From contig JBGPKU010000004.1 of NCBI GenBank assembly GCA_041486085.1, positions 3,231 to 67,230 on the forward strand: DNA of 64,000 nucleotides, written 5' to 3'. The stretch is from Candidatus Limnocylindria bacterium (GTDB lineage Bacteria > Chloroflexota > Limnocylindria > P2-11E). This document shows, piece by piece, positions 1 through 64,000 of the stretch. Position numbers and translations under genes: made by a program. Within the stretch, counting starts at the first letter, position 1; each line of letters starts with the position of its first letter. The notes beneath the pieces were generated by a model. The model made no database searches. It was given only the letters and a program-made list of their open reading frames with translations, and was not told the DNA's origin.

Positions 1-162
1 CACCTGGCCGGCGCCGGCCGCGAACCAAAGGCCATCCCGGTCAGCGAGGCTGGCTGGCCGCTGGATTTCGGCCAAACCCAGGGCTTTTCCGTAGAAGTCG
101 CGGGCTCTGGCTTCCTCGCCGGGCGGGTAGAAGACCTGCGCGTGATGCAGCGAAATGGGCAC
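1..162 (-). CDS. VOC/glyoxalase-family protein, partial (N-terminal part; continues off window)
   Basis: Reverse-strand translation from GTG near 162 reads VPISLHHAQVFYPPGEEARARDFYGKALGLAEI..., resembling the glyoxalase/bleomycin-resistance N-terminus. Runs off the window start; not in the ORF track because truncated. Confidence 0.4.
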   Translation of the reverse strand, partial: MPISLHHAQVFYPPGEEARARDFYGKALGLAEIQRPASLADRDGLWFAAGAGQV

Positions 163-182
163 GAAATCGAGTGTAGGTGGGC

Positions 183-188
183 TACAAT
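183..188 (+). promoter_or_regulatory. TACAAT -10-like hexamer upstream of the A-type carrier gene
   Basis: Sequence gggcTACAATttcag about 35 nt before the GTG at 224; no convincing -35. Weak call. Confidence 0.15.
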
Positions 189-223
189 TTCAGTCAGACC
201 ACTCGCGATGAAAGAGGTGCCAC

Positions 224-628
224 GTGGCGATCGAGCAACAGGAGACCGGTACCGGGATCGACCAGCCGGTCGTCTCGATGACGTCGCGGGCCGCCGACAA
301 GCTCAAGGAGATCGTCACCAAGCAGGGTCGCGACGACCTTGCCCTGCGGGTGTATGTCACACCGGGCGGATGCTCCGGGTTCTCGTACGGCATGACATTC
401 GCGGAGGGCCGCGAGGAGGACGACACCCTGATCGAACAGGATGGCGTCCGCATCGTCGTCGACCCGATGAGCGCGATGTACATCAAGGGCTCCGAGATCG
501 ACTTCGTCGACGCGCTCATGGGCGGCGGGTTCGCGCTCCGCAACCCGAACGCCGTCTCGAGCTGCGGCTGCGGGCAGTCCTTCAAGACCGCCGACCAGTC
601 CGGCACCGCAAAGGCCTGCTCGCACTAG
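224..628 (+). CDS. Fe-S cluster A-type carrier protein (HesB/IscA/ErpA family)
   Basis: 134 aa; three conserved Cys ligands in TPGGCSGFSY and CGCGQSF at family positions; aagagg Shine-Dalgarno upstream of the GTG start. Confidence 0.85.
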   Translation: MAIEQQETGTGIDQPVVSMTSRAADKLKEIVTKQGRDDLALRVYVTPGGCSGFSYGMTFAEGREEDDTLIEQDGVRIVVDPMSAMYIKGSEIDFVDALMGGGFALRNPNAVSSCGCGQSFKTADQSGTAKACSH

Positions 629-648
629 GCGAGCGTCCGAGGCACTAA

Positions 649-690
649 GGAAGAGGACGGCGCAAGCCGTCCTCTTCTTCTTCCCCGGAA
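649..690. terminator. Hairpin between convergent genes (rho-independent-terminator-like)
   Basis: ggAAGAGGACGG-cgcaag-CCGTCCTCTTcc 10-12 bp stem followed by a cttcttcc run; lies between the carrier gene (+) and the antiporter gene (-). Confidence 0.45.
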
Positions 691-701
691 CTCTCCGCGC
701 T

Positions 702-1913
702 TCAGCGTGCCGGCTCGAACTCCTCGTCCTCCACGTCGGCCACTTCGTCTGCCGTGAGTGCGTGGACCGGCGGCGAGAAGAAGCGTTGCGCGATGGCCGT
801 CGGCACGACGGCGGACAGGATCACGACCGTCACGAGCACCGAGAACTGCGTCCGGTCGATGATCCCGGCATTCAGACCGTAGAGCGAGGCGATCGTTCCA
901 AAGGTCAGACCTGTGCTCATCAGCAAGGTCGTGTACGTGGCGTGCGGACGCAGGTAACGGAGCGCGACCGGCATGACACCGACGAACTTGAGCCCGAGCT
1001 TGACGAAGATGAAGCCCGCCATTAGCGGCACCGCGGCGGAAAGAGCGGCGAGACTCACGTTCATCCCGCCCCTGAGGAAGAAGAATGGGGTGAGGAACGA
1101 GAACGCGACCACGCGGAAGCGCCGTTTCTGCTCCGGATGTTGATCGAACACGCGCGATAGAGCGAGCCCGAGAAGGAACGCGGGCAGGACGGCGTGGCTC
1201 TTCGCCAGGTCGGCTGTCCACATGAAGAGCAGAAGCACGAAGAACGCGCCGCGGATCTCCGGCTCGATCACGCGGTCTCCGTACCGCGCGAAAAAGGGGC
1301 GCTGCAGCACGAGCATCGCGACGATCGCCGCGACCGCGACGGCTGCGAATAGGAGCAGGTACGGACTCGGCTGGATGAAGAGCAGCGAGAGGGCCAGCGC
1401 GGTGCCGAGGTCCGTGACGAAAGTGGCAGCCATGATGATCTTGCCGAGCTCCGTCCTCACAAGACCCGTCTCCACGAGGACCGCGTACACGACGGCAAGA
1501 GAGGTCGTCGACAGTGCGATCCCCGCGATCTCCGCCTGGCGCAGATCCCAGCCGGCGACGTAGAAAGCGAACAGGCCGGCGCCGATGAAGGGCAGGAGGA
1601 AGGACACCCCGCCGATCAGGATCGACTCCTTCGCCTTTGCCCGGATGATCGCGGGATCGACCTCGGCGCCGGCGAGGAACGTCAGGACGATCCCGGCGAA
1701 CGACGCGACGAAGTCCATCCACGCGGGGCTGGCCATGCCGAACACGTTGCCGGCGATGACCCCGGCGGCGATCTCGATGATCGCGACCGACAGCGCGAGC
1801 TCGATGCTGACCATCGAGGCGATGAGGACGAGCAGCGCGAGGACAGTGGCGACGAGCAGCGGATCCATGCGTACCTCCACCGGTCTGTTCGATCGGTAGA
1901 GGTCATCAGCCAC
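702..1913 (-). CDS. Cation:proton antiporter (CPA1/CPA2, Na+/H+ exchanger family)
   Basis: About 400 aa, 11-12 predicted TM helices, sequence typical of KefB/NhaP-type exchangers; the true start may be the internal MDPLL. Confidence 0.8.
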   Translation of the reverse strand: MADDLYRSNRPVEVRMDPLLVATVLALLVLIASMVSIELALSVAIIEIAAGVIAGNVFGMASPAWMDFVASFAGIVLTFLAGAEVDPAIIRAKAKESILIGGVSFLLPFIGAGLFAFYVAGWDLRQAEIAGIALSTTSLAVVYAVLVETGLVRTELGKIIMAATFVTDLGTALALSLLFIQPSPYLLLFAAVAVAAIVAMLVLQRPFFARYGDRVIEPEIRGAFFVLLLFMWTADLAKSHAVLPAFLLGLALSRVFDQHPEQKRRFRVVAFSFLTPFFFLRGGMNVSLAALSAAVPLMAGFIFVKLGLKFVGVMPVALRYLRPHATYTTLLMSTGLTFGTIASLYGLNAGIIDRTQFSVLVTVVILSAVVPTAIAQRFFSPPVHALTADEVADVEDEEFEPAR

Positions 1914-1986
1914 CCGAAGGGCAGCGGTTGAAGGCGGACCTCATCGCCCGGAGGACGATGCTAATCGAGACGGCGGAGCCGCATCC

Positions 1987-2292
1987 TTAGCCGCCGGGCG
2001 ACTCCGGCACCAGGCCGATGTCGCCGTCAAGAAGGATCGCCTCCTCGCCGGGCTCATCGGTGATGTCCCATCGGCGGTAGAAATCGCGCGCTCCGTCGCG
2101 GGTCTCCCAAATGGCCACCGCGTAGAAGGCATGTCCGTCGGGTGCGAACCAGGCGCGGTGGAAGCGGCAGCCTCTGGCGCGGGCGTCCGCGCGCATCTCG
2201 TCGGTGATGAGGCGAACGCGCCTGTCGTAGAGATCGCGCGCGGTCTGGCCATCGACGGTCGGGCACGGGACGCGGAACAGCATCGAAATCAC
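1987..2292 (-). CDS. Small hypothetical protein (about 100 aa; DUF4242-like?)
   Basis: Only substantial ORF in this interval with no better competing frame; family assignment is a guess. Confidence 0.35.
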   Translation of the reverse strand: MISMLFRVPCPTVDGQTARDLYDRRVRLITDEMRADARARGCRFHRAWFAPDGHAFYAVAIWETRDGARDFYRRWDITDEPGEEAILLDGDIGLVPESPGG

Positions 2293-2351
2293 GCCGGCCT
2301 CCTCTTTTCGGTCGGGAGGATTTTCGATGTCGTACCATCACCCGTACGCGT

Positions 2352-3026
2352 ATGGCGGACAGTACGGGGAGCCTCAGGCCGGTGCCGGCGATCGACAAGG
2401 CGGCGCGCGTGCTGCGCGCGCTCGCCGACGGCGGTCGCCCGCAGGGCATCAGCGAGCTCGCGCGGGCGCTCAACGTATCGAAGGGCACGCTGCGCGACGT
2501 GCTCCTGACGCTCGATGCCTACGGGCTCGTGGTGCGCGATCCGGATACGCGCTTCCGCCTCGGGCCCGAGCTGCGCAGCCTGGCCGATGCAAGCACGCCA
2601 GACCTCCGGGCGCTGGCGCAGCCCTATCTCGTCTCGCTCATGGAGACGTTCGGTGAGACCTCGATCCTCGGCGTCGTGCACGACGGCAAGCTCGAGATCG
2701 CGGCGCGGGCCGAGCCCGACACGGACCTCCATATGACCGCACCCCTCGGCCGGCGGCTGCCCCTCGACAAGGGCGCGCACGGCAAGGTCATGAAGAAGGG
2801 CGACGCGATCGGGTATGACGACGAGGAGCTCTTCGCGGGCGTCAGGGCGGCGGCCGCCCCCATTGTCGACGCGCGGGGTCGGAAGGTCGCGTTCGTCATG
2901 ATCGTCGGGTTCAAGCAGCGCGTGGACCTGCGCACCCTGCGCAAGATCGGCGAGCGCTGCGCGAGCGCCGCCGACGCGCTCTCGCGGCGCATCGGCGGCG
3001 CCGTGAAGGTTCGGGAGACGGTATGA
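2352..3026 (+). CDS. IclR-family transcriptional regulator
   Basis: N-terminal wHTH (LRALADGGRPQGISELARALNVSKGTL) plus C-terminal IclR effector domain; its stop overlaps the start of the downstream Mo-enzyme operon. Confidence 0.85.
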   Translation: MADSTGSLRPVPAIDKAARVLRALADGGRPQGISELARALNVSKGTLRDVLLTLDAYGLVVRDPDTRFRLGPELRSLADASTPDLRALAQPYLVSLMETFGETSILGVVHDGKLEIAARAEPDTDLHMTAPLGRRLPLDKGAHGKVMKKGDAIGYDDEELFAGVRAAAAPIVDARGRKVAFVMIVGFKQRVDLRTLRKIGERCASAADALSRRIGGAVKVRETV

Positions 3027-3583
3027 CCAAGGCGATGCTCACCCTGCGCGTCAACGGTGAGACCCACACCGTCGCCGCCGAACCGCATCACACGCTGCTC
3101 GAGGTGCTGCGCGAGGAGCTCGGACTCACCGGGACGAAGCATGGCTGCGAGCTCGGCGAGTGCGGCACGTGCACGGTCCTCGTCGATGGAGTCCCGATCC
3201 TCTCGTGCCTCACGCTGCCGCAACAGCTCGGGGCGGCCGAGATCCTCACGGTCGAAGGTCTGGCGACCGGGTCGGAGCTGCATCCGCTCCAGACCGCGTT
3301 CGCCGAGGAGGGCGCGGCGCAGTGCGGGTACTGCACGCCGGGGATGCTGCTCACGGCGAAAGCGCTGCTCGAGAACAACAAGGCGCCGACGCGCCATGAG
3401 ATCGCGCAGGCGATCAGCGGCAACCTCTGCCGCTGCACCGGCTACACGGCGATCTACGAGGCTGTGGAACGAGTAGTACGAGCGACGAGCGGTTCACCTG
3501 CGAGGAGCGAGTTCGACGAGCGGAGTCGAGGCGGCGAGGCGCCAGCCGGCGAAGCCGGGCTCAGCCGAGCGCGAAGAGCATGA
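3023..3583 (+). CDS. (2Fe-2S)-binding small subunit, xanthine dehydrogenase/CO dehydrogenase family (CoxS/CutS-like), cluster 1
   Basis: CELGECGTCTV plus CGYCTPG and NLCRCTGY motifs typical of the two [2Fe-2S] domains. Confidence 0.9.
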   Translation: MTKAMLTLRVNGETHTVAAEPHHTLLEVLREELGLTGTKHGCELGECGTCTVLVDGVPILSCLTLPQQLGAAEILTVEGLATGSELHPLQTAFAEEGAAQCGYCTPGMLLTAKALLENNKAPTRHEIAQAISGNLCRCTGYTAIYEAVERVVRATSGSPARSEFDERSRGGEAPAGEAGLSRARRA

Positions 3584-6003
3584 GCGAGCTCAGCATCCTC
3601 GGGCGGCGGCTTCCGAAGGTGAACGCGTGGGCGCACCTCACCGGAAGCGCGCGCTACGCCGACGACATCCATCTGCCGCGCATGCTCTACGGACGCCTGC
3701 TCCGCTCTACGCGGCCGCACGCGCGCATCCTGCGCGTCGACACCTCACGCGCGCTCGCGCACCCCGGCGTCGTCGCCATCGTGACCGGTGAGGACATGCC
3801 AGAGAAGATGGGCATCATGCCCTCGACGCAGGACGAGACGGCGCTCGCGCTCGACAAGGTGCGGTATGTCGGCGAGCCGGTGGCCGCCGTCGCCGCCCTC
3901 GACGAGGACGCCGCTTTCGACGCGCTCTCGCTCATCGACGTCGAGTACGAGGATCTCGAGCCGATCTTCACGATCGAGGAGGCCCTGCAGCGGGAGGATG
4001 TGAAGATCCACGATGAGGCCAAGCGCGCCAACGTCTTCAAGGAGGTGCACCTCTCCTTCGGCGATCTCGCCGCCGGATTCACCGCGGCTGACCACGTGCG
4101 CGAGGACTGGTTCTTCTTCGAAGGCAACACCCACGCGCCCCTCGAGTCGCACTCGTGCGTCGCGTTCTTCGACGCGGACGGGAAGCTCACGCTCTGGACG
4201 AGCACCCAGGTGCCCCACTACGTCCACCGCGAGCTCGAGAAGGTGCTCGGGCTTCCGCGCAGCCAGATCCGGGTGATCGCGACTCCGAACGGGGGCGCAT
4301 TTGGCGGGAAGTCCGACCCGTTCGGCCACGAGTTCGCGGCGTCGCTGCTGTCGATGCGCACGCGGCGGCCCGTGAAGATCACGCTCGACCGCGAGGAGGT
4401 CTTCTACGCGCACCGCGGGCGGCATCCGGTGAAGATGCGAATCAAAACGGGCGTAAAGAAAGACGGCGAGATCACGGCCGTCGAGTTCCAGAGCTATCTC
4501 GACGGCGGGGCGTACGCCTCGTACGGCATCGCGACCACGTACTACACCGGCGCGCTGCTGACGGTCACGTACCGGGTGCCGGCCTACAAGTTCGACGGCG
4601 TTCGCGTGTACACGAACAAACCCCCGTGCGGCCCGAAGCGCGGGCACGGGACGACCCAGCCGCGCTTCGCGTTCGAGTGCCAGCTCGACAAGATCGCCAC
4701 GGACCTCGGGTTCGACCCGATCGAGTACCGCCTCCGCATCCTGCAGCCCGCGAACAGCCGGACGGTGAACGAGCTGCGCGTCACGTCGATGGGCCTTGGG
4801 GAATGCCTGACCGCGGTCCGCAGCGCCACCGGCTGGGAGCGCAAGAAGGCCGGGCTGCCCAAAGGAAAGGGCATCGGCGTCGCCGGAAGCGCCTACATCT
4901 CCGGCGCGGGCCTGCCGATCTACTGGAACGAGATGCCCCACTCCGGCGCCGAGATCCGGATCGACCGCGGCGGCGGCGTGACGGTGATGTGCGGCACGAG
5001 CGAGATTGGCCAGGGCTCCGACAACATGCTCGCCGCGATCACCGCGGAGACGCTCGGGATCCTGCCGGAGGACGTCCACGTCGTGTCGGGCGACACGAGC
5101 CTCACGCCGGTGGATCTCGGCTCGTATTCGAGCCGCGTCACGATGATGGCCGGCAACGCGACCAGGAACGCGGGGCTGAAGCTCCGCGCGCAGCTCTTCG
5201 AGATCGCGTCGACCAAGCTCGATGTCCCGGCCGAGCGCCTGGCCGCCGCGTACCGGAAGATCTACGACCTCAAGGATCCGAGCACCTCGATGAGCTTCAT
5301 CGAGGCCGCCAATCTGGCCGAGGCCAAGTTCGGCACGCTGGTCGCGGCTGGGTCGTACCGGCCGCCGGCCGGCATCGGCGGCAGCTACAAGGGCGCCGGG
5401 GTCGGGCCATCGCCCGCCTACTCGTACCAGGCCGCGGTCGCCGAGGTCACCGTCGACCTCGACACCGGGCAGCTCACCGTCGACAAGATCACCACAGCCC
5501 ACGACTGCGGCCGCGCCCTGAACCCCGCGAACGCCGAGGGGCAGGTCGAGGGATCGGCCTACATGGGCTACGGCGAGATCGCGGTGGAGGAGCAGGTCTT
5601 CCGCGGCGGACTGCACAAGAAGCCGAGCCTCCTCGACTACAAGCTGCCCACGAGCCTCGACACGCCGGAGCTCGAGGCCATCCTCGTCGAATCCATCGAC
5701 AGCGAGGGCCCCTACGGCGCGAAGGAAGCCGGTGAGGGGCCGTTGAACCCGGTGATCCCGGCGATCGCGAACGCGGTGTACGACGCCATCGGCGTTCGCT
5801 TTGACGAGACGCCGATCACCGCGGAGAAGATCCTTGACGCTCTCGGCAAGCGCGACAACCGCGGTGTGTTGAAGGACCGCATCGGCCCAGATGGCTTGTC
5901 AGACGCACGGTCTGGCGCCAAAGCCGCAATGAGACGACTGAAAGCGTCGACGGACACGCGCGACGCGCGAGAGCGAAAGAAGACCGAGGCTCCGGCGGAA
6001 TAG
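3580..6003 (+). CDS. Molybdopterin-binding large subunit, xanthine dehydrogenase family (CoxL/CutL-like), cluster 1
   Basis: 807 aa; a/b-hammerhead plus Moco-binding domains; no CODH-specific AYRCSFR loop, so a generic hydroxylase rather than form I CO dehydrogenase. Confidence 0.9.
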   Translation: MSELSILGRRLPKVNAWAHLTGSARYADDIHLPRMLYGRLLRSTRPHARILRVDTSRALAHPGVVAIVTGEDMPEKMGIMPSTQDETALALDKVRYVGEPVAAVAALDEDAAFDALSLIDVEYEDLEPIFTIEEALQREDVKIHDEAKRANVFKEVHLSFGDLAAGFTAADHVREDWFFFEGNTHAPLESHSCVAFFDADGKLTLWTSTQVPHYVHRELEKVLGLPRSQIRVIATPNGGAFGGKSDPFGHEFAASLLSMRTRRPVKITLDREEVFYAHRGRHPVKMRIKTGVKKDGEITAVEFQSYLDGGAYASYGIATTYYTGALLTVTYRVPAYKFDGVRVYTNKPPCGPKRGHGTTQPRFAFECQLDKIATDLGFDPIEYRLRILQPANSRTVNELRVTSMGLGECLTAVRSATGWERKKAGLPKGKGIGVAGSAYISGAGLPIYWNEMPHSGAEIRIDRGGGVTVMCGTSEIGQGSDNMLAAITAETLGILPEDVHVVSGDTSLTPVDLGSYSSRVTMMAGNATRNAGLKLRAQLFEIASTKLDVPAERLAAAYRKIYDLKDPSTSMSFIEAANLAEAKFGTLVAAGSYRPPAGIGGSYKGAGVGPSPAYSYQAAVAEVTVDLDTGQLTVDKITTAHDCGRALNPANAEGQVEGSAYMGYGEIAVEEQVFRGGLHKKPSLLDYKLPTSLDTPELEAILVESIDSEGPYGAKEAGEGPLNPVIPAIANAVYDAIGVRFDETPITAEKILDALGKRDNRGVLKDRIGPDGLSDARSGAKAAMRRLKASTDTRDARERKKTEAPAE

Positions 6004-7011
6004 ATGCTGCGCCTTCCGAAGTTCCACTACGTCGCACCGCCCACGCTCGCCGATGCGATCCGCGTGCGCACCGAGCATCTCGAGACGTCGATGTACGTCG
6101 CGGGCGGCACCGACGTCTACCCCAAGATGAAGCGCCGGCAGTTCCAGCCCGAGGTGGTCATCTCGCTCGGACGCGTGGTCGGCGGCGAGATACGCGACGG
6201 CACGCTCGCTGCGCTCGCCGAACAGGGGCCCCTACCCCTGGGCCTGCGCGTCGGCGCCGGTGCCACGCTCACCGCGGTCGCCGCCCATCCGAAGGTCCGC
6301 GACGCCTATCGCGCGCTCAGCGAGGCCGCCGCCCTCGTGTCGACGCCACAGTTGCGCAACATGGGCACCATCGGCGGCAACGTGTGTCTCGACACGCGCT
6401 GCAACTGGTACGACCAATCCCTCTTCTGGCGCACCGCCGAAGGCTTCTGCATGAAGACGCACGCCGAGGTGGTGTGCCGCGTGGCTCCGTCGAGCGCGCG
6501 CTGTCTCGCGGTGGCGAGCGCCGACACCGTGCCCGCGCTCATCGCACTCGGCGCGACCATCCATGTCGTGGGACCGGGCGGCGAGCGCGACGTGGATCTC
6601 GCGGAGTGCTATCGCGAGGATGGCATCCGCTACCTGACGCTGGCGCCCGCAGAGGTCGTGACCGAGATCCGCCTCCCGCCGAGCGACGGCTGGCGAAGCA
6701 CGTATCTGAAACAGCGAGATCGCAATGCGTTCGACTTCCCCATCGCCGGGGTCGCCGCGGCGGTGAAGTGGGGCGGCGGCGTGGTCGTCGACGCGCGCGT
6801 CGCCATCACCGCGCTCGGATCACGTCCGGTGGCGGTCGACGCGAGCGCGCTTCGCGGCACGAAGCTCGACGACGACGCGATCACCGCCGTGGCCGACGCG
6901 ACGCACAAGGCCGCCCGACCGATGGACAACACCTCGGGCACGATCAGCCAGCGCAAGCGCGCCGCGCGCGTGTTCGCCGAGCGCGCGCTCCGGTCGCTCA
7001 GGGATGCGTGA
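6004..7011 (+). CDS. FAD-binding medium subunit, xanthine dehydrogenase family (CoxM/CutM-like), cluster 1
   Basis: 335 aa; GGTD..P and GTIGGN FAD-binding motifs of molybdopterin-dehydrogenase FAD subunits. Confidence 0.9.
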   Translation: MLRLPKFHYVAPPTLADAIRVRTEHLETSMYVAGGTDVYPKMKRRQFQPEVVISLGRVVGGEIRDGTLAALAEQGPLPLGLRVGAGATLTAVAAHPKVRDAYRALSEAAALVSTPQLRNMGTIGGNVCLDTRCNWYDQSLFWRTAEGFCMKTHAEVVCRVAPSSARCLAVASADTVPALIALGATIHVVGPGGERDVDLAECYREDGIRYLTLAPAEVVTEIRLPPSDGWRSTYLKQRDRNAFDFPIAGVAAAVKWGGGVVVDARVAITALGSRPVAVDASALRGTKLDDDAITAVADATHKAARPMDNTSGTISQRKRAARVFAERALRSLRDA

Positions 7012-7591
7012 GCCTCTTCGCTCCATCGCGATCGTGACGGCCGCCGGATCCGCCGAGAGGTTCGGCGGACGAAAGCTGCTCACGAGGATCGACGGCGACC
7101 CGCTCCTCGATCACACCATCGGCGCGCTCCTCGACGGCGGCGTGAGCGAGGTCATCGTCGTCGTCGGTACGGCTGCGCGCTCCGAGCTCGAGCGCGACGT
7201 CAACGCGATGAACGACGCGCGCGTGCGACCGGTCGAGAATCCGGACCCGTCCAGAGGCATGTTCTCGTCGATCCAGGAAGGCGTGCGGACCGCCAGCGGA
7301 GACGTGCTCCTCGTGCTGCCGGGCGACATGCCCTTCGTGAAGGCGGCGACGGTCCGCCGTGTCATCGACGAATGGGCCAAGCGACGCGGGATCGTCTCCC
7401 CGCGACACAACGGCAAGCGCGGGCATCCGGTGGCCCTGCCGCTCGAGCTCAGAGACGAGATCCTCGCGACGAGCCCGACGTCGAACCTGCACGAGGTGAT
7501 CAGGAAGCACCTCGACCTGCGCACCGACCTCGACGTCGACGATCCCGGCGTGAACCGCGACGTCGATCGCCCGGAGGACCTCGCGGGCTAG
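7004..7591 (+). CDS. mocA: MobA-like nucleotidyltransferase, probable molybdenum cofactor cytidylyltransferase (MocA)
   Basis: IAIVTAAGSAERFG ... LPGDMPFV NTP-transferase motifs; overlaps the stop of the FAD subunit, as in coxSLM-mocA arrangements that supply the MCD cofactor. Confidence 0.7.
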   Translation: MREPLRSIAIVTAAGSAERFGGRKLLTRIDGDPLLDHTIGALLDGGVSEVIVVVGTAARSELERDVNAMNDARVRPVENPDPSRGMFSSIQEGVRTASGDVLLVLPGDMPFVKAATVRRVIDEWAKRRGIVSPRHNGKRGHPVALPLELRDEILATSPTSNLHEVIRKHLDLRTDLDVDDPGVNRDVDRPEDLAG

Positions 7592-8493
7592 GGCGCGGTG
7601 ACGAACCCCGCCGCGCGCGACAGCGTGTCGGCCATGTCGGCCGGGTGTTCGTGGCCAAGCCCAGGACGGACGTCGATGTGCGCGCGCACCCCGTGGCGCG
7701 AAAGCAGGTCGAAGAGCTCCTGCGTGCGGGCGTAGCTGGGATCCTGATCGCCGACGACGAGATACACGCGAAGCATCTTTCCCGCGCCACCTTCCACCAG
7801 ATCGCGGAGCTCATCGCCCCGCGGGATCCACGCGCCAACCAGGATGACGCCGCGCACCTTCACGCGACGGGTGAGGGCGAGCGCGATCGCCTGCAGCCCC
7901 CCCATCGAGAAACCCGCGAGCACGATCCGGCCGACGTCGACCTGCGTCGCGCGCTTCACCCGATCGATATGCGCGGTGATCTCCGTGACCACTCGCTCGC
8001 GATCGTTCCAGGTGTAGGCCTCGGGCGTCATACCGATCTCGCTCGATTGCGGCACGGCGACGACCCACCGCGCGTCCGCCAGCGTCGACCAGTGCGGCGC
8101 GGTCACACGCGCGTTCGCGTTGTTGCCGTGAAGCGCGACCAGCAGCGGATAGCCGAACGCGTCCGGAAGATCGTCCGGCAGGGCGAACATGAGGTGCGGG
8201 CGCGCCGCGGCGGCGTCCTCCGCGTAGCGCGCGTCAGCGCGCCTCACGATGTCCTGGAACCGCGGCAGCGGATGAAGGCTCGCAAGGCGAGGGTCCTGCT
8301 CGAGCCAGTCGCGCCGGTAGCGGCACCTTTCCTGGAGTGCGCGTTCCAGCGCGTCGAGCGCGTCGGCGACCCGTCCCGCTTCCGCGTATTGAGAAGCCTC
8401 GACCAGGCGCGCGAGGCCCAGCTGGAGCGGATTCGCGCGTAGGCGCTCCAACTCCAGCATCGTTCCATTTTCGCAGGCATGGGCCGTTTCCAT
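7588..8493 (-). CDS. Alpha/beta hydrolase (phospholipase/carboxylesterase family)
   Basis: GFSMGG nucleophile elbow, HG oxyanion region and C-terminal His; start may be the internal MLELERL. Confidence 0.7.
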   Translation of the reverse strand: METAHACENGTMLELERLRANPLQLGLARLVEASQYAEAGRVADALDALERALQERCRYRRDWLEQDPRLASLHPLPRFQDIVRRADARYAEDAAAARPHLMFALPDDLPDAFGYPLLVALHGNNANARVTAPHWSTLADARWVVAVPQSSEIGMTPEAYTWNDRERVVTEITAHIDRVKRATQVDVGRIVLAGFSMGGLQAIALALTRRVKVRGVILVGAWIPRGDELRDLVEGGAGKMLRVYLVVGDQDPSYARTQELFDLLSRHGVRAHIDVRPGLGHEHPADMADTLSRAAGFVTAP

Positions 8494-8572
8494 GCGCGTT
8501 GACGGGCGTTCCTGAGCAGGCTAACTTCCGTCCGGGTATCCGGCAGCCAATCGAGCGACAAGGACGACGCCC

Positions 8573-9361
8573 TTGAGTCACGGGCCCAGCCAGCACGAAG
8601 AGCGTTCCGATGGCGCTGCCGACGTCTCGCGGCGCGATCTGCTGCGCACCGCCGCACCCATCGTGGCCTTCATCGCGCTCGAGGCGATCGGCGGTCTGGG
8701 GGCCTCCAGCCCGAAGACGCCGCGCGCGACGCAAGTGTCGCAGGGCGTGATCTTCCCCGATCCGACGCTCTGCATCGGCTGCCTCACGTGCGAGGTCATC
8801 TGCTCCCAGGTGCACAAGCAGCAGGGGCTCTCCGACGTCCCGCGGATCCGGATCTTCAATGACCCGGTGACGAAAGTGGATCCGGTGATCCAGGCGGCGT
8901 ACCCGGACCGCGGCCAGTTCCACCAGGAGCCCTGCCTGCAGTGCCCGACCGCCGAGTGCCTCTACGTTTGCCCGGTCGATGCCCTTCAGGTCGAGCCAAA
9001 GACTGGCGCGCGCTTCATCAAAGAGGAGACCTGCGTGTCGTGCGGCCGCTGCAACGAGGCCTGCATCTTCCCCGTCTCGAGCGAGGCCACCGCCACGAAC
9101 CAGCTGACCTTCAATCAGCATTCGCGGATCACCTACGACGCGGACAAGGACACCTTCGCGAAGTGCGACCTGTGCTACTGGCGCGAGGGTGGACCGGCGT
9201 GTGTCGAGCGCTGCCCCATCAACATCCGCATTCGGCAGGGCGTCGTGAAGGTCGACGCAGGACGCCTGTGCCTTTCGGCACCTGTCGCGGACAAAGAGAC
9301 CTGGGGCAAGCTCCGAGCGTTCCAGACGTTCGAGGGCAGCCCGGCGAACGGAAAGGCTTGA
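8573..9361 (+). CDS. Tat-exported 4x[4Fe-4S] ferredoxin-type subunit (HybA/NrfC/DmsB-like electron-transfer subunit)
   Basis: Twin-arginine signal SRRDLLRTAAPIVAF; four complete Cys clusters (CIGCLTCEVIC, CLQCPTAECLYVCP, CVSCGRCNEACIFP, CDLCYWREGGPACVERCP). Confidence 0.85.
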   Translation: MSHGPSQHEERSDGAADVSRRDLLRTAAPIVAFIALEAIGGLGASSPKTPRATQVSQGVIFPDPTLCIGCLTCEVICSQVHKQQGLSDVPRIRIFNDPVTKVDPVIQAAYPDRGQFHQEPCLQCPTAECLYVCPVDALQVEPKTGARFIKEETCVSCGRCNEACIFPVSSEATATNQLTFNQHSRITYDADKDTFAKCDLCYWREGGPACVERCPINIRIRQGVVKVDAGRLCLSAPVADKETWGKLRAFQTFEGSPANGKA

Positions 9362-9366
9362 CGGTC

Positions 9367-10257
9367 GTGCGCGCCGTCGCGCTGCTCATCGTCCTCGTCG
9401 GAGTCGCCGGCGGGACCGCCGCCGGCCTGGCGATCCTCGCGCAGGTGGGAACGACCCAGCCATTCGGCAACGAGCTGTCGGACAACTTCGTCTTCGTCCG
9501 GACGATCCCGTTCATCCTCGCGACCGGCGTCGCGTTCGGCCTGCTCGGAGCAGCGCTGGCGCGGAACGCGCATCACACGAAGCACGGCCACGTACGCCGC
9601 TTCAGCCGCGCCACGGTGATCGGACACTGGGTGATCACGGTGGGCTTCCTCCTGGCGCTGCCGACCGGCGTCTGGCAGTACCTCGGCGGCATCATCGACG
9701 TGAGCGCGCCGGTCCCCCTGTACCTGATCTACCGCGTTCACTACCTGGGCGCCGCGATCATCCTGCTGTCCGTGGCGTACTTCCTCACCTACTGGTGGAT
9801 GAGCGGCCATCGCGAGCTCCTCGTGCCCAGCGGTCAGTGGCGGCATCACCTCCGCGGCTTCGCCCACGAGCTGCCGCCATCACTCGGTCGGATGGTCGCG
9901 CGCATCTTCCGGCTGCACCTCGGCGGCCGAGCAGCGACAGACGGCCAGTTCACGTTCTACGAGACGGCGTTCTCGTTCCCCACGTGGACATTCGGCCTCG
10001 GGCTCATCACGGTCACTGGCCTGGTGAAGGCCCTTCGCTACGTCATCGAGGTCCCAGGACCGGTCCTCTGGGGGGCCTCGACATTGCATGTGGCGGCGAT
10101 GGTGCTGCTGATGTTGAAGGTGCTCGATCACATGCGGTACGTCTTCGCGCGGTGGCCGCTCATGGTGGCCATGACGACGACGTGGGTCACTGATCACTAC
10201 GCGCGCACGCATTTCCCGGGCTGGCGGCATCGGTCCGATAAGTCGGAGGCCGCGTGA
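9367..10257 (+). CDS. Membrane cytochrome b subunit (Ni/Fe-hydrogenase / formate dehydrogenase gamma, FdnI/HyaC-like)
   Basis: Starts at GTG/TTG overlapping the ferredoxin stop; 4-5 TM helices with conserved His pairs (HHTKHGH...IGHW; ...HYLGAA). The listed ORF start at 8941 is an out-of-frame overlap artefact. Confidence 0.7.
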   Translation: MRAVALLIVLVGVAGGTAAGLAILAQVGTTQPFGNELSDNFVFVRTIPFILATGVAFGLLGAALARNAHHTKHGHVRRFSRATVIGHWVITVGFLLALPTGVWQYLGGIIDVSAPVPLYLIYRVHYLGAAIILLSVAYFLTYWWMSGHRELLVPSGQWRHHLRGFAHELPPSLGRMVARIFRLHLGGRAATDGQFTFYETAFSFPTWTFGLGLITVTGLVKALRYVIEVPGPVLWGASTLHVAAMVLLMLKVLDHMRYVFARWPLMVAMTTTWVTDHYARTHFPGWRHRSDKSEAA

Positions 10258-10472
10258 GACGCGTCGTCGCGTTCCTCGGCATCCTGTGGGCAGGGCTCAA
10301 CCTGATCGTCGGGGCGTTCTTCGTCACCGGATCGTTCACGGCGACGACGGCCGCGAAGGAGGGCATCGCCGCGCAGCTGGCCCTGCTGACCGGCGGCTCG
10401 CTGATCGGCATCTTCGGCGCACTGCTCGCGCGGTCATCATGGAACCTGTTCATGCATCGGACCGGTCAATGA
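10254..10472 (+). CDS. Small two-TM membrane protein
   Basis: 72 aa; GTGA overlap with the cytochrome b stop suggests translational coupling. Confidence 0.45.
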   Translation: MRRVVAFLGILWAGLNLIVGAFFVTGSFTATTAAKEGIAAQLALLTGGSLIGIFGALLARSSWNLFMHRTGQ

Positions 10473-11587
10473 GCGCCAACGCCGGCAGGCTGTTGATCGG
10501 CCTCCGCATCATCCTGCTCGCGCTGACGCTGGGCTCGTTCACGACGCTCGTCACATCCGCGGCGTCGCCCATCAGGCAGCTGACGGACACGACCGACATG
10601 TCGAACCTGCGCCCGACGTGGAGCCCCAACGGGAAGCGCATCGCCTACCAGAGCAACCGTGACGGCACGTTCCACATCTACGTGATGGACGCCGACGGCG
10701 CCAACACCAAGCAGATCTCGAGCGGCGGCGACGTGGACGATCGCCACCCCGCGTGGAGCCCGGATGGCAACGCCATCGCCGTCGACTCGGGCGACGCCAC
10801 GCACCGTGAGATCTGGATCATCGACATCTCCAGCCAGCGCCGCACGCAGGTCACGAAGACCGGCCAGATCGCGACGTTCCCGAGCTGGAGTCCCGACGGC
10901 AAGCGGCTCGCGTTCTACGTCTACAACGCCGGCACGATGGACGTCTGGACGGCCGCACGAGATGGCAGCGGCTCCGTCCAAATGACCAAGGAGCTCGCGA
11001 GCGAGAAGAACAGCCAGTGCACCTTCGCGTGCCACTCGGTGCGCTGGTCGCCCGACAACACGCGCATCGCATTCTCGGACGGCGATCTCTCGCGCGTGCT
11101 GGTGACCTCGGCGGTCCGACCCGGCGAGTCCACCGCCATCTCGCCGGAGGGTGAGCGAAGCCACTTCCCGGTGTTCCTCTCCAACGGGCAGATCCTGTAC
11201 ATCACCGAACATCTCTCGATCGACAAGAGCTGGACCGACCTGTGGCTCCAGCAGCCCGAGTCGACGACCCAGCGAGACCAGCTGGCGCAGGGGATCCTCG
11301 CGCAGGGGCCTTTCGAATTCTCGGCTGACGGATCGCAGCTGCTCTTCGCGTCGCCCCGTAGCGGCAACTTCGAGATCTACGCGGTCACGCTCGACGCTGC
11401 TGGAATAGCGGCGATGGCCACGAATCCGAACGCGGTGACCATCGTTCGTCCGACAAAGGCGTCCCAGCCGCTCCTACCTGGCCTGTCGCCCGAGGCCTAC
11501 GTCTTCCTGGGCCTCGGGTTCTTCGCGCTCGTCGCCGAGGTCGCATATCGCGTCCTGCGCCGGCGCCGCCGCGCCTCCGCTTCCTAG
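10469..11587 (+). CDS. TolB-like periplasmic beta-propeller protein (PD40/WD40-like repeats) with N- and C-terminal TM anchors
   Basis: ATGA overlap with the upstream gene; repeated WSPDG(K)R(I/L)A(F/Y) PD40 motifs; C-terminal hydrophobic helix followed by RRRRR. Confidence 0.75.
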   Translation: MSANAGRLLIGLRIILLALTLGSFTTLVTSAASPIRQLTDTTDMSNLRPTWSPNGKRIAYQSNRDGTFHIYVMDADGANTKQISSGGDVDDRHPAWSPDGNAIAVDSGDATHREIWIIDISSQRRTQVTKTGQIATFPSWSPDGKRLAFYVYNAGTMDVWTAARDGSGSVQMTKELASEKNSQCTFACHSVRWSPDNTRIAFSDGDLSRVLVTSAVRPGESTAISPEGERSHFPVFLSNGQILYITEHLSIDKSWTDLWLQQPESTTQRDQLAQGILAQGPFEFSADGSQLLFASPRSGNFEIYAVTLDAAGIAAMATNPNAVTIVRPTKASQPLLPGLSPEAYVFLGLGFFALVAEVAYRVLRRRRRASAS

Positions 11588-11910
11588 CCGTCCTCGTCGC
11601 GTTCCCGACCCCGCAGCAGCTCGCGCCTCGAGATCGGTTCACGGCGCTCTCGCTCCTTGCGCTCCTGCTCGGCGAGCCACGCGGCGCGCTTGGGCGAGGA
11701 GGCAGCCGGATCCTGTCCGTCGTTCCCCTCGTCGGGTTGCGAGCCCGGTGCCGTCTGCCGTGGCGCGCGCGCCGCGAGGTCGGCGCGCAGGGCGGTGAGC
11801 TCGTCGAGGATCAGCCCGAGCTCGCTCGCGTGGAGCTCCTTGAACGCCCGGATCTGCTGTTCGAGGCGCGCGACGCGCGTCTCGAGCTTCGCGCGCTCCG
11901 ATTCGTCCAT
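11584..11910 (-). CDS. Hypothetical coiled-coil protein
   Basis: 108 aa with Glu/Arg/Leu heptad-like composition; no competing ORF; weak. Confidence 0.3.
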   Translation of the reverse strand: MDESERAKLETRVARLEQQIRAFKELHASELGLILDELTALRADLAARAPRQTAPGSQPDEGNDGQDPAASSPKRAAWLAEQERKERERREPISRRELLRGRERDEDG

Positions 11911-12302
11911 CAGAGGATCTCCGTCCCGCGGTGGGTGACTATCTTCGGCGCGCTCGGGTCCCTGCGCTCCGCGGTCATCGGAAACCCGCGGGCGAGCTCC
12001 GCCAACAGCTTGTCCGCGGCGACCGCCGCTGTCTGACGCGTCGTCACCATGAGGATCGCGTCGCCGCCCAAGCGCTCGGCACGATCGCGCAGCGCCTGGG
12101 ATACGACCAGGACGTCGTAGTGGTCAGGCAGCTTCTCGAGCGGCTCGAGCCGCACGCGGATGTTCCAGCCCGCCTTGCGGACCGAGTGCTCGAAACGGCG
12201 AAAGATCTGAAGGTCCTCCGCCGGAAGCTCCTCGCGCGAGAACGCGCACACGATCGTGCGGATGACCCTTGGCTCTGGCGCTTCGCTCACGGTTGACCTC
12301 AC
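11910..12302 (-). CDS. Hypothetical protein (possible PTS-EIIB-like/Rossmann-like fold)
   Basis: 130 aa; N-terminal IVCAFS followed by VLVVSQA...ILMVTT strands is reminiscent of phosphotransfer IIB folds; low certainty. Confidence 0.35.
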   Translation of the reverse strand: MRSTVSEAPEPRVIRTIVCAFSREELPAEDLQIFRRFEHSVRKAGWNIRVRLEPLEKLPDHYDVLVVSQALRDRAERLGGDAILMVTTRQTAAVAADKLLAELARGFPMTAERRDPSAPKIVTHRGTEIL

Positions 12303-12351
12303 ATGTGCGCTTCAGTACCGTCGCCGGAGTCCCGAGAAGAGAGAGGATGGC

Positions 12352-13227
12352 ATGGACGACAAGGCCGCGTTGGAGCTCGCAAAGCTCGCCGCGTTTCGTG
12401 CGGGGCAAGTGGCCATCGCTCGCCTGGGCAACCCCGGCTTCCTGAGCTGGCGTGGCCGACGCAACGTCATCGTCGGAAGCGCCCTCGAGGTCCAGGAGGT
12501 CATCGAGAGCCTCCTGCTGCAGGAGTGTCCGGGTGACGCGATCCTGTCCGAAGAGGGTCCCGAGGACGACCCCATCCCGGTCGACGCGGACCGGCTCTGG
12601 ATCGTCGATCCGATCTGCGGCAGCCTGAACTTCGCTCAGGGAATACCGATCTTCGCGGTCTCGATCGCGCTCCGGGTGGCCGGTCAGCTGCGGCTCGGCG
12701 TCGTGTACGACCCGATGCGCGACGAGATGTTCGCCGCGCAGGTCGGCGAGCCGGCGACGCTGAACGACGAGCACATCAGCGTCCGAACCACCTCTTTCGG
12801 GCCGGAGTTCTGGGATCAGGCGTGGGTCGGCTGCGATCTGCCGCACGATGGACCGCTGCGCGACGAGGCCCTGCGCGTGTACGACCTCACGTCGCGCGAG
12901 GTGCTACACCACGTGACGCTCGGCTCGCCGGCCCTGGGCATCTGCTACGTCGCCGCAGGACGACTACACGCGTACTGGAACCTCGAGCTGCGGCCCTGGG
13001 ATGTCGCCGCGGCCGGCCTGATCGCGCGGCAGGCCGGCGGTCAGATCACCGACGGTGAAGGCGGGTCGTGGATCCATTCGGATGGCGCCTACGTCGTGGC
13101 CGACGCGGTGTCCCACCAGTGGGCGCTGAAGATCATCAAGACGGTCAAGCAGCAGGCGCGCGAGCGAATCGCGACCGACGCGCGGTTCGACGAGGACGAG
13201 CGAGCTCACCGCGCGCCGGCGGAATGA
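12352..13227 (+). CDS. Inositol monophosphatase family protein (SuhB/ImpA/CysQ-like)
   Basis: Starts at the internal ATG MDDKA; WIVDPICGSLNF and LSEEG metal-binding motifs. Confidence 0.85.
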   Translation: MDDKAALELAKLAAFRAGQVAIARLGNPGFLSWRGRRNVIVGSALEVQEVIESLLLQECPGDAILSEEGPEDDPIPVDADRLWIVDPICGSLNFAQGIPIFAVSIALRVAGQLRLGVVYDPMRDEMFAAQVGEPATLNDEHISVRTTSFGPEFWDQAWVGCDLPHDGPLRDEALRVYDLTSREVLHHVTLGSPALGICYVAAGRLHAYWNLELRPWDVAAAGLIARQAGGQITDGEGGSWIHSDGAYVVADAVSHQWALKIIKTVKQQARERIATDARFDEDERAHRAPAE

Positions 13228-13349
13228 TGAACATACGCTGAGCGCGCGGCGGCTGTGCCGCCGCGAGCGAATCCCAAAGCGAGCGAAGCGAGGCGATGAG
13301 CCGCCGGCCGCCCGAAGGGCAGGCCCAGGCGAATGCGAGGAGAAACACA

Positions 13350-13385
13350 AGAGCGGCGACTTTCGTCGCCGCTCTTGCGTTTCCC
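13350..13385. terminator. Bidirectional rho-independent-like terminator
   Basis: Perfect 11-bp inverted repeat AGAGCGGCGAC-tttc-GTCGCCGCTCT followed by a T-rich tract, between convergent IMPase (+) and Mo-enzyme FAD subunit (-) genes. Confidence 0.6.
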
Positions 13386-13398
13386 GCTTGTTGTTCGA

Positions 13399-14394
13399 CT
13401 AGCCTGCTGCGTCGAGCAGCGTGCGCTCGATGAGACCGGCTGCGACGTCGACCTTGTAGGAGTTCAGGCTCATCGGACGGGCCACGGTGCGGATCTGCGC
13501 CGCAGCGGCCTTCGCCGTCGCCTTGATGTCCTTGCCCTTGAGGGCGTCCTCGACGACCTTGGCACGGTAGGGCACCGGTGAGACGCCGCCGAGGGTGACG
13601 CGGCCGTCCTTCCAGTTGCCGCCGTCCATGGTGAAGGCCACGGCCACGGAGATCAGAGCGAAGTCGTAGACCTGCCGGTCCTTGAGCTTGCTCCAGCCGA
13701 ACTTCGTTCCCGACGCCGGGGCCGGAATGGTGACGTGGGTCATGAACTCACCGGGCTTGAGGACGTTCTCGCGGAGGACATCCACGCGTGGTCCGGTGAA
13801 GTAGTCGTCGAACGCGACCGTCTTGTCGCCATTTGCGCCCGTGATCTTCGCGGAGGCGCCCAGGGCGAGCAGCGCGGTCGACGTGTCGGAGGGGTGGACG
13901 ATGTAGCAGAGCTCGCCACCGATGATCGCGTGGTAGCGGTTGTCACCGGTAACGGCGTAGCAGAAGTCGCCGCCCTTCTTGTAGCAGTTGAAGTCCTCGC
14001 CCCGGAAGAACCAGCAGCGCGGTCGCTGGTTGATGTTCCCTCCGAGCGTGCCGAAGTTGCGGATGAGCGGTGAGGCGACGCTCTGCGCCGCCTGCCCGAG
14101 CAGACCGAACTTGTCCTGGACGACCTTGTTGTCGATGACGTCGGTCAGCGTGGTGGCCGCGCCGATCGTGAGCGAGCCGCCGCTCTCGCTGATCCCGACC
14201 ATGTCCTTGATCGTGGTGATGTCCACCAGCACCTCAGGGATCGCGAGTCCGTTGCCGTGGACCCAGTCCTTCATGAGGCCACCGACGAGATCGCTGCCGC
14301 CCGCGACCACGCGGGCATTCTTCGCGGCGTTCGCCTTCAGGAGGTCAACGGCTTCTTTGATCGTGTTCGCGTCGTACAGCTCAAACGCTCTCAT
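13399..14394 (-). CDS. FAD-binding subunit, xanthine dehydrogenase family, cluster 2 (PaoB-like)
   Basis: 331 aa; AGGSDL and GTLGGN motifs. Confidence 0.9.
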   Translation of the reverse strand: MRAFELYDANTIKEAVDLLKANAAKNARVVAGGSDLVGGLMKDWVHGNGLAIPEVLVDITTIKDMVGISESGGSLTIGAATTLTDVIDNKVVQDKFGLLGQAAQSVASPLIRNFGTLGGNINQRPRCWFFRGEDFNCYKKGGDFCYAVTGDNRYHAIIGGELCYIVHPSDTSTALLALGASAKITGANGDKTVAFDDYFTGPRVDVLRENVLKPGEFMTHVTIPAPASGTKFGWSKLKDRQVYDFALISVAVAFTMDGGNWKDGRVTLGGVSPVPYRAKVVEDALKGKDIKATAKAAAAQIRTVARPMSLNSYKVDVAAGLIERTLLDAAG

Positions 14395-14409
14395 CTCATA
14401 TCCCTCCTT

Positions 14410-16890
14410 CTAGCTTCCCTTCAGCGCCGCGAGCAGCTTGTCTCGGGTCAGAGGCATGTCGGTGATCCACACACCGACCGCGTTGTAGACCGCGTTGACG
14501 ATCGCCGGCGCGGCCGGGCCCATCGGGGGCTCGCCCATACCGTGCGCGCCGAATGTTCCGTAGGCCTTCGCCTTCTCGACGATGATCACCTCGGCCAGCG
14601 GGGCATCCTTGATGGACAGCGGTCGGTAGTCGAGCAGGTTCGCGTTGAGTGGAAGTCCGGTCGCCTTGTCGACGAGGAGCTCCTCGGTGAGGACCGCGCC
14701 GACGGACATGACCACGCCGCCTTCGACCTGCTGCCTGATGGAGAACGGGTTGATCGCCTTGCCGACGTCGTGTGCGGCGACGTACCGCGTGATCTTGACC
14801 GTGCCCGTGACGGTGTCGACCTCGACCTCGGCCGCGTGCGCGGCGAGCGCCACCTGCTCCCAGGTGGTCGGCTGAAGGTAGTTCGATACGCCGACGATCG
14901 AGGTCGCCTTGAACTGCACGACGTCCGACAGCTTCAGCGTCTGCTTCGGGTCGCTCTTCAGGGAGACGATGCCGTCGACCAGGTCGACGTCGCTCGCTGT
15001 CACGCGGGTAGTGACCGGCGGGGTCGCCTTGGTGAAGTTGTCATTGAACTTGCGGGCGCCCCAGTCGAGTACCTGGTTGCGCGCGTCGATCGCGGCCTCG
15101 TACATGCCGCGCCCACCGGTGTTGGTCATGCGGCTTCCGTTGGTGCCGCCGGTGTCGGTGGTGTTGTCGGTATCGATGTACGGCGTGATCGTGATCTGCG
15201 AGAGCGGAATGCCAAGCGCCTCCGCCGCGATCATGACCATGTGGGTCCGTTGGCCGGAGCCGATGTCCGTCGTGCCCGACACGGCCTGCACGCTTCCGTC
15301 GTTGCTGATCAGGATCTGGCCGGTCGACGGGTTGCTGCCGGCGCCGTGGCTGCAGAGGTGCACGGCCATGCCGACACCGTGATACACGCCGGGCCGGACC
15401 AGCTTGGCCTTCGGTGCGTGCCAGACCTTGCTCCAGTTCATCGCGTCACGGACCTGCGTGATGACCTCGCGTGTCCCGACGTTGCTGAACGGCCGCTTGG
15501 TGTCCGGGTTGCCGACCTCGTTGAGGTTCGCGAGCCGGAACGCGACCGGATCCATGTTGATCGCGTAGGCGGCCTTGTCCATCGTCGTCTCGAGCGCGAA
15601 CGTGCCGTTCGGGTGCGAGACGCAGCGGTACGGGCCTGACTTGTAGCTGTTGGTCATGACGTCGATCGCTTCGAGCTTCAGGTTCGGGATCGTGTAGAGG
15701 TTCTGCATGTTGACCCACGAGCCGTTGGCAGCGCTGGCGCGCTGCGCGCCGACGTTGGCGATGACCTTGAACTGGCCGAACTGGATCTTGCCGTCCCGGT
15801 TCACGCCGAGCTTCATCTCGTCGCGGAACTCGTTGCGGTGCGTCCTGGTGACGAAGTCCTCGTACCGGGTGTAGTTGTTCTTGATCGGGCGACCGGTGAC
15901 CTTGGAGAGGATCGCGGCGTGCACCTCGGACAGGTCGATGCCGCTTCGGTAGCCATAGCCGGATCCCAGATAGCCCGTCTGGAGCACGCGGACCTTGTTC
16001 TGCGGGAGCTTGAGGGCCTGCGAGAGGCCGGAGCGGGTCCCGTGCGCGTGCTGGTTGGTGTAGGTCATGTTGAGCTTGTCGCCGTCCCAGTAGGACAGCG
16101 AGTTCGTGATCTCGAGAGCGACGTGCTGCTCCACCGACTTGTGCGCCACGAGGTCGACGGTCACGTCGGCCTTCGCGTTGGTGGGGTCGCCCCGGACCAG
16201 GGGCGCCGTGACGGCGATCGTGGTCCCGTCGAGGGTGCTCGTGAACTGCTTCGGCGTCGACGACTTCATGGCCTCCAGCATGTCCGTGACGTGCGGAAGG
16301 ACCTCGTACTCCACCTTGATCAGGCGCATCGCTTCGTCCGCGATGTGCTCGCTGTCAGCGGCGATCACCGCGATCGGCGCCCCGACCTCGAAGACCTCCT
16401 CGCTGAAGATGAATCGTGTGGGCTGGGCGGAGCCGATGAAGACGTCCTTGTACTCCTCCGGAAGGTTCCCGCGGTGAAGGATCTTGGCGACGCCGGGCAT
16501 CTTCTCGGCAGCGCTGGTGTCGATCGACCTGATCTTCGCGTGCGGGTACTTGCTGCGAAGCGTTCGCATGAAGAGCATGCCCGCGATCCGCAGGTTCTCC
16601 GTGTACGTGCCCTGGTTCGTGACGATCCCATAGCCCTGGATCCGGGCGATGTCCGTGCCGAGGATCGTGAACGGGCGGAACGGGGGGAGCTCGGCGGTCG
16701 GGGCGCTCTCACGCCCGCCGCCGGGCAGCTTGTGCCCGTACATGGCGACGATCGGTGCGATGGTCTCGGATTGCTCGCCGACCATCTCCTGCCACGCCGG
16801 ATCCTGCGCGAGGTCGTTCCAGTCGGAGTCGGAGAGGCTGGCCGCGTAGGCGGGATCTTGGACGACGCGTACCGCTTCGATGTGTGCCAT
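14410..16890 (-). CDS. Molybdopterin-binding subunit, xanthine dehydrogenase family, cluster 2 (PaoC-like)
   Basis: Trimmed to the internal ATG MAHIEAV preceded by ggagggg Shine-Dalgarno; about 826 aa aldehyde-oxidase/XDH hammerhead plus Moco domains. Confidence 0.9.
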   Translation of the reverse strand: MAHIEAVRVVQDPAYAASLSDSDWNDLAQDPAWQEMVGEQSETIAPIVAMYGHKLPGGGRESAPTAELPPFRPFTILGTDIARIQGYGIVTNQGTYTENLRIAGMLFMRTLRSKYPHAKIRSIDTSAAEKMPGVAKILHRGNLPEEYKDVFIGSAQPTRFIFSEEVFEVGAPIAVIAADSEHIADEAMRLIKVEYEVLPHVTDMLEAMKSSTPKQFTSTLDGTTIAVTAPLVRGDPTNAKADVTVDLVAHKSVEQHVALEITNSLSYWDGDKLNMTYTNQHAHGTRSGLSQALKLPQNKVRVLQTGYLGSGYGYRSGIDLSEVHAAILSKVTGRPIKNNYTRYEDFVTRTHRNEFRDEMKLGVNRDGKIQFGQFKVIANVGAQRASAANGSWVNMQNLYTIPNLKLEAIDVMTNSYKSGPYRCVSHPNGTFALETTMDKAAYAINMDPVAFRLANLNEVGNPDTKRPFSNVGTREVITQVRDAMNWSKVWHAPKAKLVRPGVYHGVGMAVHLCSHGAGSNPSTGQILISNDGSVQAVSGTTDIGSGQRTHMVMIAAEALGIPLSQITITPYIDTDNTTDTGGTNGSRMTNTGGRGMYEAAIDARNQVLDWGARKFNDNFTKATPPVTTRVTASDVDLVDGIVSLKSDPKQTLKLSDVVQFKATSIVGVSNYLQPTTWEQVALAAHAAEVEVDTVTGTVKITRYVAAHDVGKAINPFSIRQQVEGGVVMSVGAVLTEELLVDKATGLPLNANLLDYRPLSIKDAPLAEVIIVEKAKAYGTFGAHGMGEPPMGPAAPAIVNAVYNAVGVWITDMPLTRDKLLAALKGS

Positions 16891-16901
16891 TTCTACCCCT
16901 C

Positions 16902-17891
16902 CTACCTGGCCGCGTGGCCGAGATCGGACAAGATGCCCCGCACCTTGGTCTCGTCCAGCTTTGCCGGGTCCCACTTCACGGTGACGCTGCGCTCGCTACC
17001 AGTGATGGCAAGGATGCCGTCGCGCTTCTTGAGCTGCTCGGCGAATGGATCGAAGTCCTCGATCGTCCCGAGCGGGCTGGCGAACGTGAACTCCTTCGAG
17101 ACACCGACGGCGGTCGGCGAGGCGTCCTTGACGCCCGTGGCATTGACCACGATCGGCGACGCGAGGTAGGTCACCTTCTCTCCGCGCATCTCGGCGGCGG
17201 CCGTGTTCACGGCCTTGTACATCTTCGCGTACTCACCACAACGGCAGATGTTGCCGGCCAGTCCCTCCTGGATCTGGACGGTGGTCGGCTTGGGGAACGC
17301 GGCGAGGAGCGCGACGGTCGACATGATGAAACCGCGCGTGCAGATGCCGCACTGGAATCCACCGTCGAGCCAGAACGCTCGCTGCACCGGATGCAGACCC
17401 GCGACGCCGGGGCCCGTTGGCAGGCTCGCGACCGTCGTCACCTTCTGACCGCGGCCGAGGCGCGCGCTCAGGATCGTGCAGCTGTTCATCGGCTTGCCGT
17501 CGACATTCACCGCGCATGCGCCGCATTGCGCGCGGTCGCACCCGAGGTTGCTGTTGTTGAGGCCGAGCTGGAAGTTCATCGTCTCCCAGAGGCTCTCTCG
17601 ATTGTCGACGACGACATCGTGTTTGGTGCCGTCGATGTTCAGCGTCACGCGCCGCGACGTCGCGGCGATCGGACCGGTGACCGCCGTGGTCGTCGCCGGC
17701 TTATCGGGATTGACGACCTTGTTGACGACGACCGCTCCGCCGAGGACCGCGCCGGTCGCAGCAGCGCCGGCACCGGCTCCGATGAGAAAGCTGCGTCGCG
17801 TGATCGAGAACGATCGTTTCTCTTCCGCTGGTTCGATGCTCGTACCCGTCCCTGGTGAAGTGGCTCCTCCTTGATCGTCTGCCACGGACAC
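16902..17891 (-). CDS. Tat-exported [2Fe-2S] subunit, xanthine dehydrogenase family, cluster 2 (PaoA-like), with about 95-aa C-terminal extension
   Basis: RRSFLIGAGAGAAATGAV twin-arginine signal; CDRAQCGACAV plus CGICTRG...CRCGEY [2Fe-2S] motifs; extra C-terminal domain ...KWDPAKLDETKVRGILSDLGH. Confidence 0.85.
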   Translation of the reverse strand: MSVADDQGGATSPGTGTSIEPAEEKRSFSITRRSFLIGAGAGAAATGAVLGGAVVVNKVVNPDKPATTTAVTGPIAATSRRVTLNIDGTKHDVVVDNRESLWETMNFQLGLNNSNLGCDRAQCGACAVNVDGKPMNSCTILSARLGRGQKVTTVASLPTGPGVAGLHPVQRAFWLDGGFQCGICTRGFIMSTVALLAAFPKPTTVQIQEGLAGNICRCGEYAKMYKAVNTAAAEMRGEKVTYLASPIVVNATGVKDASPTAVGVSKEFTFASPLGTIEDFDPFAEQLKKRDGILAITGSERSVTVKWDPAKLDETKVRGILSDLGHAAR

Positions 17892-18132
17892 ACCCCCTCC
17901 GGCGCGTTAGCGGAGAGAAATTAGCACCCACGAGAAGGGGGCAGGCCTTTCCGCTGGGTGGCAGGCGACCAGCACCGTTCGAGGGACTGCTGGTCAGACC
18001 AGAGCGGCTTCGTGCCAATTTGGGTATCGGGCCCTCAGGGTCGGTCGCGCACCGCGGTGTCCGCCGACAGCTCTGCTCAGATTTCCCGGTTTTCCTCACC
18101 GTTTCGGGGTCTCGGGCCTATTCTCAGGCGAC

Positions 18133-19239
18133 ATGCGGGAGATCTACCGGCGGATGGCGGAGCTCGAGCGCGAAGGGCGCCGCTTCGCGGTGTGCACCGT
18201 CGTGCGCACGGTCGGCAGCACGCCCCAGGTCGTCGGAGCGAAGCTGCTGGTCGACGATCTCGGTCGCCTCTCCGGCACGCTCGGCGGTGGGTGCGTCGAG
18301 GGTGACGCTTTCGTCGAAGCCAAGCGGGTCATCGAGACCGGTGATCTCTCGCTTCGGGAGTACGAGCTCACCGAGGACCTGGCCTGGGACACCGGGCTGG
18401 TGTGCGGCGGGACGATGTGGATCGCGATCGAGCCGGGCGAGCGCGCGCTGCGTCTTGGCGGCCGCGATCTCCTGGGCGACGTGCTCGCCGCATCGTCGGG
18501 CGGCAAGCCGGTCGCGGTCGCGACGCTCTTCAAGCGTCAGGGACGCGAGCTCGAGCCGGAGGGCAAGCTGTTCATCGAGACGGATGGCTCGACGCATGGC
18601 AGCCTGGGCGGTCGCGACGTGCAGGCGCGGGCTGCCGCGCTCGACGCCCTGCGCCACGGCACGGCGCGGACCATCGCCCTCGACGAGGAGCACGAGCTCC
18701 TGGTGGAGCCGGTTCTCGCGAAGCCGCGCCTCGTCGTCGCGGGAGGGGGCCATGTCGGCCTCGCGCTCGCGAAGATGGCCGCGATGCTCGAGTACGACGT
18801 CACGGTCATCGACGATCGGCCTGAGTTCTCCGCGCGGGAGCGATTCGGCCCCGGCATCGACGTGATGAGCATGGACATGGCCGACGCGCTGCGCACGATG
18901 CCGATGGGCTGGAACACTTTTGTCGTCATCGCATCCCGCGGCCACAAGCTCGACGCGCACTGCTTGCGCGAGGCAGTGAAACGAGAGGCGCGCTACGTCG
19001 GTCTGCTCGGGAGCAAGCGCAAGACGGTGCTCATCGCGAAGATGCTTCGGGCGGAGGGCATCCCCGAAGAGCGGATCCGAGCGGTGCATGCACCCATCGG
19101 CCTGGATCTCGGCGGCCGCACGCCATCGGAGATCGCGCTCTCGGTGCTGTCCGAGATGAGCATGGAGCGTCATGGCGGGACCGGTCGCCCGCTTCGGCTC
19201 CCGGATGCGACCCTCGATCGGACCGCCGCGAAGGCGTGA
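18133..19239 (+). CDS. xdhC: XdhC/CoxI-family molybdenum cofactor insertion chaperone
   Basis: 368 aa; XdhC N-terminal domain plus Rossmann-like domain (VVAGGGHVG); divergent from cluster 2. Confidence 0.85.
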   Translation: MREIYRRMAELEREGRRFAVCTVVRTVGSTPQVVGAKLLVDDLGRLSGTLGGGCVEGDAFVEAKRVIETGDLSLREYELTEDLAWDTGLVCGGTMWIAIEPGERALRLGGRDLLGDVLAASSGGKPVAVATLFKRQGRELEPEGKLFIETDGSTHGSLGGRDVQARAAALDALRHGTARTIALDEEHELLVEPVLAKPRLVVAGGGHVGLALAKMAAMLEYDVTVIDDRPEFSARERFGPGIDVMSMDMADALRTMPMGWNTFVVIASRGHKLDAHCLREAVKREARYVGLLGSKRKTVLIAKMLRAEGIPEERIRAVHAPIGLDLGGRTPSEIALSVLSEMSMERHGGTGRPLRLPDATLDRTAAKA

Positions 19240-19775
19240 TCGGAGCCGCGGAGACCACCGTCCGCAGCGACCGGCTCGACCTGCCGCTGCTCGACGGCCG
19301 GCTGCTCGACGCTCTGATCGCGCGAGACCGCCAGGCCATCCGCCGGATCGCGCCATACCGCATCCCCGACGCCTTCCCGGACGACGACCAGCGCGACCTG
19401 CTGCGCTTCCGGCGCGGACAGCTGACCGCCGATCCCGCTCGCTACCCCTGGTCGGTGCGGGCCATCGTGCTCCGGCAGACGAACGAGATGGTCGGCTTCG
19501 TGAACTTCCACGGCGCGCCCGGCGTGAACGACACGAACGTCGATGGCGCGCTCGAGCTCGGCTGGACGGTGTTCCCGGCCGCGCGAAGGAATGGATACGC
19601 GACCGAGACCGCTGTCGCGCTGATGGACTGGGCCACACGGGCGCACGGGATCCAGCACTTCATCTCCAGCACGACGCCCGACAACAGGGCTTCGCTGCGG
19701 GTCCACGAGAAGCTGGGCTTCGCCCGGACGGGCGAATTCATCGAGGGAGAGGTGATCTTCGAGCTGCGCCGGTAG
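19236..19775 (+). CDS. GNAT-family N-acetyltransferase
   Basis: Acetyl-CoA-binding segment RRNGYATETAVALMDWA; overlaps the xdhC stop. Confidence 0.7.
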   Translation: MIGAAETTVRSDRLDLPLLDGRLLDALIARDRQAIRRIAPYRIPDAFPDDDQRDLLRFRRGQLTADPARYPWSVRAIVLRQTNEMVGFVNFHGAPGVNDTNVDGALELGWTVFPAARRNGYATETAVALMDWATRAHGIQHFISSTTPDNRASLRVHEKLGFARTGEFIEGEVIFELRR

Positions 19776-20043
19776 CTGGCTAGAAGGTGTGGGCGGCGCT
19801 GGCGGTGGCGCTGGCGACAGCGACCATGCCGAGGGCGGCAAGCGTCGCGAGGTAGAGCAGCAGCCGTCCGAGTCGCATCACTGTTCAAACGTGAGGCATC
19901 GCCCGACGCTACGCGAGTGAGTCATCGGGCAGGAGTCATACGCGCTCCCTAGCAGTTGCTCGCGGCCGGCTCGGCTCCTTCGAGTCCTGGCACTTCGTCC
20001 TCGACGTCGGCGACCGAGCGCACGGCGCGTGCCGGCGGCGCGT

Positions 20044-21030
20044 TCAGACGTTGTTCAGGATCGCGCCGGCGTTGCCGCTGAAGATCCTGTCCTTGTCCGC
20101 CTGGGAGATGTCCAGCGACTCGACGCTCGTGACGCTGCGCTCGATCGAGCCGAGCAGATGCGGGTAATCGCTGCCCATGACGAGGTGATCGGCACCGACC
20201 TGCCCGAGCGCGAGCCGAAGCGACGGGGACGAGAAGGACACGGTGTCGTAGTACAGGCGTCGCAGGTAGACGCTCGGGAGCTCGTCGATGTTGGCACGGC
20301 ACTCTGCGAAGTCCCGCCAGCCGTTGTCGAGGCGCTCGAAGAGGTACGGCACCGCACCCCCGAGGTGGCCCAGGATCCAGCGGATTCGCGGCAGCTGCGC
20401 GAAGACGCCCGCGTAGCAGAGCCGGGCGACCGCGAGCGTCGTGTCGAACGGGAAGCCGACGATCGGGCCGAGGACGTATTCGGCGAAGTACTCGCCGTTC
20501 GGCGGGATCATCGGGTGGATGAAGACGCAGACTGAGCGCCGGTCGCACTCCTCGAAGAACGGCCGGTAGCGCGCATCGGTCAGGGCGCGACCGTTGATGT
20601 TCGACAAGACGACGACGCCGTTCAGGCGCAGCTGCCCGAGCGCGCGTTCGAGCTCGCGCAGCGCCGCGTCGGGATCGTCCATCGGGATGGAGGCGAAGCC
20701 CCTGAAGCGCTTCGGCTCCTTCGAGATCAGCTCGGCGTACGCGTCGTTCACGAGGCGCGCCACCTCGGCCTGGCGCTCGGGCGGCGCGAAGTACACGTTC
20801 GGAGTCGAGAGGCTGAGGACCTCGACGTCGATGCCGACCCGATCCATGTCTTCGATGCGTTTCCGAGCGTCGGTCATCGGCGGAGTGATGCCGAAGAAGC
20901 GGGCTCCGCGGAACCGGATGATCGTCTGACCGGTCGGGCTCTGGCCGAACGCGAAGTCGCCGCCGATCTGTTCGATGAGGCGGAAGTAGGCCTGCGGGTA
21001 GTAATGCGTGTGGAGGTCCCAGCGGGGCAT
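20044..21030 (-). CDS. Amidohydrolase-2 family metal-dependent hydrolase/decarboxylase (ACMSD-like TIM barrel)
   Basis: N-terminal DLHTHY metal motif; ...GSDYPH C-terminal motif. Confidence 0.8.
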   Translation of the reverse strand: MPRWDLHTHYYPQAYFRLIEQIGGDFAFGQSPTGQTIIRFRGARFFGITPPMTDARKRIEDMDRVGIDVEVLSLSTPNVYFAPPERQAEVARLVNDAYAELISKEPKRFRGFASIPMDDPDAALRELERALGQLRLNGVVVLSNINGRALTDARYRPFFEECDRRSVCVFIHPMIPPNGEYFAEYVLGPIVGFPFDTTLAVARLCYAGVFAQLPRIRWILGHLGGAVPYLFERLDNGWRDFAECRANIDELPSVYLRRLYYDTVSFSSPSLRLALGQVGADHLVMGSDYPHLLGSIERSVTSVESLDISQADKDRIFSGNAGAILNNV

Positions 21031-21209
21031 CGTTCCGGCCAGCCTACCCGCGGTGCCGTCCGTTCGTGCTCAACAGGCGAGGAAGACCGGCCCTCTCCTC
21101 CACAGGGAGGAGTCGAAGAGAAGCGACCTAGACAGCGGCAGCGACGTGTGATGATCTGACACGCACCACGGCGACGCCCCGCCGTGCGGGGCCGACACGG
21201 AAGGACGCC

Positions 21210-21764
21210 TCAGGGCCCGCACTGTTGGCGCGTCACGTAGGCTTGCGCGTCCTGCTGGTAGGAGAGCCACATCGTCTTGATGTAGGCGAGCACATCGTTG
21301 ATCTCCGCGTCGGAGAGCTTGTCCTTGAACGCGAGCATCTTCGGCGCGCCCGGAGGAGCCATCATGTCGCGCATCGCCGCGGTCATCTCGTCGCCGCCAT
21401 CGCGGATGATCTGCTTCAGTTCGCATTCGGGGTGGTTCCAGGTATGGCCGTTGGAGTTGTGGCGCGGCGGGTAATCCGCCATCCCGCCTCCGCTCGGGCC
21501 GCCATGGCAGCTCGCGCAGCTCGCGTAATAGAGCACCTGGCCGCGTAGCTCCCGCGCGCTGAAGCTGGTCCTCGGTCGAGTGTCATCAATCGAGACGGGC
21601 GCCGCGAACCAGTTGAGACGCCAGCCGATCACCAGCCCGATCGCCACGATGACGGCAACGCCAGCGACGAACCCGAGGGCCGCGGCGAGACGCTTCGGAC
21701 GTTGACCCTGCGCGTCCGGCGCATCCATCGACGGGCAATGTAGTACGGGTGCGCCCACTACCAT
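21210..21764 (-). CDS. Membrane-anchored class I cytochrome c
   Basis: N-terminal TM helix; single CASCH heme motif; distal Met region; start may be the internal MDAPD (would end at 21728). Confidence 0.75.
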   Translation of the reverse strand: MVVGAPVLHCPSMDAPDAQGQRPKRLAAALGFVAGVAVIVAIGLVIGWRLNWFAAPVSIDDTRPRTSFSARELRGQVLYYASCASCHGGPSGGGMADYPPRHNSNGHTWNHPECELKQIIRDGGDEMTAAMRDMMAPPGAPKMLAFKDKLSDAEINDVLAYIKTMWLSYQQDAQAYVTRQQCGP

Positions 21765-21770
21765 CGGGCT

Positions 21771-22100
21771 GTGGGCCTGACCGTCTCACGTCGGCGCTTG
21801 CTCGTCCTATCAGCCGGCGCGGTCGTCACATCCTGCGCGCCTCGGTTCGACCGCCCGGGCGACGCTCTCGTCCAGCTCTACGCGAGTCCGTCGAAGAACG
21901 AGTGGCCTCCGGAGTTCCTCCAGCTGCCGGCTGAGACGCAAGCGATGTATCGGTACGCGGCTGCCAACGAGGCGACGCTGCAGTGGTTCCCCTGTTACTG
22001 CGGCTGCGTCGCGGCAGGTCACCGTTCGAACTTCGACTGCTACGTCCGCGAGGTGCTGCCGGACGGACGGATCCGCCTGGACACGATGAGCTTTGGCTGA
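21771..22100 (+). CDS. Tat lipoprotein with PCYCGC motif (putative metal/redox-binding), conservative ORF to the first TGA
   Basis: SRRRLLVLSAGAVVTSC Tat plus lipobox; motif WFPCYCGCVAAGH; ends at TGA 22098-22100 (see the next feature). Confidence 0.65.
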   Translation: MGLTVSRRRLLVLSAGAVVTSCAPRFDRPGDALVQLYASPSKNEWPPEFLQLPAETQAMYRYAAANEATLQWFPCYCGCVAAGHRSNFDCYVREVLPDGRIRLDTMSFG

Positions 22101-22238
22101 GACATCTGCACGGGGATCACGCGTGACGTGATCGACATGAAGGTGAAAGGCGTGAGCCTGCTCGCCATCAGGCACGCGATCGACGAGAAGTGGAGCGGGA
22201 AGGGTCCCGGGACGAAGACGCGGCTTCCTCCGGAGTAG
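22098..22238 (+). other. Candidate UGA(Sec)-recoded in-frame extension of the PCYCGC lipoprotein (45 further codons to TAG)
   Basis: Same frame after TGA reads U-DICTGITRDVIDMKVKGVSLLAIRHAIDEKW...; GC3 is about 90% as in genuine genes; creates a UxxC motif; SECIS-like hairpin downstream. Confidence 0.35.
22115..22133 (+). other. SECIS-like stem-loop 14 nt downstream of UGA
   Basis: GAUCACG-CGUGA-CGUGAUC: 7-bp perfect stem, 5-nt loop containing GU. Confidence 0.35.
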
Positions 22239-22365
22239 CGACGCCTCCTGGTCGGTGGCGCTGGTCGCCCCTGAGTCTTTGAAGGGCACGCACGCATCTG
22301 ACAAGTCGAAGACGACCTAGCGACGGCTCCGTCCGACCACCGAGCGCGCGAGCGCCTCGGGCGCG

Positions 22366-22443
22366 TTACTTCTTGGGTTCGGGCTTCGAGGTCGAGCTCC
22401 CTGAGCAGCACTGACCGCAACAAGCGCCACATGCGCACGCCAT
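22366..22443 (-). CDS. Tiny Cys-rich ORF (25 aa, 8 Cys; metallothionein-like?)
   Basis: MACACGACCGQCCSGSSTSKPEPKK; strong GGAGGUG Shine-Dalgarno 6 nt upstream of ATG; but GC3 is lower than in genome-typical genes. Confidence 0.3.
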   Translation of the reverse strand: MACACGACCGQCCSGSSTSKPEPKK

Positions 22444-22512
22444 GACCCACCTCCACCGGTTGTTGCTCGAACTGTACGAGCCGTACGGCTGGCGGCTGCG
22501 TACCATCGCTCC

Positions 22513-22941
22513 GTGCAGCTCCGCGTTCTCCCGCACGGCGGCGAGCCGATACGGTGCGACGTCAGCGGCTGCTGCGTCTGGACCGCGCGGAGCTCCGTTA
22601 CCACTGTACGCGTGCGCCTATACGAGGCCAGCCGGGGAGCACTGCCCGCGTGGGCACGCATCGATAGCTTCTGCCGCAACGGACGATGCGTGAACCTCGA
22701 TCACCTGCGGATGAGCAGGGACGCAGCAGTTGGAACCGGGTCGCCAAGCGTGGCCCAGTGCCGCCGCGGCCACGACCTCACGCCCGAGAACGTCGTCAGG
22801 CACCGCGACGGGCGAGTCGCCTACTGCCGCACGTGCCGCAATGAACAGAGGCGCGATCGTTATCGCACGGACGCCGCGTTCGCCCGCGAGGAGATGGCGC
22901 GCCAGCGCGCACTGCGGCGCGGTGCTCCGCCACAATCCTAG
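22513..22941 (+). CDS. HNH endonuclease
   Basis: C..W ... DSFCRNGRCVNLDHL ... CRRGHDLTPEN...YCRTCRNE matches the HNH/zinc-finger pattern of standalone actinobacterial HNH nucleases. Confidence 0.65.
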   Translation: MQLRVLPHGGEPIRCDVSGCCVWTARSSVTTVRVRLYEASRGALPAWARIDSFCRNGRCVNLDHLRMSRDAAVGTGSPSVAQCRRGHDLTPENVVRHRDGRVAYCRTCRNEQRRDRYRTDAAFAREEMARQRALRRGAPPQS

Positions 22942-23102
22942 AACGGCCCAGCTGGTCACTGTCACGTAACGGCGCTCGCAAGCGGCACACAAACGCCGCA
23001 CTCGGACAGAGACGCCAGGTGCCCACAACGCGAGGATGAGGGGCGCTTGGGATCCGAGGAGAGTTCCCATGGAACGATTGAAGGGGCTCATCGCCTTCTC
23101 AC

Positions 23103-23597
23103 ATGGAGACCGCGGCCGCGTTCTATACATCAGGAATGACAGAGCTCTTGACGTTCGGCGATCTGCTGTCACGCCACGAGCGCGAGATCTTCGTTTACGC
23201 ACTGCGCCTCACCGGCGACCGCGACGATGCCGACGACATCTATCAGGAGACGTTCCTCGCGGCCTTCAAAGGCTGGCCGCCGCCGCGGCGCGGCCAGGAG
23301 CGTGCCTGGCTCTACCGCATCGCGACGAACAAGGTCATCGACCGGGCGCGGCGCGCGAAGCGCCTGGTCCGCATGGACGATCTGCGCCTCGCTGCACCGG
23401 AACGTGACGGCGTGTCGCTGGCCGACCTCGGCGCGGCGGTGAAGGTGCTGCCGGAGGGACAGCGCGCGGCATTCGTGCTGCGCAAGGTGCAGGGGCTCGA
23501 CTACGCAGACGTGGCGCGCGCGCTCGAGTGCAGTGAGGAGGCCGCGCGGTCGCGCGTGGCCGAAGCGATGAAGAAGGTCCGGGAGGCGATGAAGTGA
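23103..23597 (+). CDS. RNA polymerase sigma-70 factor, ECF subfamily
   Basis: Region 2 (FVYALRLTGDRDDADDIYQETFLAAF) and region 4 (RAAFVLRKVQGLDYADVARAL); start may be the internal MTELL (23136). Confidence 0.85.
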   Translation: METAAAFYTSGMTELLTFGDLLSRHEREIFVYALRLTGDRDDADDIYQETFLAAFKGWPPPRRGQERAWLYRIATNKVIDRARRAKRLVRMDDLRLAAPERDGVSLADLGAAVKVLPEGQRAAFVLRKVQGLDYADVARALECSEEAARSRVAEAMKKVREAMK

Positions 23598-24217
23598 TTG
23601 GCGATGGAAAGGGCGGAGCCGCTGCGACGACCGAAGTCCTCATGACCGATGCGCGGGAGCGACTGCTGGTGCGCGCGCGGCGCGACGGGCTCGAGACGGT
23701 CGGATACCGCGTCGTCGATTCTCCTCTCGGCCCACTCTGGATCGCGGTCGGTCCCAAGGGTGTGCTGACGATCCACTACGGCGCCGAGCCGTCGCAGGGC
23801 GAGCTTGCGCGCATCGTTCGCACCTATGGACCGGGCGTGCTGCCCGACCCGCGCAGGGCCGACCCGGTCGCCCGTGAGCTCGACCAGTACTTCAATGGGA
23901 GGCGTCGCGCCTTCGACGTGGCCTTCGACCTCGCGGGGCTGACGGACTTCCAGCGCCGGATCCTCGCAGCGACGGCGCGGGTCCCGTTCGGAGATGTGAG
24001 CACCTACGCGAAGGTGGCGGCGAGGGCCGGAAGCGAAAAGGCCTCCCGCGCCGCGGGTCAAGCGCTCGGGGCGAACCCCATTCCGATCGTGGTCCCCTGC
24101 CACCGCATCCTGGCAAGCGACGGCACCATGGGCGGGTACTCCGGCGGTCTCGACGCGAAGCGAGTGCTCCTCCGGCTGGAGCGCGGCAGTGTGCCAAAAG
24201 CCACTCAGTACCGCTGA
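23594..24217 (+). CDS. ogt: Methylated-DNA-[protein]-cysteine S-methyltransferase (Ogt/MGMT)
   Basis: VPCHRI active-site motif (PCHR) and upstream helix-turn-helix; ATGA overlap with the sigma gene stop. Confidence 0.85.
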   Translation: MIGDGKGGAAATTEVLMTDARERLLVRARRDGLETVGYRVVDSPLGPLWIAVGPKGVLTIHYGAEPSQGELARIVRTYGPGVLPDPRRADPVARELDQYFNGRRRAFDVAFDLAGLTDFQRRILAATARVPFGDVSTYAKVAARAGSEKASRAAGQALGANPIPIVVPCHRILASDGTMGGYSGGLDAKRVLLRLERGSVPKATQYR

Positions 24218-24326
24218 CTCGCGCACGGTCCATAGTCGCGACGCCTTCGACGTGAGTACGCTGTCTATTCCGGGGGAAGCCGTTCGTCGTACTCGTGAGA
24301 ACGCAGGAACGGCCAGGGAGGACCAG

Positions 24327-24668
24327 ATGGCGAAGTACGCATTCCTCTTCATCGACGACGGCGTGGATTACCAGGGGAACCCCACGCCCGAACAGCAGGC
24401 GGTCTACAACCAGATCTTCAAGTGGTTCGAGACCAACGGAGAGAAGATCGTGGACGGCGGGGCCGAGCTCCAGCCGACGCGCACCGCGACGACGATCCGG
24501 AAGCAGGGCGGCAAGGTGACCGTCGTCGACGGACCGTTCATCGAAGCGAAGGAGTCCGTCGGGGGCTTCAGCATTCTCGAGCTGCCGGACAAGGCGGCGG
24601 CGATCGCCGTCGCGAAGACCTGGCCCGGCCACGCGATCGAGATCCGGCAGATCGTCGACAACGGGTAG
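24327..24668 (+). CDS. DGPF/YciI-like domain protein (copy 1)
   Basis: Internal ATG preceded by GGGAGG; DGPFIEAKESVGGF signature of the DGPF family that neighbours ECF sigma factors. Confidence 0.75.
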   Translation: MAKYAFLFIDDGVDYQGNPTPEQQAVYNQIFKWFETNGEKIVDGGAELQPTRTATTIRKQGGKVTVVDGPFIEAKESVGGFSILELPDKAAAIAVAKTWPGHAIEIRQIVDNG

Positions 24669-24678
24669 GAGAAGGTAG

Positions 24679-25026
24679 ATGCCGCAGTACATGCTGATGT
24701 TCGTCGGCAACGACGACGAGTGGGCCGCGCAGTCCAAGGAGCAGCTGAAGAGCGCGTACGCCGAGATCGGCAGTTGGTGGGACGACCTGTCCAAGCAGGG
24801 CGTCATCAAAAAGGGCGGAGAGCTCGCACACCGGAACACCGCGACCACGGTGCGCCGCGTGAGCGGACAGATGAAGGTGAGCGACGGTCCGTTCATCGAG
24901 TCGAAGGAGCACGTCGGCGGCTACGCGCTGATCGCCGTCCCGGACCTCGACGCCGCGATCGCCATCGCGAAGAGCTGGCCCGGGAAGTCGACCACCGTCG
25001 AGGTCCGGCCGATCGTGGAGCGATAG
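24679..25026 (+). CDS. DGPF/YciI-like domain protein (copy 2)
   Basis: [14 protein letters not shown]; paralog of the upstream gene. Confidence 0.75.
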
Positions 25027-25052
25027 CCGCGACCACCATCACGAATGACGCG

Positions 25053-26300
25053 GTGGCGGCGGTCTTCCACCAGGAGGCCGGCCGGCTCACCGCGGCGCTC
25101 GTGCGGACCCTCGGCGACTTCGATCTGGCGGAGGAGTGCGTGCAGGACGCGCTCGTCGCCGCGCTCGAGCACTGGCCGCGCGAGGGAGTGCCCGCGAACC
25201 CCGGCGCCTGGCTCATGACCGCCGCCCGCCGCAAGGGCATCGACCGTCTACGACGCGAGAAGCGCTATCAGGAGAAGGTCGCGCAATTGGAAAAATCCAT
25301 CGGACCGCTCGAGGGAGGGCCTGGCGTTCGCCGGGTAGGCGGAGGGGACGCGCAGACATTGCCCGATGAGCGCCTCGAGCTCATCTTCACCTGCTGTCAC
25401 CCCGCGCTGGCGCGCGAGGCGCAGGTCGCGCTCACGCTGCGCTCGGTCGCGGGCCTGACGACGCCGGAGATCGCCCGCGCCTTCCTCGTGCCCGAATCGA
25501 CCGTGGCGCAACGCCTCGTCCGCGCGAAACGGAAGATCGTGGACGCCGGCATCCCCTTTCGCGTCCCCGCGAAGGAGGAGCTGGGCGAGCGTCTCGAGGA
25601 GGTCCTCGCGGTGCTCTACCTCATGTTCAACGAGGGCTACCTCTCGACCGGGCGGCGCGGCGCGTCGGACCGCGATCTCGCGGCGGAGGCCGAGTGGCTC
25701 GCATCGCTCGTGACAGACCTGCTGCCCAACGAGCCCGAGACGCTCGGCCTGCAGGCGCTCATGCGCTTCCATCTCGCGCGAGCCGCATCACGCTTCGACG
25801 AGAACGGCGACATCGTGCTCCTCCGTGACCAGGACCGGATGAAGTGGGACCGCGCGAAGATCGATGAGGCCAGAGCGATCGTCGGTCGCTTCCTGCGCGC
25901 GGGGCGGGCCGGTCCGTATCAGCTGCAGGCGCTGATCGCGCTTGCGCATGCCGATGCGCCCTCGTGGCGCGAGACGCGCTGGCCCGACATCGTCCGGATG
26001 TACGACGCGCTTCTGGCGTTCGGCGATTCGCCGGTCATCCGCCTGAACCGCGCGATCGCGGTGCGTCACGTCGCGGGCGCGAAGATCGCCCTCGCCGAGG
26101 TCGATGCCCTCGCCGACGCGCTTGGCTCGTACCACCTGTTCCACGCCACGCGGGCGGAGTTCCTGCGCGAGCTCGGACGGATCCCGGAGTCCTTCGACGC
26201 CGATCGCCGCGCGCTCGCGCTCACTGACAACCCGGCCGAACGAGCCCTGCTCGAGCGCCGGCTGGCCGCCGCTCGGGGGCTCGCGGGGCAGTCGGCCTAG
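25053..26300 (+). CDS. ECF sigma factor with C-terminal TPR-like extension (ECF42-type, COG4941)
   Basis: GTG start right after the DGPF stop; sigma-2 ([20 protein letters not shown]) and sigma-4 regions plus about 200-aa helical C-terminal domain; conserved DGPF neighbours. Confidence 0.8.
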
Positions 26301-26310
26301 GCTTGGTGAC

Positions 26311-26595
26311 GTGGTGAGAGTGCTGCTCCATGGCGCGTGGCGGGGGTTCGCCGGAGGCGCGCGCGAGGTGCGTCTCGAAGCCGTGACGCTGCGAGAGGCC
26401 CTCGACGGGCTTGCGGGCGCGCACCCCGCTCTCACGGAGCGCCTGCGCGACGAGCATGGCAAGCTCCGAGCTCACCTCGCCCTCTTCGTGAACGACGAGG
26501 ACGCGCGGCTCCTCGGCTGGGAGGACGCGACGCTGCGCGACGGCGATGTCCTGCACATCATTCCGGCGCTTTCGGGCGGATCCACTGCGAATTGA
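26311..26595 (+). CDS. MoaD/ThiS-family ubiquitin-like sulfur-carrier protein with a 4-residue extension after the GG motif
   Basis: About 94 aa from GTG; ...DGDVLHIIPALSGG-STAN*; beta-grasp-like length and pattern. Confidence 0.5.
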   Translation: MVRVLLHGAWRGFAGGAREVRLEAVTLREALDGLAGAHPALTERLRDEHGKLRAHLALFVNDEDARLLGWEDATLRDGDVLHIIPALSGGSTAN

Positions 26596-26619
26596 ACGAC
26601 TGATCAAGGAGGGGATGCG

Positions 26620-27696
26620 ATGCCGAAGACGGTGAAGCTGCTCGTTGGGACCAAGAAGGGCCTGTTCCAGCTGCAGAGCGATGCGGATCGGAAGAAATGG
26701 TCGGTCGACGGACCCTCCTACGCGCCCGCGCCGATCTATCACGCCACGTTCGACCCGCGGGACCGATCGATGTACGCGGCGATCAACCAGAGCTGGGGCG
26801 GGTCGCGCATCGAATACAGCCGCGACCTCGGAAAGACCTGGCAGGTCGCGAAGAACCCCGCGTTCCCCGAAGGCTCGGACCGCACGTTCTCTCAGACCTG
26901 GCACATCGAGCCGGGCCACGCGAAGACGCCGAATGTGATGTGGGCGGGCGTCGAGCCCGCGGCACTCTTCAAAAGCGAAGATCGCGGCGAGTCCTGGGCG
27001 CTCGTAAAAAGCCTCGACGATCAGCCGTCACGCGCGAAGTGGGTGCCCGGTTTCGGCGGCCTCGGCCTCCACTCGATCGCCGTCGATGCGTCTGATCCGA
27101 AGTTCATGCAGGTCGGCGTCAGCGTCGGTGGCGTCTACACGTCGAGGGACGGCGGAGCCTCGTGGGAACAGGACAACACGCGGACCGGCGGCGCCCCGGG
27201 TGAGCAGGACCGGCCGGACGTCATGTACTGCATCCACAAGCTTCTCGCCCACCCCAAGACCGCCGGCGTGCGCTTCATGAGGGTGCACGAGGAGGTGTAC
27301 TGGCGCGACCCGGGCGAGACCACGTGGACTTTCCGCACGACGGGTCTGCCGAGCAACTTCGGGTTCTCCGCGGCCATGCACCCGCATGACCCGAAGACCG
27401 CATGGGTCATCCCGCTCGATGCCCGGAAGCGCACTGCGCCCGAGCCGGGCATCGGTGTGTACAAGACGACCGATCGCGGCGCGAGCTGGACCCGGCAGGA
27501 CAAGGGTCTGCCGCACGGCGCACCGCTCGGATCTTTGCGCGACGGCATGGACACCGACAACTTCGACGACGCCGGCGTGTACTTCGGGACGTCCAACGGC
27601 GAGGTCTACGCGAGCCGGAACGAGGGAACGTCGTGGGAGCGGATCGCGCAGTACCTGCCATACGTCGTTTCGGTGCACGCGGCGACGCTGGACTAG
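26620..27696 (+). CDS. BNR/Asp-box repeat protein (sialidase-like / Ycf48-like beta-propeller)
   Basis: Five S-x-D-x-G-x-(T/S)-W repeats (SRDLGKTW, SEDRGESW, SRDGGASW, TTDRGASW, SRNEGTSW); AAGGAGG Shine-Dalgarno 7 nt upstream. Confidence 0.8.
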   Translation: MPKTVKLLVGTKKGLFQLQSDADRKKWSVDGPSYAPAPIYHATFDPRDRSMYAAINQSWGGSRIEYSRDLGKTWQVAKNPAFPEGSDRTFSQTWHIEPGHAKTPNVMWAGVEPAALFKSEDRGESWALVKSLDDQPSRAKWVPGFGGLGLHSIAVDASDPKFMQVGVSVGGVYTSRDGGASWEQDNTRTGGAPGEQDRPDVMYCIHKLLAHPKTAGVRFMRVHEEVYWRDPGETTWTFRTTGLPSNFGFSAAMHPHDPKTAWVIPLDARKRTAPEPGIGVYKTTDRGASWTRQDKGLPHGAPLGSLRDGMDTDNFDDAGVYFGTSNGEVYASRNEGTSWERIAQYLPYVVSVHAATLD

Positions 27697-28178
27697 ACGG
27701 CGCCGCCCTCGCGGCCGAGGGTCGCGAGGACGAAGAGGAAGGCGAGCATCGGTCGCGCGATGAGCGCGAGGAGCGTGAGCTCCCACGCGGTCATCGTCGC
27801 GAGGATGATCGTCGCGGTCGCGAGCATCACCAGCGCGACGTCGACGCCGACGATGAGTGGCGTGACGCGGATCAGGTCGCGCGTGCCTCTGCGCCGGCGC
27901 TCGAGAGCCAGCAGATTGACTGCGATGTAGAGGAGCGCGACCGCCCCGACGGCTCGGAGCGCCGACATCTCGGACGCGAGCCAGCTGCTCAGCGGGAACA
28001 CGAGCAGCGCGAGGAGCACGTTCGCGAAGCCCCACTCCACGATCTGACGCAGGCGAAAGAGGTCGTGCGCCGCCCAGATGCCGGTGCGCCGGAACGCGAT
28101 GACGAGGCCGGCGAGCGAAGCCAGGCTCATGTTCACGGCGGCGGTCGCGAAAAGGAACCCTGTGTCGGTCTCCACCAT
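27693..28178 (-). CDS. Hypothetical integral membrane protein
   Basis: 161 aa, 4-5 hydrophobic helices; no competing frame. Confidence 0.45.
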   Translation of the reverse strand: MVETDTGFLFATAAVNMSLASLAGLVIAFRRTGIWAAHDLFRLRQIVEWGFANVLLALLVFPLSSWLASEMSALRAVGAVALLYIAVNLLALERRRRGTRDLIRVTPLIVGVDVALVMLATATIILATMTAWELTLLALIARPMLAFLFVLATLGREGGAV

Positions 28179-28246
28179 CTGAGGCTACGCCGGACCCCAG
28201 ACACATTGACAGCCGAGCCGGAGGCTATTACGTTTGGCGATATACC

Positions 28247-28567
28247 GTGAAACGTGATAGCCAGCTCGACCTCGGACGCTTCACCGAACCGGCGCTGCTC
28301 ATCCTGGTGAGCCTTGCGGACGGCCCGAAGCACGGGTACGCGATGATCGAGGACATCCGGGTGCTCTCCGGCACGACGCTCGGCGCGGGCACGCTGTACG
28401 GAGCGCTCGCGCGGCTGGAGCGGCTCGGGCACATCGAGGCGCTCGCGTCGAGCGATCGCCGCGTTCCCTATCGCCTGACGACGCCCGGACGGGCGCTGCT
28501 CGAGGCGCACCTGGAGGGCCTGCGCCGGCTCACGACGACCGGGATCCGTAGGCTGGCACGCGCATGA
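28247..28567 (+). CDS. PadR-family transcriptional regulator
   Basis: GTG start; winged-HTH ALLILVSLADGPKHGYAMIEDI...GTLYGALARLE. Confidence 0.8.
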   Translation: MKRDSQLDLGRFTEPALLILVSLADGPKHGYAMIEDIRVLSGTTLGAGTLYGALARLERLGHIEALASSDRRVPYRLTTPGRALLEAHLEGLRRLTTTGIRRLARA

Positions 28568-28938
28568 GGATCCTGTTGAAGCTCTACCCGCCAGCTTGGC
28601 GCCGCCGCTACGAGGCCGAGCTCGCTGCGTTGCTCGAGGATCAGCGCGCGGGCACGCGCGGCATCCTCGATCTCCTCCGGGGCGCCGCCGACGCTTGGAT
28701 CATCGGGCCGCGTGGCCCGCTCGGCGGCCTCGGCGTCTGGATCGCAATGGGTCTCTTCCTCGTGTCGACCATCGGAGCGTCGCTCGCCCATCGTCTCGCT
28801 GGACCCCTCGTCGAGCCGTTCGAGTCCGTATATCAGGCGATCTACTGGCTCCTGTTCATCGTGTTCATCTGGTGGATCGGCGAGCAGCCCGCCGCGCGGT
28901 GCGATCTGAGTCGTTTGATGGGACGGTTCCGCCGCTAG
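28564..28938 (+). CDS. PadR-associated membrane protein (hypothetical)
   Basis: Overlapping start; two TM helices; the common PadR-partner arrangement. Confidence 0.5.
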   Translation: MRILLKLYPPAWRRRYEAELAALLEDQRAGTRGILDLLRGAADAWIIGPRGPLGGLGVWIAMGLFLVSTIGASLAHRLAGPLVEPFESVYQAIYWLLFIVFIWWIGEQPAARCDLSRLMGRFRR

Positions 28939-28940
28939 CA

Positions 28941-29789
28941 ATGGCAGGGACCGCAGTCCAGGTCACCGGCCTCGAGAAGCATTACGGCGACGTCCGCGCG
29001 GTCGACGGGATCAGCTTCGCTGTCGCCGAAGGCGAGATCTTCGGGCTGCTGGGACACAACGGCGCGGGCAAGACCACGACGATCCGCATGCTCACCGGCC
29101 GGGCGCGTCCGACCGCCGGCAGCGCCACCGTGGCCGGATACGACGCGGTCAGCGAGCGCGACCGCATCAAACCGCTGATCAACGCCGTCTTCGAGGACCC
29201 CAATCTCTACGAGCGGGCCAGCGGGCGCGACAACCTGCGCCTCTTCGCCGACCTGTACGGCGTCTCGGCCGCGCGCGCCGACGAGCTGCTCGAGACGGTT
29301 GGTCTCACGTTCGCCGCGAAGCGCAAGGTGAAGACCTACTCCAGCGGCATGAAGCAGCGGCTGCTGGTCGCGCGCGCGCTCGTGAACCGGCCGCGCGTGC
29401 TCTTCATGGACGAGCCGACGCGGGGTCTCGACCCGTCGTCCGCGCGCGAGCTGCGCGCGCTCGTCGCGCGGCTCTCGGATGAGGGCACCACGATCTTCCT
29501 CACCACGCATTACATGGAGGAGGCCGACGAGCTCTGCGACCGTGTCGCGTTCCTCAGCCAGGGGCGCATCGTGGCGCTCGACACACCGCGCGAGCTGAAG
29601 CTGAAGCACGGTGAGCGCCGCGCGACCGTGCTCCTCCAGGACCGGTCCGAGCACAGCGTCAGGCTCGATGACCCCGCGGACGCCGCGCGGCTCGACGAGT
29701 GGATGCGCGCGGGTTTGGTGCTGACGATCCACTCACAGGAAGGGACGCTCGAAGACGTGTTCGTCGCGCTCGCGGGACGCGCGCTGTGA
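28941..29789 (+). CDS. ABC transporter ATP-binding protein
   Basis: Walker A GHNGAGKTT, signature YSSGMKQRL, Walker B LFMDEPT. Confidence 0.85.
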   Translation: MAGTAVQVTGLEKHYGDVRAVDGISFAVAEGEIFGLLGHNGAGKTTTIRMLTGRARPTAGSATVAGYDAVSERDRIKPLINAVFEDPNLYERASGRDNLRLFADLYGVSAARADELLETVGLTFAAKRKVKTYSSGMKQRLLVARALVNRPRVLFMDEPTRGLDPSSARELRALVARLSDEGTTIFLTTHYMEEADELCDRVAFLSQGRIVALDTPRELKLKHGERRATVLLQDRSEHSVRLDDPADAARLDEWMRAGLVLTIHSQEGTLEDVFVALAGRAL

Positions 29790-30880
29790 TCCGGCCGCGC
29801 ATCGTCATCACGCTCTTCCGGAAGGACGTCGTCGACGGCCTGCGCGAGTCGCGGGTGCTCGTGTCGCTGTTGACGCCGATCATCCTGGCGGTCCTGTACA
29901 ACACGATCTTCCCCGACGAGAAGATCTTCGAAGCAAAGGTCGCGTACGCCGGGCCGGAGACGTCCGCGATCGTGCAGACGCTCAAGACGCGAGCCGAGAC
30001 CGGCCAGTCTGTGAGCCTGAAGCTGCAGCACGTCGCGACCGCGGCGGATGCGCGCCGCCTGGTCGAATCAAAGGACGTCGACGTGGCGTTCGTTCTACCG
30101 AACGACGTGGACGACGCCATCAGGGCCGGCCGCTCGCCGGTGATCGCCGTCATCCAACCCCAGATCCCGAACGGATCCGCGAACTTCGTCGAGTCGAGCA
30201 TCCAGGCCGGCGCGCGCGAGCTCGCGGGTCAGAAACCGCCGGCCGTGCTCACGAGCGAGACGGTGCAGGTCGGCTCGGCCGATCAGGGCGTCATGGGTCA
30301 GATGGGGCCGCGCCGGTACTTCGTGCTCGCGACCGTGGTGATGATGCTCGGCATGATCGCGGTCCTCGCGGTGCCCATCATGCTGACCGAAGAGGTCGAG
30401 AAGAAGACGCTCGACGCGCTCCTGCTGGTGGGCTCGTACCTCGAGGTCATCGCGGCGAAGGCGCTCGTCGGCCTCGCGTACACCGCGATATCCGTTGCCG
30501 TGATGCTCGGGCTCACGCGCCTGCGACCCGAAGACATACCGACCTTCGTCGCCGGTACGGGACTGCTGGCCGTGGCGCTCATCGGCATCGGACTGCTCAT
30601 CGGCGGCCTGTTCAAGAGCGCGCAGCAGGTCTACAGCTGGTCGAGCGTCATGCTGATCCCGGTGATCGGGCCCGCCTTCGCTGTCGGCCTGCCGATCCCC
30701 GGCGCGGCGGATCTCGTCCTCCGGGCGCTGCCGACCAGCCAGGGCATGCGCATCATGGCGAACGGGCTCGCCGGCAAAGCCCTTTTCGCGGACGTGTGGC
30801 AGTCGTTCGCGGTGCTGGTGATCTGGGCCGCCGCGATGTACGGCTTGCTCGCGTGGAGGCTCTCTCGGCGAGAATCGTAA
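29786..30880 (+). CDS. ABC-2 family transporter permease
   Basis: GTG overlapping the ATPase stop; large extracytoplasmic loop followed by 5-6 TM helices typical of ABC-2 exporters. Confidence 0.7.
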   Translation: MIRPRIVITLFRKDVVDGLRESRVLVSLLTPIILAVLYNTIFPDEKIFEAKVAYAGPETSAIVQTLKTRAETGQSVSLKLQHVATAADARRLVESKDVDVAFVLPNDVDDAIRAGRSPVIAVIQPQIPNGSANFVESSIQAGARELAGQKPPAVLTSETVQVGSADQGVMGQMGPRRYFVLATVVMMLGMIAVLAVPIMLTEEVEKKTLDALLLVGSYLEVIAAKALVGLAYTAISVAVMLGLTRLRPEDIPTFVAGTGLLAVALIGIGLLIGGLFKSAQQVYSWSSVMLIPVIGPAFAVGLPIPGAADLVLRALPTSQGMRIMANGLAGKALFADVWQSFAVLVIWAAAMYGLLAWRLSRRES

Positions 30881-30883
30881 GCA

Positions 30884-31654
30884 ATGGACTTCGGACTCGC
30901 GCTCGCCACAGCCGCGCTCCCGGCGTTCGCCGCGAGCGCGGTCGAGTTCGTCGAGGCATTGACGATCGTCCTCGCGGTCGGCGTGACGCGTGGCTGGCGG
31001 GCTCCCCTCATCGGCACGTTCGCCGCCCTCCTCACACTCGCGGTCATCATCGCGACCCTCGGCGTCGCGATCGTCACCATCGTTCCCGAGCTCCTGCTCA
31101 AGGCGATCGTGGGCGCGTTGCTGCTCCTCTTCGGTCTGCGGTGGCTGCGCAAGGCGATCCTGCGCTTTGCGGGCATCGTCGCGATCCACGACGAGGAGCT
31201 CATCTACCAACGCGAGCTGGCCGAATTACGTGCACAGGGCCTGCAGCGGACCGAGTTCGACCGGATCGGAGCGATCGTTGCCTATAAAGCGGTGCTGCTC
31301 GAGGGCACCGAGGTCGCGTTCATCGTCATCGCGTTCGGCGCCAACGGGGCGCACGCGCTCAACGCGGCCATCGTCGGCGCGATCGCAGCGGGCATCTTCG
31401 TCCTTGCGCTCGGCGTCGCACTGCGCCAGCCATTGACGATGATCCCGGAGAACTGGCTGAAATTCGGCGTCGGCGCGATCCTCTCGGCCTTCGGAGTGTT
31501 CTGGTTCACCGAGGGTCTCGGCTTCGCTTGGCCCGGCGATGCGCTGTCGCTGCTGGTGTTGTTGGCGATCTTCCTGGGCGTCTCCTTCATCGCGGTGCGC
31601 ATGCTCCGGTGGATGCTTCCGAGCGGCGCGAACGTCGAAGCGCGCAATGTCTAG
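30884..31654 (+). CDS. Hypothetical integral membrane protein
   Basis: 256 aa, about 8 TM helices; unknown family. Confidence 0.55.
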   Translation: MDFGLALATAALPAFAASAVEFVEALTIVLAVGVTRGWRAPLIGTFAALLTLAVIIATLGVAIVTIVPELLLKAIVGALLLLFGLRWLRKAILRFAGIVAIHDEELIYQRELAELRAQGLQRTEFDRIGAIVAYKAVLLEGTEVAFIVIAFGANGAHALNAAIVGAIAAGIFVLALGVALRQPLTMIPENWLKFGVGAILSAFGVFWFTEGLGFAWPGDALSLLVLLAIFLGVSFIAVRMLRWMLPSGANVEARNV

Positions 31655-31874
31655 TGCGCTTCGCGGGATCTGGGACAACGTGGTCGGGCTCGTGATCGAA
31701 GACAGCCAGCTCGCGATCGGCATCGTCGCAGCACTCACGATCACCTGGCTCCTCGGCGCCGCCGTCGAAAGCCTTCACGAGACCGTGGGATGGCTCCTCC
31801 TCGCGATGCTCATCCTGGTGTTGCTGGTCAATCTCGTCGTGACGGCGCGCCGCGCGAAGCGGCGTATCGCGTAG
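31647..31874 (+). CDS. Small membrane protein
   Basis: About 75 aa, two TM helices; ATG overlaps the upstream gene end. Confidence 0.35.
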   Translation: MSSALRGIWDNVVGLVIEDSQLAIGIVAALTITWLLGAAVESLHETVGWLLLAMLILVLLVNLVVTARRAKRRIA

Positions 31875-31910
31875 CCGAAGGGCACCGCGCGCCGCGAGCG
31901 CGGCCAAGAG

Positions 31911-32705
31911 TCAGCTCGGCTCGAGCACCACGGTCGCGATCCGTCGCCTGGTGCGTGTCTCGTAGACAGCGTACGCGTCGTCCTCACGCTTGACCCGAGT
32001 CCACAGGCGTTCCCGCTCCTCGCCCTCCGCCTCGCGGGCGCGCACGTGATGTCTCTGCGCGCCGATCTGGATGTCGGCCTCGCCCGCCTCGCGCAGGTTC
32101 AACCACCACGGCGGCTCGCGAGCCTCCCCGGCGTGCGACGCGAACACGACGTAGCGGCCGGAGTCCTCAAGGTAATTGAGCGCGACGGTCCGCGGCTCGC
32201 CGCTCCTCCGTCCTTTGATCGTGAGGAGGAGCACCGGCAGCGGGCCGAGCCGTCCGCCGATGCGTCCGCCGCTGAGGCGATACAGAAGGAGGTGAACCAT
32301 CCAGATGAGCTCGGTCACCGGTGTGCGGCGAACGGCGGTCATCGCTTCTTTCCTGTCGCGACCTGCGCGTATCCATCGTTGATGATGCGCTCGATAGTCG
32401 GGATCCGCGTCGAGGATGATGCCGACCCAACCGCGATAGCCGACATACGGCGGCACGTAGAAGTGCCGGGGATCGCTGCGCACGAGCAGGTCCTGCGCCC
32501 CGAGCGGCGCGGCGACCCAGGCCGAATAGTGCGTCGCGCCATGGTGAAAGGTGTCCATGTTCAGGAAGGACTTCTCTACCTTGTAGAAGAACGCGGACTC
32601 ACCGTGGCTGAGGCGCTCGCTGGTCTCGGGCAGCGCGAGACAGATCTTCCGCACCTTCGCGAGGAGGCGCGCCTGTTCTCGTGCGGGCAGCTGTGCCGCG
32701 GTCAT
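31911..32705 (-). CDS. Fusion protein: N-terminal MmcQ/YjbR-like domain plus C-terminal deazaflavin(F420)-dependent nitroreductase-family (Ddn-like) domain
   Basis: Single 264-aa frame with no internal stop; C-terminal half has the PPWWLNL motif of the Ddn/DUF385 family. Confidence 0.55.
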   Translation of the reverse strand: MTAAQLPAREQARLLAKVRKICLALPETSERLSHGESAFFYKVEKSFLNMDTFHHGATHYSAWVAAPLGAQDLLVRSDPRHFYVPPYVGYRGWVGIILDADPDYRAHHQRWIRAGRDRKEAMTAVRRTPVTELIWMVHLLLYRLSGGRIGGRLGPLPVLLLTIKGRRSGEPRTVALNYLEDSGRYVVFASHAGEAREPPWWLNLREAGEADIQIGAQRHHVRAREAEGEERERLWTRVKREDDAYAVYETRTRRRIATVVLEPS

Positions 32706-32711
32706 TCGCGG

Positions 32712-33527
32712 TTACGTCTCTCGCGCGTACCAGTGGACTTCAAAGCGCGTGCGAAATCCCTCATCGCGCAGATTGCGCGCCGAGGTCGTCTCCGGGTCGG
32801 ACCACGAGTAGAACGTTCGCATGCCGCGCGCCCATCCGTGTGCCACGCGCGCCGCGATCATCGCGTTCTGGATCCCACGTCCGCGGAACGCGCGGATGAC
32901 GCTTCCTGAGTACAACCCGGCGATCCTCGGGCGGACGATCGTCACTCCTGTTGCCGCTGGCCTGCCATGCACGCTTCCGATGAACGCGGCCACGCGCGGG
33001 TCGCGCCGTATCTGGGCGGCCCAGCCGCGCTCGAACACGGTCGCGAAGGTGCCGCGATCGCCGAAGCCCCGACTCGCGAGCTTCCCGTAGCGCTCGGCGT
33101 CGGCCCGGCGGGCCCGAGCGATGGCGAGCCCGTCGACGTCACGCACGCGTGGCGGATGGGACGACGTCCGTACGTGACATTGGAAGATGACGCTCTTGTC
33201 ATGAAAACCGTTGCGGGCGAGCAGCGCACGATCGCCGCGGGAGACCGCGGGCAGCATCACCTCGAAGTGGGCGGCGCGGCCGATGGTGTCGTAGTGGCGA
33301 AGGACCGCGTCGATCCCACGCTGCGATGCCGCGGCAAAGGTCCCGTAACCGCTCACGTGGTTGAACACGCCCGCATCGAGCTTCGCCGACGAGAAGCACC
33401 ACATCGCGCCGCGGCGAATGACGGCGAAGCCATACCGTCGGATGAGGCTCGGATCGGCGAGCACGTGTCCGGCAAGCGACTCTGCGCCGAGATGCGCCAT
33501 CGCGGCCGCGATCTCGCGCGAGCTCAT
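32712..33527 (-). CDS. GNAT-family N-acetyltransferase (two-domain type)
   Basis: 271 aa; acetyltransferase fold motifs. Confidence 0.65.
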   Translation of the reverse strand: MSSREIAAAMAHLGAESLAGHVLADPSLIRRYGFAVIRRGAMWCFSSAKLDAGVFNHVSGYGTFAAASQRGIDAVLRHYDTIGRAAHFEVMLPAVSRGDRALLARNGFHDKSVIFQCHVRTSSHPPRVRDVDGLAIARARRADAERYGKLASRGFGDRGTFATVFERGWAAQIRRDPRVAAFIGSVHGRPAATGVTIVRPRIAGLYSGSVIRAFRGRGIQNAMIAARVAHGWARGMRTFYSWSDPETTSARNLRDEGFRTRFEVHWYARET

Positions 33528-34330
33528 CCCGCCGGACTGGACTCCGGCGACCAGGCGTAGACCTCGAGCGAGCAGAGCTCACGAAAGCCGAGCTTCGCGC
33601 AGATGGGCGCCGACGTGTCGCGGTCGGCCTGGATCACCGCGGCCTCGCGACCGTCGCGGCGCGCGTCCAGGAGGCGGCGCTTCACGAGCGCGCTGTAGAT
33701 GCCCTTCCCGCGCGCCTCGGGCAGCGTCGCGGCGCCGCCGAGCAGCACGATCGGTGAGTCGGGCAGGTACACGAGATAGCTCCAGGCCACCGGCGACTCG
33801 GTGTCGAGATAGGCGAAGTACGCCCGGCCCTTGATGCCGAGGCTCTCGGTCAGGAGGCGCACGAAGAGCGCCGCGATCTCCGCGGGCATGCCGTACGCGC
33901 GTCCCATCATCTCGGTCTCGCGGTTCTGCTCTGTGGCGCTGACCTCGCGGATCCGAACGGCGTCAGTGGCGGCCACCGAAAGGTCGACCGGCGCTGCCAT
34001 GCCGGCGAGGTGCGCGATGGGCTGCATGCCGGCCGCGCCGAGACGGCGATCGAGATCGCGCGGTCGCGTGGCCGGTCCGGTGACCCAGCCGAATGCCTTG
34101 CGCTCCTTCGCGAACCGTTCCTTCACGGCCGCGATCGTCGCGTCGGCCTCGTCGTCTTTGAGCTGCGCCATACCGACCAGGTTGGCGAGCGGATGCGACA
34201 GACCCGTCACGCGACCGCGCATCCCCTTCACGCCGAGGTCCGCGCTGAGGCCGCGGATCGGCGGGTATGCGAAGAGCGACGACTCGATCGCGTCGATGAG
34301 AACGACCTCGGAGCTGGGCACGTGGGCCAT
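33524..34330 (-). CDS. GNAT-family N-acetyltransferase (paralog, tandem)
   Basis: 268 aa; LPEARGKGIYSALV CoA-binding motif; stop/start overlap with the downstream GNAT gene. Confidence 0.65.
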   Translation of the reverse strand: MAHVPSSEVVLIDAIESSLFAYPPIRGLSADLGVKGMRGRVTGLSHPLANLVGMAQLKDDEADATIAAVKERFAKERKAFGWVTGPATRPRDLDRRLGAAGMQPIAHLAGMAAPVDLSVAATDAVRIREVSATEQNRETEMMGRAYGMPAEIAALFVRLLTESLGIKGRAYFAYLDTESPVAWSYLVYLPDSPIVLLGGAATLPEARGKGIYSALVKRRLLDARRDGREAAVIQADRDTSAPICAKLGFRELCSLEVYAWSPESSPAG

Positions 34331-34407
34331 TGTGCGGTTTTGTCGATTCCTCCTGGGTCCCTTCGTCGCTAGGGTGGAGCCGCGGAAGCGGTCAACGGAG
34401 GAGCGAC

Positions 34408-34758
34408 ATGCGTTACATGCTCACTTTCTACGCCGACGGCCAGGAGTGGCTGGCGCTTCCGCCGGCCGAGCGCGACGCCGCGATCGCGGAGATCGGGCGC
34501 TGGTTCGGCGAGCACGCGAAAGCCGGAAGGATCGTGGAAGGGCACCGGCTGGGCGACCCTCGCGCCACGCGCACGGTCCGTCTCGGGCGAGTCCGCAAGC
34601 GCGACCTGCCGATGGTGAGCGACGGCCCGTTCGCCGAGGCGAAAGAGTCCGTCGGGAGCTACGCCATCGTCGAGGTCGCATCCGAGGCTGAGGCGCTCGA
34701 GATCGCGAGGTCCTGGCCCGCGGGCGGCGCGGTCGAGGTGCGGCCGCTCGCGGAGTAG
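34408..34758 (+). CDS. DGPF/YciI-like domain protein (copy 3)
   Basis: ATG preceded by GGAGGAG; DGPFAEAKESVGSY. Confidence 0.75.
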   Translation: MRYMLTFYADGQEWLALPPAERDAAIAEIGRWFGEHAKAGRIVEGHRLGDPRATRTVRLGRVRKRDLPMVSDGPFAEAKESVGSYAIVEVASEAEALEIARSWPAGGAVEVRPLAE

Positions 34759-34765
34759 CCGTACC

Positions 34766-35740
34766 TCAGGCGGTGACGAGCGAGCGGAGCGCGCGGCGCA
34801 CGAGCTCCCGCGCAAGCGTGACCTTATAGCCGTTGTCCCGCAGCGGCTGCGCGCCGTCGAGCAGCGCGTCCGCGGCCAAAAGACAGGCGTTGTCGTCGAG
34901 CGCGGTGCCCTCGAGCAGCTTCTCGGCGGCGGGCACGCGCCATGGCACCGGCGCGACCCCGCCCAGGACCAGCCGCACGTCGGTCGCCTTCCCGTCTTTC
35001 ACACGGGCGCTCGCGGCGACCGAGACGATCGCGAAGCTCCAGGCCTTGCGTTCCATCGCCTTGAGATACGTGCCGCGGCGGTCGAGCGCCTTCTCGGGGA
35101 TGCGGACAGCGGTGATGAGCTCGCCCGCGCGGATCGAGTGCTCGCGGCGCTCGCGGCCATGCGGTGCGATGAAGAGCTCGGCCAGCTTCATGCGTCGCTT
35201 CCCAAGGCTCGAGGAGATCTCGATCTCGGCGTCGCAGGCGATGAGCGCGGGCGCGAGATCGGACGGCGAGACCATCCAGCACTCGTGCGCTCCGACGACC
35301 GCGTGATAGCGGTTCTCGCCGTCGACGGCGAAGCATCGTTTCCCGCCTTTGAGCCAGCACGGCACGCCTTCGTCGCGGAAATACCAGCAGCGGTTGCGCT
35401 GCAGCAGGTTCCCACCGACCGTGCCCATGTTCCGGATCTGCGGCGTGGCTGCGTCTCGAAGCGACTGCGGCACGATCGGCATGAGCTTCGCGAGCTCAGC
35501 GGAGTGCTCGACCACCGATAGCGGCGTGAGCGCGCCGATGCGGATGCCGCGGCCTTTCTCGCGCGCGATGCCGCGCAGGCCTGCGATGCCGGTCAGGTCC
35601 ACGAGCCGGTCGGGACGGGCGACGCCGTGACGCACCAGGGTCACCAGATCGGTGCCGCCGGCGAGCGCGATGGTCCCGTTCTTCAGCAGCTTCAGCGCTT
35701 CGGCAAGAGCCCGGGGGCGAGCGTAAGAGAAGAGGCTCAC
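34766..35740 (-). CDS. FAD-binding subunit, xanthine dehydrogenase family, cluster 3
   Basis: 324 aa; LAGGTDL and GTVGGN motifs; GTG start. Confidence 0.9.
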   Translation of the reverse strand: MSLFSYARPRALAEALKLLKNGTIALAGGTDLVTLVRHGVARPDRLVDLTGIAGLRGIAREKGRGIRIGALTPLSVVEHSAELAKLMPIVPQSLRDAATPQIRNMGTVGGNLLQRNRCWYFRDEGVPCWLKGGKRCFAVDGENRYHAVVGAHECWMVSPSDLAPALIACDAEIEISSSLGKRRMKLAELFIAPHGRERREHSIRAGELITAVRIPEKALDRRGTYLKAMERKAWSFAIVSVAASARVKDGKATDVRLVLGGVAPVPWRVPAAEKLLEGTALDDNACLLAADALLDGAQPLRDNGYKVTLARELVRRALRSLVTA

Positions 35741-35764
35741 CCGCTCACCGCCATCCCATTTGGC

Positions 35765-38059
35765 TCACGCCATGGCTCCGGCGATGGCCAGCGCCTCGAG
35801 GACACGCGCGCGGGTCATCGGCGCGTGCCGCACGCGGGCGCCGGTCGCGTTCGCGACCGCGTTGGCGACCGCGGCCGCGGTCGGGATGATCGGTGGCTCG
35901 CCGAGGCCCTTCGCGCCGAGGTTGTTCGCCTTGCGGTCCGGCGTATCGACGAATCGCACGACGATCTCCGGCGCGTCCATCGCCGTGGGGATCTCGTACC
36001 ACTCGAGGTTCGCGTTCATCACGCGGCCCAGGCCGCGGTCGACGATGCGCTCCTCGGTCAGGGCGAAACCGAGCGCCTGCATCACGCCGCCCTGCACCTG
36101 ACTCGCGGCCGTGAGCGGGTTGACGATGCGCCCGATGTCGTGCACCGCGACGATCTTCTCGACGAAGATCTCGCCGGTCCGCACGTCGACCTCGACCTGC
36201 GCGAAGTGCGCGCCGAACGTCTTTATCGCGAGGCCCGTCGGATTCGGATGGCGCAGGCCGGTGCCGACGATGGTGCTGTTCGAGAGCTTCGAGAGGATCT
36301 CCCGCAGCGGCGTGCGGGCACCCTTGCTCACGACGACGCCGCGCTCCAAGCGCAGCTCGTCCGCGCGCACTTCGAGCACCCCGCCCGCGGCGGCGAGCAG
36401 CTTCGCGCGCGCCTCGTTCGCGGCGAGGCGCACGGCCGGGCCGATGGACGCGAGCGTCACGGATCCGCCCGAGCCCGGCCCGTACGGCGCATCGGTGTCG
36501 CCGATACGAACGGTCACCTGGTCGAGGGTGAGGCCGATCTCATCGGCGCAGATCTGTGCGACCGCGGTGCGCGTCCCGGTGCCGATGTCCTGCACGCCGA
36601 CGCGGAGAACCGCGGTGCCGTCCGTTTCGAAGTGCACGTCGGCGTACGCCGGCGGCCCGCCGCCACCACCCCAGATCTGTGTCGCCATGCCGAGCCCCCG
36701 GCGGCGATGCGGCGCGGACCCGCGCATGCCTGCGGCCTTGCGCTTGCTCCAGCCGATCTCCTTCGCCCCGATGGCGTAGCAGTCCATGAGGCGCTTCAGC
36801 GTGTAGCGGTTGCCGGTGCGCGGATCGATCGCGCTCCGGGCATGTCGGCGGCGCAGCGTGAGCGGGTCGACGTTCATCGCTGCGGCGAGCTCGTCCACCG
36901 CCGACTCGAGCGCGAACGTGCCCTCGACGTAGCCCGGTGCGCGGAACGCCGACAGGGCGCCGGCGTTGGTCATCACCCGGTGCGCCGTGCTCGCGATGTT
37001 CGCGATGTCGTAGAGCGTGTTGGTGGGTCCCGTGGGATTCGCGGCCCAGCGGCCCTGGCCCGAGTTCGACCAGGACTCGTGCTCGAGCGCGACGATCCGG
37101 CCGTCCTTGCCACCGAGACGCAGGTGCTGCAGCGTCGCCGACCGGTTGCCCGCGGCGAGATTCTCCTCGCGCCGCGAGAGGATGCACCGCACCGGACGGC
37201 CAAGGCGCATGGAGAAGAGCGAGGCGTACAGCGAGTACTTGTACGTGCCCAGCTTCGCGCCGAAGCCGCCGCCCATGTACTCGCAGATGACGTGGACTTT
37301 CGCGGGGTCCATCTTCAGCGCGTTCTTGATCATGTTGCGGACTTCGAAGATGCCCTGCGTTGACTCCCAGACCGTGAGTCGATCACCATCCCACGACGCG
37401 ACCGCGCCATGCGTCTCGAGCGCGTTGTGCATCTGTGTGGAGGTGCGGTAGGTCGCCTCGACCGTGACCACGGCGTCCTTGAAACCCTTGCGCGCGTCCC
37501 CGCGCTTGTACGAGCCGGCGTCGAACACGTTCCCCTCCGGGGTCAGCTTCGGCGCCTTGTCTCGGATGGCTTCTTCGAGATCGACGACGTGCGGCAGGAT
37601 CTCGTAGTCCACCGCGATGAGTCCGAGAGCGACGCGCGCGATGTCTTCGTCGTCGGCGACGACCGCGGCAACATCGTCTCCGACGAAACGGACCTCTTCG
37701 CGGAAGATCGTCTTCTCGCTGCGGAACTCGATCTCCGGCACGTTGAATCGATGCAGGATGCCGCGCACACCGGGCAGCGCCTCGGCCTTCTTCGTGTCGA
37801 TCGCGCGCACGCGTGCGCGGGGGTAAGGGCTGCGGAGGATGAGCGCGTGCAGCATGCCCGGCAGGATCACGTCCTGCGTGTACCGCGCGGTGCCGCTCAC
37901 GCGGCTGCGGCCGTCCACCCGTGGCCGCGCGCGGCCGATCTCGCTCGAATCGGCGCCGTCCTTCGGCGCGGGAAGGTCGTTGCCCTCGACGATGACGGTC
38001 GATGTGTAGATCTCGCCCTCGAACTCATCCTTGCTCACCAGGACGCGCAGACCCGGCAT
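35765..38059 (-). CDS. Molybdopterin-binding subunit, xanthine dehydrogenase family, cluster 3
   Basis: Start moved to MPGLRV, whose ATG overlaps the stop of the upstream [2Fe-2S] gene (ATGA); about 764 aa. The listed Arg-rich N-terminus is an artefact. Confidence 0.9.
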   Translation of the reverse strand: MPGLRVLVSKDEFEGEIYTSTVIVEGNDLPAPKDGADSSEIGRARPRVDGRSRVSGTARYTQDVILPGMLHALILRSPYPRARVRAIDTKKAEALPGVRGILHRFNVPEIEFRSEKTIFREEVRFVGDDVAAVVADDEDIARVALGLIAVDYEILPHVVDLEEAIRDKAPKLTPEGNVFDAGSYKRGDARKGFKDAVVTVEATYRTSTQMHNALETHGAVASWDGDRLTVWESTQGIFEVRNMIKNALKMDPAKVHVICEYMGGGFGAKLGTYKYSLYASLFSMRLGRPVRCILSRREENLAAGNRSATLQHLRLGGKDGRIVALEHESWSNSGQGRWAANPTGPTNTLYDIANIASTAHRVMTNAGALSAFRAPGYVEGTFALESAVDELAAAMNVDPLTLRRRHARSAIDPRTGNRYTLKRLMDCYAIGAKEIGWSKRKAAGMRGSAPHRRRGLGMATQIWGGGGGPPAYADVHFETDGTAVLRVGVQDIGTGTRTAVAQICADEIGLTLDQVTVRIGDTDAPYGPGSGGSVTLASIGPAVRLAANEARAKLLAAAGGVLEVRADELRLERGVVVSKGARTPLREILSKLSNSTIVGTGLRHPNPTGLAIKTFGAHFAQVEVDVRTGEIFVEKIVAVHDIGRIVNPLTAASQVQGGVMQALGFALTEERIVDRGLGRVMNANLEWYEIPTAMDAPEIVVRFVDTPDRKANNLGAKGLGEPPIIPTAAAVANAVANATGARVRHAPMTRARVLEALAIAGAMA

Positions 38060-38541
38060 CAGGATTTCTTCGCCGCGGCGACGCCGGCGGCGACGATGTT
38101 GTTGTACGCGCCGCACCGGCAGAGATTGCCGGCGACGGCTCGGCGCACGTCGTCTTCACGCGCCGCGGGATTCGCGCGCAGCAATGCGACGACGGACATC
38201 ACCTGGCCCGGCGTACAGAAGCCGCACTGGTACGCATCGTGGTCGATGAACGCCTGCTGGACCACGTGGAGCTTCCCATCGCGCGACAATCCCTCGATCG
38301 TCTCGACGGTCCGGCCCTCGCAGGCGATCGCCAGCGTCAGGCAGGAGTAGACCGGACGGCCATCGACGATGACCGTGCACGCGCCGCAGTCTCCTTCGTT
38401 GCACACCTTCTTCGTGCCGGTGAGCCCAAGCGACTCACGGACAGTGTCGAGGAGCGAGCGATGCGGAGGGACATGCACCGTGACGTCCTGTCCGTTCACG
38501 TTGAGGGAGATATCGAGCGCGCCCGGCCCGCGGAATTGCAT
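38059..38541 (-). CDS. (2Fe-2S)-binding subunit, xanthine dehydrogenase family, cluster 3
   Basis: Start taken at MQFRGPG (may extend to 38676); CNEGDCGACTV plus CGFCTPG...CRCGAY. Confidence 0.85.
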   Translation of the reverse strand: MQFRGPGALDISLNVNGQDVTVHVPPHRSLLDTVRESLGLTGTKKVCNEGDCGACTVIVDGRPVYSCLTLAIACEGRTVETIEGLSRDGKLHVVQQAFIDHDAYQCGFCTPGQVMSVVALLRANPAAREDDVRRAVAGNLCRCGAYNNIVAAGVAAAKKS

Positions 38542-38757
38542 CTCCGACCCATCGTATCGAGGCGGGCGCTCCGATGAATTGGGCAGGGGCGACGACGCTG
38601 GGACACCGCGAGGCGTTCGCCCCGGGCACGCGCTGGCGTGCTCTTGTGTCGCGAACGGCACAGAAGGAACGTGCAACGTGCCCGTGGCGCCGCGCGGGCA
38701 TCACCGCAAGCCGCCGTATGCTCGCGTCCGACAGCGGCGGGGAGGATCCACATCGGT

Positions 38758-39633
38758 ATGGCCATCCAGAAGGTCGGCATCGTCGGCTTCGGGCAGATGG
38801 GCTCGGGCATCGCGCAGGTCTGCGCCATGGCCGGCTTCGACGTTCTCGCGCGCGAGATCGATCAGAAGTTCATCGACAACGGCCTCGGGCGCATCGACGG
38901 ATCCCTCGCCCGCGTGGTCAAGTCCGGAAAGGTGACGCAGGACGACGCAAGGGCCGCACGCAGCCGCATCCGCGGGACGACGTCGCTCGCGGACTTCGCC
39001 GATCGCGATCTGGTCATCGAGGCGGTCATCGAGGTGATCGACGCGAAGAAGGAAGTCTTCGGCGAGCTGGACCGCGTCTGCCCCGCGTCGACGATCTTCG
39101 CGTCCAACACGTCGAGCCTGACGATCATCGAGATCGCGAGCGCCACGAAGCGCGCGGACCGTTTCGCGGGTCTGCATTTCTTCAACCCGCCGGTGGTCAT
39201 GCAGCTCGTCGAGATCGTGCGCGCGCTCACGACGAGCGACGCCACGGTCCAGGCGCTGCGCGAGTTCGTGATCAAGCTGGGCCACCAGCCAGCGGTCTGC
39301 AAGGACACACCCGGCTTCATCGTGAACCGCCTGATGATCCCGCTCATGCTCGAGGCGGTCCGGGCGCTCGAGGCGGGCGTCGCCTCCGTCGAGGACATCG
39401 ACAAGGCCGTCAAGCTCGGTCTGCGTCATCCGATGGGACCGTTCGAGCTCATCGATTACACCGGGGTCGACATCAACTATCACGTGGCCAACGTCTTCTT
39501 CGAGGAGTTCAAGGATCCGAGGTGGGCGCCGCCGGCGCTGCTCAAGCGCATGTACCTCGCGGGACAACTGGGAGTGAAGACAGGCCAGGGCTTCTACGAG
39601 TACGACGAGCAAGGGAAGAAGAAGACGCAATAG
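38758..39633 (+). CDS. 3-hydroxyacyl-CoA / 3-hydroxybutyryl-CoA dehydrogenase (NAD-binding)
   Basis: IVGFGQMGSGIA Rossmann motif and C-terminal 3HCDH domain; ATG preceded by GGGGAGGA. Confidence 0.9.
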   Translation: MAIQKVGIVGFGQMGSGIAQVCAMAGFDVLAREIDQKFIDNGLGRIDGSLARVVKSGKVTQDDARAARSRIRGTTSLADFADRDLVIEAVIEVIDAKKEVFGELDRVCPASTIFASNTSSLTIIEIASATKRADRFAGLHFFNPPVVMQLVEIVRALTTSDATVQALREFVIKLGHQPAVCKDTPGFIVNRLMIPLMLEAVRALEAGVASVEDIDKAVKLGLRHPMGPFELIDYTGVDINYHVANVFFEEFKDPRWAPPALLKRMYLAGQLGVKTGQGFYEYDEQGKKKTQ

Positions 39634-39713
39634 ACAGCCCCGAGGCGATCCGCACCGATACGACGAAGGCGGCGATCTGGGGCGCGGTCGCGGGGCTCGC
39701 GCAGTTCGGTGCG

Positions 39714-40151
39714 GTGGCCTTCGGCAAGGGTTTCTTCCCTGACTGGTACTTCCTCCTGATCGCGCTCGGCTACGGACTCCTTCTGCCCGTGCTCGCCGCG
39801 CTCCACGTCCGGCAGAGCGCCGTACGGCAGAGCGGAGCCGTGCTCGCGACGAGCGCCGGCACGGCGACCATCACGGTCGGCATCGCCGCCTCCGTGAACA
39901 CGGATCTCGTGGTGGCCGCGCTCCTCGTGCGCGGGATCTGGTGGTGGACGACCGGGAAGATGTGGGCCGAGACCGGGGTCGTCCCGCGCTGGCTCGGATT
40001 CCCAACGATGCTGCTCGCCGTCCTGACGATCGTCGCAGCGGTCGCGTCTGCCCCGCTGAACATGCAGAGTCAGACGCTGTGGACGGCCGAGCGCATCGTG
40101 CTTGGCGCGTGGACGCTCGCTCTGGCGTTCGCGCTGTGGCGCACGCGCTGA
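39714..40151 (+). CDS. Hypothetical membrane protein
   Basis: About 145 aa with 4 TM helices; GTG start is a guess (no ATG in frame). Confidence 0.4.
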   Translation: MAFGKGFFPDWYFLLIALGYGLLLPVLAALHVRQSAVRQSGAVLATSAGTATITVGIAASVNTDLVVAALLVRGIWWWTTGKMWAETGVVPRWLGFPTMLLAVLTIVAAVASAPLNMQSQTLWTAERIVLGAWTLALAFALWRTR

Positions 40152-40194
40152 ACGATGGTCACCGCGGGGCCGATCGTTCGGTACCATCGACCCC

Positions 40195-41223
40195 GTGGCA
40201 GTGACCTCGAGCACACGGCACGGGGAGCTCGGTCTTTCGCTCGATGACCTGAAGAGCATGTACTGCTACATGCTCATGACGCGAATGGTCAGCGAGCGGA
40301 TCCTGCAGCTGAACCGGATGGGCCGCACCCCGTTCGGCGCCGGCACCGATGGTCACGAGGCGGCGCAGATCGGCGCCGCGTGGAACATCCGCCGCGGCAA
40401 GGACTGGACCGTTCCTTACTACCGCGACATGGGGGTCGCGTTCGTTCTCGGCGTCACGCCGCTCGAGGAATTCCGCATGGTCCTCGCGAAGGCGACGGAC
40501 GAGCACTCCGCGGGACGCCAGGTCCTGAACCAGTTCTCCAAGCCGCGCGATCGCATCGTGACGCGGTCGGTGTGCGTGGCGACGGAGTTCCCGCACGCCG
40601 TCGGCCTCGCGCTGGCGATCCGCAACCGGAAGGAAGAGAACATCGTCTTCGTGTTCGGCGGCGATGCCTCCACCAGCCCCGGCGACTTCCACGAGGCCGC
40701 GAACTTCGCGGCGGTGCACAAGCTACCGGTCGTGTTCGTCATCGAGAACAATCTGCTCGCGATCTCGACGCGGTTCGAGTGGCAGATGGCCGTTCGAAAC
40801 GTGGCCGACAAAGCCTCCGGCTACGGCATGCCAGGCTTCATCGCAGATGGGATGGACGTGCTCGATTCGTACGCGAAGACAAAGGAGGCGGTCGAGTTCA
40901 CGCGCGCCGGAGGCGGACCGACGCTCGTGGAGCTCAAGTGCTACCGCTATCAGCCGCACACATCCGATGACGACGACATGCGGTATCGCACGAAGGACGA
41001 AGTCCAGGAGTGGAAGGCGAAGGATCCGATGGACCGCGGGAAGCGGTACCTGCTCGAGGCCGGCGTGACCGAGAAGGAGATGGCCGACATGCGCGCGGGT
41101 CTGGATGCCGACATCGAAGCGGCGATCGCGCAGGCCGAGAGCGAACCGGACCCGCGCCCCGAGGACGCCATGCGCCACGTGTACGCGGAGGGTCAACCGG
41201 TGCCCGACGGCACGCGCGCCTAA
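40195..41223 (+). CDS. Thiamine-diphosphate-dependent 2-oxoacid dehydrogenase E1 component alpha subunit (orphan; no beta subunit gene adjacent)
   Basis: GDG-x24-NN TPP motif region (VFGGDASTSPGDFHEAANFAAVHKLPVVFVIENN); GTG start chosen to avoid overlap with the upstream gene. Confidence 0.75.
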   Translation: MAVTSSTRHGELGLSLDDLKSMYCYMLMTRMVSERILQLNRMGRTPFGAGTDGHEAAQIGAAWNIRRGKDWTVPYYRDMGVAFVLGVTPLEEFRMVLAKATDEHSAGRQVLNQFSKPRDRIVTRSVCVATEFPHAVGLALAIRNRKEENIVFVFGGDASTSPGDFHEAANFAAVHKLPVVFVIENNLLAISTRFEWQMAVRNVADKASGYGMPGFIADGMDVLDSYAKTKEAVEFTRAGGGPTLVELKCYRYQPHTSDDDDMRYRTKDEVQEWKAKDPMDRGKRYLLEAGVTEKEMADMRAGLDADIEAAIAQAESEPDPRPEDAMRHVYAEGQPVPDGTRA

Positions 41224-41229
41224 CCCTGC

Positions 41230-42363
41230 ATGCGCGTCCTCACGCTCCTTCTCGCGGTCGCCCTCGCTGCGTGCACGAACAACCCACAGGTGACGCTTCC
41301 GACACCCGTCCCGACGCGCGAGCCAGGAATCGTGAACGTGTCAGTGCTCCTCGACCTTTCGGGACCGCGCTCGCCGAGCGGCCAACCGCAGCGCGACGCC
41401 ATGCAGATCTGGATGGATCAACCGCGCACGAGCCTGATCAAGCTACGGGTGAGGTTCGTGGACGTGGCGGGGTCGGACGCGAAGCTCCTGCTCGAGCTCC
41501 GTCGCGCCGTCATCGATGATCGCGCCGATGCCATCATCATCGGCGCCGCGACGCCGCCTGGGGACACGTTGACGCAGGCGATCCAGGTCGCGTCCGTCCC
41601 GGTTCTGCTCACGCTGCCCGTGGCCGATCCAGCTTCGGGCATCGGCGGCCGCTTCACCTTCGCGCTTGCCCCGACACCCGCCGCGATCGCGCGCACGCTC
41701 GCGGACGACCTTATCGGGCGCGACCTGCTCGCTCCGATGCTGCTGGCCGGAGACGAATCTGCGGCAGCCGTCGTCGAGCGCTCGGCGCTTGTCGCCGAGC
41801 TGCAAAGGCGGTCCATCGTCGCGCCAAGCCCGGTCAGCCTCGCGATGCCCGGCAGCGCGCAACGCGTGCGCGATGCCGCGGCCGTCGCGAAGAGCGTCGT
41901 GATTTTCGGAGCGAGCGCGTCGTACGGCGACCTGATCCGCTCGATCCCGACCAACGCGACCGCGCTACGCGTGTACCTGTCGTACCTCACGGAGACCGCG
42001 GATGTCACCAATCTCCGCGAGCAGAGCACGTTGGTGACGTGGCCGGGCTCACGGTCGCTGCTGCCTGGCTTCGTCACGACACAGGACCAGCGCGCCTTCC
42101 TCCAGGAATTCCGCAATCGCCATGGCGCGCCGAGCACGCTCGCCGCCACCGCCTACGATGCGCTCGGCCTGATCGACGCCGCGGCGCGGCAGGCGCCGAC
42201 GGAGCTCGACGGCGCGCGTCTGCGGCTGCGACTGGAGACGGGGGCGTTCTTGGGAGTGGTGACTCGGTACAGCTTCACGCCTCAGCGCCACACCGGCTTC
42301 ACGGCGGATGATCTGCTCTATCTGCGCTGGGACGCCCAGCGAGACAGGCCGGCGCTGCCATGA
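41230..42363 (+). CDS. Lipoprotein, periplasmic binding protein type 1 (branched-chain amino acid / amide ABC substrate-binding-like)
   Basis: Signal plus lipobox LAACT; type 1 PBP fold sequence pattern. Confidence 0.65.
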   Translation: MRVLTLLLAVALAACTNNPQVTLPTPVPTREPGIVNVSVLLDLSGPRSPSGQPQRDAMQIWMDQPRTSLIKLRVRFVDVAGSDAKLLLELRRAVIDDRADAIIIGAATPPGDTLTQAIQVASVPVLLTLPVADPASGIGGRFTFALAPTPAAIARTLADDLIGRDLLAPMLLAGDESAAAVVERSALVAELQRRSIVAPSPVSLAMPGSAQRVRDAAAVAKSVVIFGASASYGDLIRSIPTNATALRVYLSYLTETADVTNLREQSTLVTWPGSRSLLPGFVTTQDQRAFLQEFRNRHGAPSTLAATAYDALGLIDAAARQAPTELDGARLRLRLETGAFLGVVTRYSFTPQRHTGFTADDLLYLRWDAQRDRPALP

Positions 42364-43568
42364 ACGACGCGCTCATCTACGACTGGAACCGCGATGGTCG
42401 CGCGGCGAAGGCCGACTACCGCGCGGTGGAGCTGGACGACGAGACGCTGCGCGACGGCCTTCAGGGGCCGAGCGTGCGCAACCCGCCGCTCGAGGTGAAG
42501 AAGCGGCTGCTCCATCTCATGGACCAGCTCGGCATCGAGAGCGCCGACATCGGTCTGCCTGGCTCGTCGTACCGCGCGCGCAGCGACATCGTCGCGCTGG
42601 CGAAGGAGACGACCAAGCTCAAACTGCTCAAACCGAACATGGCCCTGCGCACGCATGCGGCGGATGTAAAGGAGGCGATCGAGGCCGCGCAAGAGGCTGG
42701 TGTGGCGATCGAGGCGTGCGCCTTCATCGGCTCCTCGCCCATCCGCCGGTTCGCCGAGGACTGGGCCATCGACGACATGCTGCGCAGCGTGGACGAATCG
42801 GTCAGCGCGCTGGTGAAGGCCGGTCTGCCGGTCATGTTCGTCACCGAGGACACCACGCGCGCCGACGTTGACAGCCTGCTGAAGCTCTACGAGGCCGCGA
42901 TCGCGGCCGGCGCCGGACGGATCTGCGCGTCGGACACCGTTGGCCATGCCACGCCGGAGGGCGTGCGCAACCTGCTCACCTTCCTGAGGAAGGACGTGAT
43001 CAGAGGACGCGACGTCGCGCTCGACTACCACGGACACAACGATCGCGGCCTTGGGACGATCAACGCCCTCACGGCGACGGCGATCGCCGACCGCGTGCAT
43101 GGCTGCGCGCTCGGGATCGGCGAGCGCGTCGGCAACACCTCGATGGATCAGCTGCTCATCAACATGCAGCTCTGGGGTCTGGGCGACCGCGACCTGTCGG
43201 CGCTGGTGGAATACGTGTCGCTCGTATCGGAGCACTGCGGCATTCCGATCCCGACCAACTATCCGGCGCTCGGGTCCGACGCGTTCCGCACCGGCACCGG
43301 CGTGCACGCGGCGGCCGTGATCAAGGCACTGCGCATGGGCGATCGCGCGCTCGCCGATCGGGTCTACTCGGGCGTGCCGGCCTCCGTGCTCGGGCGCGAG
43401 CAGCGGATCGAGGTCGGCCCGATGTCCGGCAAGTCGAACGTGATCTTCTGGCTGGAGTCGCACGGCTTCGAGCCGACAGCGGAGCGCGTCGCGCGGATCT
43501 TCGATCGTGCGAAGGCGAGCGACCGGCTTCTCACGGCGGAGGAGCTCGAGACGCTCGCGCGCGCCTGA
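42360..43568 (+). CDS. 2-isopropylmalate synthase / homocitrate synthase family protein (LeuA-like, catalytic domain only; no C-terminal regulatory domain)
   Basis: ELDDETLRDGLQ ... HGHND...G pyruvate-carboxyltransferase (DRE-TIM) motifs; 402 aa. Confidence 0.85.
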   Translation: MNDALIYDWNRDGRAAKADYRAVELDDETLRDGLQGPSVRNPPLEVKKRLLHLMDQLGIESADIGLPGSSYRARSDIVALAKETTKLKLLKPNMALRTHAADVKEAIEAAQEAGVAIEACAFIGSSPIRRFAEDWAIDDMLRSVDESVSALVKAGLPVMFVTEDTTRADVDSLLKLYEAAIAAGAGRICASDTVGHATPEGVRNLLTFLRKDVIRGRDVALDYHGHNDRGLGTINALTATAIADRVHGCALGIGERVGNTSMDQLLINMQLWGLGDRDLSALVEYVSLVSEHCGIPIPTNYPALGSDAFRTGTGVHAAAVIKALRMGDRALADRVYSGVPASVLGREQRIEVGPMSGKSNVIFWLESHGFEPTAERVARIFDRAKASDRLLTAEELETLARA

Positions 43569-43593
43569 TGGCCCATCGCGAGAGCGCGCAGCG

Positions 43594-44259
43594 ATGAGGA
43601 TCGAGGACCTGTTTCCGCTGCACATGGCGGACGTCACCTATCCCGATGGCCACCCGCTCGCGGGGCAGACCGGTCCGGTCAACGCGTTCGCCGTGCGCCT
43701 CGCCGACGGACTGGTCCTCGTCGACACGGGCATCGGGACGGGCAACGCGTGGATCGACGAGCACTACCGGCCACAGGGTCGCGCGATCCGTGATGCGCTG
43801 CGCAGCGCGCAGCTCGATCCGGACGCGGTGCGCCTGGTCATAAACACGCACCTGCACTTCGATCACTCAGGGCAGAACTCGGCCTTCCCCGGCGTGCCCA
43901 TCGTCGTGCAGCAGGCCGAGTGGGACGTCGCGTGGCACGACGGATTTACGGTGACGGAGTGGCTCGATTTCGCAGAGGCGCGCTACGAGCGGATCAGCGG
44001 CGATGTCGAGGTCGCTCCAGGCGTGCGCGCGCTTGCGACGCCCGGGCACACACCCGGCCATCAGTCGGTGACCATCGAGACGGAAGATGGCCTCGTCCTC
44101 ATCGTCGGTCAGGCCGCCCAGGACGCGCGCGCGTTCGCGACCGGCGAGGCGGACGAGTCCATCCGGCGCCTGCGCGCGCTGAACGCGGAGCGTATCCACT
44201 TCTCGCACGAGCGCGGGACGTTGAAGCGGAAGCCCGTTGCGCCCGCGGTGAAGAATTAG
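43594..44259 (+). CDS. MBL-fold metallo-hydrolase (lactonase-like)
   Basis: HLHFDH zinc motif, ...TPGHTPGH. Confidence 0.8.
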   Translation: MRIEDLFPLHMADVTYPDGHPLAGQTGPVNAFAVRLADGLVLVDTGIGTGNAWIDEHYRPQGRAIRDALRSAQLDPDAVRLVINTHLHFDHSGQNSAFPGVPIVVQQAEWDVAWHDGFTVTEWLDFAEARYERISGDVEVAPGVRALATPGHTPGHQSVTIETEDGLVLIVGQAAQDARAFATGEADESIRRLRALNAERIHFSHERGTLKRKPVAPAVKN

Positions 44260-44621
44260 CGCGAAGCGGGCGTCGCCCAGGCCGGCTTCCCGAACCATTC
44301 GAGAAGCACCCGGTCGAGAACGAAGATCACGAACAGAAGCACGCCCCACGGCCACAGCCCGATGGCGGCGAGCGCACCGGTGCCGAGCAGGAATAGCGCG
44401 GACTCGAGCAGCAGGCGCGTGTTCCCCAAAAGACGGCGTGGGGCCATGGGCGCGACGAAGAGTGCCCACATCGCGATGAGCATGGCCGGGAGCCCGATGC
44501 CCAGGATCACGCCGGCGATCCCCGGGAAGGTGAAGCCGAACGACCAGTACGCCGCGACGAGACACAGCTCCAGAAGGAATCGCAGGACCGCAAGCAGCGA
44601 CTGGATGACGGCCACGCGCAA
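44256..44621 (-). CDS. Small integral membrane protein
   Basis: 121 aa, 3-4 TM helices. Confidence 0.4.
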   Translation of the reverse strand: MRVAVIQSLLAVLRFLLELCLVAAYWSFGFTFPGIAGVILGIGLPAMLIAMWALFVAPMAPRRLLGNTRLLLESALFLLGTGALAAIGLWPWGVLLFVIFVLDRVLLEWFGKPAWATPASR

Positions 44622-44677
44622 AGCCTAGCCCCGCCGCGCGCAGGAACGACGCTGGCCGCGCATGACAAGATGAGGGT

Positions 44678-46720
44678 GTGACGACGACTCCACACGCGGG
44701 AACGATCGCGCCGGCGCGGCTCCTGCCCGGCGCAATGGTCGGCGAGGCAAGCAAGACGAAGGCGGCCGGCGCCGCGAGCGCCGCGACGCTGATCCGCGGG
44801 AAGGCGCTGATCTTCTGGGACCCGAAGGTACCGGGCAAGAAGCTCGACGCGATCGACACGGACCAGATCACGCCGGCGAACGACTGCGTCTCGGAGAGCC
44901 TCGACACGCTGGACGCGCGCTGGAAGGCGGGATCCTTCCGCTTCCTCATGCCGGACTTCGTGGAGCGCGTCGCGCGCGGCGAGAGCTTCATCGTGGCCGG
45001 CGACCGCTTCGCGATCGGATCCTCGCGTGAGATGAGCCCGGCGGGCCTCAAGGGTGTGGGCGACGAGGCCGGGCACGAGATCGTGATCGTCTGCGGCGCG
45101 GGGATGGGCGACATCTTCCGCCGCAACGCGCTCAACCTCGGGCTGCACGTGGTCCAGAGCCGCGAGGCTGTGCAGGACGCGCAGGAGGGTGACGAGCTCT
45201 CGTTCGATCCAATCAATCGAGCTCTCCGTAATGAGACCCGCGGAAAGTCGTACGACGCCGCGGCACTGAGCGAGAACGAGGACCAGATCCGCCGCTCTGG
45301 CGGGATCATCAAGGTCGGGCGGCGTGAATTCGAGGAGTCGGTGCGTCGAGCACCTCAGATCGTCTGGCCAGAACATCGCATCGCACGCAAGCTCTCTTCC
45401 ACCGAGCAGATCCTGTGGTCGCATCGCGTCGACAAGGACGCCGAGGTGCGGCCGGGCGCGACCATTCGCGTCTACGCGGACCTGCTGCCGGCGTCGGACG
45501 GCACCGGGCCGTTCTCGATCCACACCTTCAACCAGATCAGCGGCGGGGACACGATCTACCCGCGCCAGGTCGCCTACGCGAACGATCACTTCGTCTTCAA
45601 CCACCGCGACGCCGACGACAGGCAGACCGGCATCGGCAAGCAGTTCGCGGATCACTACAAGATCGGCAAGCCGCAGTACGCAACGCCCGGCGACGGTATC
45701 TTCCATTTCTACTTTCCGGAACAGGGTCTCGTCGTGCCCGGTGCGCTGATCCCCGGAGCCGACTCGCACAGCCGCGCGTACGGCGCGTATGGCGCGCTGG
45801 GGTATGGCGTCGGCTCGACCACGCTCGGATTCGGCTGGGCCACCGGCTACGTCTACTTCACGAACGCGAAGCAGCGGCGCGTCCGCTTCACGGGAAAGCT
45901 GAACCCATGGGTCAGCGGGAAGGACGTGGTGCTCGCGCTTCTCGCGCGTTGGGGCGCCAAGCAGTCGGGCGGCATGAGCGTCGAGTTCGTCGACGCGTCG
46001 AAGCAGCTGCCAATGAGCTATCGCAACACGATCGCGAACATGATGGCCGAGGGCGAGGCGACCAACGGGATCTTCGCGCCGGACGAGACGACGCTGACAT
46101 GGTTCCGCGAGAAGAACATCGCGCTTCCCTACCCGCAGTTCGGTCCAGGCGAGGACGTGCCGTGGGAGATCGACGAAGAGCTGGATCTCTCGGCGGTCGA
46201 GCCGCTCATCGCGAAGCCGTTCTCGCCCGGGAACGCATTCCCCGCGTCCGAGGTCGCGCGCGAGCGCATTCCGTTCGACAAGGCCTTCATCGGATCGTGC
46301 ACCAACGGCGGATACGGCGACCTGCTGGAGGCCGCGCTCGTGATCAAAGCCGCGAAACTGAAGGGCGCGAAGAAGGCGGCGATGGAGTTCGTGATCTTCC
46401 CAGGCTCGGGCGCGGTCAAACAGGACATCGAGCGGACCGATGCGCGCCTGGGCGGCGAATCCATCGCGGATGTGTTCCGCTCGGTCGGCGCAGAGATCCG
46501 CGAATCGTGGTGCGGACCCTGCTTCGGCCAGGGACCCGATGCCCTGGTGAAGGGCCAGACCGCGATCACGTCGTTCAACCGCAACTGGGCAAACCGCATG
46601 GGTGTGGGCGGCCTGGGCTACCTCGCATCGCCCTCGGTCGTCGCGGCGTCGGCGCTCCTCGGCTACATGGGTCCGCCGAGCGAGCTCGGCATCGACTGGA
46701 AGCCGGAGGGCTTCATCTAG
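44678..46720 (+). CDS. Aconitase-family [4Fe-4S] hydro-lyase with permuted architecture: N-terminal LeuD-like swivel domain fused to C-terminal LeuC-like catalytic domains
   Basis: N-terminus RGKALIFWDPKVPGKKLDAIDTDQITPA (LeuD signature). C-terminus has GSCTNGG and CGPCFGQG cluster ligands in the same relative positions as LeuC. Confidence 0.85.
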   Translation: MTTTPHAGTIAPARLLPGAMVGEASKTKAAGAASAATLIRGKALIFWDPKVPGKKLDAIDTDQITPANDCVSESLDTLDARWKAGSFRFLMPDFVERVARGESFIVAGDRFAIGSSREMSPAGLKGVGDEAGHEIVIVCGAGMGDIFRRNALNLGLHVVQSREAVQDAQEGDELSFDPINRALRNETRGKSYDAAALSENEDQIRRSGGIIKVGRREFEESVRRAPQIVWPEHRIARKLSSTEQILWSHRVDKDAEVRPGATIRVYADLLPASDGTGPFSIHTFNQISGGDTIYPRQVAYANDHFVFNHRDADDRQTGIGKQFADHYKIGKPQYATPGDGIFHFYFPEQGLVVPGALIPGADSHSRAYGAYGALGYGVGSTTLGFGWATGYVYFTNAKQRRVRFTGKLNPWVSGKDVVLALLARWGAKQSGGMSVEFVDASKQLPMSYRNTIANMMAEGEATNGIFAPDETTLTWFREKNIALPYPQFGPGEDVPWEIDEELDLSAVEPLIAKPFSPGNAFPASEVARERIPFDKAFIGSCTNGGYGDLLEAALVIKAAKLKGAKKAAMEFVIFPGSGAVKQDIERTDARLGGESIADVFRSVGAEIRESWCGPCFGQGPDALVKGQTAITSFNRNWANRMGVGGLGYLASPSVVAASALLGYMGPPSELGIDWKPEGFI

Positions 46721-47285
46721 CGATCAGCTTCTCGAGCTGGCGCAGCGCCTTGTCGAGACCGTCCGCCGAAGCCGGGCTCCCCGGGAGCAGATAGACGCCC
46801 CGGAGCGTCGCGACCACCACCGCCGCCATGCCGTCGGGATCGATCGCCTCTCTGATCGCGCCTTCGTCACGTGCGCCGCGCAACAGCGTGCGCAGCGTGC
46901 CGTGCCAGAACTCCATCGTCTTTCGAATGATCTCGCCGAGCTTGGGGTCGCGCGACGAGCGGAGCATCAGCTCTCCCATCACCGCGAACAGCTCCGGCTC
47001 ATCGCGCGACAGGCGCCGCAGACCATGGAAGTGCGCGCGAAGCCGCTGCGACGCGGTCCCCGTCGAGGTGAGCGTCGACTGGAACCTCGTCATCGCATGA
47101 CCGATCACGCCCTTGATGAGATCTTCCTTCGACGGGAAGTAGTAGTGGAGCGTGGCGATATTCACGCCGACCTCGCCGGCGACCTCGCGCGTGCGCAGAC
47201 CTTCGAACCCGCGCTCGGCGATGACCCGGTATGCGGCGGTCACGAGGGCTTCTCGCTTCCCTTCTGGCACTTGACTCTCAATCAA
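46713..47285 (-). CDS. TetR/AcrR-family transcriptional regulator
   Basis: N-terminal HTH (LRTREVAGEVGVNIATLHYYF); TTG start. Confidence 0.85.
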   Translation of the reverse strand: MIESQVPEGKREALVTAAYRVIAERGFEGLRTREVAGEVGVNIATLHYYFPSKEDLIKGVIGHAMTRFQSTLTSTGTASQRLRAHFHGLRRLSRDEPELFAVMGELMLRSSRDPKLGEIIRKTMEFWHGTLRTLLRGARDEGAIREAIDPDGMAAVVVATLRGVYLLPGSPASADGLDKALRQLEKLIAR

Positions 47286-47297
47286 TCAGATGATTGA
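47284..47297. promoter_or_regulatory. Palindrome CAATCA-ga-TGATTG in the divergent TetR / Ddn-like intergenic region (candidate TetR operator)
   Basis: Perfect 6-bp arms overlapping the TetR start. Confidence 0.3.
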
Positions 47298-47334
47298 ATC
47301 ACAGGAGGTCTCCGAGCGCAACGGAGGTATCTCA

Positions 47335-47730
47335 ATGGCACGCACAGTACGACGACTCACACGTGCTCTGAATCCGATGCTCATGGGTCTCGCGTCCAGT
47401 GGATGGATCCCCGTGTGGGCTCTCGTCACGCACGTCGGCCGGCGATCGGGTCGCGTGTACCGGACGCCGATCGCGATCCGTCCGACCGCGTCAGGGTTCG
47501 TGATCCCGCTTCCCTGGGGCGACGGCACCGACTGGTGCCGCAACCTGATCGCGGCGAACGGCGGCGTCGTCCGCTGGAAGGGCGCCGATTACCCGGTCGT
47601 CGCGCCGGAGGTCGTGGAGCGTTCGGTGGCCGCACCGGCATTCCCAGCTGCGCTTCGTGCGCTGCTGCCGGTGCTCGGGATCAAGCGTTTCCTCGCGGTG
47701 CATCGCGTCGACGCGGCGCCGGTCGCGTAG
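47335..47730 (+). CDS. Deazaflavin (F420H2)-dependent nitroreductase-family oxidoreductase (Ddn-like, DUF385)
   Basis: Start at the internal MARTV; N-terminal pattern of the Ddn family (RTPIAIRPTASGFVIPLPWG). Confidence 0.7.
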   Translation: MARTVRRLTRALNPMLMGLASSGWIPVWALVTHVGRRSGRVYRTPIAIRPTASGFVIPLPWGDGTDWCRNLIAANGGVVRWKGADYPVVAPEVVERSVAAPAFPAALRALLPVLGIKRFLAVHRVDAAPVA

Positions 47731-47766
47731 CGCAGGGGTCGGTGCAGTGGCGCAACAGCGATCGGG

Positions 47767-48438
47767 TCAGCGCAGGTACAGGAGAGCGGTCGGCAGGTTC
47801 GCGGCCAGATCCCACAAGCCGACCGCGATGAGGACGGCGCCCGCGATGCGCGAGACCACGCGTTGATGATGCGTGAAGAGCCGCAGCAGCGCACGCTGCC
47901 TGCCTTCGGCCGCGAGCGAGATCAAGAGAAGCGGCACACCGAAGCCGAGGCCGAAGACGAGGAAGAACAGCATCTTCTCGGCGAACGACACGACGCCGAT
48001 CGAAAGCGTGAAGATGGCCACGAGGAGCGCGCCGGAGCATGGGAGCGCGATCGGCCCGTACATCAGGCCGTAGGCGAACGCCGACCGCGCGCGCGAGCCG
48101 CCCGTCGTCGCGCCCGCGAGAACAGGTAGCCGCGAGAACGGATCGAGGCCGATCAGCAACGCACCTCCGAGCGCGACGACCGCCAGGTCCGCGAGGGGCG
48201 TCACGATGACGAGCACCCTGCCGATCGCGACCGAGAGCGCCGCGATGAGCGCACCGAGCGCGACCATCATCGTGAGCACGCCGCCGAGGACATAGACCCC
48301 GAGCCAGCGCGCGGATCCGCGCTCTCCCGCGCCTCCCGCCGCGAGGTACGCGAGGAAGCCGGGATAGAGCGGGAGCGCGCACGGAGAGAACGTCGCGAGG
48401 AGGCCGATGCCGAAGGCAGCGCCCAGCTGCTCGAGCAC
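47767..48438 (-). CDS. ccdA: Cytochrome c biogenesis thiol-disulfide transporter CcdA (DsbD beta-domain family)
   Basis: TFSPCALP and LPCSGALL paired Cys motifs in 6 TM helices. Confidence 0.85.
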   Translation of the reverse strand: MLEQLGAAFGIGLLATFSPCALPLYPGFLAYLAAGGAGERGSARWLGVYVLGGVLTMMVALGALIAALSVAIGRVLVIVTPLADLAVVALGGALLIGLDPFSRLPVLAGATTGGSRARSAFAYGLMYGPIALPCSGALLVAIFTLSIGVVSFAEKMLFFLVFGLGFGVPLLLISLAAEGRQRALLRLFTHHQRVVSRIAGAVLIAVGLWDLAANLPTALLYLR

Positions 48439-49067
48439 TAGCGGTATCGCTGGACGGCTTGACCGAGCTCGCCGGCGCTCTTGTGCCCGAAGGCGAGCAG
48501 ATGTGTCGCGCCACGCGGATCGAGCAGGAACATCGGCTCCGACGGCTGCGTCAGGAACTGCGTGCCGAACACGTCACCGAGCTCGCGCAGGACGTCACGC
48601 GGTGCGAGTGCGAAGCGCCACGGGAACCCCTGCTGCTCGACGTAGCGACGCAGCAGGTCGGCGTTCTCGCTCGAGTCCGTGTCGAGCGAGATCATCACGA
48701 CATCGCTGCCGAGGTTCGGGAGCGCGTCACGCACAACGAACTGTTGTGCCTTGCAGGACAGTCACCAGACCGCCATCCCGATGACGAGCACCGTCCTGCC
48801 GGGGAAGTCGGTGAGCTTGAACTGCCTGTCGTCGCGGACGTCGGTGAACACATAGGACAGGAACGCGGCCCGGGGGCTCGCGGCCACGGTCGGGGTCGAC
48901 GTCGAGGTCGCCATCGGGACAGCGGCGCCGGTGGCCACAGCGCCGGTCGCTCCTGTGCCGGTGGCCCCGGCGCCCGGCGAGACCGCGGGAGCCGCGCAGG
49001 CCGAAAGCGCGGCCACGAGGACCAAGCTCGCGACGAGCGCGCGCATGTTCACCTGTGTACGCAGCAT
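48438..49067 (-). CDS. TlpA/ResA-like thioredoxin-fold lipoprotein, candidate selenoprotein with UxxC active site (UGA at 48762-48764 read as Sec)
   Basis: ORFs 48762..49067 and 48438..48734 are in the same frame, separated only by TGA. Joined product is lipobox ALSAC ... GRTVLVIGMAVW-U-LSCK ... VVMISLDTD ... LLDPRG, i.e. a Redoxin fold with Sec at the first Cys of CxxC. SECIS-like hairpin follows. Confidence 0.6.
48731..48749 (-). other. SECIS-like stem-loop 12 nt downstream of the UGA in the TlpA-like mRNA
   Basis: mRNA GCACAAC-AGUUC-GUUGUGC: 7-bp perfect stem, 5-nt loop containing GU. Confidence 0.45.
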
Positions 49068-49080
49068 AGGTGCGCGCGGT

Positions 49081-50001
49081 TCAGGTCCCGCGAAGCTCCT
49101 GGACGATCGTCGCGAATTCGTTTATCGCTCGTCCCGGCACCGCGATGTAGCTGATCCCCAGCTCATCGCGCATCTCGCGCAGCTGCGAGCGCAGCGACGC
49201 GCGCGTGCCGTAGAGGAAGAACGGGCTTCGCACCAGCGCGTTCACGCTGCGCTTCGCGATCGTCGCCGCGGCGCGCGAGAAAGAGCGCGCACGATCCGAC
49301 ACCCCAGCGTCGAAGACCCATAGGTTCTTCTCGACGTCGCGATCGCCCGCGTACCGGTCGAAGCGCTTCACGCGCTCCCGCAGCCCGCCGATCGTCACGC
49401 TGTGTGGCCGGGGACGCCCGTTCGCGTCGATCGATGGCGCGAAACCGACGATCTCCGCGGAGCGCGCAGCGAGCTTCAGCACACGTGCTCCACCGCCTCC
49501 GATCATGAACGGAGGCCGCGGCTGCTGGACCGGCCGCGGCAGGATGCGGGTCTCGCGCATCCGGTAATAGGTGCCCGCGTGGTCGACGACGTCTTCACGG
49601 AGGAGCCGGTCGAGCAGCGGCACCGCTTCCTCGAGGCGCGCGACGCGCACCGCGGGCGGCTCGTACGCGATGCCCAGCTGCCGGTAGTCAGAAACGCTCC
49701 ACCCGGCGCCCATGCCGACCTCGACCCGTCCGCCAGAGATCGCGTCGACCGTCGCGATCTCCTTGGCGAGCATCGCCAGGTTGCGGTAGTCGTTGGAGAA
49801 CACGAACGAGCCAACGCGCATTCGCTCGGTGGCATCCGCGGCGGCCATCATCGCGGGGATCGGCGCGAGCTGCTGTCCCATGTGGTCGGTCACCAGCAGT
49901 ACGTCGTAGCCCTGTGACTCCGCATGGCGAGCGAAGTCACGCCAGCGCATTCCCCCACCCGCCCACCGGGCCGTCACGGCGAACCGAAAGAGGCGCGGCA
50001 C
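49081..50001 (-). CDS. LLM-class (luciferase-like) flavin/F420-dependent oxidoreductase
   Basis: TIM-barrel LLM sequence pattern; start may be the internal MRWRD. Confidence 0.75.
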   Translation of the reverse strand: MPRLFRFAVTARWAGGGMRWRDFARHAESQGYDVLLVTDHMGQQLAPIPAMMAAADATERMRVGSFVFSNDYRNLAMLAKEIATVDAISGGRVEVGMGAGWSVSDYRQLGIAYEPPAVRVARLEEAVPLLDRLLREDVVDHAGTYYRMRETRILPRPVQQPRPPFMIGGGGARVLKLAARSAEIVGFAPSIDANGRPRPHSVTIGGLRERVKRFDRYAGDRDVEKNLWVFDAGVSDRARSFSRAAATIAKRSVNALVRSPFFLYGTRASLRSQLREMRDELGISYIAVPGRAINEFATIVQELRGT

Positions 50002-50106
50002 GGGCCGAGTCTAGGTGTGGCCGCTCGCCCGCCCTGCACGCACGAGCAGTAGCCATTCCGTACCACCAGGGCACACCGAACGGCGGAACGCCCGCGTTGA
50101 GCGGGT

Positions 50107-52146
50107 GTGGGGAAGGTGGCTGTCGCGCTCGTCACAGCGTTGCTCGTGGTAGTGCTCCGGCCTGCGCCGAGCGCGGCTGCCGTCCCCTCATCCTTCGACG
50201 ACGGCGCTTCCGTATCGACCGCCGCGGTGGCCAACGGCCAGTTTCGCGCGTACTGGGTCGACGCCTTCGGCGACGGCCTGTACACGCCGGCCCAGATCGA
50301 CGAGGTCATCGCTCAGACGAAGGCGATCAACGCCAACGCGATCGTCGCTCAGGTCGTCCGCCGCGGTGACTGCTTCTGCAACCGCTCCATCGCGCCGCGG
50401 ACCGAACAAGCGGGCGTCGACCCCGCCCCGTTCGACCCCCTTCAGACGCTCATTGACAGAGCCCACGCGAACGGGCTCCAGGTGCACGCGTGGACCATCG
50501 CGACCGCGATCTGGCGCGGCACGACGGCGCCGACGGCTCCCGACCACGTCTACAACCTCCACGGTCCCTCGGCCACCGGGATCGCGAACTGGCTGACGCA
50601 CCGCTCGGACGGCCAGATGCAGGTGAACACCGATTGGATCCTCGACCCGGGCCACCCCGACGCTGCGCAATGGATCGTCGACGTCGCGACGAGCCTCGTC
50701 CGCAACTACGCGATCGACGGCATCAACCTCGACCGCATCCGCTATCCCGACACAAACCTCGGCACGAACGTGCCCTCATGGGGATACAACTCCACGGCGG
50801 TCGCGCGCTTCCAGCAGGAGACCGGCCGCACCGACATGCCGGGGAACAGCGACGCGCAATGGACGCAGTGGCGCCGCGACCAGATCACCAACATCGTGCG
50901 GAAGATCTACGTCGAGAGCTTCGCCATCCGGCCCTCCGTTCGCATCTCGGCCGACACGATCGCGTACGGCTACGGCCCGCAGCACGGCGCCGGCTTCACC
51001 GGCACGCGCACCTACGCCGAGGTGCTGCAGGACTGGGACGGCTGGATGCAGGAGGGGATCCTCGACACGAACATCGTCATGAATTACAAGCGTCAGCTCA
51101 CCACGAATCAGGACGTCATGTTCAAGGAGTGGTCCGACTTCGCGAAGGACAACCAATACCGGCGCTACAGCGTCATCGGGACCGGCCTCTACCTCAACGA
51201 CATCGCCTCGAGCGCGGCTCAGGCGCGCATCGCCGTCGCGCCGAGCACGGCGGGCAATCTCGGCGCGGGCTGGGCCGGCTACTCATACCGCACACCCGAC
51301 GCCATGACCGACGCGGGGACGCGCAGCGGCACCGCCGAACGCGCCGAGCTCGTGAAGGCGCTCACGCAGCCGTCGATCTACGACGGCACGTCGCCAGCCG
51401 TCTTCGCGCAGCCCTCGGTCGTGCCGACGATGATCTGGAAGACACAGCCGACCACCGGGCACGTGCGCGGGATGGCGACACCCGGCGCGCGCGTCGAACT
51501 TCTCACGTCCACCGGCGGTGTGATGGTCCGCACGATCGTGGCCGATGGCAGGGGTTGGTACGCGTTCGTCGACGTCCCGCCCGGCAGTTATCGCGTCACG
51601 AGCGCCGGCGCGGCGCTCGGGAACACGGAGGTCGTCGCGGGCCAGATCGCGAGCGTGAACGCGGGGCTGCCCACACCGTGCGTGTCCAGCGTCGGCCCGG
51701 GGATCCCGCCCCCCGCGGCGATCCCTGCGGGCCTTCCCGGATTCCACGCCGCCTGGTACGGGCAGTCGGGCTACCCGACGCTCTGCGCCGGCGAAAAGTC
51801 GACCGCTACGGTCGCGTACTACAACGCCGGCGCGCGAGGCTGGGTGAACGGGCGGATGGGCGAGGTCGCGTATCTCGGCACGTGGCAGCCCGAGCCCGGG
51901 CAGGATGCACCGTCGCCGCTCGGTGGGGACGGCTCGATGGGCTCGCCGAACACCGCATGGCCGCGCTACAACCGCATCGCGCTGCAGCCCGCCGATTACG
52001 TCGGACCGGGTCAGGTCTCGTGGTTCCAGTTCACGATCCAGGCACCGATGACGCCCGGCACGTACCGGCTTTACCTCCGTCCGCTCGTCGAGGGCGCGAA
52101 CTGGATGGAGGATTACGGGGTCTTCTGGATCGTGATCGTCAAGTAG
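50107..52146 (+). CDS. Secreted glycoside-hydrolase-like family 10 (GHL10/DUF187) protein with C-terminal CarboxypepD_reg-like and Ig-like domains
   Basis: Signal peptide; AYWVDAFGDGLYTPAQIDEVIAQTKAINANAIVAQV matches GHL10; GARVELLTSTGGVMVRTIVADGRGWYAF beta-sandwich. Confidence 0.75.
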   Translation: MGKVAVALVTALLVVVLRPAPSAAAVPSSFDDGASVSTAAVANGQFRAYWVDAFGDGLYTPAQIDEVIAQTKAINANAIVAQVVRRGDCFCNRSIAPRTEQAGVDPAPFDPLQTLIDRAHANGLQVHAWTIATAIWRGTTAPTAPDHVYNLHGPSATGIANWLTHRSDGQMQVNTDWILDPGHPDAAQWIVDVATSLVRNYAIDGINLDRIRYPDTNLGTNVPSWGYNSTAVARFQQETGRTDMPGNSDAQWTQWRRDQITNIVRKIYVESFAIRPSVRISADTIAYGYGPQHGAGFTGTRTYAEVLQDWDGWMQEGILDTNIVMNYKRQLTTNQDVMFKEWSDFAKDNQYRRYSVIGTGLYLNDIASSAAQARIAVAPSTAGNLGAGWAGYSYRTPDAMTDAGTRSGTAERAELVKALTQPSIYDGTSPAVFAQPSVVPTMIWKTQPTTGHVRGMATPGARVELLTSTGGVMVRTIVADGRGWYAFVDVPPGSYRVTSAGAALGNTEVVAGQIASVNAGLPTPCVSSVGPGIPPPAAIPAGLPGFHAAWYGQSGYPTLCAGEKSTATVAYYNAGARGWVNGRMGEVAYLGTWQPEPGQDAPSPLGGDGSMGSPNTAWPRYNRIALQPADYVGPGQVSWFQFTIQAPMTPGTYRLYLRPLVEGANWMEDYGVFWIVIVK

Positions 52147-52187
52147 CTCACGTCTCACAACCCGCATAGCCGCTACGTTCTTTCACG

Positions 52188-53096
52188 ATGGTCTGGATCG
52201 CGCTCGCGATCGTCTATGTCGTCTGGGGCTCCACCTATTTCGCGATCGCCTTCGTCGTGCAGACGATGCCGCCGCTCCTCACTGCCGGTGTGCGCTTCCT
52301 CAGCGCCGGTCTGCTGCTGGCGGCGTGGATCGGTCTTCGCGACCGCCCCGCGCTGCGCGTGTCGCTCCGGCAATTCGCCGGCGCCGCGACCGTTGGATTG
52401 CTGCTGCTGGCGGGCGCCAACGGCCTCGTCAACCTTGGCGAACGAACCGTTCCATCGGGGCTTGCCGCGCTCATCGTCGCGTCGGTCCCGCTCTGGATCG
52501 TCATCCTGCGGCTGCTGGCGAGCGACCGCGTCGGTCGGGACCTCGTCCTCGGCGTGACCGTGGGGATCGTCGGCGTCACAGTGCTCGTGGTGCCGAGCGG
52601 TGTCAGCGGGCAGACCGACGCGGCCGGTCTCGTGATGCTCGTCGGCGCGACGCTCATGTGGGCGACCGGCACGTTCATCTCCCCGAGGGTCGACATGCCG
52701 CAGAGCGCCCTCGCTTCGACCGCCTACCAGATGATCTCCGCGGGCATCGTGCTGATCGCGGTCGCGCCGCTGAACGGGGAGCTTCGTGACCTCGATCCCG
52801 CGCGCTTCTCGACGGCGTCGCTTCTCGGCCTCGCCTACCTGATCGTGTTCGGCTCGCTCGTGGCGTTCTCGGCCTACACCTGGCTCCTGCAGAACGCGCC
52901 GGTGTCGCTCGTCTCGACGTACGCCTACGTGAACCCGGTCGTGGCCGTGGTACTGGGGACGCTCTTCCTGCGCGAACCGATCACGCCGACGACGCTCGCG
53001 GGCGCGGCGCTGATCCTCGCGGCGGTCGCGTTCATCGTGTCGCGCGCGAACGCGACGCGGCGCCTGGAGGTCAGGCGAGCGAGGGCTTCACCGTGA
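52188..53096 (+). CDS. EamA/DMT-family transporter
   Basis: 10 TM helices in two EamA repeats. Confidence 0.85.
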   Translation: MVWIALAIVYVVWGSTYFAIAFVVQTMPPLLTAGVRFLSAGLLLAAWIGLRDRPALRVSLRQFAGAATVGLLLLAGANGLVNLGERTVPSGLAALIVASVPLWIVILRLLASDRVGRDLVLGVTVGIVGVTVLVVPSGVSGQTDAAGLVMLVGATLMWATGTFISPRVDMPQSALASTAYQMISAGIVLIAVAPLNGELRDLDPARFSTASLLGLAYLIVFGSLVAFSAYTWLLQNAPVSLVSTYAYVNPVVAVVLGTLFLREPITPTTLAGAALILAAVAFIVSRANATRRLEVRRARASP

Positions 53097-53511
53097 GCGC
53101 GACGTTGCCGCGCAGCGCGCGGCTGATCGGGCAGCCGTCCTTCGCCGCCTCCGCGGCCTGACGGAATCCTTCAAGGTCGAGGCCCGGGACCTTCCCCTTC
53201 ACCTCGAGGTCCGAGGAGACCACGGTCCAGGAGTCGCCGATCTTGTCGAAGGTCACCGTTGCGGTCACCTCGAGACGCTCAGGCGGCGCGCCCTTCCTCG
53301 CGAGGCCCGCCGAGAGCGCCATCGAGAAGCAGCTGGCGTGCGCGGCGGCGAGCAGCTCCTCGGGGCTCGTCATGCCGCTGGGTGCCTCGGTCCGCGCGGC
53401 CCACGAGACCGCAAGGTCCTTGAACTTGCCGCTCGACAGAGCGCTCACTTGGCCCGATCCCTTCGCGAGATCGCCGTTCCATGTCGCGCGCGCCTGACGT
53501 GTTGTGGCCAT
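53071..53511 (-). CDS. OsmC-family peroxiredoxin/hydroperoxidase
   Basis: Start at MATTRQ preceded by GGAGG; the two conserved Cys (AAAHASCF; KDGCPIS). Confidence 0.85.
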   Translation of the reverse strand: MATTRQARATWNGDLAKGSGQVSALSSGKFKDLAVSWAARTEAPSGMTSPEELLAAAHASCFSMALSAGLARKGAPPERLEVTATVTFDKIGDSWTVVSSDLEVKGKVPGLDLEGFRQAAEAAKDGCPISRALRGNVALTVKPSLA

Positions 53512-53969
53512 CTGTCGACCTCCTGTGATCGGGTCGATGGTATCGGCGCCAGCGGTCGCGAACATCGCGCGGGCAATGCGGGAAGGGCACTGCCGTATCT
53601 CGATGGCCTGCCGCTGGAGGGCTTTGTGGCCGGCGATGACGCGGCCGCCACGAAGAAGGTGCTCGACCTCGTTCCTGAACATCGCGCTCCAGCTGCGGCA
53701 CGGAAGGACGCGGCGGATCGGCTGCGAGGATCGTCGGTCTGACGTCGGAGGCCAAGCGCCCGGCTGCTTGCTCGCGACGCCGGAGTGTCGGGGACCAGGC
53801 TGCGAGCAGGCGTGGAGCGGGGCCGTTCGGCTCTCGAAAACAGGGGCATGAGGTCCATTCCGCGCGCGGCGGCCACAAGGCAGGCTCACCGCGAAGGTGC
53901 TTCGGGCACGGGTGCTCGGGCCCTAGGAGAATGGGGCGCGGACCCCGGCACGCGAAGGAGATGGCAGTC

Positions 53970-55268
53970 ATGAGACATGCACGCATCATCGCGCTGGCGC
54001 TTTCGGTCCTCGGCCTGGTCGCCGCGGCATGCGGCGGCGGGACGCCTGTGACCGCGACGCCGACGGCATCGGCCAATGCCACGACGACGACCGTGACGAA
54101 GTCGCTGAACATCGGGTTCACCAACTCGCAGACCGGTGCGCAGCAGGTCGCGTCCACGAAGCAGACCGAGGGCATCAAGCTCTGGGTCGATCAGGTCACC
54201 AAGGCCGGCGGCATCAAGCTCAAGGACGGCACGGTCCTTATGCCGAAGATCACGTTCTACGACGACGAGTCGAAGCTCGACCGAGTTTCTGCGCTCTATA
54301 CGAAGCTCATCAACGACGACAAGGTCGACTTCCTCCTGTCGCCGTACTCGAGCGGCCTCGTGAAGGGCGCCGCAGTCGTCTCTGAGCAGAACGGCAAGGT
54401 CATGGTGACCGCCGGCGGCGCCGACGACGCCACCATGGAGCAGGGCTTCCAGAACATCTACCAGGTCTACACGCCGGCCTCGAAGTACCTCACCGGCGCG
54501 ATCGACCTCATGCTCAAGCTCGACCCGACCATCAAGAAGGTCGCGATCGTGAATGAGAAGGACTCGTTCTCGACCTCCGTCGTCGTGGCCGCGAAGCCAT
54601 ACGCCGAGAGCAAGGGCCTCACGGTGGTCGTGAACCAGGGCTACGACACCGGCACGACCGACTTCGGTCCGTTCATCAACCAGATCATCGCGCAGGCTCC
54701 CGACGCCATCATCGGCGGGGGCCACCTTGTCGATGGCACGACCCTCGCGAAGCAGCTCTACGAGAAGAAGGTCGGCGCGCGGTTCATCGCGCTCCTCGTC
54801 GCTCCGCCCGAGCCGACGTTCGCCGACATCGGCGATTCCGCGCAGTTCATCGTCGGCCCCTCGCAATGGGAGCCGCTCGTGAAGTACGGCGAGGCCGGCG
54901 CCAAGGCGCTGAACATCCCCTTCTACGGCATCGCTGTCGACGCGTTCACCACCGCCTACAAGGCGATGTTCAACGCGCCGCCGTCCTACCACTCCGCCGG
55001 CGGCTACGCCGCCGGCCTCGTGCTCCAGAAGGCGCTCGAGGACGCGGGCTCGACCGATCCCGCCAAGGTCAAGGCCGCGATGGACAAGACCGACCTCATG
55101 ACGTTCTTCGGGCACATCAAGTTCTCGACCGACGCGAAGACGCATGGCAAGCAGACCGCGCACGACATGGTGTACGTGCAGTGGCTGAAGGGCTCCGATG
55201 GCAAGCTCGCGACGCAGATCGTCTGGCCTGCCGAGGCCAAGTCAGCAGACGCGCAGCTGCGCAAGTAA
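53970..55268 (+). CDS. Branched-chain amino acid ABC transporter substrate-binding lipoprotein (LivJ/LivK-like)
   Basis: Lipobox LVAAAC; type 1 PBP (Leu/Ile/Val-binding) pattern. Confidence 0.85.
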   Translation: MRHARIIALALSVLGLVAAACGGGTPVTATPTASANATTTTVTKSLNIGFTNSQTGAQQVASTKQTEGIKLWVDQVTKAGGIKLKDGTVLMPKITFYDDESKLDRVSALYTKLINDDKVDFLLSPYSSGLVKGAAVVSEQNGKVMVTAGGADDATMEQGFQNIYQVYTPASKYLTGAIDLMLKLDPTIKKVAIVNEKDSFSTSVVVAAKPYAESKGLTVVVNQGYDTGTTDFGPFINQIIAQAPDAIIGGGHLVDGTTLAKQLYEKKVGARFIALLVAPPEPTFADIGDSAQFIVGPSQWEPLVKYGEAGAKALNIPFYGIAVDAFTTAYKAMFNAPPSYHSAGGYAAGLVLQKALEDAGSTDPAKVKAAMDKTDLMTFFGHIKFSTDAKTHGKQTAHDMVYVQWLKGSDGKLATQIVWPAEAKSADAQLRK

Positions 55269-55301
55269 CCAAGCCAACTGAATAGGTAGCACGAGCCGGG
55301 C

Positions 55302-56165
55302 ATGAGCCTCGACGCGCTTATCCCGTCGGCGATCGACGGTCTCATGCTCGGCTTCGTCTACGGACTCGCCGCGATGGGCCTGACCCTCATCTTCGGCGTG
55401 ATGCGAGTGATAAACCTCGCGCACGGTCCGGTCATCGCGCTCGGCATGTACGTCGTGTACCTGCTGTTCACCGTCCTCGGCGTGAACCCCTACATCGGGA
55501 TCGTCGCGGCACTCTTCGTCGGCCTGGCCTTCGGCGTGGCGATGTATTTCATCGCGGTCGACCGCGTCATCAACCAGCCCGAGCTCACCACGCTGCTCGC
55601 GACCTACTCGGTGAATCTGATGGTCATCGGCATCGCGACGTCGGCCTTCACGACGACCCCCCGCGCCGTGGACATCTCGCTTGGCTCGGTGAGCCTCGGC
55701 AACGTGACGATCCTCGGGACGCACGCGGTGGCAGTGGTGGTCGCGATCGTCGTCGCCGCGGCGCTGTATTTCTTCCTGTTCCGGACGCGCACTGGCAAGT
55801 CGATCCGCGCGGTGTCGAATAACCGCGCCGCCGCGGAGCTCATGGGCATCGACTCGCGCCGCATGCTCGCGCTCTCGTTCGGCATCGGCACCGCGCTGGC
55901 GATGGTGAGCGGTGGCCTCCTGTCGACGCTCTTCTCGTTCACGCCGCTCTCCGGCAGTGGCCATGAGGTGAAGAGCTTCGTGATCGTGGTGCTCGGCGGC
56001 CTGGGCAACCCCACCGGAGCGCTCGTCGGCGGCATCGTGCTTGGGCTCCTCGAGGGAATCTCGACGGTCTTCATCCCGGTCTCATGGGTGCCGGTGCTGG
56101 AGTACGTGATCTTCATCCTCATCCTGCTGCTGCGTCCCTCCGGTCTGCTTGGGTCGCGCGTATGA
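55302..56165 (+). CDS. livH: Branched-chain amino acid ABC transporter permease (LivH-like)
   Basis: 8 TM helices; permease pattern of the HAAT family. Confidence 0.8.
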   Translation: MSLDALIPSAIDGLMLGFVYGLAAMGLTLIFGVMRVINLAHGPVIALGMYVVYLLFTVLGVNPYIGIVAALFVGLAFGVAMYFIAVDRVINQPELTTLLATYSVNLMVIGIATSAFTTTPRAVDISLGSVSLGNVTILGTHAVAVVVAIVVAAALYFFLFRTRTGKSIRAVSNNRAAAELMGIDSRRMLALSFGIGTALAMVSGGLLSTLFSFTPLSGSGHEVKSFVIVVLGGLGNPTGALVGGIVLGLLEGISTVFIPVSWVPVLEYVIFILILLLRPSGLLGSRV

Positions 56166-56186
56166 GGGCGCCATGAGGCAGCGCAC

Positions 56187-57155
56187 GTGAGGCGGTACCG
56201 ATTGCCATTTCTGCCGCTCATCGTCGTGGTGATCGGAGTGCTCGCCGCGATCCCCATCCTCACGGGCAATCCGTCGATGCGCGAGGAGCTGTTCCTCGTC
56301 TTCATGCTCGTCACGCTCGCTTCGAGCATCAACATCATCATGGGCTACACCGGCTATGTGTCCTTCGGACACATCGTGTTCTTCGGCCTGGGCGGCTACT
56401 TCGCCTTCTACCTCATGCAGATCCAGGGCTGGCACTTCCTCGCGGCGCTCGTGGCTGCCGCGGTGCCCTCGGCGCTCATCGCGCTGCTGATCGGCGTCCC
56501 GATCCTGCGGCTGCGCGGCGCGTACTTCGCGCTCGCGACGGTCGGCATCAACGAGGCCACCAAGACCGCGATCAACAACTTCGAGCCGTTTGGCGGCGCG
56601 GTCGGGATGTTCTTCAACTTCTCGATCTACGCGCAGTACGGCGGCGCGAAGGCGGCGGGCGAGCTCGCGTACTACGTCATGACGATCATCGCCATCTCCA
56701 CAATCGCGGCGTCGTACGCGATCAAGCGCTCGAAGTTCGGGCTCGCGCTCATGGCCATCCGCGAGGATCAGGACGTGGCGATGGTCGTCGGGGTCGACCC
56801 TGCGCGCGCGAAGGTCATGGCGTACGTCATCTCCGCGGCGTTCCCGGCCATGGCCGGCGCGGCGTTCTTCTTCAAGAACGGCATCATCGAGCCGGGCATC
56901 GCGTTCGATCTGTTCCGCTCGATCGAATCGCTGGTCATGGTGGTGCTCGGGGGCATCGGCACGGTCGCCGGTCCCATCGTCGGCGCCGCCGCGTACGAAT
57001 GGCTGCGCGGCTTCCTCATCACCAACCCGACGCTCGCGAACTTCCAGCTCTTCCTCGCCGGACTGCTGCTCCTCATCGTGGTGCTCTTCGTCAGCGCGGG
57101 CCTCGTGGGCTGGCTGCGCGACCGCTTCCCCATCCTGCGGAGCTATATCCCGTGA
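56187..57155 (+). CDS. livM: Branched-chain amino acid ABC transporter permease (LivM-like)
   Basis: Second HAAT permease. Confidence 0.8.
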   Translation: MRRYRLPFLPLIVVVIGVLAAIPILTGNPSMREELFLVFMLVTLASSINIIMGYTGYVSFGHIVFFGLGGYFAFYLMQIQGWHFLAALVAAAVPSALIALLIGVPILRLRGAYFALATVGINEATKTAINNFEPFGGAVGMFFNFSIYAQYGGAKAAGELAYYVMTIIAISTIAASYAIKRSKFGLALMAIREDQDVAMVVGVDPARAKVMAYVISAAFPAMAGAAFFFKNGIIEPGIAFDLFRSIESLVMVVLGGIGTVAGPIVGAAAYEWLRGFLITNPTLANFQLFLAGLLLLIVVLFVSAGLVGWLRDRFPILRSYIP

Positions 57156-57177
57156 CGAGAACGGCGGACCCCATCCC

Positions 57178-57933
57178 ATGAGCGCTCTCCTTCAGGTCCA
57201 GCAGTGCACCGTCCGCTTCGGCGGGCTCGTGGCGTGCGACAGCGCGACTTTCGACGTCGAGGCTGGCGCCATCCTCGGCCTGATCGGACCGAATGGCGCC
57301 GGCAAGACGACGCTGTTCAACGCGATCAACGGGGTCTACCGCAAACATCAGGGAAAGATCGTCTTCGACGGTGAAGTCATCAGCGGCATGCATCCGTTCC
57401 AGATCGCCAGACGCGGCATCGCGCGAGCGCATCAGGTCGTGCGGCCGCTCAACGACCTCTCGGTCATCGCGAACGTTACGGTGGGCGCGTGCTTCGGCCG
57501 CGAGAACCTGGGCCTCGCTGCCGCCACCAAGGTCGCACGCGAGACGCTCGCTTCGCTCGGCCTCGCGGACAGGGCGGAGGTGCTCGCCGGCAAGCTGAAC
57601 GTCGCGCAGAAGAAGCGGCTCGAGCTCGCCCGCGCCCTCGCGGCTCGCCCGAAGCTGCTGCTCGCCGACGAAGTGCTCGCGGGCCTGAACCCCCAGGAGG
57701 TCACTGAGATGCTCGGGACCTTCCGCGCGATCAAACAGCAGGGCGTGACGGTCGTCATGATCGAGCACCTCATGCACGCGGTCATGAACGTGTGCGATCG
57801 CGTCGTCGTGCTCGACTACGGGAAGAAGATCGCCGAGGGCTCGCCGGCCGAGGTCCAAGCCGATCCGAAGGTCATCGAGGCGTACCTCGGCGATCCAAAG
57901 ATCGCCGAGCGCTTCATGCGGGAGAGCACATGA
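57178..57933 (+). CDS. livG: Branched-chain amino acid ABC transporter ATP-binding protein (LivG-like)
   Basis: Walker A GPNGAGKTT, signature, Walker B LLADEV. Confidence 0.9.
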   Translation: MSALLQVQQCTVRFGGLVACDSATFDVEAGAILGLIGPNGAGKTTLFNAINGVYRKHQGKIVFDGEVISGMHPFQIARRGIARAHQVVRPLNDLSVIANVTVGACFGRENLGLAAATKVARETLASLGLADRAEVLAGKLNVAQKKRLELARALAARPKLLLADEVLAGLNPQEVTEMLGTFRAIKQQGVTVVMIEHLMHAVMNVCDRVVVLDYGKKIAEGSPAEVQADPKVIEAYLGDPKIAERFMREST

Positions 57934-58640
57934 GCACGCTGGCCGTCGAGAACATCGAGTCCGGATACGGCGCCGTCCAGATCCTCTGGGGCGCCTCCCT
58001 TCAGCTGCGCGAGGGCAAGCTCACGGCGCTCGTGGGCAGCAACGGCGCCGGCAAGACGACGCTGCTGCGCGCGGTCACGGGACTGCTGCCCGCGTGGACC
58101 GGCGTGGTGACGATGGACGATCGGGTCATCACGAAGCTCTCGCCGCATGCCAAGGCCGACCTCGGTCTCGTCCTCGTGCCCGAGGGCCGGCAGCTGTTCG
58201 CCACGATGAGCATCGTCGAGAACCTCGAGATGGGCGCGACGGTCAGCCGCGCGCGCGCCGAGATGGCTCGCTCATTCGATCAGGTCTTCACGCTCTTCCC
58301 GCGCCTGGCGGAGCGGCGCACGCAGCTGGCGGGCACGCTATCCGGCGGCGAGCAGCAGATGCTGGCCATCGCGCGCGGGCTCATGGCCAAGCCGAAGATC
58401 CTCATGTTCGACGAGCCGAGCCTCGGCCTCTCGCCGCTCTTCGTGATGAACCTCTTCGAGATCATCCGCACGCTGAAGAAGGAGGGCATGACGATGCTCC
58501 TCGTCGAGCAGAACGTGCAGATGAGCCTCGCGGTCTCGGACTTCGCGTACGTGTTGAATCACGGCAAGGTCGAGATCGAGGGTGAGGCGCGCGCCGTTCG
58601 CGAGATGCCGGAGGTCCGGAAGGCCTACCTGGGCCTGTAG
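57930..58640 (+). CDS. livF: Branched-chain amino acid ABC transporter ATP-binding protein (LivF-like)
   Basis: ATGA overlap; GSNGAGKTT, LSGGEQQML, MFDEPS. Confidence 0.9.
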   Translation: MSTLAVENIESGYGAVQILWGASLQLREGKLTALVGSNGAGKTTLLRAVTGLLPAWTGVVTMDDRVITKLSPHAKADLGLVLVPEGRQLFATMSIVENLEMGATVSRARAEMARSFDQVFTLFPRLAERRTQLAGTLSGGEQQMLAIARGLMAKPKILMFDEPSLGLSPLFVMNLFEIIRTLKKEGMTMLLVEQNVQMSLAVSDFAYVLNHGKVEIEGEARAVREMPEVRKAYLGL

Positions 58641-58648
58641 TTCGCGCC

Positions 58649-59143
58649 TCAGCGCTTCGCGGTGATGACCCCGGTATTGAAGCCCAACCAGTGCATGCGT
58701 CCCAGGTGTCGCGCGTGCTCGACCTTCATGCAGCGGTCCATCACGACCTTGAGGCCGCCGGCCTCGGCGATCTCGCCGCCCTCGATGCTGATCACGCCGT
58801 ACTGACACCAGAGCGCGCTGGCGCCGATCTTCACCGCTTCCCGCGCGATGCCCGGGACCGCGTCAGGCGCGCGGAAGACATCGACCACGTCCACCGGGAA
58901 GGGGATCGACCCCAGGTCCGGATAGCTCTCGACTCCCAGGATCGCCTTCTCGCGCGGGTTCACCGGCACGATGCGGTAGTCGTGGCGCCGCAGGTAGAAC
59001 CCGACGAAGTGGCTCGCGCGCAGCTCGTTCGGCGAGAGCCCCACGATCGCGACGGTCTTCGAGCGCGTCAGGATCGAGAGGATCACGAAGGGATCCTGCC
59101 AGCGATCCGGGACCTGGGGCGGCGCGTGCACCGTGGTGGCCAT
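58649..59143 (-). CDS. CoA-binding domain protein (YccU/YneT-like)
   Basis: About 164 aa; VAIVGLSPN...RIVPVNP CoA-binding Rossmann motif; start overlaps the metY stop. Confidence 0.7.
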   Translation of the reverse strand: MATTVHAPPQVPDRWQDPFVILSILTRSKTVAIVGLSPNELRASHFVGFYLRRHDYRIVPVNPREKAILGVESYPDLGSIPFPVDVVDVFRAPDAVPGIAREAVKIGASALWCQYGVISIEGGEIAEAGGLKVVMDRCMKVEHARHLGRMHWLGFNTGVITAKR

Positions 59144-60459
59144 CAGGCATGCCCAGCCGGCGCGGCCGTGGATGCCGCGCGGAGCGCGGTCTCCAGATCC
59201 TCGATCAGGTCGGCCGCGGTCTCGAGACCGACGGAGAGGCGGATCGTGCCCGCGGAGATCCCGGCGGCCGAGAGCTCGTCGTCCGACAGCTGCCGATGCG
59301 TCGTCGTCGCGGGATGGATGATCAGGCTCTTCGCGTCGCCGACGTTCGCGAGATGGCTCCACAGCTTCACGCTCTCGATGAACGACCGCCCGGCCGCGCG
59401 GCCACCCGGGAGATCGAAGGAGAAGATCGCGCCCGCCCCGTTCGGCAGGTACTTCTTCGCGAGCGCGCGGTACGGGCTCGATTCGAGGCCCGCGTAGCGG
59501 ACCGCGGTGACGCCCGGCTGCTGCTCGAGCCAGCGCGCGACTTCGGTCGCGTTCTCGACGTGGCGCGCCATGCGCAGCGGAAGCGTCTCCAGTCCGAGGA
59601 GGAACAGGAACGAGTTGAACGGGCTCAAGGCCGCGCCGAGATCGCGCAGCGACTCGGCGCGCAGCTTCATCAGGTAGCCGTACACGCCGAAGGTCTCGTG
59701 GAACGCCAGGCCGTGATAGGCCGGCGACGGATCGGCGACGACCGGAAATCGCCCGTTCGACCAGTCGAAGCTCCCGGCCTCGACGGCGATGCCGCCGATG
59801 CTCGTACCGTGACCGCCGATGAACTTCGTCGCCGAGTGCGTGACGATGTCGGCGCCCCACTCGAGCGGCCGGCAGAGGTACGGCGTCGCGAAGGTGGAGT
59901 CGATCATCAATGGCGTGCCATGTTCATGAGCGATCCCGGCAACGGCCTCGATGTCCAAGACGTTGCCGCCCGGATTGCCGATCGTCTCGCCGTAGAGCAG
60001 CTTGGTGTTGGGGCGCAGCGCCGAGCGCCACTGGTCGAGATCGTCGGGATCGATGAAGGTGAGCTCGAAGCCGAGCTTGCGCTGCAGGTGCTTCAGCTGC
60101 GTGACCGATCCGCCGTACAGCGCGGCCGACGACACGACGTGGTCGCCGGGCGTCAGCATCGTGAAGAAGGCCGCCGCCTGCGCCGCAAGGCCGCTGGCGA
60201 ACGCGACACCACCCGCGGCGCGCTCGAGGTTCGCGACGCGCTCCTCGAACACCGCGGTCGTCGGATTCATGATCCGCGAGTAGGTGTTGCCGTACTCCTG
60301 CAGGTTGAAGTACGCCGCCGCGGAATCCGGATCCTCGAAGACGTAGCTCGTCGTCTGGAAGATGGGCACGGCGCGCGCGCCCGTGTACGGCTCGGGACGC
60401 TGACCCGCGTGGATCGCTCGGGTGTCGAAGCCGTAGTTCTTCGCGGGTCGTTCCCTCAT
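59143..60459 (-). CDS. metY: O-acetylhomoserine aminocarboxypropyltransferase (O-acetylhomoserine sulfhydrylase), PLP-dependent
   Basis: 438 aa Cys/Met-metabolism PLP family; [11 protein letters not shown] Lys site. Confidence 0.9.
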
Positions 60460-61634
60460 GCCAGGAATCCTCGGATGAGCTCGGTCATGCGGCCCTCCTC
60501 GAGCAGGAACGAGTCGTGTCCGTACGACGCGTCGATCACCTGGTGCGTCGCGATCTTGCCCGACGAGCGCAGCGCGCGCGCGACCTCCTCTGAATCCCGC
60601 GACGGATAGAGCCAGTCCGATGAGAACGAGATCGCGAGCGTCCGCGCTCTCACGCGCGCGAGCGCGCGTTCGAGCGAGCCGCCGCCGTAGCTGCGCGCGA
60701 GGTCGAAGTAGGTCAGCGCGCGCGAGATGTAGAGGTACGCGTTCGCGTCGAAGCGCTTCGCGAAGGCGTCCGCCTGGTAGCGCAGGTAGCTCTCCACCGC
60801 GAAGTCCGCGCCCGGCAGGGTGAAGGAGTATTCGCTCCCCTCCTGCAGGGAGCGCCCGAACTTCTCACGCATCGCCGCATCGGAGAGGTAGGTGACGTGG
60901 CCAACCATGCGCGCGATCTTGATGCCGGCATCCGGCCGCCGACCGGTGCCTTCGTAATGCCCGTTCTGCCAGTCGGGGTCGGCCATGATCGCGTTGCGCG
61001 CGATCGCGTTCCACGCGACGCCCTGCGCCCCGAGGCGAGCCGTCGCCGCGATCGGAACGATGCGCTCGATCGCGTCCGGGAACTGCACCGCCCACTCCAG
61101 CGCCTGCATCCCCCCGAGGGAACCGCCGCTCGCCACGAACACGCGGTCGATGCCGAGCCCGCGCAGGAAGGCGCGCTCCGCTCGGACCATGTCGCCGACC
61201 GTGACCACCGGGAAGTCGGACCCGTAGACGCGACCGGTCCGCGCGTCGATCGAGGCCGGCCCGGTCGATCCGCGGCAGCTGCCGATGAGGTTCGTACAGA
61301 CGACGAAGAAGCGATCGGTATCGAAGGCCTTGCCCGAGCCGATCATCCCGTCCCACCATCCAAGCCCGCCGCGGCCGCGCTCGGCCGCGCCCATCCCGTC
61401 GACCGTGGTCGGCGCGTCCGGATCGTCGCTCCAGCCCGCGGCGTGCGCGTCGCCCGAGAGCGCGTGGCACACCAGGACGACGTTGTCCTTCGCCGGCGCG
61501 AGCTCGCCGTACGTCTCGTACGCGATGCGCACGGGAGAGAGCTCCGCGCCTGAGTCGAGCCGAAGGGGCTCGGGGAGGTCGAGATACCGCGTGTGGACCG
61601 TCCCCACGCTCCCCCGCCCGCTGGTGATGGTCAC
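60456..61634 (-). CDS. metX: Homoserine O-acetyltransferase
   Basis: a/b-hydrolase with GGSLGGMQ nucleophile motif; GTG start at VTITSG after trimming the listed ORF. Confidence 0.85.
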   Translation of the reverse strand: MTITSGRGSVGTVHTRYLDLPEPLRLDSGAELSPVRIAYETYGELAPAKDNVVLVCHALSGDAHAAGWSDDPDAPTTVDGMGAAERGRGGLGWWDGMIGSGKAFDTDRFFVVCTNLIGSCRGSTGPASIDARTGRVYGSDFPVVTVGDMVRAERAFLRGLGIDRVFVASGGSLGGMQALEWAVQFPDAIERIVPIAATARLGAQGVAWNAIARNAIMADPDWQNGHYEGTGRRPDAGIKIARMVGHVTYLSDAAMREKFGRSLQEGSEYSFTLPGADFAVESYLRYQADAFAKRFDANAYLYISRALTYFDLARSYGGGSLERALARVRARTLAISFSSDWLYPSRDSEEVARALRSSGKIATHQVIDASYGHDSFLLEEGRMTELIRGFLA

Positions 61635-61680
61635 CCACAAAAGGCTAGCGCCCTCAGAATCAGGCTGTGCAGCTTGACGC

Positions 61681-63105
61681 GTGCAGTGGATCGAGGCCGT
61701 GAACGTGCCGAGGACTCCGACCGAGCAGCTCGCGGACTTCTGCGCGAGCCTGCGGTGGCCCGCGATCCCACCTGAGGCCCGCGAGCGCACGAAGGAGCTC
61801 GTGCTCGACCACGTCGGCGTCGGCATCCGCGGGAGCAACACCGACTCCGCACGCGCCGTCCACCGGTACGTGCAACGGAGATCGCGCGGCGGTGGCGCAT
61901 CGTTCTTCGGGACGAACGATCGGGCGGAGGCGCCCTGGGCGGCGCTGGCAAATGGTGTCTCGGCGCACAGCATCGAGATGGACGACGTCACGACGGAGTC
62001 CTCGCTCCATCCGGGCGTCGCCGTCATCCCTGCGGCGCTCGCGCTGGCAGAGGAGCGTCGCGCGGCCCCGATCGCGTTCCTCGAGGCGGTCGTCGCGGGA
62101 TACGAGGTCACGATGCGCATCGGCAACGCGCTCGGCGGCGCGAACGCCTATGGCCGCGGCTTCCACCCGACCGGTGTCGCCGGAACGTTCGGCGCGGCCG
62201 TCGCGGGCGCTCATCTGCTCGGCCTCGATGCCGGCGGGATCGTGAACGCGATGGGCATCGCCGGAACGATGGCCTCGGGCTCGCTCGAGTACCTCGCGGA
62301 CGGTTCGTGGACGAAGCGGCTCAACCCCGGATGGGCGGCGCACGCCGGCATCATCGCCGCGGAGCTCGCCGCCGAAGGATTCACCGGGCCCGCGAGCGCG
62401 ATCGAAGGAAAGCACGGCGCGCTGCACTCTTTTTCGGATAGCGCAAGGCCGAAGCGTCTCCTCGCCGACCTCGGCGCGCCGCTGCAGGTGTTGCGCGTCT
62501 CGATCAAGCCGTACGCGTGCTGCCGCTACAACCACGGCCTCATCGACGCGGTGCTGCAGCTGCGGAAAGACCACTCACTCACGCCGGAAGCCGTAGATCG
62601 TATGGAGCTGCACGTGCTGAGCGCGGGCGCGGCGCTGGTGGCCGATCCGATCGAGCGCAAGCGCGATCCGCGCAACGTCGTGGACGCGCAGTTCAGCGCG
62701 CCGTATGCCGCCGCGGTCGCGCTCGTGCGCGGTGCGGCCGGCCTGCGCGAGTTCGACCCGGCGACGATCGCCGACCCGACCGTACGCGCGCTCATGGCGC
62801 GGATCGACTGCGTACGCGATCCGAGCCTGGATGCGAAGTTCCCGCTGGCCTGGCCCGCCGCGGTCACCGTGCGGCTGCGCGACGGCCGCACGTTCGAGGC
62901 GCACATCGCGCACGCTCTCGGCGAGCCGGAGAATCCCGTCCCGCGCGCGGCGCTGCTCGAGCGATTCGTCGAGCTCACCGCTCCATGGATCGACGCGAAC
63001 TCCGCGCGAGCCCTTGCCACCAGGCTCCTGTCGCTGGACACGGCCAACGATCTCGCGGCCGCGCTGAGCAGCCATTCGCGGACGCCGAGCGCGATCGAGC
63101 GTTGA
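61681..63105 (+). CDS. MmgE/PrpD-family protein (2-methylcitrate dehydratase family)
   Basis: 474 aa; PrpD N- and C-domain pattern; divergent from metX. Confidence 0.85.
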   Translation: MQWIEAVNVPRTPTEQLADFCASLRWPAIPPEARERTKELVLDHVGVGIRGSNTDSARAVHRYVQRRSRGGGASFFGTNDRAEAPWAALANGVSAHSIEMDDVTTESSLHPGVAVIPAALALAEERRAAPIAFLEAVVAGYEVTMRIGNALGGANAYGRGFHPTGVAGTFGAAVAGAHLLGLDAGGIVNAMGIAGTMASGSLEYLADGSWTKRLNPGWAAHAGIIAAELAAEGFTGPASAIEGKHGALHSFSDSARPKRLLADLGAPLQVLRVSIKPYACCRYNHGLIDAVLQLRKDHSLTPEAVDRMELHVLSAGAALVADPIERKRDPRNVVDAQFSAPYAAAVALVRGAAGLREFDPATIADPTVRALMARIDCVRDPSLDAKFPLAWPAAVTVRLRDGRTFEAHIAHALGEPENPVPRAALLERFVELTAPWIDANSARALATRLLSLDTANDLAAALSSHSRTPSAIER

Positions 63106-64000
63106 GGCTCGACGCGTTCATCACCGCGCTCGGCATCGAGCAGGCCGGCCAATATGGACGTGTTTGCGAGCAACGCGGATACCACGGACTGTGGGTGACC
63201 GAGACCCAGGTGGATCCGCTGCTCCCGCTCGCGGTCGCCGCAACGACGACGAGCGCGCTGCGCCTGGGCACCGGCATCACCGTCGCGCTCGCGCGCAGCC
63301 CGATGGTCACCGCGATGGACGCCTGGGCGATCCAGAAGGCCAGCGGCGGGCGCTTCGACCTGGGTCTTGGGACGCAGGTGAAGGCGCACATCGAGCGGCG
63401 CTTCTCGATGACCTTCGACCAGCCCGCGAAACGGATACGGGAGTACGTCGCGGCGGTCCGTCACATCTGGGGCGCGTTCCAGCACGAGCACCGGCTTGCG
63501 TTCAAGGGCGACTTCTACCGTTTCGACCTCATGAGCCCGTTCTTCGATCCCGGCCCGATCGAGCATCCGCGGATCCCGATCTATCTCGCGGCGGTGAACG
63601 AGCGGATGTTCAAAGTGGCCGGAGAGATCGCCGATGGGATCGAGGCGCATCCCTTCTCGACGCCTGCCTATCTGCGCGACATCGGCCTTCCGGCTGTCGC
63701 GGCCGGGCTTGCGCGGGCGCAGCGTGAGCGCGCCGCGATCACGATCGCCTGCCCGGTATTCACGCTCGTCGAGACGTCGCCGACCTACACCGCCGACGCG
63801 GCCTACGTCCGTCAGCAGCTGGCGTTCTACGCGTCGACGCCGACATACCGCGCGGTGCTCGACCATCACGGCTGGGGTGCGATCGGCGAGGAGCTGTCGA
63901 TCCTCGCGCGCGGCGGACGATTCGACGAGCTTCCGCGCCTGGTGACGGAGCCGATGATCGACGCGTTCGTGACGCGCGCGCGAACGTACGAGGAGCTGGG
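63102..64000 (+). CDS. LLM-class F420/flavin-dependent oxidoreductase, partial (continues past window end)
   Basis: TTG start overlapping the PrpD stop; translation LRLDAFITALGIEQAGQYG...WVTETQ...LGTGITVALARSPMVTAMDAWAIQKASGGRFDLGLG is typical of luciferase-like proteins; not in the ORF track because it runs off the window. Confidence 0.65.
   Translation, partial: MRLDAFITALGIEQAGQYGRVCEQRGYHGLWVTETQVDPLLPLAVAATTTSALRLGTGITVALARSPMVTAMDAWAIQKASGGRFDLGLGTQVKAHIERRFSMTFDQPAKRIREYVAAVRHIWGAFQHEHRLAFKGDFYRFDLMSPFFDPGPIEHPRIPIYLAAVNERMFKVAGEIADGIEAHPFSTPAYLRDIGLPAVAAGLARAQRERAAITIACPVFTLVETSPTYTADAAYVRQQLAFYASTPTYRAVLDHHGWGAIGEELSILARGGRFDELPRLVTEPMIDAFVTRARTYEEL

What the first reader, a model, noticed from the sequence alone, without database searches (positions are those of the whole stretch)
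8573..11587. Orphan Tat 4x[4Fe-4S] ferredoxin, cytochrome b, small TM protein and TolB-like propeller operon with no catalytic subunit
A HybA/NrfC-like four-cluster ferredoxin with its own twin-arginine signal is translationally coupled (overlapping stop/starts) to an FdnI/HyaC-type cytochrome b, a 72-aa membrane protein and a PD40 beta-propeller protein anchored at both ends. Such ferredoxin plus cytochrome b pairs normally flank a hydrogenase, formate dehydrogenase or DMSO-reductase-family catalytic subunit, and none is present. About 3 kb away is a Tat-exported, PaoABC-like periplasmic molybdo-hydroxylase (cluster 2, 13399-17891). The module could be the missing membrane quinone-linked partner for that enzyme, or for the exported selenoproteins.
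Basis: partly seen in the sequence, partly recalled or inferred. Interest (0 to 1): 0.6.

Follow-up and report, generated by a model that had tools for sequence, protein, structure and literature searches.

The report
Membrane electron module for exported molybdoenzyme
These four genes encode a ferredoxin, a two-haem cytochrome b and two helper membrane proteins that most likely wire an exported molybdenum enzyme to the membrane quinone pool, a pairing not described before for this enzyme family.

Summary
The four translationally coupled genes are real. They are a Tat-signal ferredoxin with four [4Fe-4S] motifs, an FdnI-type di-haem cytochrome b with two extra N-terminal helices, a 72-aa two-helix peptide, and a membrane-anchored PD40 propeller.

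The module is not truly orphan. In all eight related Limnocylindria places with enough upstream sequence it directly follows a xanthine-oxidase-family operon (IclR, 2Fe-2S, Mo, FAD, MocA).

In more distant relatives (cytochrome b about 29-40% identical) the ferredoxin and cytochrome b are the distal genes of one operon. That operon starts with a Tat-signal PaoA-like subunit, a Mo subunit and a FAD subunit, and often includes TatA and XdhC. These enzymes group with the window's Tat-exported enzyme at 13399-17891.

New here: the propeller carries an invariant Q-C-x-F-x-C-H (CX3CH) motif, a possible haem c site.

No biochemistry exists. The direction of electron flow, the substrate and the role of the propeller are inferred.

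Verdict: a new variant of known kinds, of moderate to high interest.

The parts
8573..9361 (+). Tat-signal ferredoxin, 262 aa, four [4Fe-4S] motifs, HybA/NrfC/HycB-like, no C-terminal membrane helix
   Evidence: The twin arginine and all 16 cluster Cys are invariant in 13 orthologues. A public gene call is identical.
9358..10257 (+). Di-haem cytochrome b, 299 aa: an FdnI-type four-helix core plus two extra N-terminal helices. Proposed haem ligands are H90/H258 (cytoplasmic side) and H128/H244 (outer side).
   Evidence: FdnI, E = 5.5e-18; topology by K/R distribution; AF2 pLDDT 88.6; 1kqf_C is the only real fold match.
10254..10472 (+). 72-aa protein with two predicted membrane helices; found only in Limnocylindria relatives (62-80 aa)
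   Evidence: No family match. The same position holds TatA genes in the Ardenticatenaceae-like operons, but the two are not similar.
10469..11587 (+). PD40 beta-propeller protein, 372 aa, with an N-terminal signal peptide and a C-terminal membrane helix plus RRRRR
   Evidence: AF2 pLDDT 87.8; TolB and S9-peptidase propellers.
11018..11035 (+). Codons for C184-T-F-A-C188-H189 (CX3CH), preceded by invariant Q183; a possible haem c attachment or metal site
   Evidence: Present in 120 of 120 orthologues, and 98 of 120 have no other Cys. Q183, C184, F186, C188 and H189 are invariant across Limnocylindria, the Ardenticatenaceae-like loci and L025. The motif lies in a loop after a short helix.
11584..11910 (-). 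108-aa coiled-coil protein ending in SRRELLRG; belongs to the conserved gene set
11910..12302 (-). 130-aa protein of unknown family, always paired with the coiled-coil gene in Limnocylindria
12352..13227 (+). Inositol-monophosphatase-family protein that travels with the system in all lineages
13399..14394 (-). FAD subunit (M2) of the Tat-exported enzyme. It keeps the four Cys that align with those of PaoB and with the motif said to bind the PaoB [4Fe-4S].
   Evidence: 5y6q_B, 5g5g_B and 1rm6_B; Cys aligned.
14410..16974 (-). Molybdenum subunit (L2) of the Tat-exported enzyme; the start codon is uncertain
   Evidence: (HcrA 225 bits, PaoC 186 bits).
16902..17891 (-). 2Fe-2S subunit (S2) with a Tat signal (ITRRSFLIGAGAG) and a fused C-terminal HMA-like domain
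18133..19239 (+). XdhC/PaoD-type cofactor-insertion chaperone
   Evidence: It follows the cytochrome b and TatA genes in L010, L091 and L092.
2352..7591 (+).
   Evidence: L1 matches HcrA 1rm6_A at E = 1.8e-187. M1 matches HcrB at 208 bits with the Cys aligned. Adjacent to the module in all Limnocylindria places that reach far enough.
7588..8493 (-). Alpha/beta-hydrolase gene inserted between MocA and the ferredoxin; absent at this position in the relatives
   Evidence: compare.

Best explanation
**What it is**
The four genes encode the membrane end of an extracytoplasmic molybdo-flavoenzyme:quinone oxidoreductase.

**Proposed electron path**
1. A Tat-exported enzyme of the PaoABC/HcrCAB branch of the xanthine oxidase family oxidises its substrate outside the cytoplasmic membrane. 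In this window that enzyme is most likely S2-L2-M2 at 13399-17891.
2. Electrons run from Mo through two [2Fe-2S] clusters and FAD to the extra [4Fe-4S] of the FAD subunit.
3. They pass to the Tat-exported four-cluster ferredoxin.
4. They enter the outer haem of the FdnI-type cytochrome b, cross the membrane to the inner haem, and reduce menaquinone near the cytoplasmic face. As in formate dehydrogenase-N, this would conserve energy.

**Accessory subunits**
The 72-aa peptide and the membrane-anchored PD40 propeller are accessory: a tether or scaffold, and possibly a haem c relay through the CX3CH motif.

**Shown versus inferred**
- Shown: the gene anatomy, the cofactor motifs, the homologies and the conserved gene linkage.
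- Inferred: physical contact between the enzyme and the ferredoxin, the direction of flow, quinone reduction, and the propeller's role.
For: **(1) Parts**
- Tat motif and 16 cluster Cys are invariant in the ferredoxin.
- The cytochrome b profile matches FdnI at E = 5.5e-18 with four His aligned, and the K/R distribution puts the N and C termini inside, as in FdnI.

**(2) Linkage**
- Excluding the window, every one of the 14 loci or places in the near family (two-extra-helix cytochrome b) with at least 3.5 kb of sequence upstream of the ferredoxin has xanthine-oxidase-family Mo and FAD subunit genes upstream on the same strand. These are L002, L003, L005, L006, L008, L009, the P0055 place, L010, L012, L091, L092, L014, L016 and L024.
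- In L014 the FAD subunit, ferredoxin and cytochrome b genes are 3 to 40 bases apart or overlapping.

**(3) Same compartment**
- The 2Fe-2S subunit carries a Tat signal in L010 (both copies), L012, L016, L024, L091 and L092. TatA genes follow the cytochrome b in L010, L011, L012, L091 and L092.

**(4) Which enzyme in the window**
- The operon-linked M and L subunits score higher against window M2 and L2 than against M1 and L1: M 265-308 bits versus 101-139, L 360-411 versus 314-322.
- They cluster with M2 and L2 in neighbour-joining trees.

**(5) Same gene set, rearranged**
- The L010, L091 and L092 operons and window 8573-19239 hold the same families: Tat-S, L, M, IMPase-like, HMA-like, ferredoxin, PD40, cytochrome b, XdhC and a small coiled-coil protein.

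**(6) A docking point exists**
- M2 keeps four Cys that align with Cys of PaoB. A motif of four conserved Cys that binds an extra [4Fe-4S] is described as characteristic of PaoABC (bioRxiv 10.64898/2026.07.15.738685).
- The terminal acceptor of E. coli PaoABC was reported as unidentified (PMC3958847).
Against: - In the window and in all Limnocylindria relatives, the Tat enzyme is on the other strand, 2-7 kb away. The immediate co-directional neighbour is the signal-less HcrCAB-like enzyme S1-L1-M1.
- S1 is more similar than S2 to the operon-linked S subunits (54% versus 42-44%).
- There are no expression, interaction or activity data.
- The neighbour-joining trees have no support values.
- The PD40 gene is missing from L014 and L024, so it cannot be essential to the ferredoxin and cytochrome b function.
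- The direction of electron flow is open. The closest solved relative of L1, L2 and L012_L is 4-hydroxybenzoyl-CoA reductase, which, from established knowledge, runs in the reductive direction from ferredoxin.
Confidence: 0.62

Rival explanations
1. In Limnocylindria the partner is the adjacent HcrCAB-like enzyme S1-L1-M1 (3023-7011). Either it is exported by hitch-hiking on the ferredoxin's Tat signal, or it somehow exchanges electrons with the module across the membrane.
For: - It is adjacent and co-directional in all eight Limnocylindria places that reach far enough, with MocA-to-ferredoxin gaps of 117-312 bases.
- M1 keeps the Cys that align with the Cys-rich insert of HcrB, which holds its extra [4Fe-4S]. 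An enzyme of this type is built to talk to a ferredoxin (established knowledge of 4-hydroxybenzoyl-CoA reductase; title cited in PMC3958847).
- A signal-less catalytic subunit next to a Tat ferredoxin and a related cytochrome b is seen in L093 (AOR-family enzyme), so hitch-hiking partners may occur in this module family.
- HcrA-likeness does not imply a cytoplasmic location, because the Tat-linked L012_L also scores 419 bits to HcrA.
Against: - There is no Tat signal on S1, L1 or M1, whereas the ferredoxin's Tat motif is invariant.
- M1 and L1 sit on a separate branch from the operon-linked enzymes.
- In this window a minus-strand hydrolase gene splits the two units, so they are not one transcript here.
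Confidence: 0.2
2. The same complex runs in reverse. Menaquinol is oxidised by the cytochrome b, and electrons are pushed outward, helped by the membrane potential, through the ferredoxin into the molybdoenzyme. The enzyme then acts as a reductase, for example by dehydroxylating an aromatic compound.
For: - The closest solved relative of L1, L2 and the operon-linked L012_L is the alpha subunit of 4-hydroxybenzoyl-CoA reductase. [quoted passage not shown]
- FdnI-type cytochromes can work in either direction in principle. A 2026 preprint title reports a 'twin-heme-mediated reverse redox-loop' (listed, not read).
Against: - Four low-potential clusters fed from menaquinol would need energy input.
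- The Ardenticatenaceae-like operons also carry c-type cytochromes, which fits oxidative electron disposal better.
- Sequence alone does not settle the direction.
Confidence: 0.2
3. The propeller is the business end. The ferredoxin and cytochrome b serve the PD40 protein, whose CX3CH site (haem c or a metal) reacts with an external substrate or partner. The neighbouring molybdoenzymes only share a pathway or regulon.
For: - Q-C-x-F-x-C-H is invariant in 120 of 120 orthologues and across three lineages.
- The L010 and L025 versions add a canonical CxxCH.
- The four genes are translationally coupled in the window.
Against: - The ferredoxin and cytochrome b persist without any PD40 gene in L014 and L024, still fused to the Mo-enzyme operon.
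- The PD40 fold matches only TolB and peptidase propellers, none of them redox enzymes.
- No conserved distal His or Met is present.
Confidence: 0.1

Closest known systems
FdnH/FdnI of E. coli formate dehydrogenase-N (PDB 1kqf)
   Same: An exported four-cluster ferredoxin is paired with a four-helix, di-haem cytochrome b. All four haem-ligand His are aligned, and the inside/outside topology is the same. By analogy, the quinone site lies near the cytoplasmic haem.
   Different: - The catalytic partner is a xanthine-oxidase-family Mo/FAD enzyme, not a Mo-bisPGD formate dehydrogenase.
- The ferredoxin has its own Tat signal and lacks FdnH's C-terminal membrane helix.
- The cytochrome b has two extra N-terminal helices.
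- There are extra subunits (the 72-aa peptide and the PD40 protein).
- The cytochrome b family is small: 82 representatives at E <= 0.001 among 1.84 billion.
E. coli periplasmic aldehyde oxidoreductase PaoABC (PDB 5g5g)
   Same: - Tat signal on the 2Fe-2S subunit.
- FAD subunit keeps four Cys that align with Cys of PaoB, where a four-Cys motif binds the extra [4Fe-4S].
- MCD-type cofactor genes (MocA) and an XdhC/PaoD chaperone lie nearby.
   Different: - The pao operon is not known to include a ferredoxin or cytochrome b (from memory), and its acceptor was reported as unidentified (PMC3958847).
- L2 is only distantly PaoC-like (186 bits; HcrA scores higher).
- S2 carries a fused HMA-like domain.
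4-hydroxybenzoyl-CoA reductase HcrCAB of Thauera aromatica (PDB 1rm6)
   Same: It is the best solved match of L1 (628 bits), L012_L (419 bits), L2 (225 bits) and M1 (208 bits). It also has the Cys-rich insert in the FAD subunit and a ferredoxin partner.
   Different: - HcrCAB is cytoplasmic and takes electrons from a small soluble ferredoxin.
- Here the linked ferredoxin is Tat-exported and sits on a cytochrome b.
- CoA-ester substrates are implausible outside the cell.
Periplasmic xanthine-oxidase-family enzymes with other acceptors, e.g. nicotine dehydrogenase NdhAB with pseudoazurin
   Same: A Tat-exported Mo hydroxylase hands electrons to a dedicated periplasmic carrier encoded next to it (PMC7688666). 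Cupredoxin and cytochrome c genes also occur in some of the related loci.
   Different: Those carriers are soluble copper or haem c proteins. None is a four-cluster ferredoxin with a cytochrome b membrane module.
E. coli ydhYVWXUT-type clusters (Tat ferredoxin YdhX, cytochrome b YdhU, AOR-like YdhV); recalled from memory, not tested
   Same: A Tat ferredoxin and a cytochrome b serve a signal-less aldehyde-oxidoreductase-like enzyme. The related locus L093 shows this arrangement with a member of the same cytochrome b family.
   Different: The catalytic subunit belongs to the tungsten/molybdenum AOR family, not the xanthine oxidase family. No PD40 protein is involved.
TolB
   Same: Six-bladed PD40 propeller fold.
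   Different: - The window protein scores 119 bits against the TolB model cut-off of 343, and matches only the propeller part.
- It lacks the TolB N-terminal domain.
- It has a C-terminal membrane anchor and an invariant CX3CH loop.

Membership tests
FdnI/HyaC-type di-haem cytochrome b (Pfam PF01292) | Sequence match to the family | tested here: met
   The family profile matches FdnI 1kqf_C at E = 5.5e-18 over the whole of FdnI. Many orthologues carry PF01292. The window protein alone gave no Pfam hit at E <= 0.01 and only a weak NCBIfam FdoI hit, E = 6e-6.
FdnI/HyaC-type di-haem cytochrome b (Pfam PF01292) | Four conserved His that ligate two stacked b haems | tested here: met
   H90, H128 and H244 are invariant, and H258 is at least 90% conserved, in 28 sequences down to 22% identity. 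All four are invariant in A5 and align to the FdnI haem-ligand His.
FdnI/HyaC-type di-haem cytochrome b (Pfam PF01292) | Four-helix core with N and C termini in the cytoplasm | tested here: met
   The AF2 model has six long helices, and FdnI is the top fold match (TM 0.65 on the target). K/R-rich loops 69-86 and 146-211 and the tail are placed inside. The two extra N-terminal helices are a departure from the family.
FdnI/HyaC-type di-haem cytochrome b (Pfam PF01292) | Haem b actually bound; quinone reactivity | not testable with these tools
   Needs spectroscopy of the expressed protein.
NrfC/HybA/FdnH-type four-cluster ferredoxin | Four Cys motifs for four [4Fe-4S] clusters | tested here: met
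   All 16 Cys are invariant in 13 orthologues. Best matches are HydN, HybA and NrfC in NCBIfam (all far below the family cut-offs) and HycB, HycB3 and AorA in the PDB.
NrfC/HybA/FdnH-type four-cluster ferredoxin | Twin-arginine export signal | tested here: met
   S-R-R-D-L-L followed by a mildly hydrophobic stretch. R20-R21 are invariant. The alignments to HybA, NrfC and DsrO begin at their signal peptides. No dedicated signal predictor was available, and the Pfam TAT_signal model did not fire on the window protein.
NrfC/HybA/FdnH-type four-cluster ferredoxin | C-terminal membrane helix (FdnH and HybA only) | tested here: not met
   No hydrophobic segment follows residue 77.
PaoABC-type periplasmic molybdo-flavoenzyme (for the proposed partner at 13399-17891) | Tat signal on the 2Fe-2S subunit | tested here: met
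   S2 has ITRRSFLIGAGAGAAATGAVLGG.
PaoABC-type periplasmic molybdo-flavoenzyme (for the proposed partner at 13399-17891) | Four-Cys [4Fe-4S] insert in the FAD subunit | tested here: met
   The four Cys of M2 align with Cys of PaoB 5g5g_B and 5y6q_B. The motif is described as characteristic of PaoABC in bioRxiv 10.64898/2026.07.15.738685.
PaoABC-type periplasmic molybdo-flavoenzyme (for the proposed partner at 13399-17891) | Close similarity of the Mo subunit to PaoC; aldehyde substrates | tested here: inconclusive
   L2 scores 186 bits to PaoC but 225 bits to HcrA. The substrate cannot be read from these data.
c-type cytochrome (for the PD40 protein) | Canonical CXXCH haem attachment motif | tested here: not met
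   The window protein has CX3CH (C184-T-F-A-C188-H189), not CXXCH. CX3CH is a documented atypical haem c motif (PMC6295460; bioRxiv 10.1101/2025.05.29.656830). L010 and L025 homologues add a true CXXCH.
c-type cytochrome (for the PD40 protein) | Export to the side of the membrane where haem is attached | tested here: met
   The protein has an N-terminal signal-like helix. The window also encodes a membrane-anchored CXXCH cytochrome c at 21210-21764, so the organism can mature haem c.
c-type cytochrome (for the PD40 protein) | Conserved distal axial ligand (His or Met) | tested here: not met
   No His or Met other than H189 is conserved across lineages. H232 is Tyr in the Ardenticatenaceae-like copies.
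TolB (Tol-Pal system) | Full-length match above the family cut-off, including the N-terminal domain | tested here: not met
   TIGR02800 scores 119 bits against a cut-off of 343, and only model positions 185-385 match. No tol or pal genes lie nearby.

The most novel reading that the evidence does not exclude
This would be an undescribed respiratory complex of Chloroflexota. An exported PaoABC/HcrCAB-type molybdo-flavoenzyme would be bolted onto an FdnH/FdnI-like ferredoxin and cytochrome b module, so that oxidation of aldehydes or aromatic compounds outside the cell feeds menaquinone and conserves energy. One subunit would be a PD40 beta-propeller that binds haem c through CX3CH, a kind of cytochrome I found no precedent for. 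It would also show what the extra [4Fe-4S] of PaoB-type subunits is for: an exit to an iron-sulfur partner.
Probability: 0.3. Interest if true: 0.72.

Novelty: new variant of a known kind. Interest (0 to 1): 0.6.

Why it matters
- **Open question for PaoABC.** Xanthine-oxidase-family enzymes are usually soluble and pass electrons to NAD+, O2, cytochrome c or a cupredoxin. The physiological acceptor of the periplasmic PaoABC type has been an open point (PMC3958847).
- **What a hard-wired quinone link would explain.** A link through a formate-dehydrogenase-style ferredoxin and cytochrome b would give such enzymes a bioenergetic role. It would also give the PaoB-type [4Fe-4S] a purpose.
- **Modularity.** It adds a new catalytic family to the list of enzymes that plug into the FdnHI-type module.
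- **Ecology.** The carriers are abundant, uncultured soil Chloroflexota (Limnocylindria), so the system may matter for turnover of aromatic compounds or aldehydes in soil.
- **The propeller motif.** The invariant CX3CH in a TolB-like propeller is a separate, cheaply testable oddity.

Tried and rejected
- **Pfam on the window cytochrome b and the 72-aa protein:** no hits. The cytochrome b was resolved only with a family profile against the PDB.
- **Metagenome scan with the broad alignment A1:** Repeated with the narrower A3.
- **Genome-collection scan with the single protein:** found only two close Limnocylindria loci.
- **A reading error of mine:** I first read the propeller motif as CXXCH. 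A regular-expression check showed it is CX3CH, and the claim was lowered accordingly.
- **Search for a conserved distal haem ligand in the propeller:** none found.
- **Promoter and terminator scan of 7400-12500:** nothing found, which is uninformative in this high-GC genome.
- **BLASTP between the window coiled-coil protein and the Ardenticatenaceae-like small proteins:** nothing. A small HMM gave only weak hits (E = 3.5e-6 to 0.05) that nevertheless fall exactly on the expected small ORFs.
- **The more distant ferredoxin and cytochrome b pairs (19 low-GC loci):** examined for a shared catalytic neighbour. None was found, so they say nothing about the partner here.
- **TolB membership and a Tol-Pal role:** rejected.
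- **Mo-bisPGD or [NiFe] hydrogenase partner:** none was seen in any of the related loci.
- **Literature searches:** no description of this gene combination was found.
- **'Exported selenoproteins' alternative:** not examined.

Full report
**1. What is in the sequence**

The window is high-GC (about 68%). Reading 8400-11700 directly confirms four co-directional genes with overlapping stops and starts.
- A 262-aa ferredoxin: 8573-9361, TTG start.
- A 299-aa membrane protein: 9358-10257, TTG start inside cTTGA.
- A 72-aa protein: 10254-10472, GTGA overlap.
- A 372-aa PD40 protein: 10469-11587, ATGA overlap.

Public gene calls give identical 262-aa and 372-aa products and a 299-aa cytochrome b at 100% identity.

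**2. The four proteins**

*Ferredoxin.* It has four complete [4Fe-4S] motifs. Its best family matches are HydN, HybA, NrfC and DmsB. Its best solved relatives are HycB, HycB3 and the AorA iron-sulfur subunit. Residues 18-45 align with the Tat signals of HybA, NrfC and DsrO. The twin arginine and all 16 cluster Cys are invariant in 13 orthologues from three lineages. Unlike FdnH or HybA, it has no C-terminal membrane helix.

*Cytochrome b.*
- The window protein gave no Pfam hit on its own, but many orthologues carry PF01292.
- A profile of 28 family members matches E. coli FdnI (1kqf_C) at E = 5.5e-18 over the whole of FdnI. The four haem-ligand His are aligned: H90, H128, H244 and H258.
- An AlphaFold2 model (pLDDT 88.6) has six long helices, and FdnI is its only meaningful fold match.
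- The K/R distribution puts loops 69-86 and 146-211 and the tail in the cytoplasm, the FdnI orientation, with two extra N-terminal helices.
- The family is small: 82 representatives at E <= 0.001 among 1.84 billion proteins.

*72-aa protein.* It has two hydrophobic helices and no family match. It occurs only in the closest relatives.

*PD40 protein.*
- It is a TolB-like propeller by sequence and fold. It fails the TolB family test, scoring 119 bits against a cut-off of 343 on the propeller part only.
- It has a signal-like N-terminal helix with a TSAA/SP site, and a C-terminal helix followed by RRRRR.
- New here: its only two Cys lie in Q-C-T-F-A-C-H (residues 183-189, bases 11015-11035).
- I first misread this as CXXCH. 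It is CX3CH.
- The motif is present in 120 of 120 orthologues, and 98 of those have no other Cys.
- Q, C, F, C and H are invariant across Limnocylindria, the Ardenticatenaceae-like loci and L025.
- CX3CH is a documented atypical haem c motif in ImcH, CymA and MtrA homologues (PMC6295460; bioRxiv 10.1101/2025.05.29.656830).
- The L010 and L025 homologues add a canonical CXXCH near the N terminus.
- Against a haem site: no distal His or Met is conserved, and no known haem propeller came up in the fold search.
- The window encodes a normal CXXCH cytochrome c at 21210-21764, so haem c maturation is available.

**3. The surroundings**

- L1 matches the alpha subunit of 4-hydroxybenzoyl-CoA reductase at E = 1.8e-187.
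- M1 matches the beta subunit with the Cys-rich insert aligned.

A minus-strand alpha/beta-hydrolase gene (7588-8493) separates this operon from the ferredoxin.

Downstream of the module lie:
- two small minus-strand genes (108 aa and 130 aa);
- an IMPase-family gene;
- the Tat-exported enzyme M2-L2-S2 (13399-17891, minus strand);
- XdhC (18133-19239).

M2 keeps four Cys that align with Cys of PaoB. S2 has a clear Tat signal and a fused HMA-like tail. A third, signal-less enzyme of the same family lies at 34766-38676.

**4. Related loci**

*Group A.* Cytochrome b homologues at 53-76% identity come from Chloroflexota, named Candidatus Limnocylindria where named. In the loci that reach far enough (L002, L003, L005, L006, L008, L009 and the P0055 place; L004 in part) the order is always IclR-S1-L1-M1-MocA-ferredoxin-cytochrome b-small TM-PD40, with no hydrolase. 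The two small genes, the IMPase gene and the Tat enzyme lie downstream, with variable insertions between the units: a transposase, DinB, a lytic transglycosylase or a cupredoxin.

*Group B.* Cytochrome b is about 29% identical. These are an Ardenticatenaceae MAG and similar contigs: L010, L012, L091 and L092. They form one co-directional operon:
- small coiled-coil protein, Tat-2Fe-2S, Mo and FAD subunits;
- cytochrome c, IMPase and HMA-like genes (absent in L012);
- ferredoxin and PD40 (in either order), then cytochrome b;
- TatA, and XdhC where the contig continues.

*Group C.* L014, L016, L018 and L024, from a metagenome scan. The order is Tat-S, L, M, Tat-ferredoxin, cytochrome b, contiguous and in part overlapping. 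L024 adds MocA and XdhC. L014 and L024 have no PD40 gene.

*L025.* IMPase, coiled-coil protein, ferredoxin, cytochrome b, PD40.

*Further out.*
- L093 has a related cytochrome b, a Tat ferredoxin and a signal-less AOR-family enzyme.
- Nineteen low-GC loci have only a Tat ferredoxin of about 330 aa and a four-helix cytochrome b, with no shared catalytic neighbour.

**5. Which enzyme is the partner here**

Evidence favouring the Tat enzyme S2-L2-M2:
- The operon-linked M and L subunits of groups B and C score higher against window M2 and L2 than against M1 and L1.
- They cluster with M2 and L2 in neighbour-joining trees, which carry no support values.
- The gene families in the group B operon and in window 8573-19239 are the same set, rearranged.
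- The Tat signals place S2-L2-M2 and the ferredoxin on the same side of the membrane.

Evidence favouring the adjacent enzyme S1-L1-M1:
- It is always adjacent in Limnocylindria.
- S1 is the closer match to the group B S subunits.
- M1 also has the cluster insert.
- HcrA-likeness does not prove a cytoplasmic location, because the Tat-linked L012_L also scores 419 bits to HcrA.

I therefore favour S2-L2-M2 as the partner. I keep S1-L1-M1, possibly exported by hitch-hiking on the ferredoxin, as a serious rival.

**6. Mechanism proposed**

The substrate is oxidised outside the membrane by the molybdo-flavoenzyme. Electrons leave through the PaoB-type [4Fe-4S] to the four-cluster ferredoxin, then pass through the two b haems to menaquinone on the cytoplasmic side, as in formate dehydrogenase-N.
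- Shown: motifs, homologies, topology by charge bias, and gene linkage.
- Inferred: subunit contacts, direction, quinone reduction, and any haem on the propeller.

The propeller and the 72-aa peptide are accessory, since the ferredoxin and cytochrome b occur without them.

**7. Comparison and novelty**

The parts are known kinds: an FdnH/FdnI-like module, a PaoABC/HcrCAB-like enzyme and a TolB-like propeller. The combination was not found in the literature searches.

Known acceptors of periplasmic enzymes of this family are c-type cytochromes or a cupredoxin such as pseudoazurin (PMC7688666). The acceptor of E. coli PaoABC was reported as unidentified (PMC3958847).

I rate this a new variant of a known kind, with interest 0.6.

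**8. Limits**
- No dedicated signal-peptide or membrane-topology predictor was available.
- No complex modelling could be run.
- There are no expression data.
- The taxonomy of group C is unknown.
- The selenoprotein alternative was not examined.

Noticed in passing
window 12352-13227 (+); also L001-L009, L010 (two copies), L011, L025, L091, L092: An inositol-monophosphatase-family gene without a signal peptide accompanies the Tat molybdoenzyme, ferredoxin and cytochrome b gene set in every lineage examined. In L010, L091 and L092 it sits inside the operon. Its role is unexplained.
   Followed up: partly
window about 16902-17170 (-), the C-terminal ~90 aa of the 2Fe-2S subunit S2; L003 14311-14697; L009 13688-14107; L010 7401-7766: An HMA-like domain without the CxxC metal site is fused to S2 in the window. 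In L003 and L009 it is a separate lipoprotein (LVACG lipobox) next to the Mo subunit gene, and in L010, L091 and L092 it is a separate small gene. The fusion suggests that it binds the 2Fe-2S subunit and may tether the enzyme to the membrane.
   Followed up: partly
window 11584-11910 (-): A 108-aa coiled-coil protein. The four Limnocylindria copies read (window, L002, L003, L008, L009 set) end in SRRELL, followed by R or F then G in most: a twin-arginine-like motif with no hydrophobic region after it. Weakly similar small ORFs head each Tat-S-L-M operon in L010, L011, L012, L091 and L092, and one precedes the ferredoxin in L025.
   Followed up: partly
window 11910-12302 (-): A 130-aa protein with no family match, always paired with the coiled-coil gene in Limnocylindria loci.
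   Followed up: no
window 7588-8493 (-): An alpha/beta-hydrolase gene sits between MocA and the ferredoxin. It is absent from this position in all other Limnocylindria loci, so it is a local insertion that separates the two transcription units.
   Followed up: partly
window 34766-38676 (-): A third xanthine-oxidase-family enzyme (FAD, Mo and 2Fe-2S subunits) without a Tat signal, next to a 3-hydroxyacyl-CoA dehydrogenase gene (38638-39633).
   Followed up: partly
window 21210-21764 (-): A membrane-anchored mono-haem cytochrome c (CASCH), which shows that the organism matures c-type cytochromes.
   Followed up: partly
L003 12940-13374, L009 12267-12548 (also L004, L005): A cupredoxin gene lies beside the PD40 gene in some Limnocylindria relatives but not in the window. 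It recalls pseudoazurin as the acceptor of periplasmic nicotine dehydrogenase.
   Followed up: no
L013, L028-L058 (19 loci analysed): Pairs of a Tat-signal ferredoxin (about 330 aa) and a four-helix cytochrome b in low-GC metagenome contigs. No conserved catalytic gene lies within 6 kb of the cytochrome b gene (and no xanthine-oxidase-family gene within the 10-kb flanks), so these really are orphan pairs.
   Followed up: partly
L093 131-3865: A related cytochrome b, a Tat ferredoxin and a signal-less AOR-family (AFOR_N/AFOR_C) enzyme in one operon, followed by radical-SAM and MoaA-like genes. This shows that the module is reused with a different aldehyde-oxidising enzyme family.
   Followed up: partly

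What the first reader, a model, noticed from the sequence alone, without database searches (positions are those of the whole stretch)
21771..22238. Second in-frame UGA creating a UxxC motif, in a Tat lipoprotein with PCYCGC motif next to a membrane cytochrome c
The PCYCGC-motif Tat lipoprotein ORF ends at TGA 22098-22100. The same frame continues for 45 codons (U-DICTGITRDVIDMKVKGVSLLAIRHAIDEKW... to TAG at 22236-22238). GC3 there is about 90%, as in real genes of this genome and well above the roughly 70% expected for non-coding sequence. Read-through would create U-D-I-C, another UxxC motif. Fourteen nt after the UGA lies GAUCACG-CGUGA-CGUGAUC, again a 7-bp stem with a 5-nt GU-containing loop. 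The gene is divergent from a mono-haem cytochrome c, and the window also contains the CcdA / TlpA(Sec) pair. This looks like a coherent periplasmic thiol/metal redox selenoproteome rather than a sequencing accident.
Basis: seen in the sequence. Interest (0 to 1): 0.7.

Follow-up and report, generated by a model that had tools for sequence, protein, structure and literature searches.

The report
Selenocysteine codon in exported PCYCGC lipoprotein
The "stop" codon at 22098-22100 is almost certainly read as selenocysteine, so the gene encodes a 155-residue exported selenoprotein; its family is already listed as containing selenoproteins, but public annotation truncates the relatives examined at this codon.

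Summary
The ORF 21771-22100 continues in frame through UGA 22098-22100 to TAG 22236-22238. The 155-residue product matches Pfam PF13798 (PCYCGC) to the end of the profile.

In 80 species-representative genomes, the aligned codon is TGA in 54 and TGC/TGT in 26. The downstream frame is conserved in all of them (dN/dS 0.26). All 31 close database homologs that I aligned stop at the same residue.

The TGA forms, and only they, carry a hairpin (window 22115-22133). It is 97.6% paired, with compensatory changes in 6 of 7 pairs. It meets every criterion of the published bacterial SECIS model.

A second gene in the window, TlpA-like, behaves the same way. I could not find or test the Sec machinery.

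The family (OS_HP4/CYCXC, PF13798, UxxC) is already catalogued as a selenoprotein family, so this is a new, unannotated member of a known kind.

The C-terminal half resembles the cytochrome c maturation oxidoreductase CcmH (hhalign 88%, well above controls). Close relatives sit in copper-homeostasis islands next to the same monohaem cytochrome c. A Cys subclade sits inside ResB/CcsA/CcdA clusters. The function is inferred, not shown.

The parts
21771..22238 (+). Full coding sequence of the PCYCGC-family selenoprotein (155 codons including Sec110; stop TAG 22236-22238)
   Evidence: Translation. PF13798 hit at 83.4 bits covers residues 47-153 to the profile end. tblastn matches in other genomes span residues about 5-155.
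21771..21836 (+). Export signal: twin-arginine-like SRRRLL plus lipobox ending in Cys22 (VVTSC)
   Evidence: C22 is invariant and R7, R8 are nearly invariant in 32 aligned homologs. This is a sequence-level reading; no signal-peptide predictor was run.
21990..22007 (+). PCYCGC motif (P74-C75-Y-C77-G-C79). With H84 and C90 it forms the invariant Cys/His cluster.
   Evidence: Invariant columns Y60 P74 C75 C77 G78 C79 H84 C90 C110 C113 in 63 sequences.
22098..22100 (+). UGA decoded as selenocysteine (Sec110), first residue of U-D-I-C
   Evidence: The aligned codon is TGA in 54 and TGC/TGT in 26 of 80 species-representative loci. All 31 aligned database homologs end here.
22107..22109 (+). Cys113 codon (TGC), partner of Sec110 in the UxxC motif
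   Evidence: Invariant column.
22115..22133 (+). Core SECIS hairpin: 7-bp stem GAUCACG/CGUGAUC with 5-nt loop CGUGA. The loop starts 21 nt after the UGA.
   Evidence: 97.6% of cells are paired in 54 TGA forms. Six of 7 pairs carry compensatory changes, and 0/500 shuffles reach the observed value. Pairing is 54% and equal to shuffles in 26 Cys forms. Third codon positions are 93-96% conserved inside the hairpin. The hairpin meets all four bSECIS criteria.
22103..22145 (+). Extended lower stem around the SECIS core in this window
   Evidence: MFE structure. The lower stem was not tested for covariation.
21210..21764 (-). Divergent membrane-anchored monohaem cytochrome c, a recurrent neighbour of the Sec-form clade
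   Evidence: PF00034 and PF13442 hits. Window-cytochrome homologs lie next to the PCYCGC gene in L001 and within 2.7 kb in L004 (blastp). A shared PPRHNxNGHTWHHP motif is seen by eye in L102/L103. A Pfam cytochrome c lies immediately upstream in L104/L105.
22366..22443 (-). Convergent 25-codon Cys-rich mini-ORF (MACACGACCGQCCSGSSTSKPEPKK); possible accessory, status uncertain
   Evidence: A near-identical peptide lies downstream of the PCYCGC gene in L007.
48438..49067 (-). Second candidate selenoprotein gene of the window: TlpA/Redoxin-like lipoprotein with TGA 48762-48764 in W-U-L-S-C, and hairpin GCACAAC-AGUUC-GUUGUGC 12 nt after the UGA. The CcdA-like ORF 47767-48438(-), assigned by eye, follows it.
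   Evidence: Weak Redoxin hit (24 bits). TGA plus hairpin are conserved in 15/15 metagenome relatives that cover the site.

Best explanation
The gene 21771-22238(+) encodes a 155-residue exported lipoprotein of Pfam family PF13798 (PCYCGC, also called CYCXC or OS_HP4).

**Recoding (comparative evidence; my estimate about 0.9).** UGA 22098-22100 is not a stop. It is recoded to selenocysteine by a SelB-type mechanism that uses the in-frame hairpin 22115-22133 as a bacterial SECIS element. The product carries Sec110-x-x-Cys113.

**Reactive centre (inferred; about 0.7).** In a high-confidence model of a 54%-identical Cys homolog, the equivalent CxxC caps the N-terminus of an alpha-helix. That is the usual geometry of redox-active or soft-metal-binding CxxC sites. 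Sec occupies the first position of the motif, which established knowledge suggests is the nucleophilic one. The invariant C-x-C-x-C...H...C cluster lies between helix 1 and the UxxC.

**Function (inferred; about 0.5).** From remote homology and gene neighbourhoods, I take the protein to be a CcmH-like extracytoplasmic selenol/thiol oxidoreductase or Cu(I)-handling protein. It would work with the neighbouring membrane-anchored monohaem cytochrome c, in copper homeostasis and/or c-type cytochrome maturation. The exact substrate is unknown.
For: **Recoding**
- The codon is TGA in 54 and TGC/TGT in 26 of 80 species-level loci. These span Chloroflexota, Thermomicrobiales, Binatia, Rokubacteria, Methylomirabilales, deltaproteobacteria, Bacillota and others. 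The downstream frame is conserved in all.
- All 31 nearest database homologs aligned (63-82% identity) end at ...DTMSFG. Nearly all of the 120 hits listed are 92-131 aa long and cover 52-70% of the query.
- Cys forms at 54-61% identity exist within the same clade.
- dN/dS is 0.26 after the UGA and 0.14 before it. GC3 is 0.89 in the extension.
- TGA is the commonest ordinary stop in the window, 31 of 57 ORFs, so there is no global reassignment.

**SECIS**
- Pairing is 97.6% with compensatory changes in 6 of 7 pairs, and slid and shuffled controls fail.
- The structure is absent in Cys forms.
- Synonymous sites inside the hairpin are 93-96% conserved, including the third-position U (93%) of the Arg codon in the loop.
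- Loop 5 nt, stem 7 bp, G at loop position 2 followed by U, spacing 21 nt and -8.0 kcal/mol all fit the published bSECIS model.

**Lineage uses Sec**
- A second in-window gene keeps TGA plus its hairpin in 15/15 relatives.

**Family**
- PF13798 scores 83.4 bits.
- A 2026 review lists PF13798/OS_HP4 as a UxxC selenoprotein family.

**Function**
- The AlphaFold model has domain pLDDT above 95, with the CxxC at the start of helix 141-155.
- hhalign of the PCYCGC profile against a CcmH profile gives 88.4% probability, E 2.8e-6, score 43.6. The maximum over 60 column-shuffled controls was 19.9, and the reversed control scored 15.5. A second alignment places G[U/C]xxC on CcmH's RCPKC.
- Seven Cys-form loci share the order multihaem cytochrome, PCYCGC, CcdA, ResB, CcsA, Trx-like (one or two members missing where a contig ends), and an eighth (L073) has the same genes rearranged.
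- Four of four distinct contexts of close Sec-form relatives contain copper or metal genes. These include CopC/CopD, CsoR, YHS, an HMA P-type ATPase, multicopper oxidase, cupredoxin, Caa3_CtaG, CDF and ArsR. A cytochrome c gene lies immediately adjacent in two of them.
Against: - No selA, selB, selD or tRNA-Sec was seen in the window or in any fetched locus. Only part of the window's ORFs were scanned against Pfam.
- The source genome is not available beyond this window; the only exact match was a 1.4-kb contig.
- Rfam reports no SECIS family hit.
- The protein scores 46.5 bits against NCBIfam NF041379, below its cutoff of 90. Ten other Sec forms also fall below it.
- The fold z-score of the single sequence is only -2.85.
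- For function: no member hits Pfam CcmH, even at E up to 10.
- No solved structure matches by sequence.
- The window itself has no copper genes near the locus.
- The hhalign match covers only 36-44 columns.
Confidence: 0.85

Rival explanations
1. The UGA is a genuine stop. The functional product is the 109-residue protein, and the downstream 45 codons are untranslated or belong to something else.
For: This is how the public gene calls examined treat it. Nearly all of the 120 listed clusters are 92-131 aa and cover 52-70% of the query. No Sec machinery was seen.
Against: The downstream frame is conserved at the protein level in 80 species, with dN/dS 0.26 and GC3 0.89. It completes the Pfam domain to its last position. 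It holds the invariant Cys113. Cys-codon forms are read straight through. A truncated product would lack two of the three helices of the modelled domain.
Confidence: 0.03
2. The gene is a pseudogene, or the TGA is a sequencing or assembly error from a TGC/TGT codon in this one genome.
For: TGA differs from TGC or TGT by one base.
Against: The same TGA occurs in 54 independent species-level genomes and in many metagenome assemblies from different sources. It co-occurs with a covarying hairpin that Cys forms lack.
Confidence: 0.01
3. The UGA is recoded, but to something other than Sec. One option is Cys inserted by a SelB-dependent tRNA-Cys(UCA)-type system. Another is near-cognate read-through.
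For: The Sec machinery could not be checked. Cys is the residue in homologs. From my own knowledge, unverified here, selC-like tRNAs charged with Cys have been proposed in some bacteria.
Against: The hairpin fits the SelB-type bSECIS model. The family is catalogued as a selenoprotein family. Two different UxxC genes in the window behave alike. Sec/Cys alternation across many phyla is the classical selenoprotein pattern.
Confidence: 0.05
4. This is a functional rival that accepts the Sec recoding. The protein is purely a soft-metal (Cu(I)/Zn/Cd) binding chaperone or sink. Sec, Cys113 and the CxCxC-H-C cluster act as ligands. It would have no oxidoreductase activity and no role in cytochrome c maturation.
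For: Among Sec-form loci, 16 of 55 have CDF, P-type ATPase or ArsR genes within 5 kb, and DUF305 sits next to one further locus, L008. Close relatives sit among CopC/CopD, CsoR, YHS, CopA-type ATPase, multicopper oxidase and cupredoxin genes. A Cys-rich mini-ORF lies next to the gene.
Against: There is a CcmH-like profile match with the CxxC aligned to CcmH's redox CxxC. A Cys subclade is embedded in ResB/CcsA/CcdA/Trx clusters with no metal genes. A cytochrome c partner recurs. The two roles are not mutually exclusive.
Confidence: 0.3

Closest known systems
OS_HP4 / 'CYCXC family (seleno)protein' (NCBIfam NF041379; listed under Pfam PF13798 with a UxxC Sec motif in PMC13188914, attributed to Zhang & Gladyshev 2007)
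   Same: It has the same Pfam domain (83.4 bits) and the same CxCxC motif. It has one Sec in a UxxC motif. The only position in this domain where a conserved Cys has a Cys three residues downstream is 110/113. Both Sec and Cys forms coexist.
   Different: The window protein and ten other Sec forms score 46-78 bits against NF041379, below its cutoff of 90. They therefore lie outside that equivalog. They are longer than the model, about 150-190 aa against a 90-position profile, and carry a lipoprotein signal. I could not view an OS_HP4 sequence, so identity of the Sec column is inferred, not shown.
CcmH / CycL / NrfF periplasmic domain (Pfam PF03918; PDB 2hl7, 2kw0), the System I apocytochrome c thiol reductase
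   Same: Both are extracytoplasmic small helical domains with a CxxC followed by two helices that share the pattern ...EGKS..EI..Y...(K/R)Y(G/S). hhalign gives 88.4% probability and E 2.8e-6, far above shuffled controls, and the CxxC motifs align. CcmH is the second-ranked structural neighbour by two methods. A Cys subclade lies inside cytochrome c biogenesis clusters.
   Different: There is no HMMER-level hit to PF03918. The structural scores are weak. PCYCGC proteins carry an extra invariant CxCxC-H-C insertion and a beta-hairpin between helix 1 and the CxxC, and 13 fewer residues after it. They occur with System II (ResB/CcsA), not System I. CcmH is not in the selenoprotein table rows I read.
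Sec-containing thioredoxin-fold thiol:disulfide interchange proteins (for example 'Trx-like 2', UxxC, in the GOS selenoproteome, PMC2398784)
   Same: These are exported proteins with a UxxC redox motif, Sec in the first position of the motif and Cys homologs. The window's own TlpA-like gene is of this kind.
   Different: The fold differs. The PCYCGC model is a helical bundle with a Cys-rich insertion, not a thioredoxin fold.
Bacterial SECIS consensus model (bSECIS constraints as given in PMC13188914, Fig. 2 legend)
   Same: The apical loop is 5 nt against an allowed 3-9. The upper stem is 7 bp against 4-16. There is a G followed by U within the first two loop positions. The spacing between UGA and loop is 21 nt against 16-37.
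   Different: The element is unusually invariant in sequence across phyla (RUCACG-CGUGA-CGUGAY). It encodes the conserved peptide I/V-T-R-D-V, so RNA and protein constraints are entangled.

Membership tests
Pfam PF13798 (PCYCGC) | Profile HMM score above the gathering threshold (25 bits) | tested here: met
   83.4 bits, E 2e-23. Residues 47-153 match profile positions 44-153 of 153 when the UGA is read through.
Pfam PF13798 (PCYCGC) | PCYCGC motif plus the further conserved cysteines, including the lipobox Cys | tested here: met
   P74-C75-Y-C77-G-C79, H84, C90, U110 and C113 all fall in invariant columns. C22 (lipobox) is nearly invariant.
NCBIfam NF041379 OS_HP4_CYCXC (seleno)protein, equivalog | Whole-protein score at or above the curated cutoff (90 bits) | tested here: not met
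   46.5 bits for the window protein. Ten other TGA forms score 49-78 bits.
NCBIfam NF041379 OS_HP4_CYCXC (seleno)protein, equivalog | Sec in a UxxC motif at the same column as in OS_HP4 | tested here: inconclusive
   The UxxC is present, and it is the only CxxC-type spacing among the conserved Cys. No OS_HP4 sequence could be retrieved to align.
Bacterial selenoprotein gene | In-frame UGA aligned with Cys in homologs, with a conserved coding sequence downstream | tested here: met
   54 TGA against 26 TGC/TGT in 80 loci. dN/dS downstream is 0.26.
Bacterial selenoprotein gene | SECIS stem-loop immediately downstream that fits the bSECIS model and is conserved as a structure | tested here: met
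   All four model criteria are met. Covariation is present in TGA forms and absent in Cys forms.
Bacterial selenoprotein gene | Sec machinery (selA, selB, selC/tRNA-Sec, selD) in the same genome | not testable with these tools
   None was found in the 64-kb window or in about 100 fetched loci. Only part of the window's ORFs were scanned against Pfam.
Bacterial selenoprotein gene | Selenium demonstrated in the protein (75Se labelling or mass spectrometry) | not testable with these tools
   This needs an experiment.
CcmH/CycL/NrfF (Pfam PF03918) | Profile HMM hit to PF03918 | tested here: not met
   None of 34 members hits PF03918, even at E up to 10.
CcmH/CycL/NrfF (Pfam PF03918) | Remote homology by profile-profile comparison, with the CxxC motifs aligned | tested here: inconclusive
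   88.4% probability, E 2.8e-6, score 43.6 against a control maximum of 19.9. The CxxC motifs align in the A4 against A8 comparison (65.7%). Only 36-44 columns are covered.
CcmH/CycL/NrfF (Pfam PF03918) | Same three-helix fold | tested here: inconclusive
Tat-exported lipoprotein | Twin-arginine motif followed by a hydrophobic stretch and a lipobox Cys | tested here: inconclusive
   SRRRLLVLSAGAVVTSC is present, and R7, R8 and C22 are conserved. No dedicated predictor was available. Firmicute members have Sec-type signals without RR.

The most novel reading that the evidence does not exclude
The PCYCGC/CYCXC family is a previously unrecognised relative of CcmH. It would be an extracytoplasmic thiol (or selenol) oxidoreductase that supplies System II (ResB/CcsA) organisms with the CcmH-like step of apocytochrome c CxxCH handling. 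In the Sec-form clade it would be recruited to copper islands to keep cytochrome c thiols reduced or metal-free under copper stress. Selenocysteine would make the attacking residue more reactive. c-Type cytochrome assembly is a documented periplasmic target of copper toxicity (PMC4600104).
Probability: 0.3. Interest if true: 0.6.

Novelty: new member of a known kind. Interest (0 to 1): 0.35.

Why it matters
**Annotation.** Every close relative I aligned from the protein collection is truncated at the Sec codon. Each loses the invariant Cys113 and two helices of the domain. The NCBIfam model meant to catch this family's selenoproteins misses this clade. That is a concrete, fixable annotation error affecting soil and freshwater Chloroflexota, Binatia, Rokubacteria and others.

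**Biology.** The locus adds an exported, lipid-anchored selenoprotein to lineages not noted for selenium use, and a second one lies in the same window. The comparative data also give the first testable functional lead for a domain of unknown function. That lead is a CcmH-like U/CxxC centre linked to a monohaem cytochrome c, to copper homeostasis and to System II cytochrome c biogenesis.

Tried and rejected
- **Structure of the window protein.** I modelled the Cys homolog P0122 instead.
- **Rfam.** The gathering scan of the window found only a fluoride riboswitch and no SECIS family.
- **tRNA-Sec.** ARAGORN found none in the window or in 88 loci.
- **Source genome.** An exact look-up of the neighbouring cytochrome c found only a 1.4-kb contig, so the source genome could not be reached.
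- **Solved structures.** A profile search of PDB sequences gave nothing significant, with saposin and ferredoxin at E 0.03-0.06. Foldseek against the PDB had no hit with E at or below 1.
- **Pfam CcmH.** A scan of 34 members at E up to 10 gave no CcmH hit.
- **Sec machinery in the window.** A Pfam scan of nine window ORFs I had not assigned by eye gave no Sec machinery.
- **Literature.** There were no papers on Limnocylindria plus selenocysteine, and no mention of Chloroflexi in Peng et al. 2016. OS_HP4 is not described by name in the main text of the 2007 or 2008 Zhang & Gladyshev papers. It appears only in review tables.
- **Other read-through candidates.** I considered and rejected the adjacent same-frame ORFs 35765-38155 and 34766-35764. 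They look like separate xanthine-dehydrogenase-family subunit genes.
- **Other TGA sites.** I rejected the TGA at 15380, which lies on the strand opposite a large ORF, and the TGA at 56163, which is a junction between two ORFs that look like permeases.
Full report
**1. What is in the sequence**

The + strand ORF from GTG 21771 ends at TGA 22098-22100 and gives 109 aa. The same frame continues for 45 codons to TAG 22236-22238.

The read-through product has 155 residues. It begins with MGLTVSRRRLLVLSAGAVVTSC, which is twin-arginine-like with a lipobox. It contains PCYCGC at residues 74-79 and would carry U110-D-I-C113.

GC3 is 0.83 in the ORF, 0.89 in the extension, and 0.61-0.70 in any frame of the 200 nt after the TAG.

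Fourteen nucleotides after the UGA lies GAUCACG-CGUGA-CGUGAUC at 22115-22133. The hairpin alone folds at -8.0 kcal/mol. Within a longer stem (22103-22145) it folds at -16.2 kcal/mol. The 63-nt fold has z = -2.85 against shuffles.

The divergent neighbour 21210-21764(-) is a membrane-anchored cytochrome c with one CxxCH.

**2. Is the extension coding?**

With the UGA read through, the protein matches Pfam PF13798 (PCYCGC) at 83.4 bits. The match covers residues 47-153 and runs to the last position of the profile, 153/153. The 45 extra codons are therefore the missing C-terminal third of a known domain.

A search of the 5.8-billion-protein collection returned more than 120 clusters at 64-83% identity. 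Nearly all are 92-131 aa long and cover only 52-70% of the query.

All 31 that I aligned end at exactly ...DTMSFG, the residue before the window's UGA. A stop conserved to the codon across that much divergence is the usual signature of a Sec codon mistaken for a terminator.

**3. DNA of relatives**

A scan of one genome per species returned 80 loci. tblastn matches in them run through the whole 155 residues.

- The codon aligned with 22098-22100 is TGA in 54 loci and TGC or TGT in 26.
- In every locus the frame continues with xxC..(I/V)TRDV(M/I).M...G.SL..IR..ID.KY...GP.T.P.
- The TGA forms occur in Chloroflexota/Limnocylindria, Thermomicrobiales (including the isolate Thermomicrobium sp. CFH 73360), Binatia, Rokubacteria, Methylomirabilales, deltaproteobacteria, Tectomicrobia, Bacillota, Acidobacteriota, Verrucomicrobiota and a Methylomonas MAG.

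Cys forms at 54-61% identity to the window protein exist within the same clade (P0122, P0129). In a 63-sequence alignment the invariant columns are Y60, P74, C75, C77, G78, C79, H84, C90, C110 (U here) and C113.

Among the window and its eight closest loci, dN/dS is 0.14 for the 45 codons before the UGA and 0.26 for the 40 after it. TGA terminates 31 of the 57 likely genes of the window, so UGA is not globally reassigned.

**4. The hairpin is a SECIS element**

I aligned the 51 nt from the UGA in 54 TGA forms. The result is gapless, with consensus RUCACG-CGUGA-CGUGAY at columns 18-36.

| Measure | TGA forms | Cys forms |
|---|---|---|
| Cells paired | 97.6% | 54.4% |
| Pairs with changes on both sides | 6 of 7 | 4 of 7 |
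| Against 500 shuffles | 0/500 reach any measure | indistinguishable from shuffles |

Examples of compensatory changes are AUCGCG/CGCGAU, AUAGCG/CGCUAU, AUCGUG/CACGAU and GUCACC/GGUGAU. When the 3' partner is slid by 1 to 3 columns, pairing in the TGA forms falls to 7-65%.

Third codon positions inside the hairpin are 93-96% conserved in TGA forms. That compares with 43-85% outside it and 50-65% in Cys forms. The loop Arg codon keeps U at its third position in 93% of TGA forms. The conserved peptide (I/V)(T/A)R in TGA forms becomes VAL, ITL or TTL in Cys forms. So part of the protein conservation is imposed by the RNA.

The element meets all four criteria of the published bacterial SECIS model. 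It has a 5-nt loop, a 7-bp stem, G then U within the first two loop positions, and 21 nt between the UGA and the loop. It folds at -8.0 kcal/mol, within the model's limit of -7.5.

**5. Does the lineage decode Sec?**

I found no tRNA-Sec and no selA, selB or selD in the window or in the fetched loci. Only part of the window's ORFs were scanned against Pfam. The only exact public match to the locus is a 1.4-kb contig. The machinery therefore cannot be tested here.

There is indirect support. A scan of every TGA in the window for coding-like sequence on both sides returns only four sites. Two of them are UxxC sites.

The second site is a TlpA/Redoxin-like lipoprotein gene at 48438-49067(-), just upstream of a CcdA-like ORF (assigned by eye). 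It has TGA 48762-48764 in W-U-L-S-C. The hairpin GCACAAC-AGUUC-GUUGUGC lies 12 nt downstream. All 15 metagenome relatives that cover the site (56-79% identity) keep both the TGA and the hairpin.

**6. What is already known**

NCBIfam NF041379 is named 'OS_HP4_CYCXC, CYCXC family (seleno)protein'. The window protein hits it at 46.5 bits, below the cutoff of 90. Ten other TGA forms score 49-78 bits.

[quoted passage not shown] A 2022 review lists OS_HP4 with UxxC (PMC9312934).

So a Sec form of the PCYCGC domain with a UxxC motif is already on record. What is not on record, as far as the searches show, is this large clade of lipoprotein-type members. Public annotation truncates them and the curated model does not reach them. 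The only functional comment I found is that a Parageobacillus PCYCGC lipoprotein has unknown function (PMC13068155).

**7. How it probably works**

*Structure.* An AlphaFold model of the Cys homolog P0122 (54% identical over the full length) is confident in the domain, with pLDDT 91-98 for residues 70-185. The order of elements is:

- a helix (84-100);
- the Cys/His-rich loop with PCYCGC, H and C;
- a beta-hairpin;
- C140-x-x-C143 capping the N-terminus of helix 141-155;
- a last helix (160-171).

A CxxC at a helix N-terminus is, from established knowledge, the geometry of redox-active sites (thioredoxin, DsbA, CcmH) and of soft-metal sites (CopZ, MerP). In selenoproteins of these types Sec typically takes the reactive position.

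*Profile comparison.* After confirming the CcmH sequences in the PDB, I built a 40-sequence CcmH alignment.

- hhalign of a 62-sequence PCYCGC alignment against it gives 88.4% probability, E 2.8e-6 and score 43.6 over the last two helices.
- The shared pattern is ...EGKS..EI..Y...(K/R)Y(G/S).
- The 34-sequence alignment gives 65.7% and places G[U/C]xxC on CcmH's RCPKC.
- Reversed CcmH alignments score 8.6 and 15.5. Sixty column-shuffled CcmH alignments reach at most 19.9, with mean 12.7 and sd 2.4.
- HMMER finds no PF03918 hit.

I read this as probable remote homology, not as membership.

*Gene neighbourhoods.*

| Set | Neighbourhood |
|---|---|
| Eight Cys-form loci (Limnocylindria, Chloroflexota, Dehalococcoidia) | multihaem cytochrome, PCYCGC, one gene, CcdA, ResB, CcsA, thioredoxin-like, all on one strand (L073 rearranged; some members missing at contig ends) |
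| Sec-form loci | 16 of 55 have CDF, HMA P-type ATPase or ArsR genes within 5 kb; DUF305 sits next to L008 |
| Four close relatives (69-78% identical) on long contigs | all lie among metal genes: CopC/CopD, CsoR, YHS, CopA-type ATPase, multicopper oxidase, cupredoxin, Caa3_CtaG, ZIP, CDF, ArsR |

A monohaem cytochrome c also lies next to the PCYCGC gene in relatives. It is immediately upstream in L001 (a blastp homolog of the window's protein). It is immediately downstream in L102/L103, where the PPRHNxNGHTWHHP motif is shared. A Pfam cytochrome c is immediately upstream in L104/L105. The L004 homolog lies within 2.7 kb.

Copper is known to poison c-type cytochrome assembly in the periplasm (PMC4600104).

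*Working model.* My best reading is a CcmH-like selenol/thiol centre that acts on cytochrome c-related or copper-bound thiols outside the membrane. The Cys/His cluster would serve as a metal site or a second redox site. This part is inference. I put about 0.5 on it, and about 0.3 on a pure metal-chaperone role.

**8. Verdict**

Direct evidence is still missing: the Sec machinery in this genome and selenium in the protein.

This is a new, unannotated member of a selenoprotein family already catalogued at Pfam level. It lies outside the curated NCBIfam equivalog. Interest is moderate to low for the recoding itself. The CcmH-like relationship and the copper and cytochrome c context are the parts worth following up.

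Noticed in passing
window 48438-49067 (-), TGA at 48762-48764; CcdA-like ORF at 47767-48438 (-): A TlpA/Redoxin-like lipoprotein gene has an in-frame TGA in W-U-L-S-C. The hairpin GCACAAC-AGUUC-GUUGUGC lies 12 nt downstream. All 15 metagenome relatives that cover the site keep both the TGA and the hairpin. It is very likely a second selenoprotein gene.
   Followed up: partly
window 22366-22443 (-); L007 7235-7309 (-): A 25-codon Cys-rich mini-ORF, MACACGACCGQCCSGSSTSKPEPKK (8 Cys), is convergent with the PCYCGC gene and lies 128 nt beyond its stop. A near-identical peptide sits 773 nt downstream of the PCYCGC gene in a Chloroflexi MAG. It looks metallothionein-like. It is not called as a gene, and I did not test whether it is expressed.
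   Followed up: partly
L044-L046, L049, L067, L071, L073, L078 (Cys-form loci): There is a conserved same-strand cluster: multihaem cytochrome c, PCYCGC, one gene, CcdA, ResB, CcsA, thioredoxin-like. A domain of unknown function is therefore embedded in a System II cytochrome c biogenesis operon.
   Followed up: partly
alignments A4/A6 (PCYCGC) against A8 (CcmH): There is profile-profile similarity between the C-terminal half of PF13798 and CcmH (PF03918). It reaches 88.4% probability and score 43.6, against at most 19.9 in 60 shuffled controls. The CxxC motifs align. In the searches made I found no paper that reports this relationship.
   Followed up: yes
L100, L102-L107 (close Sec-form relatives): The gene sits in copper and metal islands. 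These hold CopC/CopD, CsoR, YHS, an HMA P-type ATPase, multicopper oxidase, cupredoxin, Caa3_CtaG, ZIP, CDF and ArsR. A monohaem cytochrome c is directly adjacent in L102/L103 and L104/L105.
   Followed up: partly
window 1890-1957 (-): A fluoride riboswitch (RF01734, 41.9 bits) lies directly upstream of the membrane-protein ORF 702-1940(-), which looks like a cation/proton antiporter by eye. The ORF was not scanned against any family library.
   Followed up: no
P0018 (database protein, 107 aa): A truncated PCYCGC homolog carries the JGI name 'anaerobic selenocysteine-containing dehydrogenase'. This is probably a mis-transfer driven by the twin-arginine signal. It is not evidence about Sec.
   Followed up: no
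window 22513-22941 (+): This ORF encodes a Cys/His-rich 142-aa protein (…CRNGRCVNLDHL…CRRGHDL…CRTCRNEQ…). It resembles an HNH or zinc-finger nuclease and lies between the PCYCGC gene and the ECF sigma factor gene. I did not scan it.
   Followed up: no
window 3400-7011, 13399-17906, 34766-38700: There are three separate sets of xanthine dehydrogenase / CO dehydrogenase-family ORFs (molybdopterin, FAD and 2Fe-2S subunits), plus XdhC-like (17911-19239) and MobA-like ORFs. I assigned these by eye from translations. They were not scanned against Pfam.
   Followed up: no

Follow-up and report, generated by a model that had tools for sequence, protein, structure and literature searches.

Two enzymes encoded close together in a Limnocylindria MAG, of an uncultured Chloroflexota bacterium of sediment/soil, form a third, deeply diverged leucine-type set, apart from the leucine and lysine-AAA sets: a condensing enzyme (synthase) of the LeuA/HCS family and a single-chain isomerase of the aconitase superfamily. 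On balance, it seems somewhat probable that they constitute a dedicated 2-oxoacid homologation (alkylmalate) module feeding a branched-chain-type 2-oxoacid dehydrogenase. The set counts as the third because the genome encodes, beside the pair in the window (the whole stretch of 64,000 nucleotides analysed here), canonical leuC and leuD elsewhere (763 and 223 bits against NCBIfam cut-offs of 510 and 167, respectively), a LeuA-type synthase (523 bits), a lysine HCS/HacA/HacB set and AcnA. With the leucine-type or lysine-type paralogues of the same genome, the window proteins share about 29% identity; in profile searches, they fall far under all curated NCBIfam cut-offs. A preliminary description of this DNA had argued for a role other than housekeeping leucine synthesis and had proposed a search for leuA, leuC and leuD elsewhere in the genome; the leuC, leuD and LeuA-type genes found bear it out on this point, and its homologation reading is also the one that fits best, given the third paralogous set, the common distribution of the two genes and their linkage to E1/E2.

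The open reading frames lie where the preliminary description had placed them (table 1), including those for 3HCDH, E1alpha and the binding protein upstream of the pair, but it had overlooked the small membrane-protein gene between the first two. The product of the latter, without a match in a Pfam search, belongs to no known family; a 167-aa gene occupies the matching position in the relatives L013 and L014. In Limnocylindria, the 3-hydroxybutyryl-CoA dehydrogenase gene is conserved upstream of the module (syntenic in L013, L033, L037, L038 and L029); it was not found in the Dormibacteria clusters. The stop of the binding-protein gene overlaps the start of the synthase gene (ATGA); the binding protein keeps its position across genera at an identity of just 36-45%, and it matches solved binding proteins only weakly. 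The MBL, DUF2568 and TetR genes are local, lineage-specific additions rather than core parts. The hydrolase and the regulator, both present, had been counted into the pathway; however, the MBL gene, confined to genera g1 and g5, is probably a lineage-specific, non-core insertion (its product scores 110 bits with the AiiA model, cut-off 375), and the TetR gene, absent from the syntenic relatives L013 and L014 and divergent from a deazaflavin-dependent nitroreductase-like gene at 47290-47730, probably lies outside the module. A small reverse-strand gene is found at the DUF2568 position in L013 and L014 too, and the DUF2568 gene is missing in genomes where the synthase and isomerase genes abut. 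Because this minus-strand gene stands between the MBL gene and the fused one, the latter forms a transcription unit by itself in the window. A molybdo-hydroxylase gene set also lies near the module, and no regulatory RNA was found at it.

Table 1. Features of the locus (positions in the window).
Feature	Position	Strand	Remarks
3-hydroxybutyryl-CoA dehydrogenase	38758..39633	+	Pfam 3HCDH_N, 3HCDH; NCBIfam NF005875 354 bits, cut-off 319
Small multi-pass membrane protein	39714..40151	+	start uncertain (39642-39714); hydrophobic segments in open frame
E1alpha (TPP-binding), alpha/beta-type 2-oxoacid dehydrogenase	40195..41223	+	start uncertain (40102, 40195 or 40201); Pfam E1_dh 270.8 bits
Solute-binding lipoprotein, exported, Leu/Ile/Val-binding fold	41230..42363	+	Pfam Peripla_BP_6; signal peptide with lipobox LAAC
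LeuA/HCS-family acetyl-CoA:2-oxoacid condensing enzyme (predicted), 402 aa	42360..43568	+	Pfam HMGL-like only; core part
MBL-fold hydrolase, lactonase-like	43594..44259 (alternative start 43507)	+	Pfam Lactamase_B, intact HLHFDH motif
DUF2568 membrane protein	44256..44621	-	Pfam DUF2568; inserted between MBL and isomerase genes
Swivel-first (4-1-2-3) single-chain aconitase-superfamily isomerase/hydratase (predicted), 680 aa	44678..46720	+	core part
LeuD-like swivel domain, residues 57-215	44846..45322	+	GSSRE motif; family-specific recognition loop ANDCVS
LeuC-like catalytic domains 1-3, residues 242-667	45401..46678	+	cluster cysteines C541, C612, C615
TetR-family regulator	46713..47285	-	Pfam TetR_N

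The synthase, whose best NCBIfam score is 184.8 bits (cut-off 517), is made up of a single Pfam HMGL-like domain, and a LeuA_dimer domain was not detected in it by Pfam search, in keeping with the earlier claim that a C-terminal regulatory domain is missing. In an alignment with solved HCS/IPMS structures, its Arg-Asp, HxH and catalytic His motifs find their counterparts. Like members of the LeuA/HCS/citramalate synthase family (T. thermophilus HCS, 3a9i; Sulfolobus HCS, 6ktq; N. meningitidis IPMS, 3rmj), it has an HMGL-like TIM barrel followed by a C-terminal subdomain, and its metal site (Arg-Asp/HxH) and catalytic His are conserved. Besides the regulatory domain, it differs in a GLQ instead of a GEQ motif, and is 29% identical to the LeuA-type and HCS enzymes of its own genome. 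In the alignment, Arg133 and Ser135 of T. thermophilus HCS are replaced by Met and Val; we take these two residues to bind the distal carboxylate of 2-oxoglutarate, as Okada and colleagues reportedly described in 2010.

In the isomerase, profile matches place the LeuD/swivel part (NCBIfam TIGR02087, 72.6 bits) ahead of the LeuC/aconitase part (NF001614, 288.8 bits). The motifs GSSRE (114), DSH (362), SCTN (540), CGPC (612) and NRN (634) are invariant in 23 homologues; the catalytic residues are thus all intact, and so are the cluster ligands (SCTN and CGPC), as had been noticed before. The order from swivel to catalytic domains is confirmed at the level of a predicted structure: the AF2 model (pLDDT 90.1, pTM 0.91) has E. 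coli AcnB (1l5j) as top Foldseek match (E 1e-38, TMq 0.74 over 725 columns), with which it shares the domain order 4-linker-1-2-3, but not the HEAT-like N-terminal domain of AcnB, from which it is also set apart by a TIGR00117 score of 70 bits (cut-off 1287) and a structural identity of 19%. Thus, the preliminary description was right in calling the permutation AcnB-like, whereas the swivel-first order is not unique to this isomerase family. The nearest sequences with solved structures are those of M. jannaschii IPMI/homoaconitase (MJ0499/MJ1277, MJ1003/MJ1271; PDB 4kp1, 4kp2, 3vba), at 28-29% identity (157-159 bits for the large subunit, 55 bits for the small one), with the fold (TMt 0.87-0.88), the Cys ligands and the DSH, NRN and GSSRE motifs in common; however, these enzymes consist of two separate subunits, whereas the window isomerase is one chain with the small-subunit part first, under every NCBIfam cut-off. 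In the phylogeny, the family is a separate clade (SH-aLRT 100), which branches off among the archaeal-type large subunits of IPMI and HACN on a long stem (1.32 substitutions per site). Since the isomerase is, by sequence, of IPMI/HACN type, its permutation arose independently of that of AcnB. Roles of the GSSRE motif and the recognition loop have been described before (PMC7308503), and the loop of the window isomerase differs from those of the LeuD and HacB of the same genome.

The synthase and the isomerase follow one common phyletic pattern, made up of one Limnocylindria order and Dormibacteria. The isomerase is present in 63 of the 66 genomes of family f1, the only genome of f2 and none of the 133 genomes of f3-f5 in the same class (57/66, 1/1 and 0/133 for the synthase); in a sample of the phylum, it also occurs in 7/8 Dormibacteria genomes (f19). 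In at least 18 genomes (genera g2, g4, g6, g7 and g9), the two genes are co-directional and 26-50 nt apart, and the order E1alpha-binding protein-synthase(-isomerase) is conserved across Limnocylindria genera; the neighbourhood comparison proposed beforehand thus finds adjacency of the pair in many genera, and neither the MBL nor the TetR gene conserved with it. More distant isomerase homologues (P0124 and P0129) are 40-45% identical; no synthase gene was found beside them on their short contigs. The pair is near-universal, with 70-90% identity throughout entire families, as in core metabolism, which speaks against the preliminary suggestion of a specialised-metabolite module to which the MBL hydrolase and TetR would belong and whose product would be an unusual 2-oxoacid of a coenzyme-B-like or phosphinomethylmalate/FR900098-like kind. 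Such chemistry, to which the high divergence of the sequences, under all curated cut-offs, and the presence of the MBL and TetR genes in the window would lend themselves, is very improbable: PEP mutase, NRPS, PKS and tailoring genes are all absent, the sole ICL-family neighbour reaches 48 bits against a PEP mutase cut-off of 320, and the supposed additional members do not accompany the pair.

The E1alpha encoded upstream of the synthase finds its best solved match, over residues 20-340, in the E1alpha of T. thermophilus branched-chain 2-oxoacid dehydrogenase (1um9; 244 bits versus 181 for PDH 1w85), from which it differs in that its gene is parted from the beta-E2 genes and sits in the synthase operon. 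Orthologues beside the module in f1 and f2 are 59-85% identical, against at most 44% elsewhere in the class. Matching beta-E2-LipA-LipB genes are located, in Limnocylindria, on contig C7, and the homologues in the module-less family f3 form one alpha-beta-E2-LipA operon. Therefore, the E1alpha, correctly described before as having no adjacent beta gene, is not functionally an orphan; it is the alpha subunit, relocated in Limnocylindria, of a complex encoded elsewhere. A further new observation comes from four genera of Dormibacteria, where a gene for a LeuB-type Iso_dh (NF002898, 399 bits, cut-off 393) lies 24 nt upstream of the isomerase gene, and the two are convergent with an overlapping E1alpha-E1beta-E2-synthase operon, which the synthase closes, so that the link with E1/E2 is found in two classes. 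Since that genome encodes four E2 proteins, the one beside the synthase does not belong to a sole housekeeping complex.

This association of synthase, isomerase and E1 outlasts a complete rearrangement between the two classes, with another strand layout and other partners, and makes it distinctly improbable that the genes are unrelated and owe their conserved synteny to the closeness of the genomes compared; most comparisons are, indeed, confined to one order, and no shared chemistry is evident for the genes of the binding protein, 3HCDH, MBL hydrolase and membrane protein, but both core genes have an identical presence/absence pattern. The order synthase-isomerase-dehydrogenase-2-oxoacid dehydrogenase also parallels an oxidative branch of the TCA cycle, and LeuA/HCS homologues act as Re-citrate synthases in Clostridium and Dehalococcoides. 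Yet an alternative branch of this kind, with a LeuA-like Re-citrate synthase and a second aconitase, is hardly credible in the presence of AcnA and of Si-type citrate synthases (two full-length matches in the genome; 25/28 family genomes), with an E1 of alpha/beta type, nearest to the branched-chain enzyme and unlike 2-oxoglutarate dehydrogenase, and with non-polar residues at the presumed carboxylate-binding positions of the synthase. Citrate (Re-synthase), biotin and phosphonate readings were each tested and then rejected.

In the homologation module that we favour, a small 2-oxoacid would most likely be lengthened by one carbon in a sequence of four steps: (i) the synthase would condense acetyl-CoA with a small non-polar 2-oxoacid to yield a 2-alkylmalate; (ii) the single-chain [4Fe-4S] enzyme would convert the latter, via the ene-acid, to the 3-alkylmalate; (iii) a LeuB-type dehydrogenase, whose putative gene adjoins that of the isomerase in Dormibacteria and would be located elsewhere in Limnocylindria, would carry out oxidative decarboxylation to the 2-oxoacid with one additional carbon; and (iv) an alpha/beta-type (branched-chain-like) 2-oxoacid dehydrogenase complex, its E1alpha presumably co-transcribed with the synthase, would form the acyl-CoA. 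We infer the chemistry of the two core enzymes from homology and gene context, as well as the class of substrate, the direction in which the flux would run and its hand-over to the complex; as to the substrate itself, one can but guess (2-oxobutyrate, pyruvate or a branched-chain 2-oxoacid), and the coupling could equally serve to supply an acyl-CoA donor rather than to use the product. No dedicated third dehydrogenase was found in Limnocylindria, where G004 (97% complete) has no more than an IDH candidate, one LeuB-type and one tartrate-dehydrogenase-type enzyme, so that step (iii) must borrow an enzyme. With pyruvate as the substrate, the synthase would be an (R)-citramalate synthase and the fused enzyme would isomerise citramalate, while LeuB would furnish 2-oxobutyrate, either as a precursor of isoleucine or for conversion by the dehydrogenase complex to propionyl-CoA. 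The missing regulatory domain, the neighbouring pyruvate/branched-chain-type E1, the apparently non-polar pocket positions and the Dormibacteria LeuB-type gene would all agree with this route, which is nevertheless rather unlikely: citramalate synthase models score very low (TIGR00977, 102 bits, cut-off 450; NF042433, 53 bits, cut-off 950), and known pathways reuse LeuCD, making a dedicated, strongly conserved isomerase needless. Furthermore, a full-length IlvA-type threonine deaminase is above the curated cut-off in 17 of 20 sampled module-bearing f1 genomes and just under it in 4/5 Dormibacteria genomes, but was found neither in the f2 genome nor in f3-f5; the module is therefore no substitute for the threonine route.

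The exported binding protein, amid an operon for cytoplasmic enzymes, has no explanation in the homologation reading. It would have one, substrate uptake, if the pair were catabolic, with the fused enzyme as hydratase of an unsaturated dicarboxylate (of maleate, citraconate or dimethylmaleate type) and the HMGL-fold protein as lyase/aldolase on the hydroxy-acid; Dmd- and maleate-hydratase-type enzymes are members of the LeuCD family, the molybdo-hydroxylase set and the 3HCDH gene are nearby, and, in genus g8, genes for an ICL/PrpB-like lyase and a LysR protein lie between the two genes. However, we consider a catabolic pair improbable, as the synthase can be aligned from end to end with the Claisen-condensing enzymes LeuA and HCS and retains their metal ligands and catalytic His, the Dormibacteria isomerase is coupled to a LeuB-type dehydrogenase rather than to a lyase, transporter permease or ATPase genes are absent near the module, and the lyase gene is found in one genus only. 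The homologation module, instead, has counterparts in the elongation sets of methanogens (AksA/D/E/F, for coenzyme B) and plants (MAM/IPMI-SSU2,3/IPMDH and isobutylmalate synthase), in which an extra synthase, isomerase and dehydrogenase stand beside the leucine set; in such dedicated sets, specificity is set by the recognition loop of the small subunit (PMC7308503; bioRxiv 10.1101/2021.09.28.462264). From these sets, the window module differs by belonging to another clade, by its fused swivel-first isomerase and by its link with a 2-oxoacid dehydrogenase complex.

The source genome is a 2.9 Mb metagenome-assembled genome, 82% complete, and the contig carrying the window (G000:C4) has a G+C content of 68%; the nearest homologues are labelled Candidatus Limnocylindria or Limnocylindrales, of the phylum Chloroflexota. 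Open reading frames were called by third-position G+C and assigned to families by Pfam and NCBIfam scans. Gene content and order are those of the preliminary description of this DNA, with the exception of the DUF2568 and small membrane protein genes, which it had overlooked.

Features of the window, with position and strand, chiefly in and around the operon of the LeuA-family synthase and the gene of the fused LeuD-LeuC isomerase
Feature	Position	Strand	Remarks
Fluoride riboswitch RF01734	1890-1957	-	41.9 bits (gathering score 34)
CoxS/L/M-like molybdo-hydroxylase	34766-38676	-	Family scans
3-Hydroxybutyryl-CoA dehydrogenase	38758-39633	+	NF005875, 354 bits (cut-off 319)
Small membrane protein	ends 40151	+	
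E1alpha, 2-oxoacid dehydrogenase	ends 41223	+	
Peripla_BP_6 protein with lipoprotein signal	41230-42363	+	Lipobox LAAC
HMGL-like/LeuA-family synthase, 402 aa	42360-43568	+	Start overlaps stop of Peripla_BP_6 gene
MBL-fold hydrolase	43594 (probable start)-44259	+	HLHFDH motif
DUF2568 gene	44256-44621	-	
Fused protein, 680 aa	44678-46720	+	
TetR gene	46713-47285	-	
Small deazaflavin-dependent nitroreductase-like gene	47290-47730	+	TIGR00026, 44.4 bits (cut-off 46.35); divergent from TetR gene

The fluoride riboswitch, a long way from the operon, was the sole match in an Rfam scan of the whole window, with neither a leader nor a riboswitch near the operon, and a promoter and terminator scan of 38000-47800 gave nothing exceeding shuffled expectation. 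Among the datasets listed as containing 40100-46720 there was no RNA set, the DNA sets being sediment metagenomes.

The fused protein resembles LeuD-type small subunits over residues 57-215 and LeuC/HacA-type large subunits over residues 242-667, as judged by NCBIfam profiles. It has the features that define the aconitase superfamily, namely three cluster cysteines, Asp-Ser-His, Asn-Arg-Asn, GSSRE and a four-domain fold, and the corresponding motifs (GSSRE, DSH, SCTN, CGPC and NRN) are invariant across 23 aligned homologues, down to 29% identity. The AlphaFold2 model computed from this alignment (pLDDT 90.1, pTM 0.91) finds Escherichia coli aconitase B (1l5j) as its top whole-chain Foldseek match (E 1e-38, TMq 0.74, 725 columns), while its C-terminal two thirds align with the large subunits of Methanocaldococcus jannaschii isopropylmalate isomerase (IPMI) and homoaconitase (TMt 0.87-0.88, 28-29% identity) and its N-terminal domain with LeuD structures. 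Motifs, model and structural match thus bear out the AcnB-like permutation with intact cluster ligands noted earlier. Three architectures are known in the superfamily, and the order 4-linker-1-2-3, with the swivel domain first, is one of these (PMC8184944). The fused protein and aconitase B share the domain order 4-1-2-3; however, the HEAT-like N-terminal domain of the latter is absent (no Aconitase_B_N or Aconitase_2_N Pfam match), and the score on TIGR00117 is only 70.5 bits against a cut-off of 1287, so that, by its sequence, the fused protein is an enzyme of the IPMI/homoaconitase type and not an aconitase B.

The fused protein also differs from the known enzymes of that type. LeuCD consists of two subunits encoded, large then small, in the leu cluster, whereas here a single 680-aa chain has the small domain first, scoring 165 bits on TIGR00170 (cut-off 560) and giving no match to TIGR00171; likewise, the scores on the HacAB models are 206 bits on NF040615 (cut-off 550) and 51 on NF010629 (cut-off 229), and the gene does not share the lysine or coenzyme B surroundings typical of HacAB. 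In IPMI and homoaconitase, substrate preference is set by the recognition loop together with GSSRE (PMC7308503). In the fused protein the loop that follows DTDQITP reads ANDCVS, unlike those of LeuD and HacB of the same genome, and relatives down to 40% identity keep the family pattern [AS]-x-[DF]-C-V-S. A literature search on swivel-first fusions of the IPMI type returned nothing usable beyond the two papers cited.

The window synthase has the catalytic HMGL-like barrel of LeuA (Pfam HMGL-like, 130 bits), and its Arg-Asp pair, HxH metal site and catalytic His align with those of solved isopropylmalate and homocitrate synthase (HCS) structures. It differs from LeuA in being without the LeuA_dimer regulatory domain (no Pfam match), in agreement with what had been noticed earlier, and its best score is 184.8 bits against a cut-off of 517; it scores 170 bits on the homocitrate synthase model TIGR02146 (cut-off 413) and, on the CimA models, 101.6 bits on TIGR00977 (cut-off 450) and 53 on NF042433 (cut-off 950). 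A short synthase is the rule in these genomes: in both the source genome and a 97%-complete relative (G004), with just four HMGL-like genes each, all three LeuA-family synthases are short (385-402 aa in the former), and the other two of the source genome stop before the regulatory region of full-length LeuA models. The residue-level comparison of substrate sites was made at two positions aligned to Thermus thermophilus HCS (3a9i), where Met and Val take the place of Arg133 and Ser135, presumably the contacts for the distal carboxylate of 2-oxoglutarate; nothing usable was found in a literature search for HCS residue numbering.

Enzymes of leucine and lysine synthesis, and the aconitase AcnA, are found elsewhere in the same genome. 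LeuC (763 bits, cut-off 510; 731 on TIGR00170, cut-off 560) and LeuD (223 bits, cut-off 167; 173 on TIGR00171, cut-off 116) are encoded on contig C6, adjoining ilvD, ilvA and a 393-aa LeuA-type synthase (523 bits) that is also without the LeuA_dimer domain; contig C28 encodes a homocitrate synthase (462 bits, cut-off 413) with HacA and HacB beside it, and contig C49 encodes AcnA. Identity of the window synthase to each of its two paralogues is 29%, that of the fused protein to LeuC, HacA, LeuD and HacB of its own genome is 27-32%, and both proteins fall far short of every curated NCBIfam cut-off. The window pair is, therefore, a third set, distinct from the leucine and lysine enzymes. The earlier view that these genes do not serve leucine synthesis holds, canonical LeuC and LeuD and a LeuA-type synthase being present on C6 and the window proteins being about 29% identical to the C6 and C28 sets.

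Synthase and isomerase have a common phyletic pattern. Among 200 genomes of the class, in tallies that include the unpublished genomes G091 and G148, the fused gene occurs in 63 of 66 genomes of one family (f1) and in the single genome of a second family of the same order (f2), and the synthase orthologue in 57 of 66 and 1 of 1, respectively; neither is found in the 133 genomes of the other three families. None of the conclusions rests on G091 or G148. In at least 18 genomes of five genera (g2, g4, g6, g7 and g9) the coordinates place the two genes co-directionally, 26-50 nt apart; the genus of the source genome (g1) and g5 have insertions of 0.8-11 kb at this point. Across genera, the conserved block comprises the 3-hydroxyacyl-CoA dehydrogenase and, further along, E1alpha, binding protein, synthase and isomerase. 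The MBL hydrolase and the TetR regulator, initially counted in the pathway, probably do not belong to it: the MBL gene is limited to g1 and g5, and a syntenic relative at 79% identity has no TetR gene, a likelier target of the regulator being the deazaflavin-dependent nitroreductase-like gene. In one g8 locus (L035, 8182-10561) a LysR gene and a gene for an ICL/PrpB-like lyase that reaches none of the cut-offs separate synthase from isomerase, with a DAHP synthase gene upstream. One g5 genome carries, at G070:C14:233-1441, a synthase copy just 57% identical, on a contig other than that of its isomerase, which could be a divergent paralogue or the product of mis-binning.

The E1alpha gene had been described as an orphan; a search for its partners leads to contig C7 of the source genome. 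Here, the genes for E2, lipoyl synthase and LipB come after an alpha-less E1beta, and together they fit as the missing partners, the sole other alpha/beta E1 pair of the genome lying on contig C78. The class includes a family without the module in which the homologues are united in one alpha-beta-E2-LipA operon (44%, 62%, 43% and 57% identity, respectively), and E1alpha orthologues at 59-85% identity are restricted to f1 and f2, always adjoining the module, the best match elsewhere being at most 44%. On these grounds, the best reading of the window E1alpha is that it supplies the alpha subunit of the C7 beta-E2 complex, its gene having probably been relocated into the synthase operon. A gene pair on contig C56, considered as a source of the missing E1beta, was set aside as a probable two-gene (split) transketolase, judging by gene sizes and order. 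The lone E1beta of C7 is preceded by an 811-aa E1alpha-E1beta fusion with weak family scores, an unusual arrangement (locus L048, G000:C7, 4495-11097). The nearest solved relative of the window E1alpha is that of the T. thermophilus branched-chain 2-oxoacid dehydrogenase (244 bits, against 181 for a pyruvate dehydrogenase E1alpha); this branched-chain character, along with Met and Val at the HCS Arg133 and Ser135 positions, suggests that the substrate of the module may be non-polar.

A LeuB-type dehydrogenase, which a classical cycle would employ, is not encoded beside the pair in the window; in f2 such a gene lies 5.5 kb from the synthase-isomerase pair. In the 97%-complete relative, the third Iso_dh-family protein is of the tartrate dehydrogenase type (L049, 1232-2293, G004:C36; TIGR02089, 523.6 bits, cut-off 470), and could be a dehydrogenase borrowed by the module or by lysine synthesis.

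The complete set is found in Dormibacteria, where, in a sample of 400 Chloroflexota, seven of the eight genomes of one family (f19), with proteins named Candidatus Dormibacter or Dormibacteraeota, carry the isomerase. In four genera a LeuB-type Iso_dh (NF002898, 399 bits, cut-off 393) lies 24 nt 5' of the fused isomerase, and this pair is convergent with an operon of overlapping E1alpha, E1beta, E2 and synthase genes; a second E1alpha-E1beta pair, an O-methyltransferase, an NCS1 permease and an M55 peptidase are encoded in the vicinity. The four genera keep the gene set even with shuffled order. Canonical LeuC, a LeuA-type synthase, HacA-like genes and a separate LeuB are likewise encoded in the genomes with the module and, since their E2 genes total four, the linked complex is more than just the sole housekeeping pyruvate dehydrogenase. 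In g2 of Limnocylindria a thiamin pyrophosphokinase gene directly 5' of E1alpha overlaps its start (L033, 5644-6309; L038, 13632-14297); this gene and the NCS1 (thiamine/purine-type) permease of Dormibacteria may serve to provide the TPP enzyme with its cofactor.

The module is a real, conserved and uncharacterized form of a known pathway type. Both enzymes keep their catalytic residues, and both have links to a LeuB-type dehydrogenase and to a 2-oxoacid dehydrogenase complex; most simply read, synthase, isomerase and LeuB-type dehydrogenase would lengthen a 2-oxoacid in a classical homologation cycle, and the lengthened product would be converted to an acyl-CoA through oxidative decarboxylation by the linked complex; both the direction of flux and this hand-over are inferences. 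The wider proposal, which we put forward as possible rather than probable, is that the Limnocylindria order and Dormibacteria run an undescribed core pathway, in which the product of a dedicated synthase, a swivel-first isomerase and a LeuB-type dehydrogenase would pass directly to an alpha/beta complex of its own. If so, it would represent a new route to one-carbon-extended acyl-CoA, serving e.g. as lipid starter unit or catabolic funnel, with an isomerase of a substrate specificity so far unreported for the aconitase superfamily.

Several other roles were considered and set aside. A Re-citrate synthase with an extra aconitase, weighed through gene context, was rejected in view of AcnA and of Si-type citrate synthases, which have two full-length matches and one partial match in the source genome and are matched in 25 of the 28 genomes examined from the family. 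Elongation to 2-oxosuberate, leading to pimeloyl-CoA for biotin, was rejected as BioB exceeds its cut-off in none of 61 genomes of the class, which suggests biotin auxotrophy across the class, as sampled in these genomes. A B12-free propionyl-CoA bypass via 2-oxobutyrate elongation finds no support, genes of the methylmalonyl-CoA-mutase family occurring in 41 of 41 genomes, nor does a citramalate route replacing threonine deaminase, full-length IlvA being present in most sampled module-bearing genomes and not found in the module-less families. Finally, the specialized-metabolite role suggested at the outset did not hold up: for phosphonate-type homologation (Pms/Pmi, FrbA-C), no PEP mutase was found in the window or in 14 related loci, the sole ICL-family neighbour found (in L035) scoring 47.8 bits against the PEP mutase cut-off of 319.55.

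Cells in general lengthen 2-oxoacids by homologation of the LeuA/LeuCD/LeuB type, as in the synthesis of leucine, lysine, coenzyme B and glucosinolates. Here, nearly all members of two abundant lineages, uncultured and from soil and sediment, carry a third homologation set; to our knowledge, the link of such modules to a 2-oxoacid dehydrogenase complex has not been described, and we know of no curated model that names the swivel-first isomerase architecture. In public annotation the module genes go under isopropylmalate dehydratase large subunit or aconitase family protein, and with such names the metabolism of Limnocylindria and Dormibacteria would be wrongly reconstructed. The substrate, once found, would give the aconitase superfamily a further specificity class, and the compact single-chain isomerase could serve engineered keto-acid elongation pathways. 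What is new here is the common phyletic pattern of synthase and isomerase, the complete module in Dormibacteria, the E1/E2 gene link that accounts for the orphan E1alpha, and the rejection of several substrates.

In a tree of large-subunit domains, the isomerases of Limnocylindria and Dormibacteria and the distant homologues P0124 and P0129 (40-45% identical) form one clade (SH-aLRT 100), which branches among archaeal-type large subunits with a stem length of 1.32 substitutions per site. The two distant homologues and a fusion of archaeal context (P0219) lie on short contigs with no informative neighbours. Four further swivel-first fusions, from the 50%-identity sequence library, are dispersed among split enzymes, and the fusion order has thus arisen more than once. 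The Dormibacteria isomerases (loci L044-L047) nest within those of Limnocylindria and, between the two classes, the isomerase is 72% identical and the synthase just 53%, which hints at a transfer of the isomerase gene from one class to the other.
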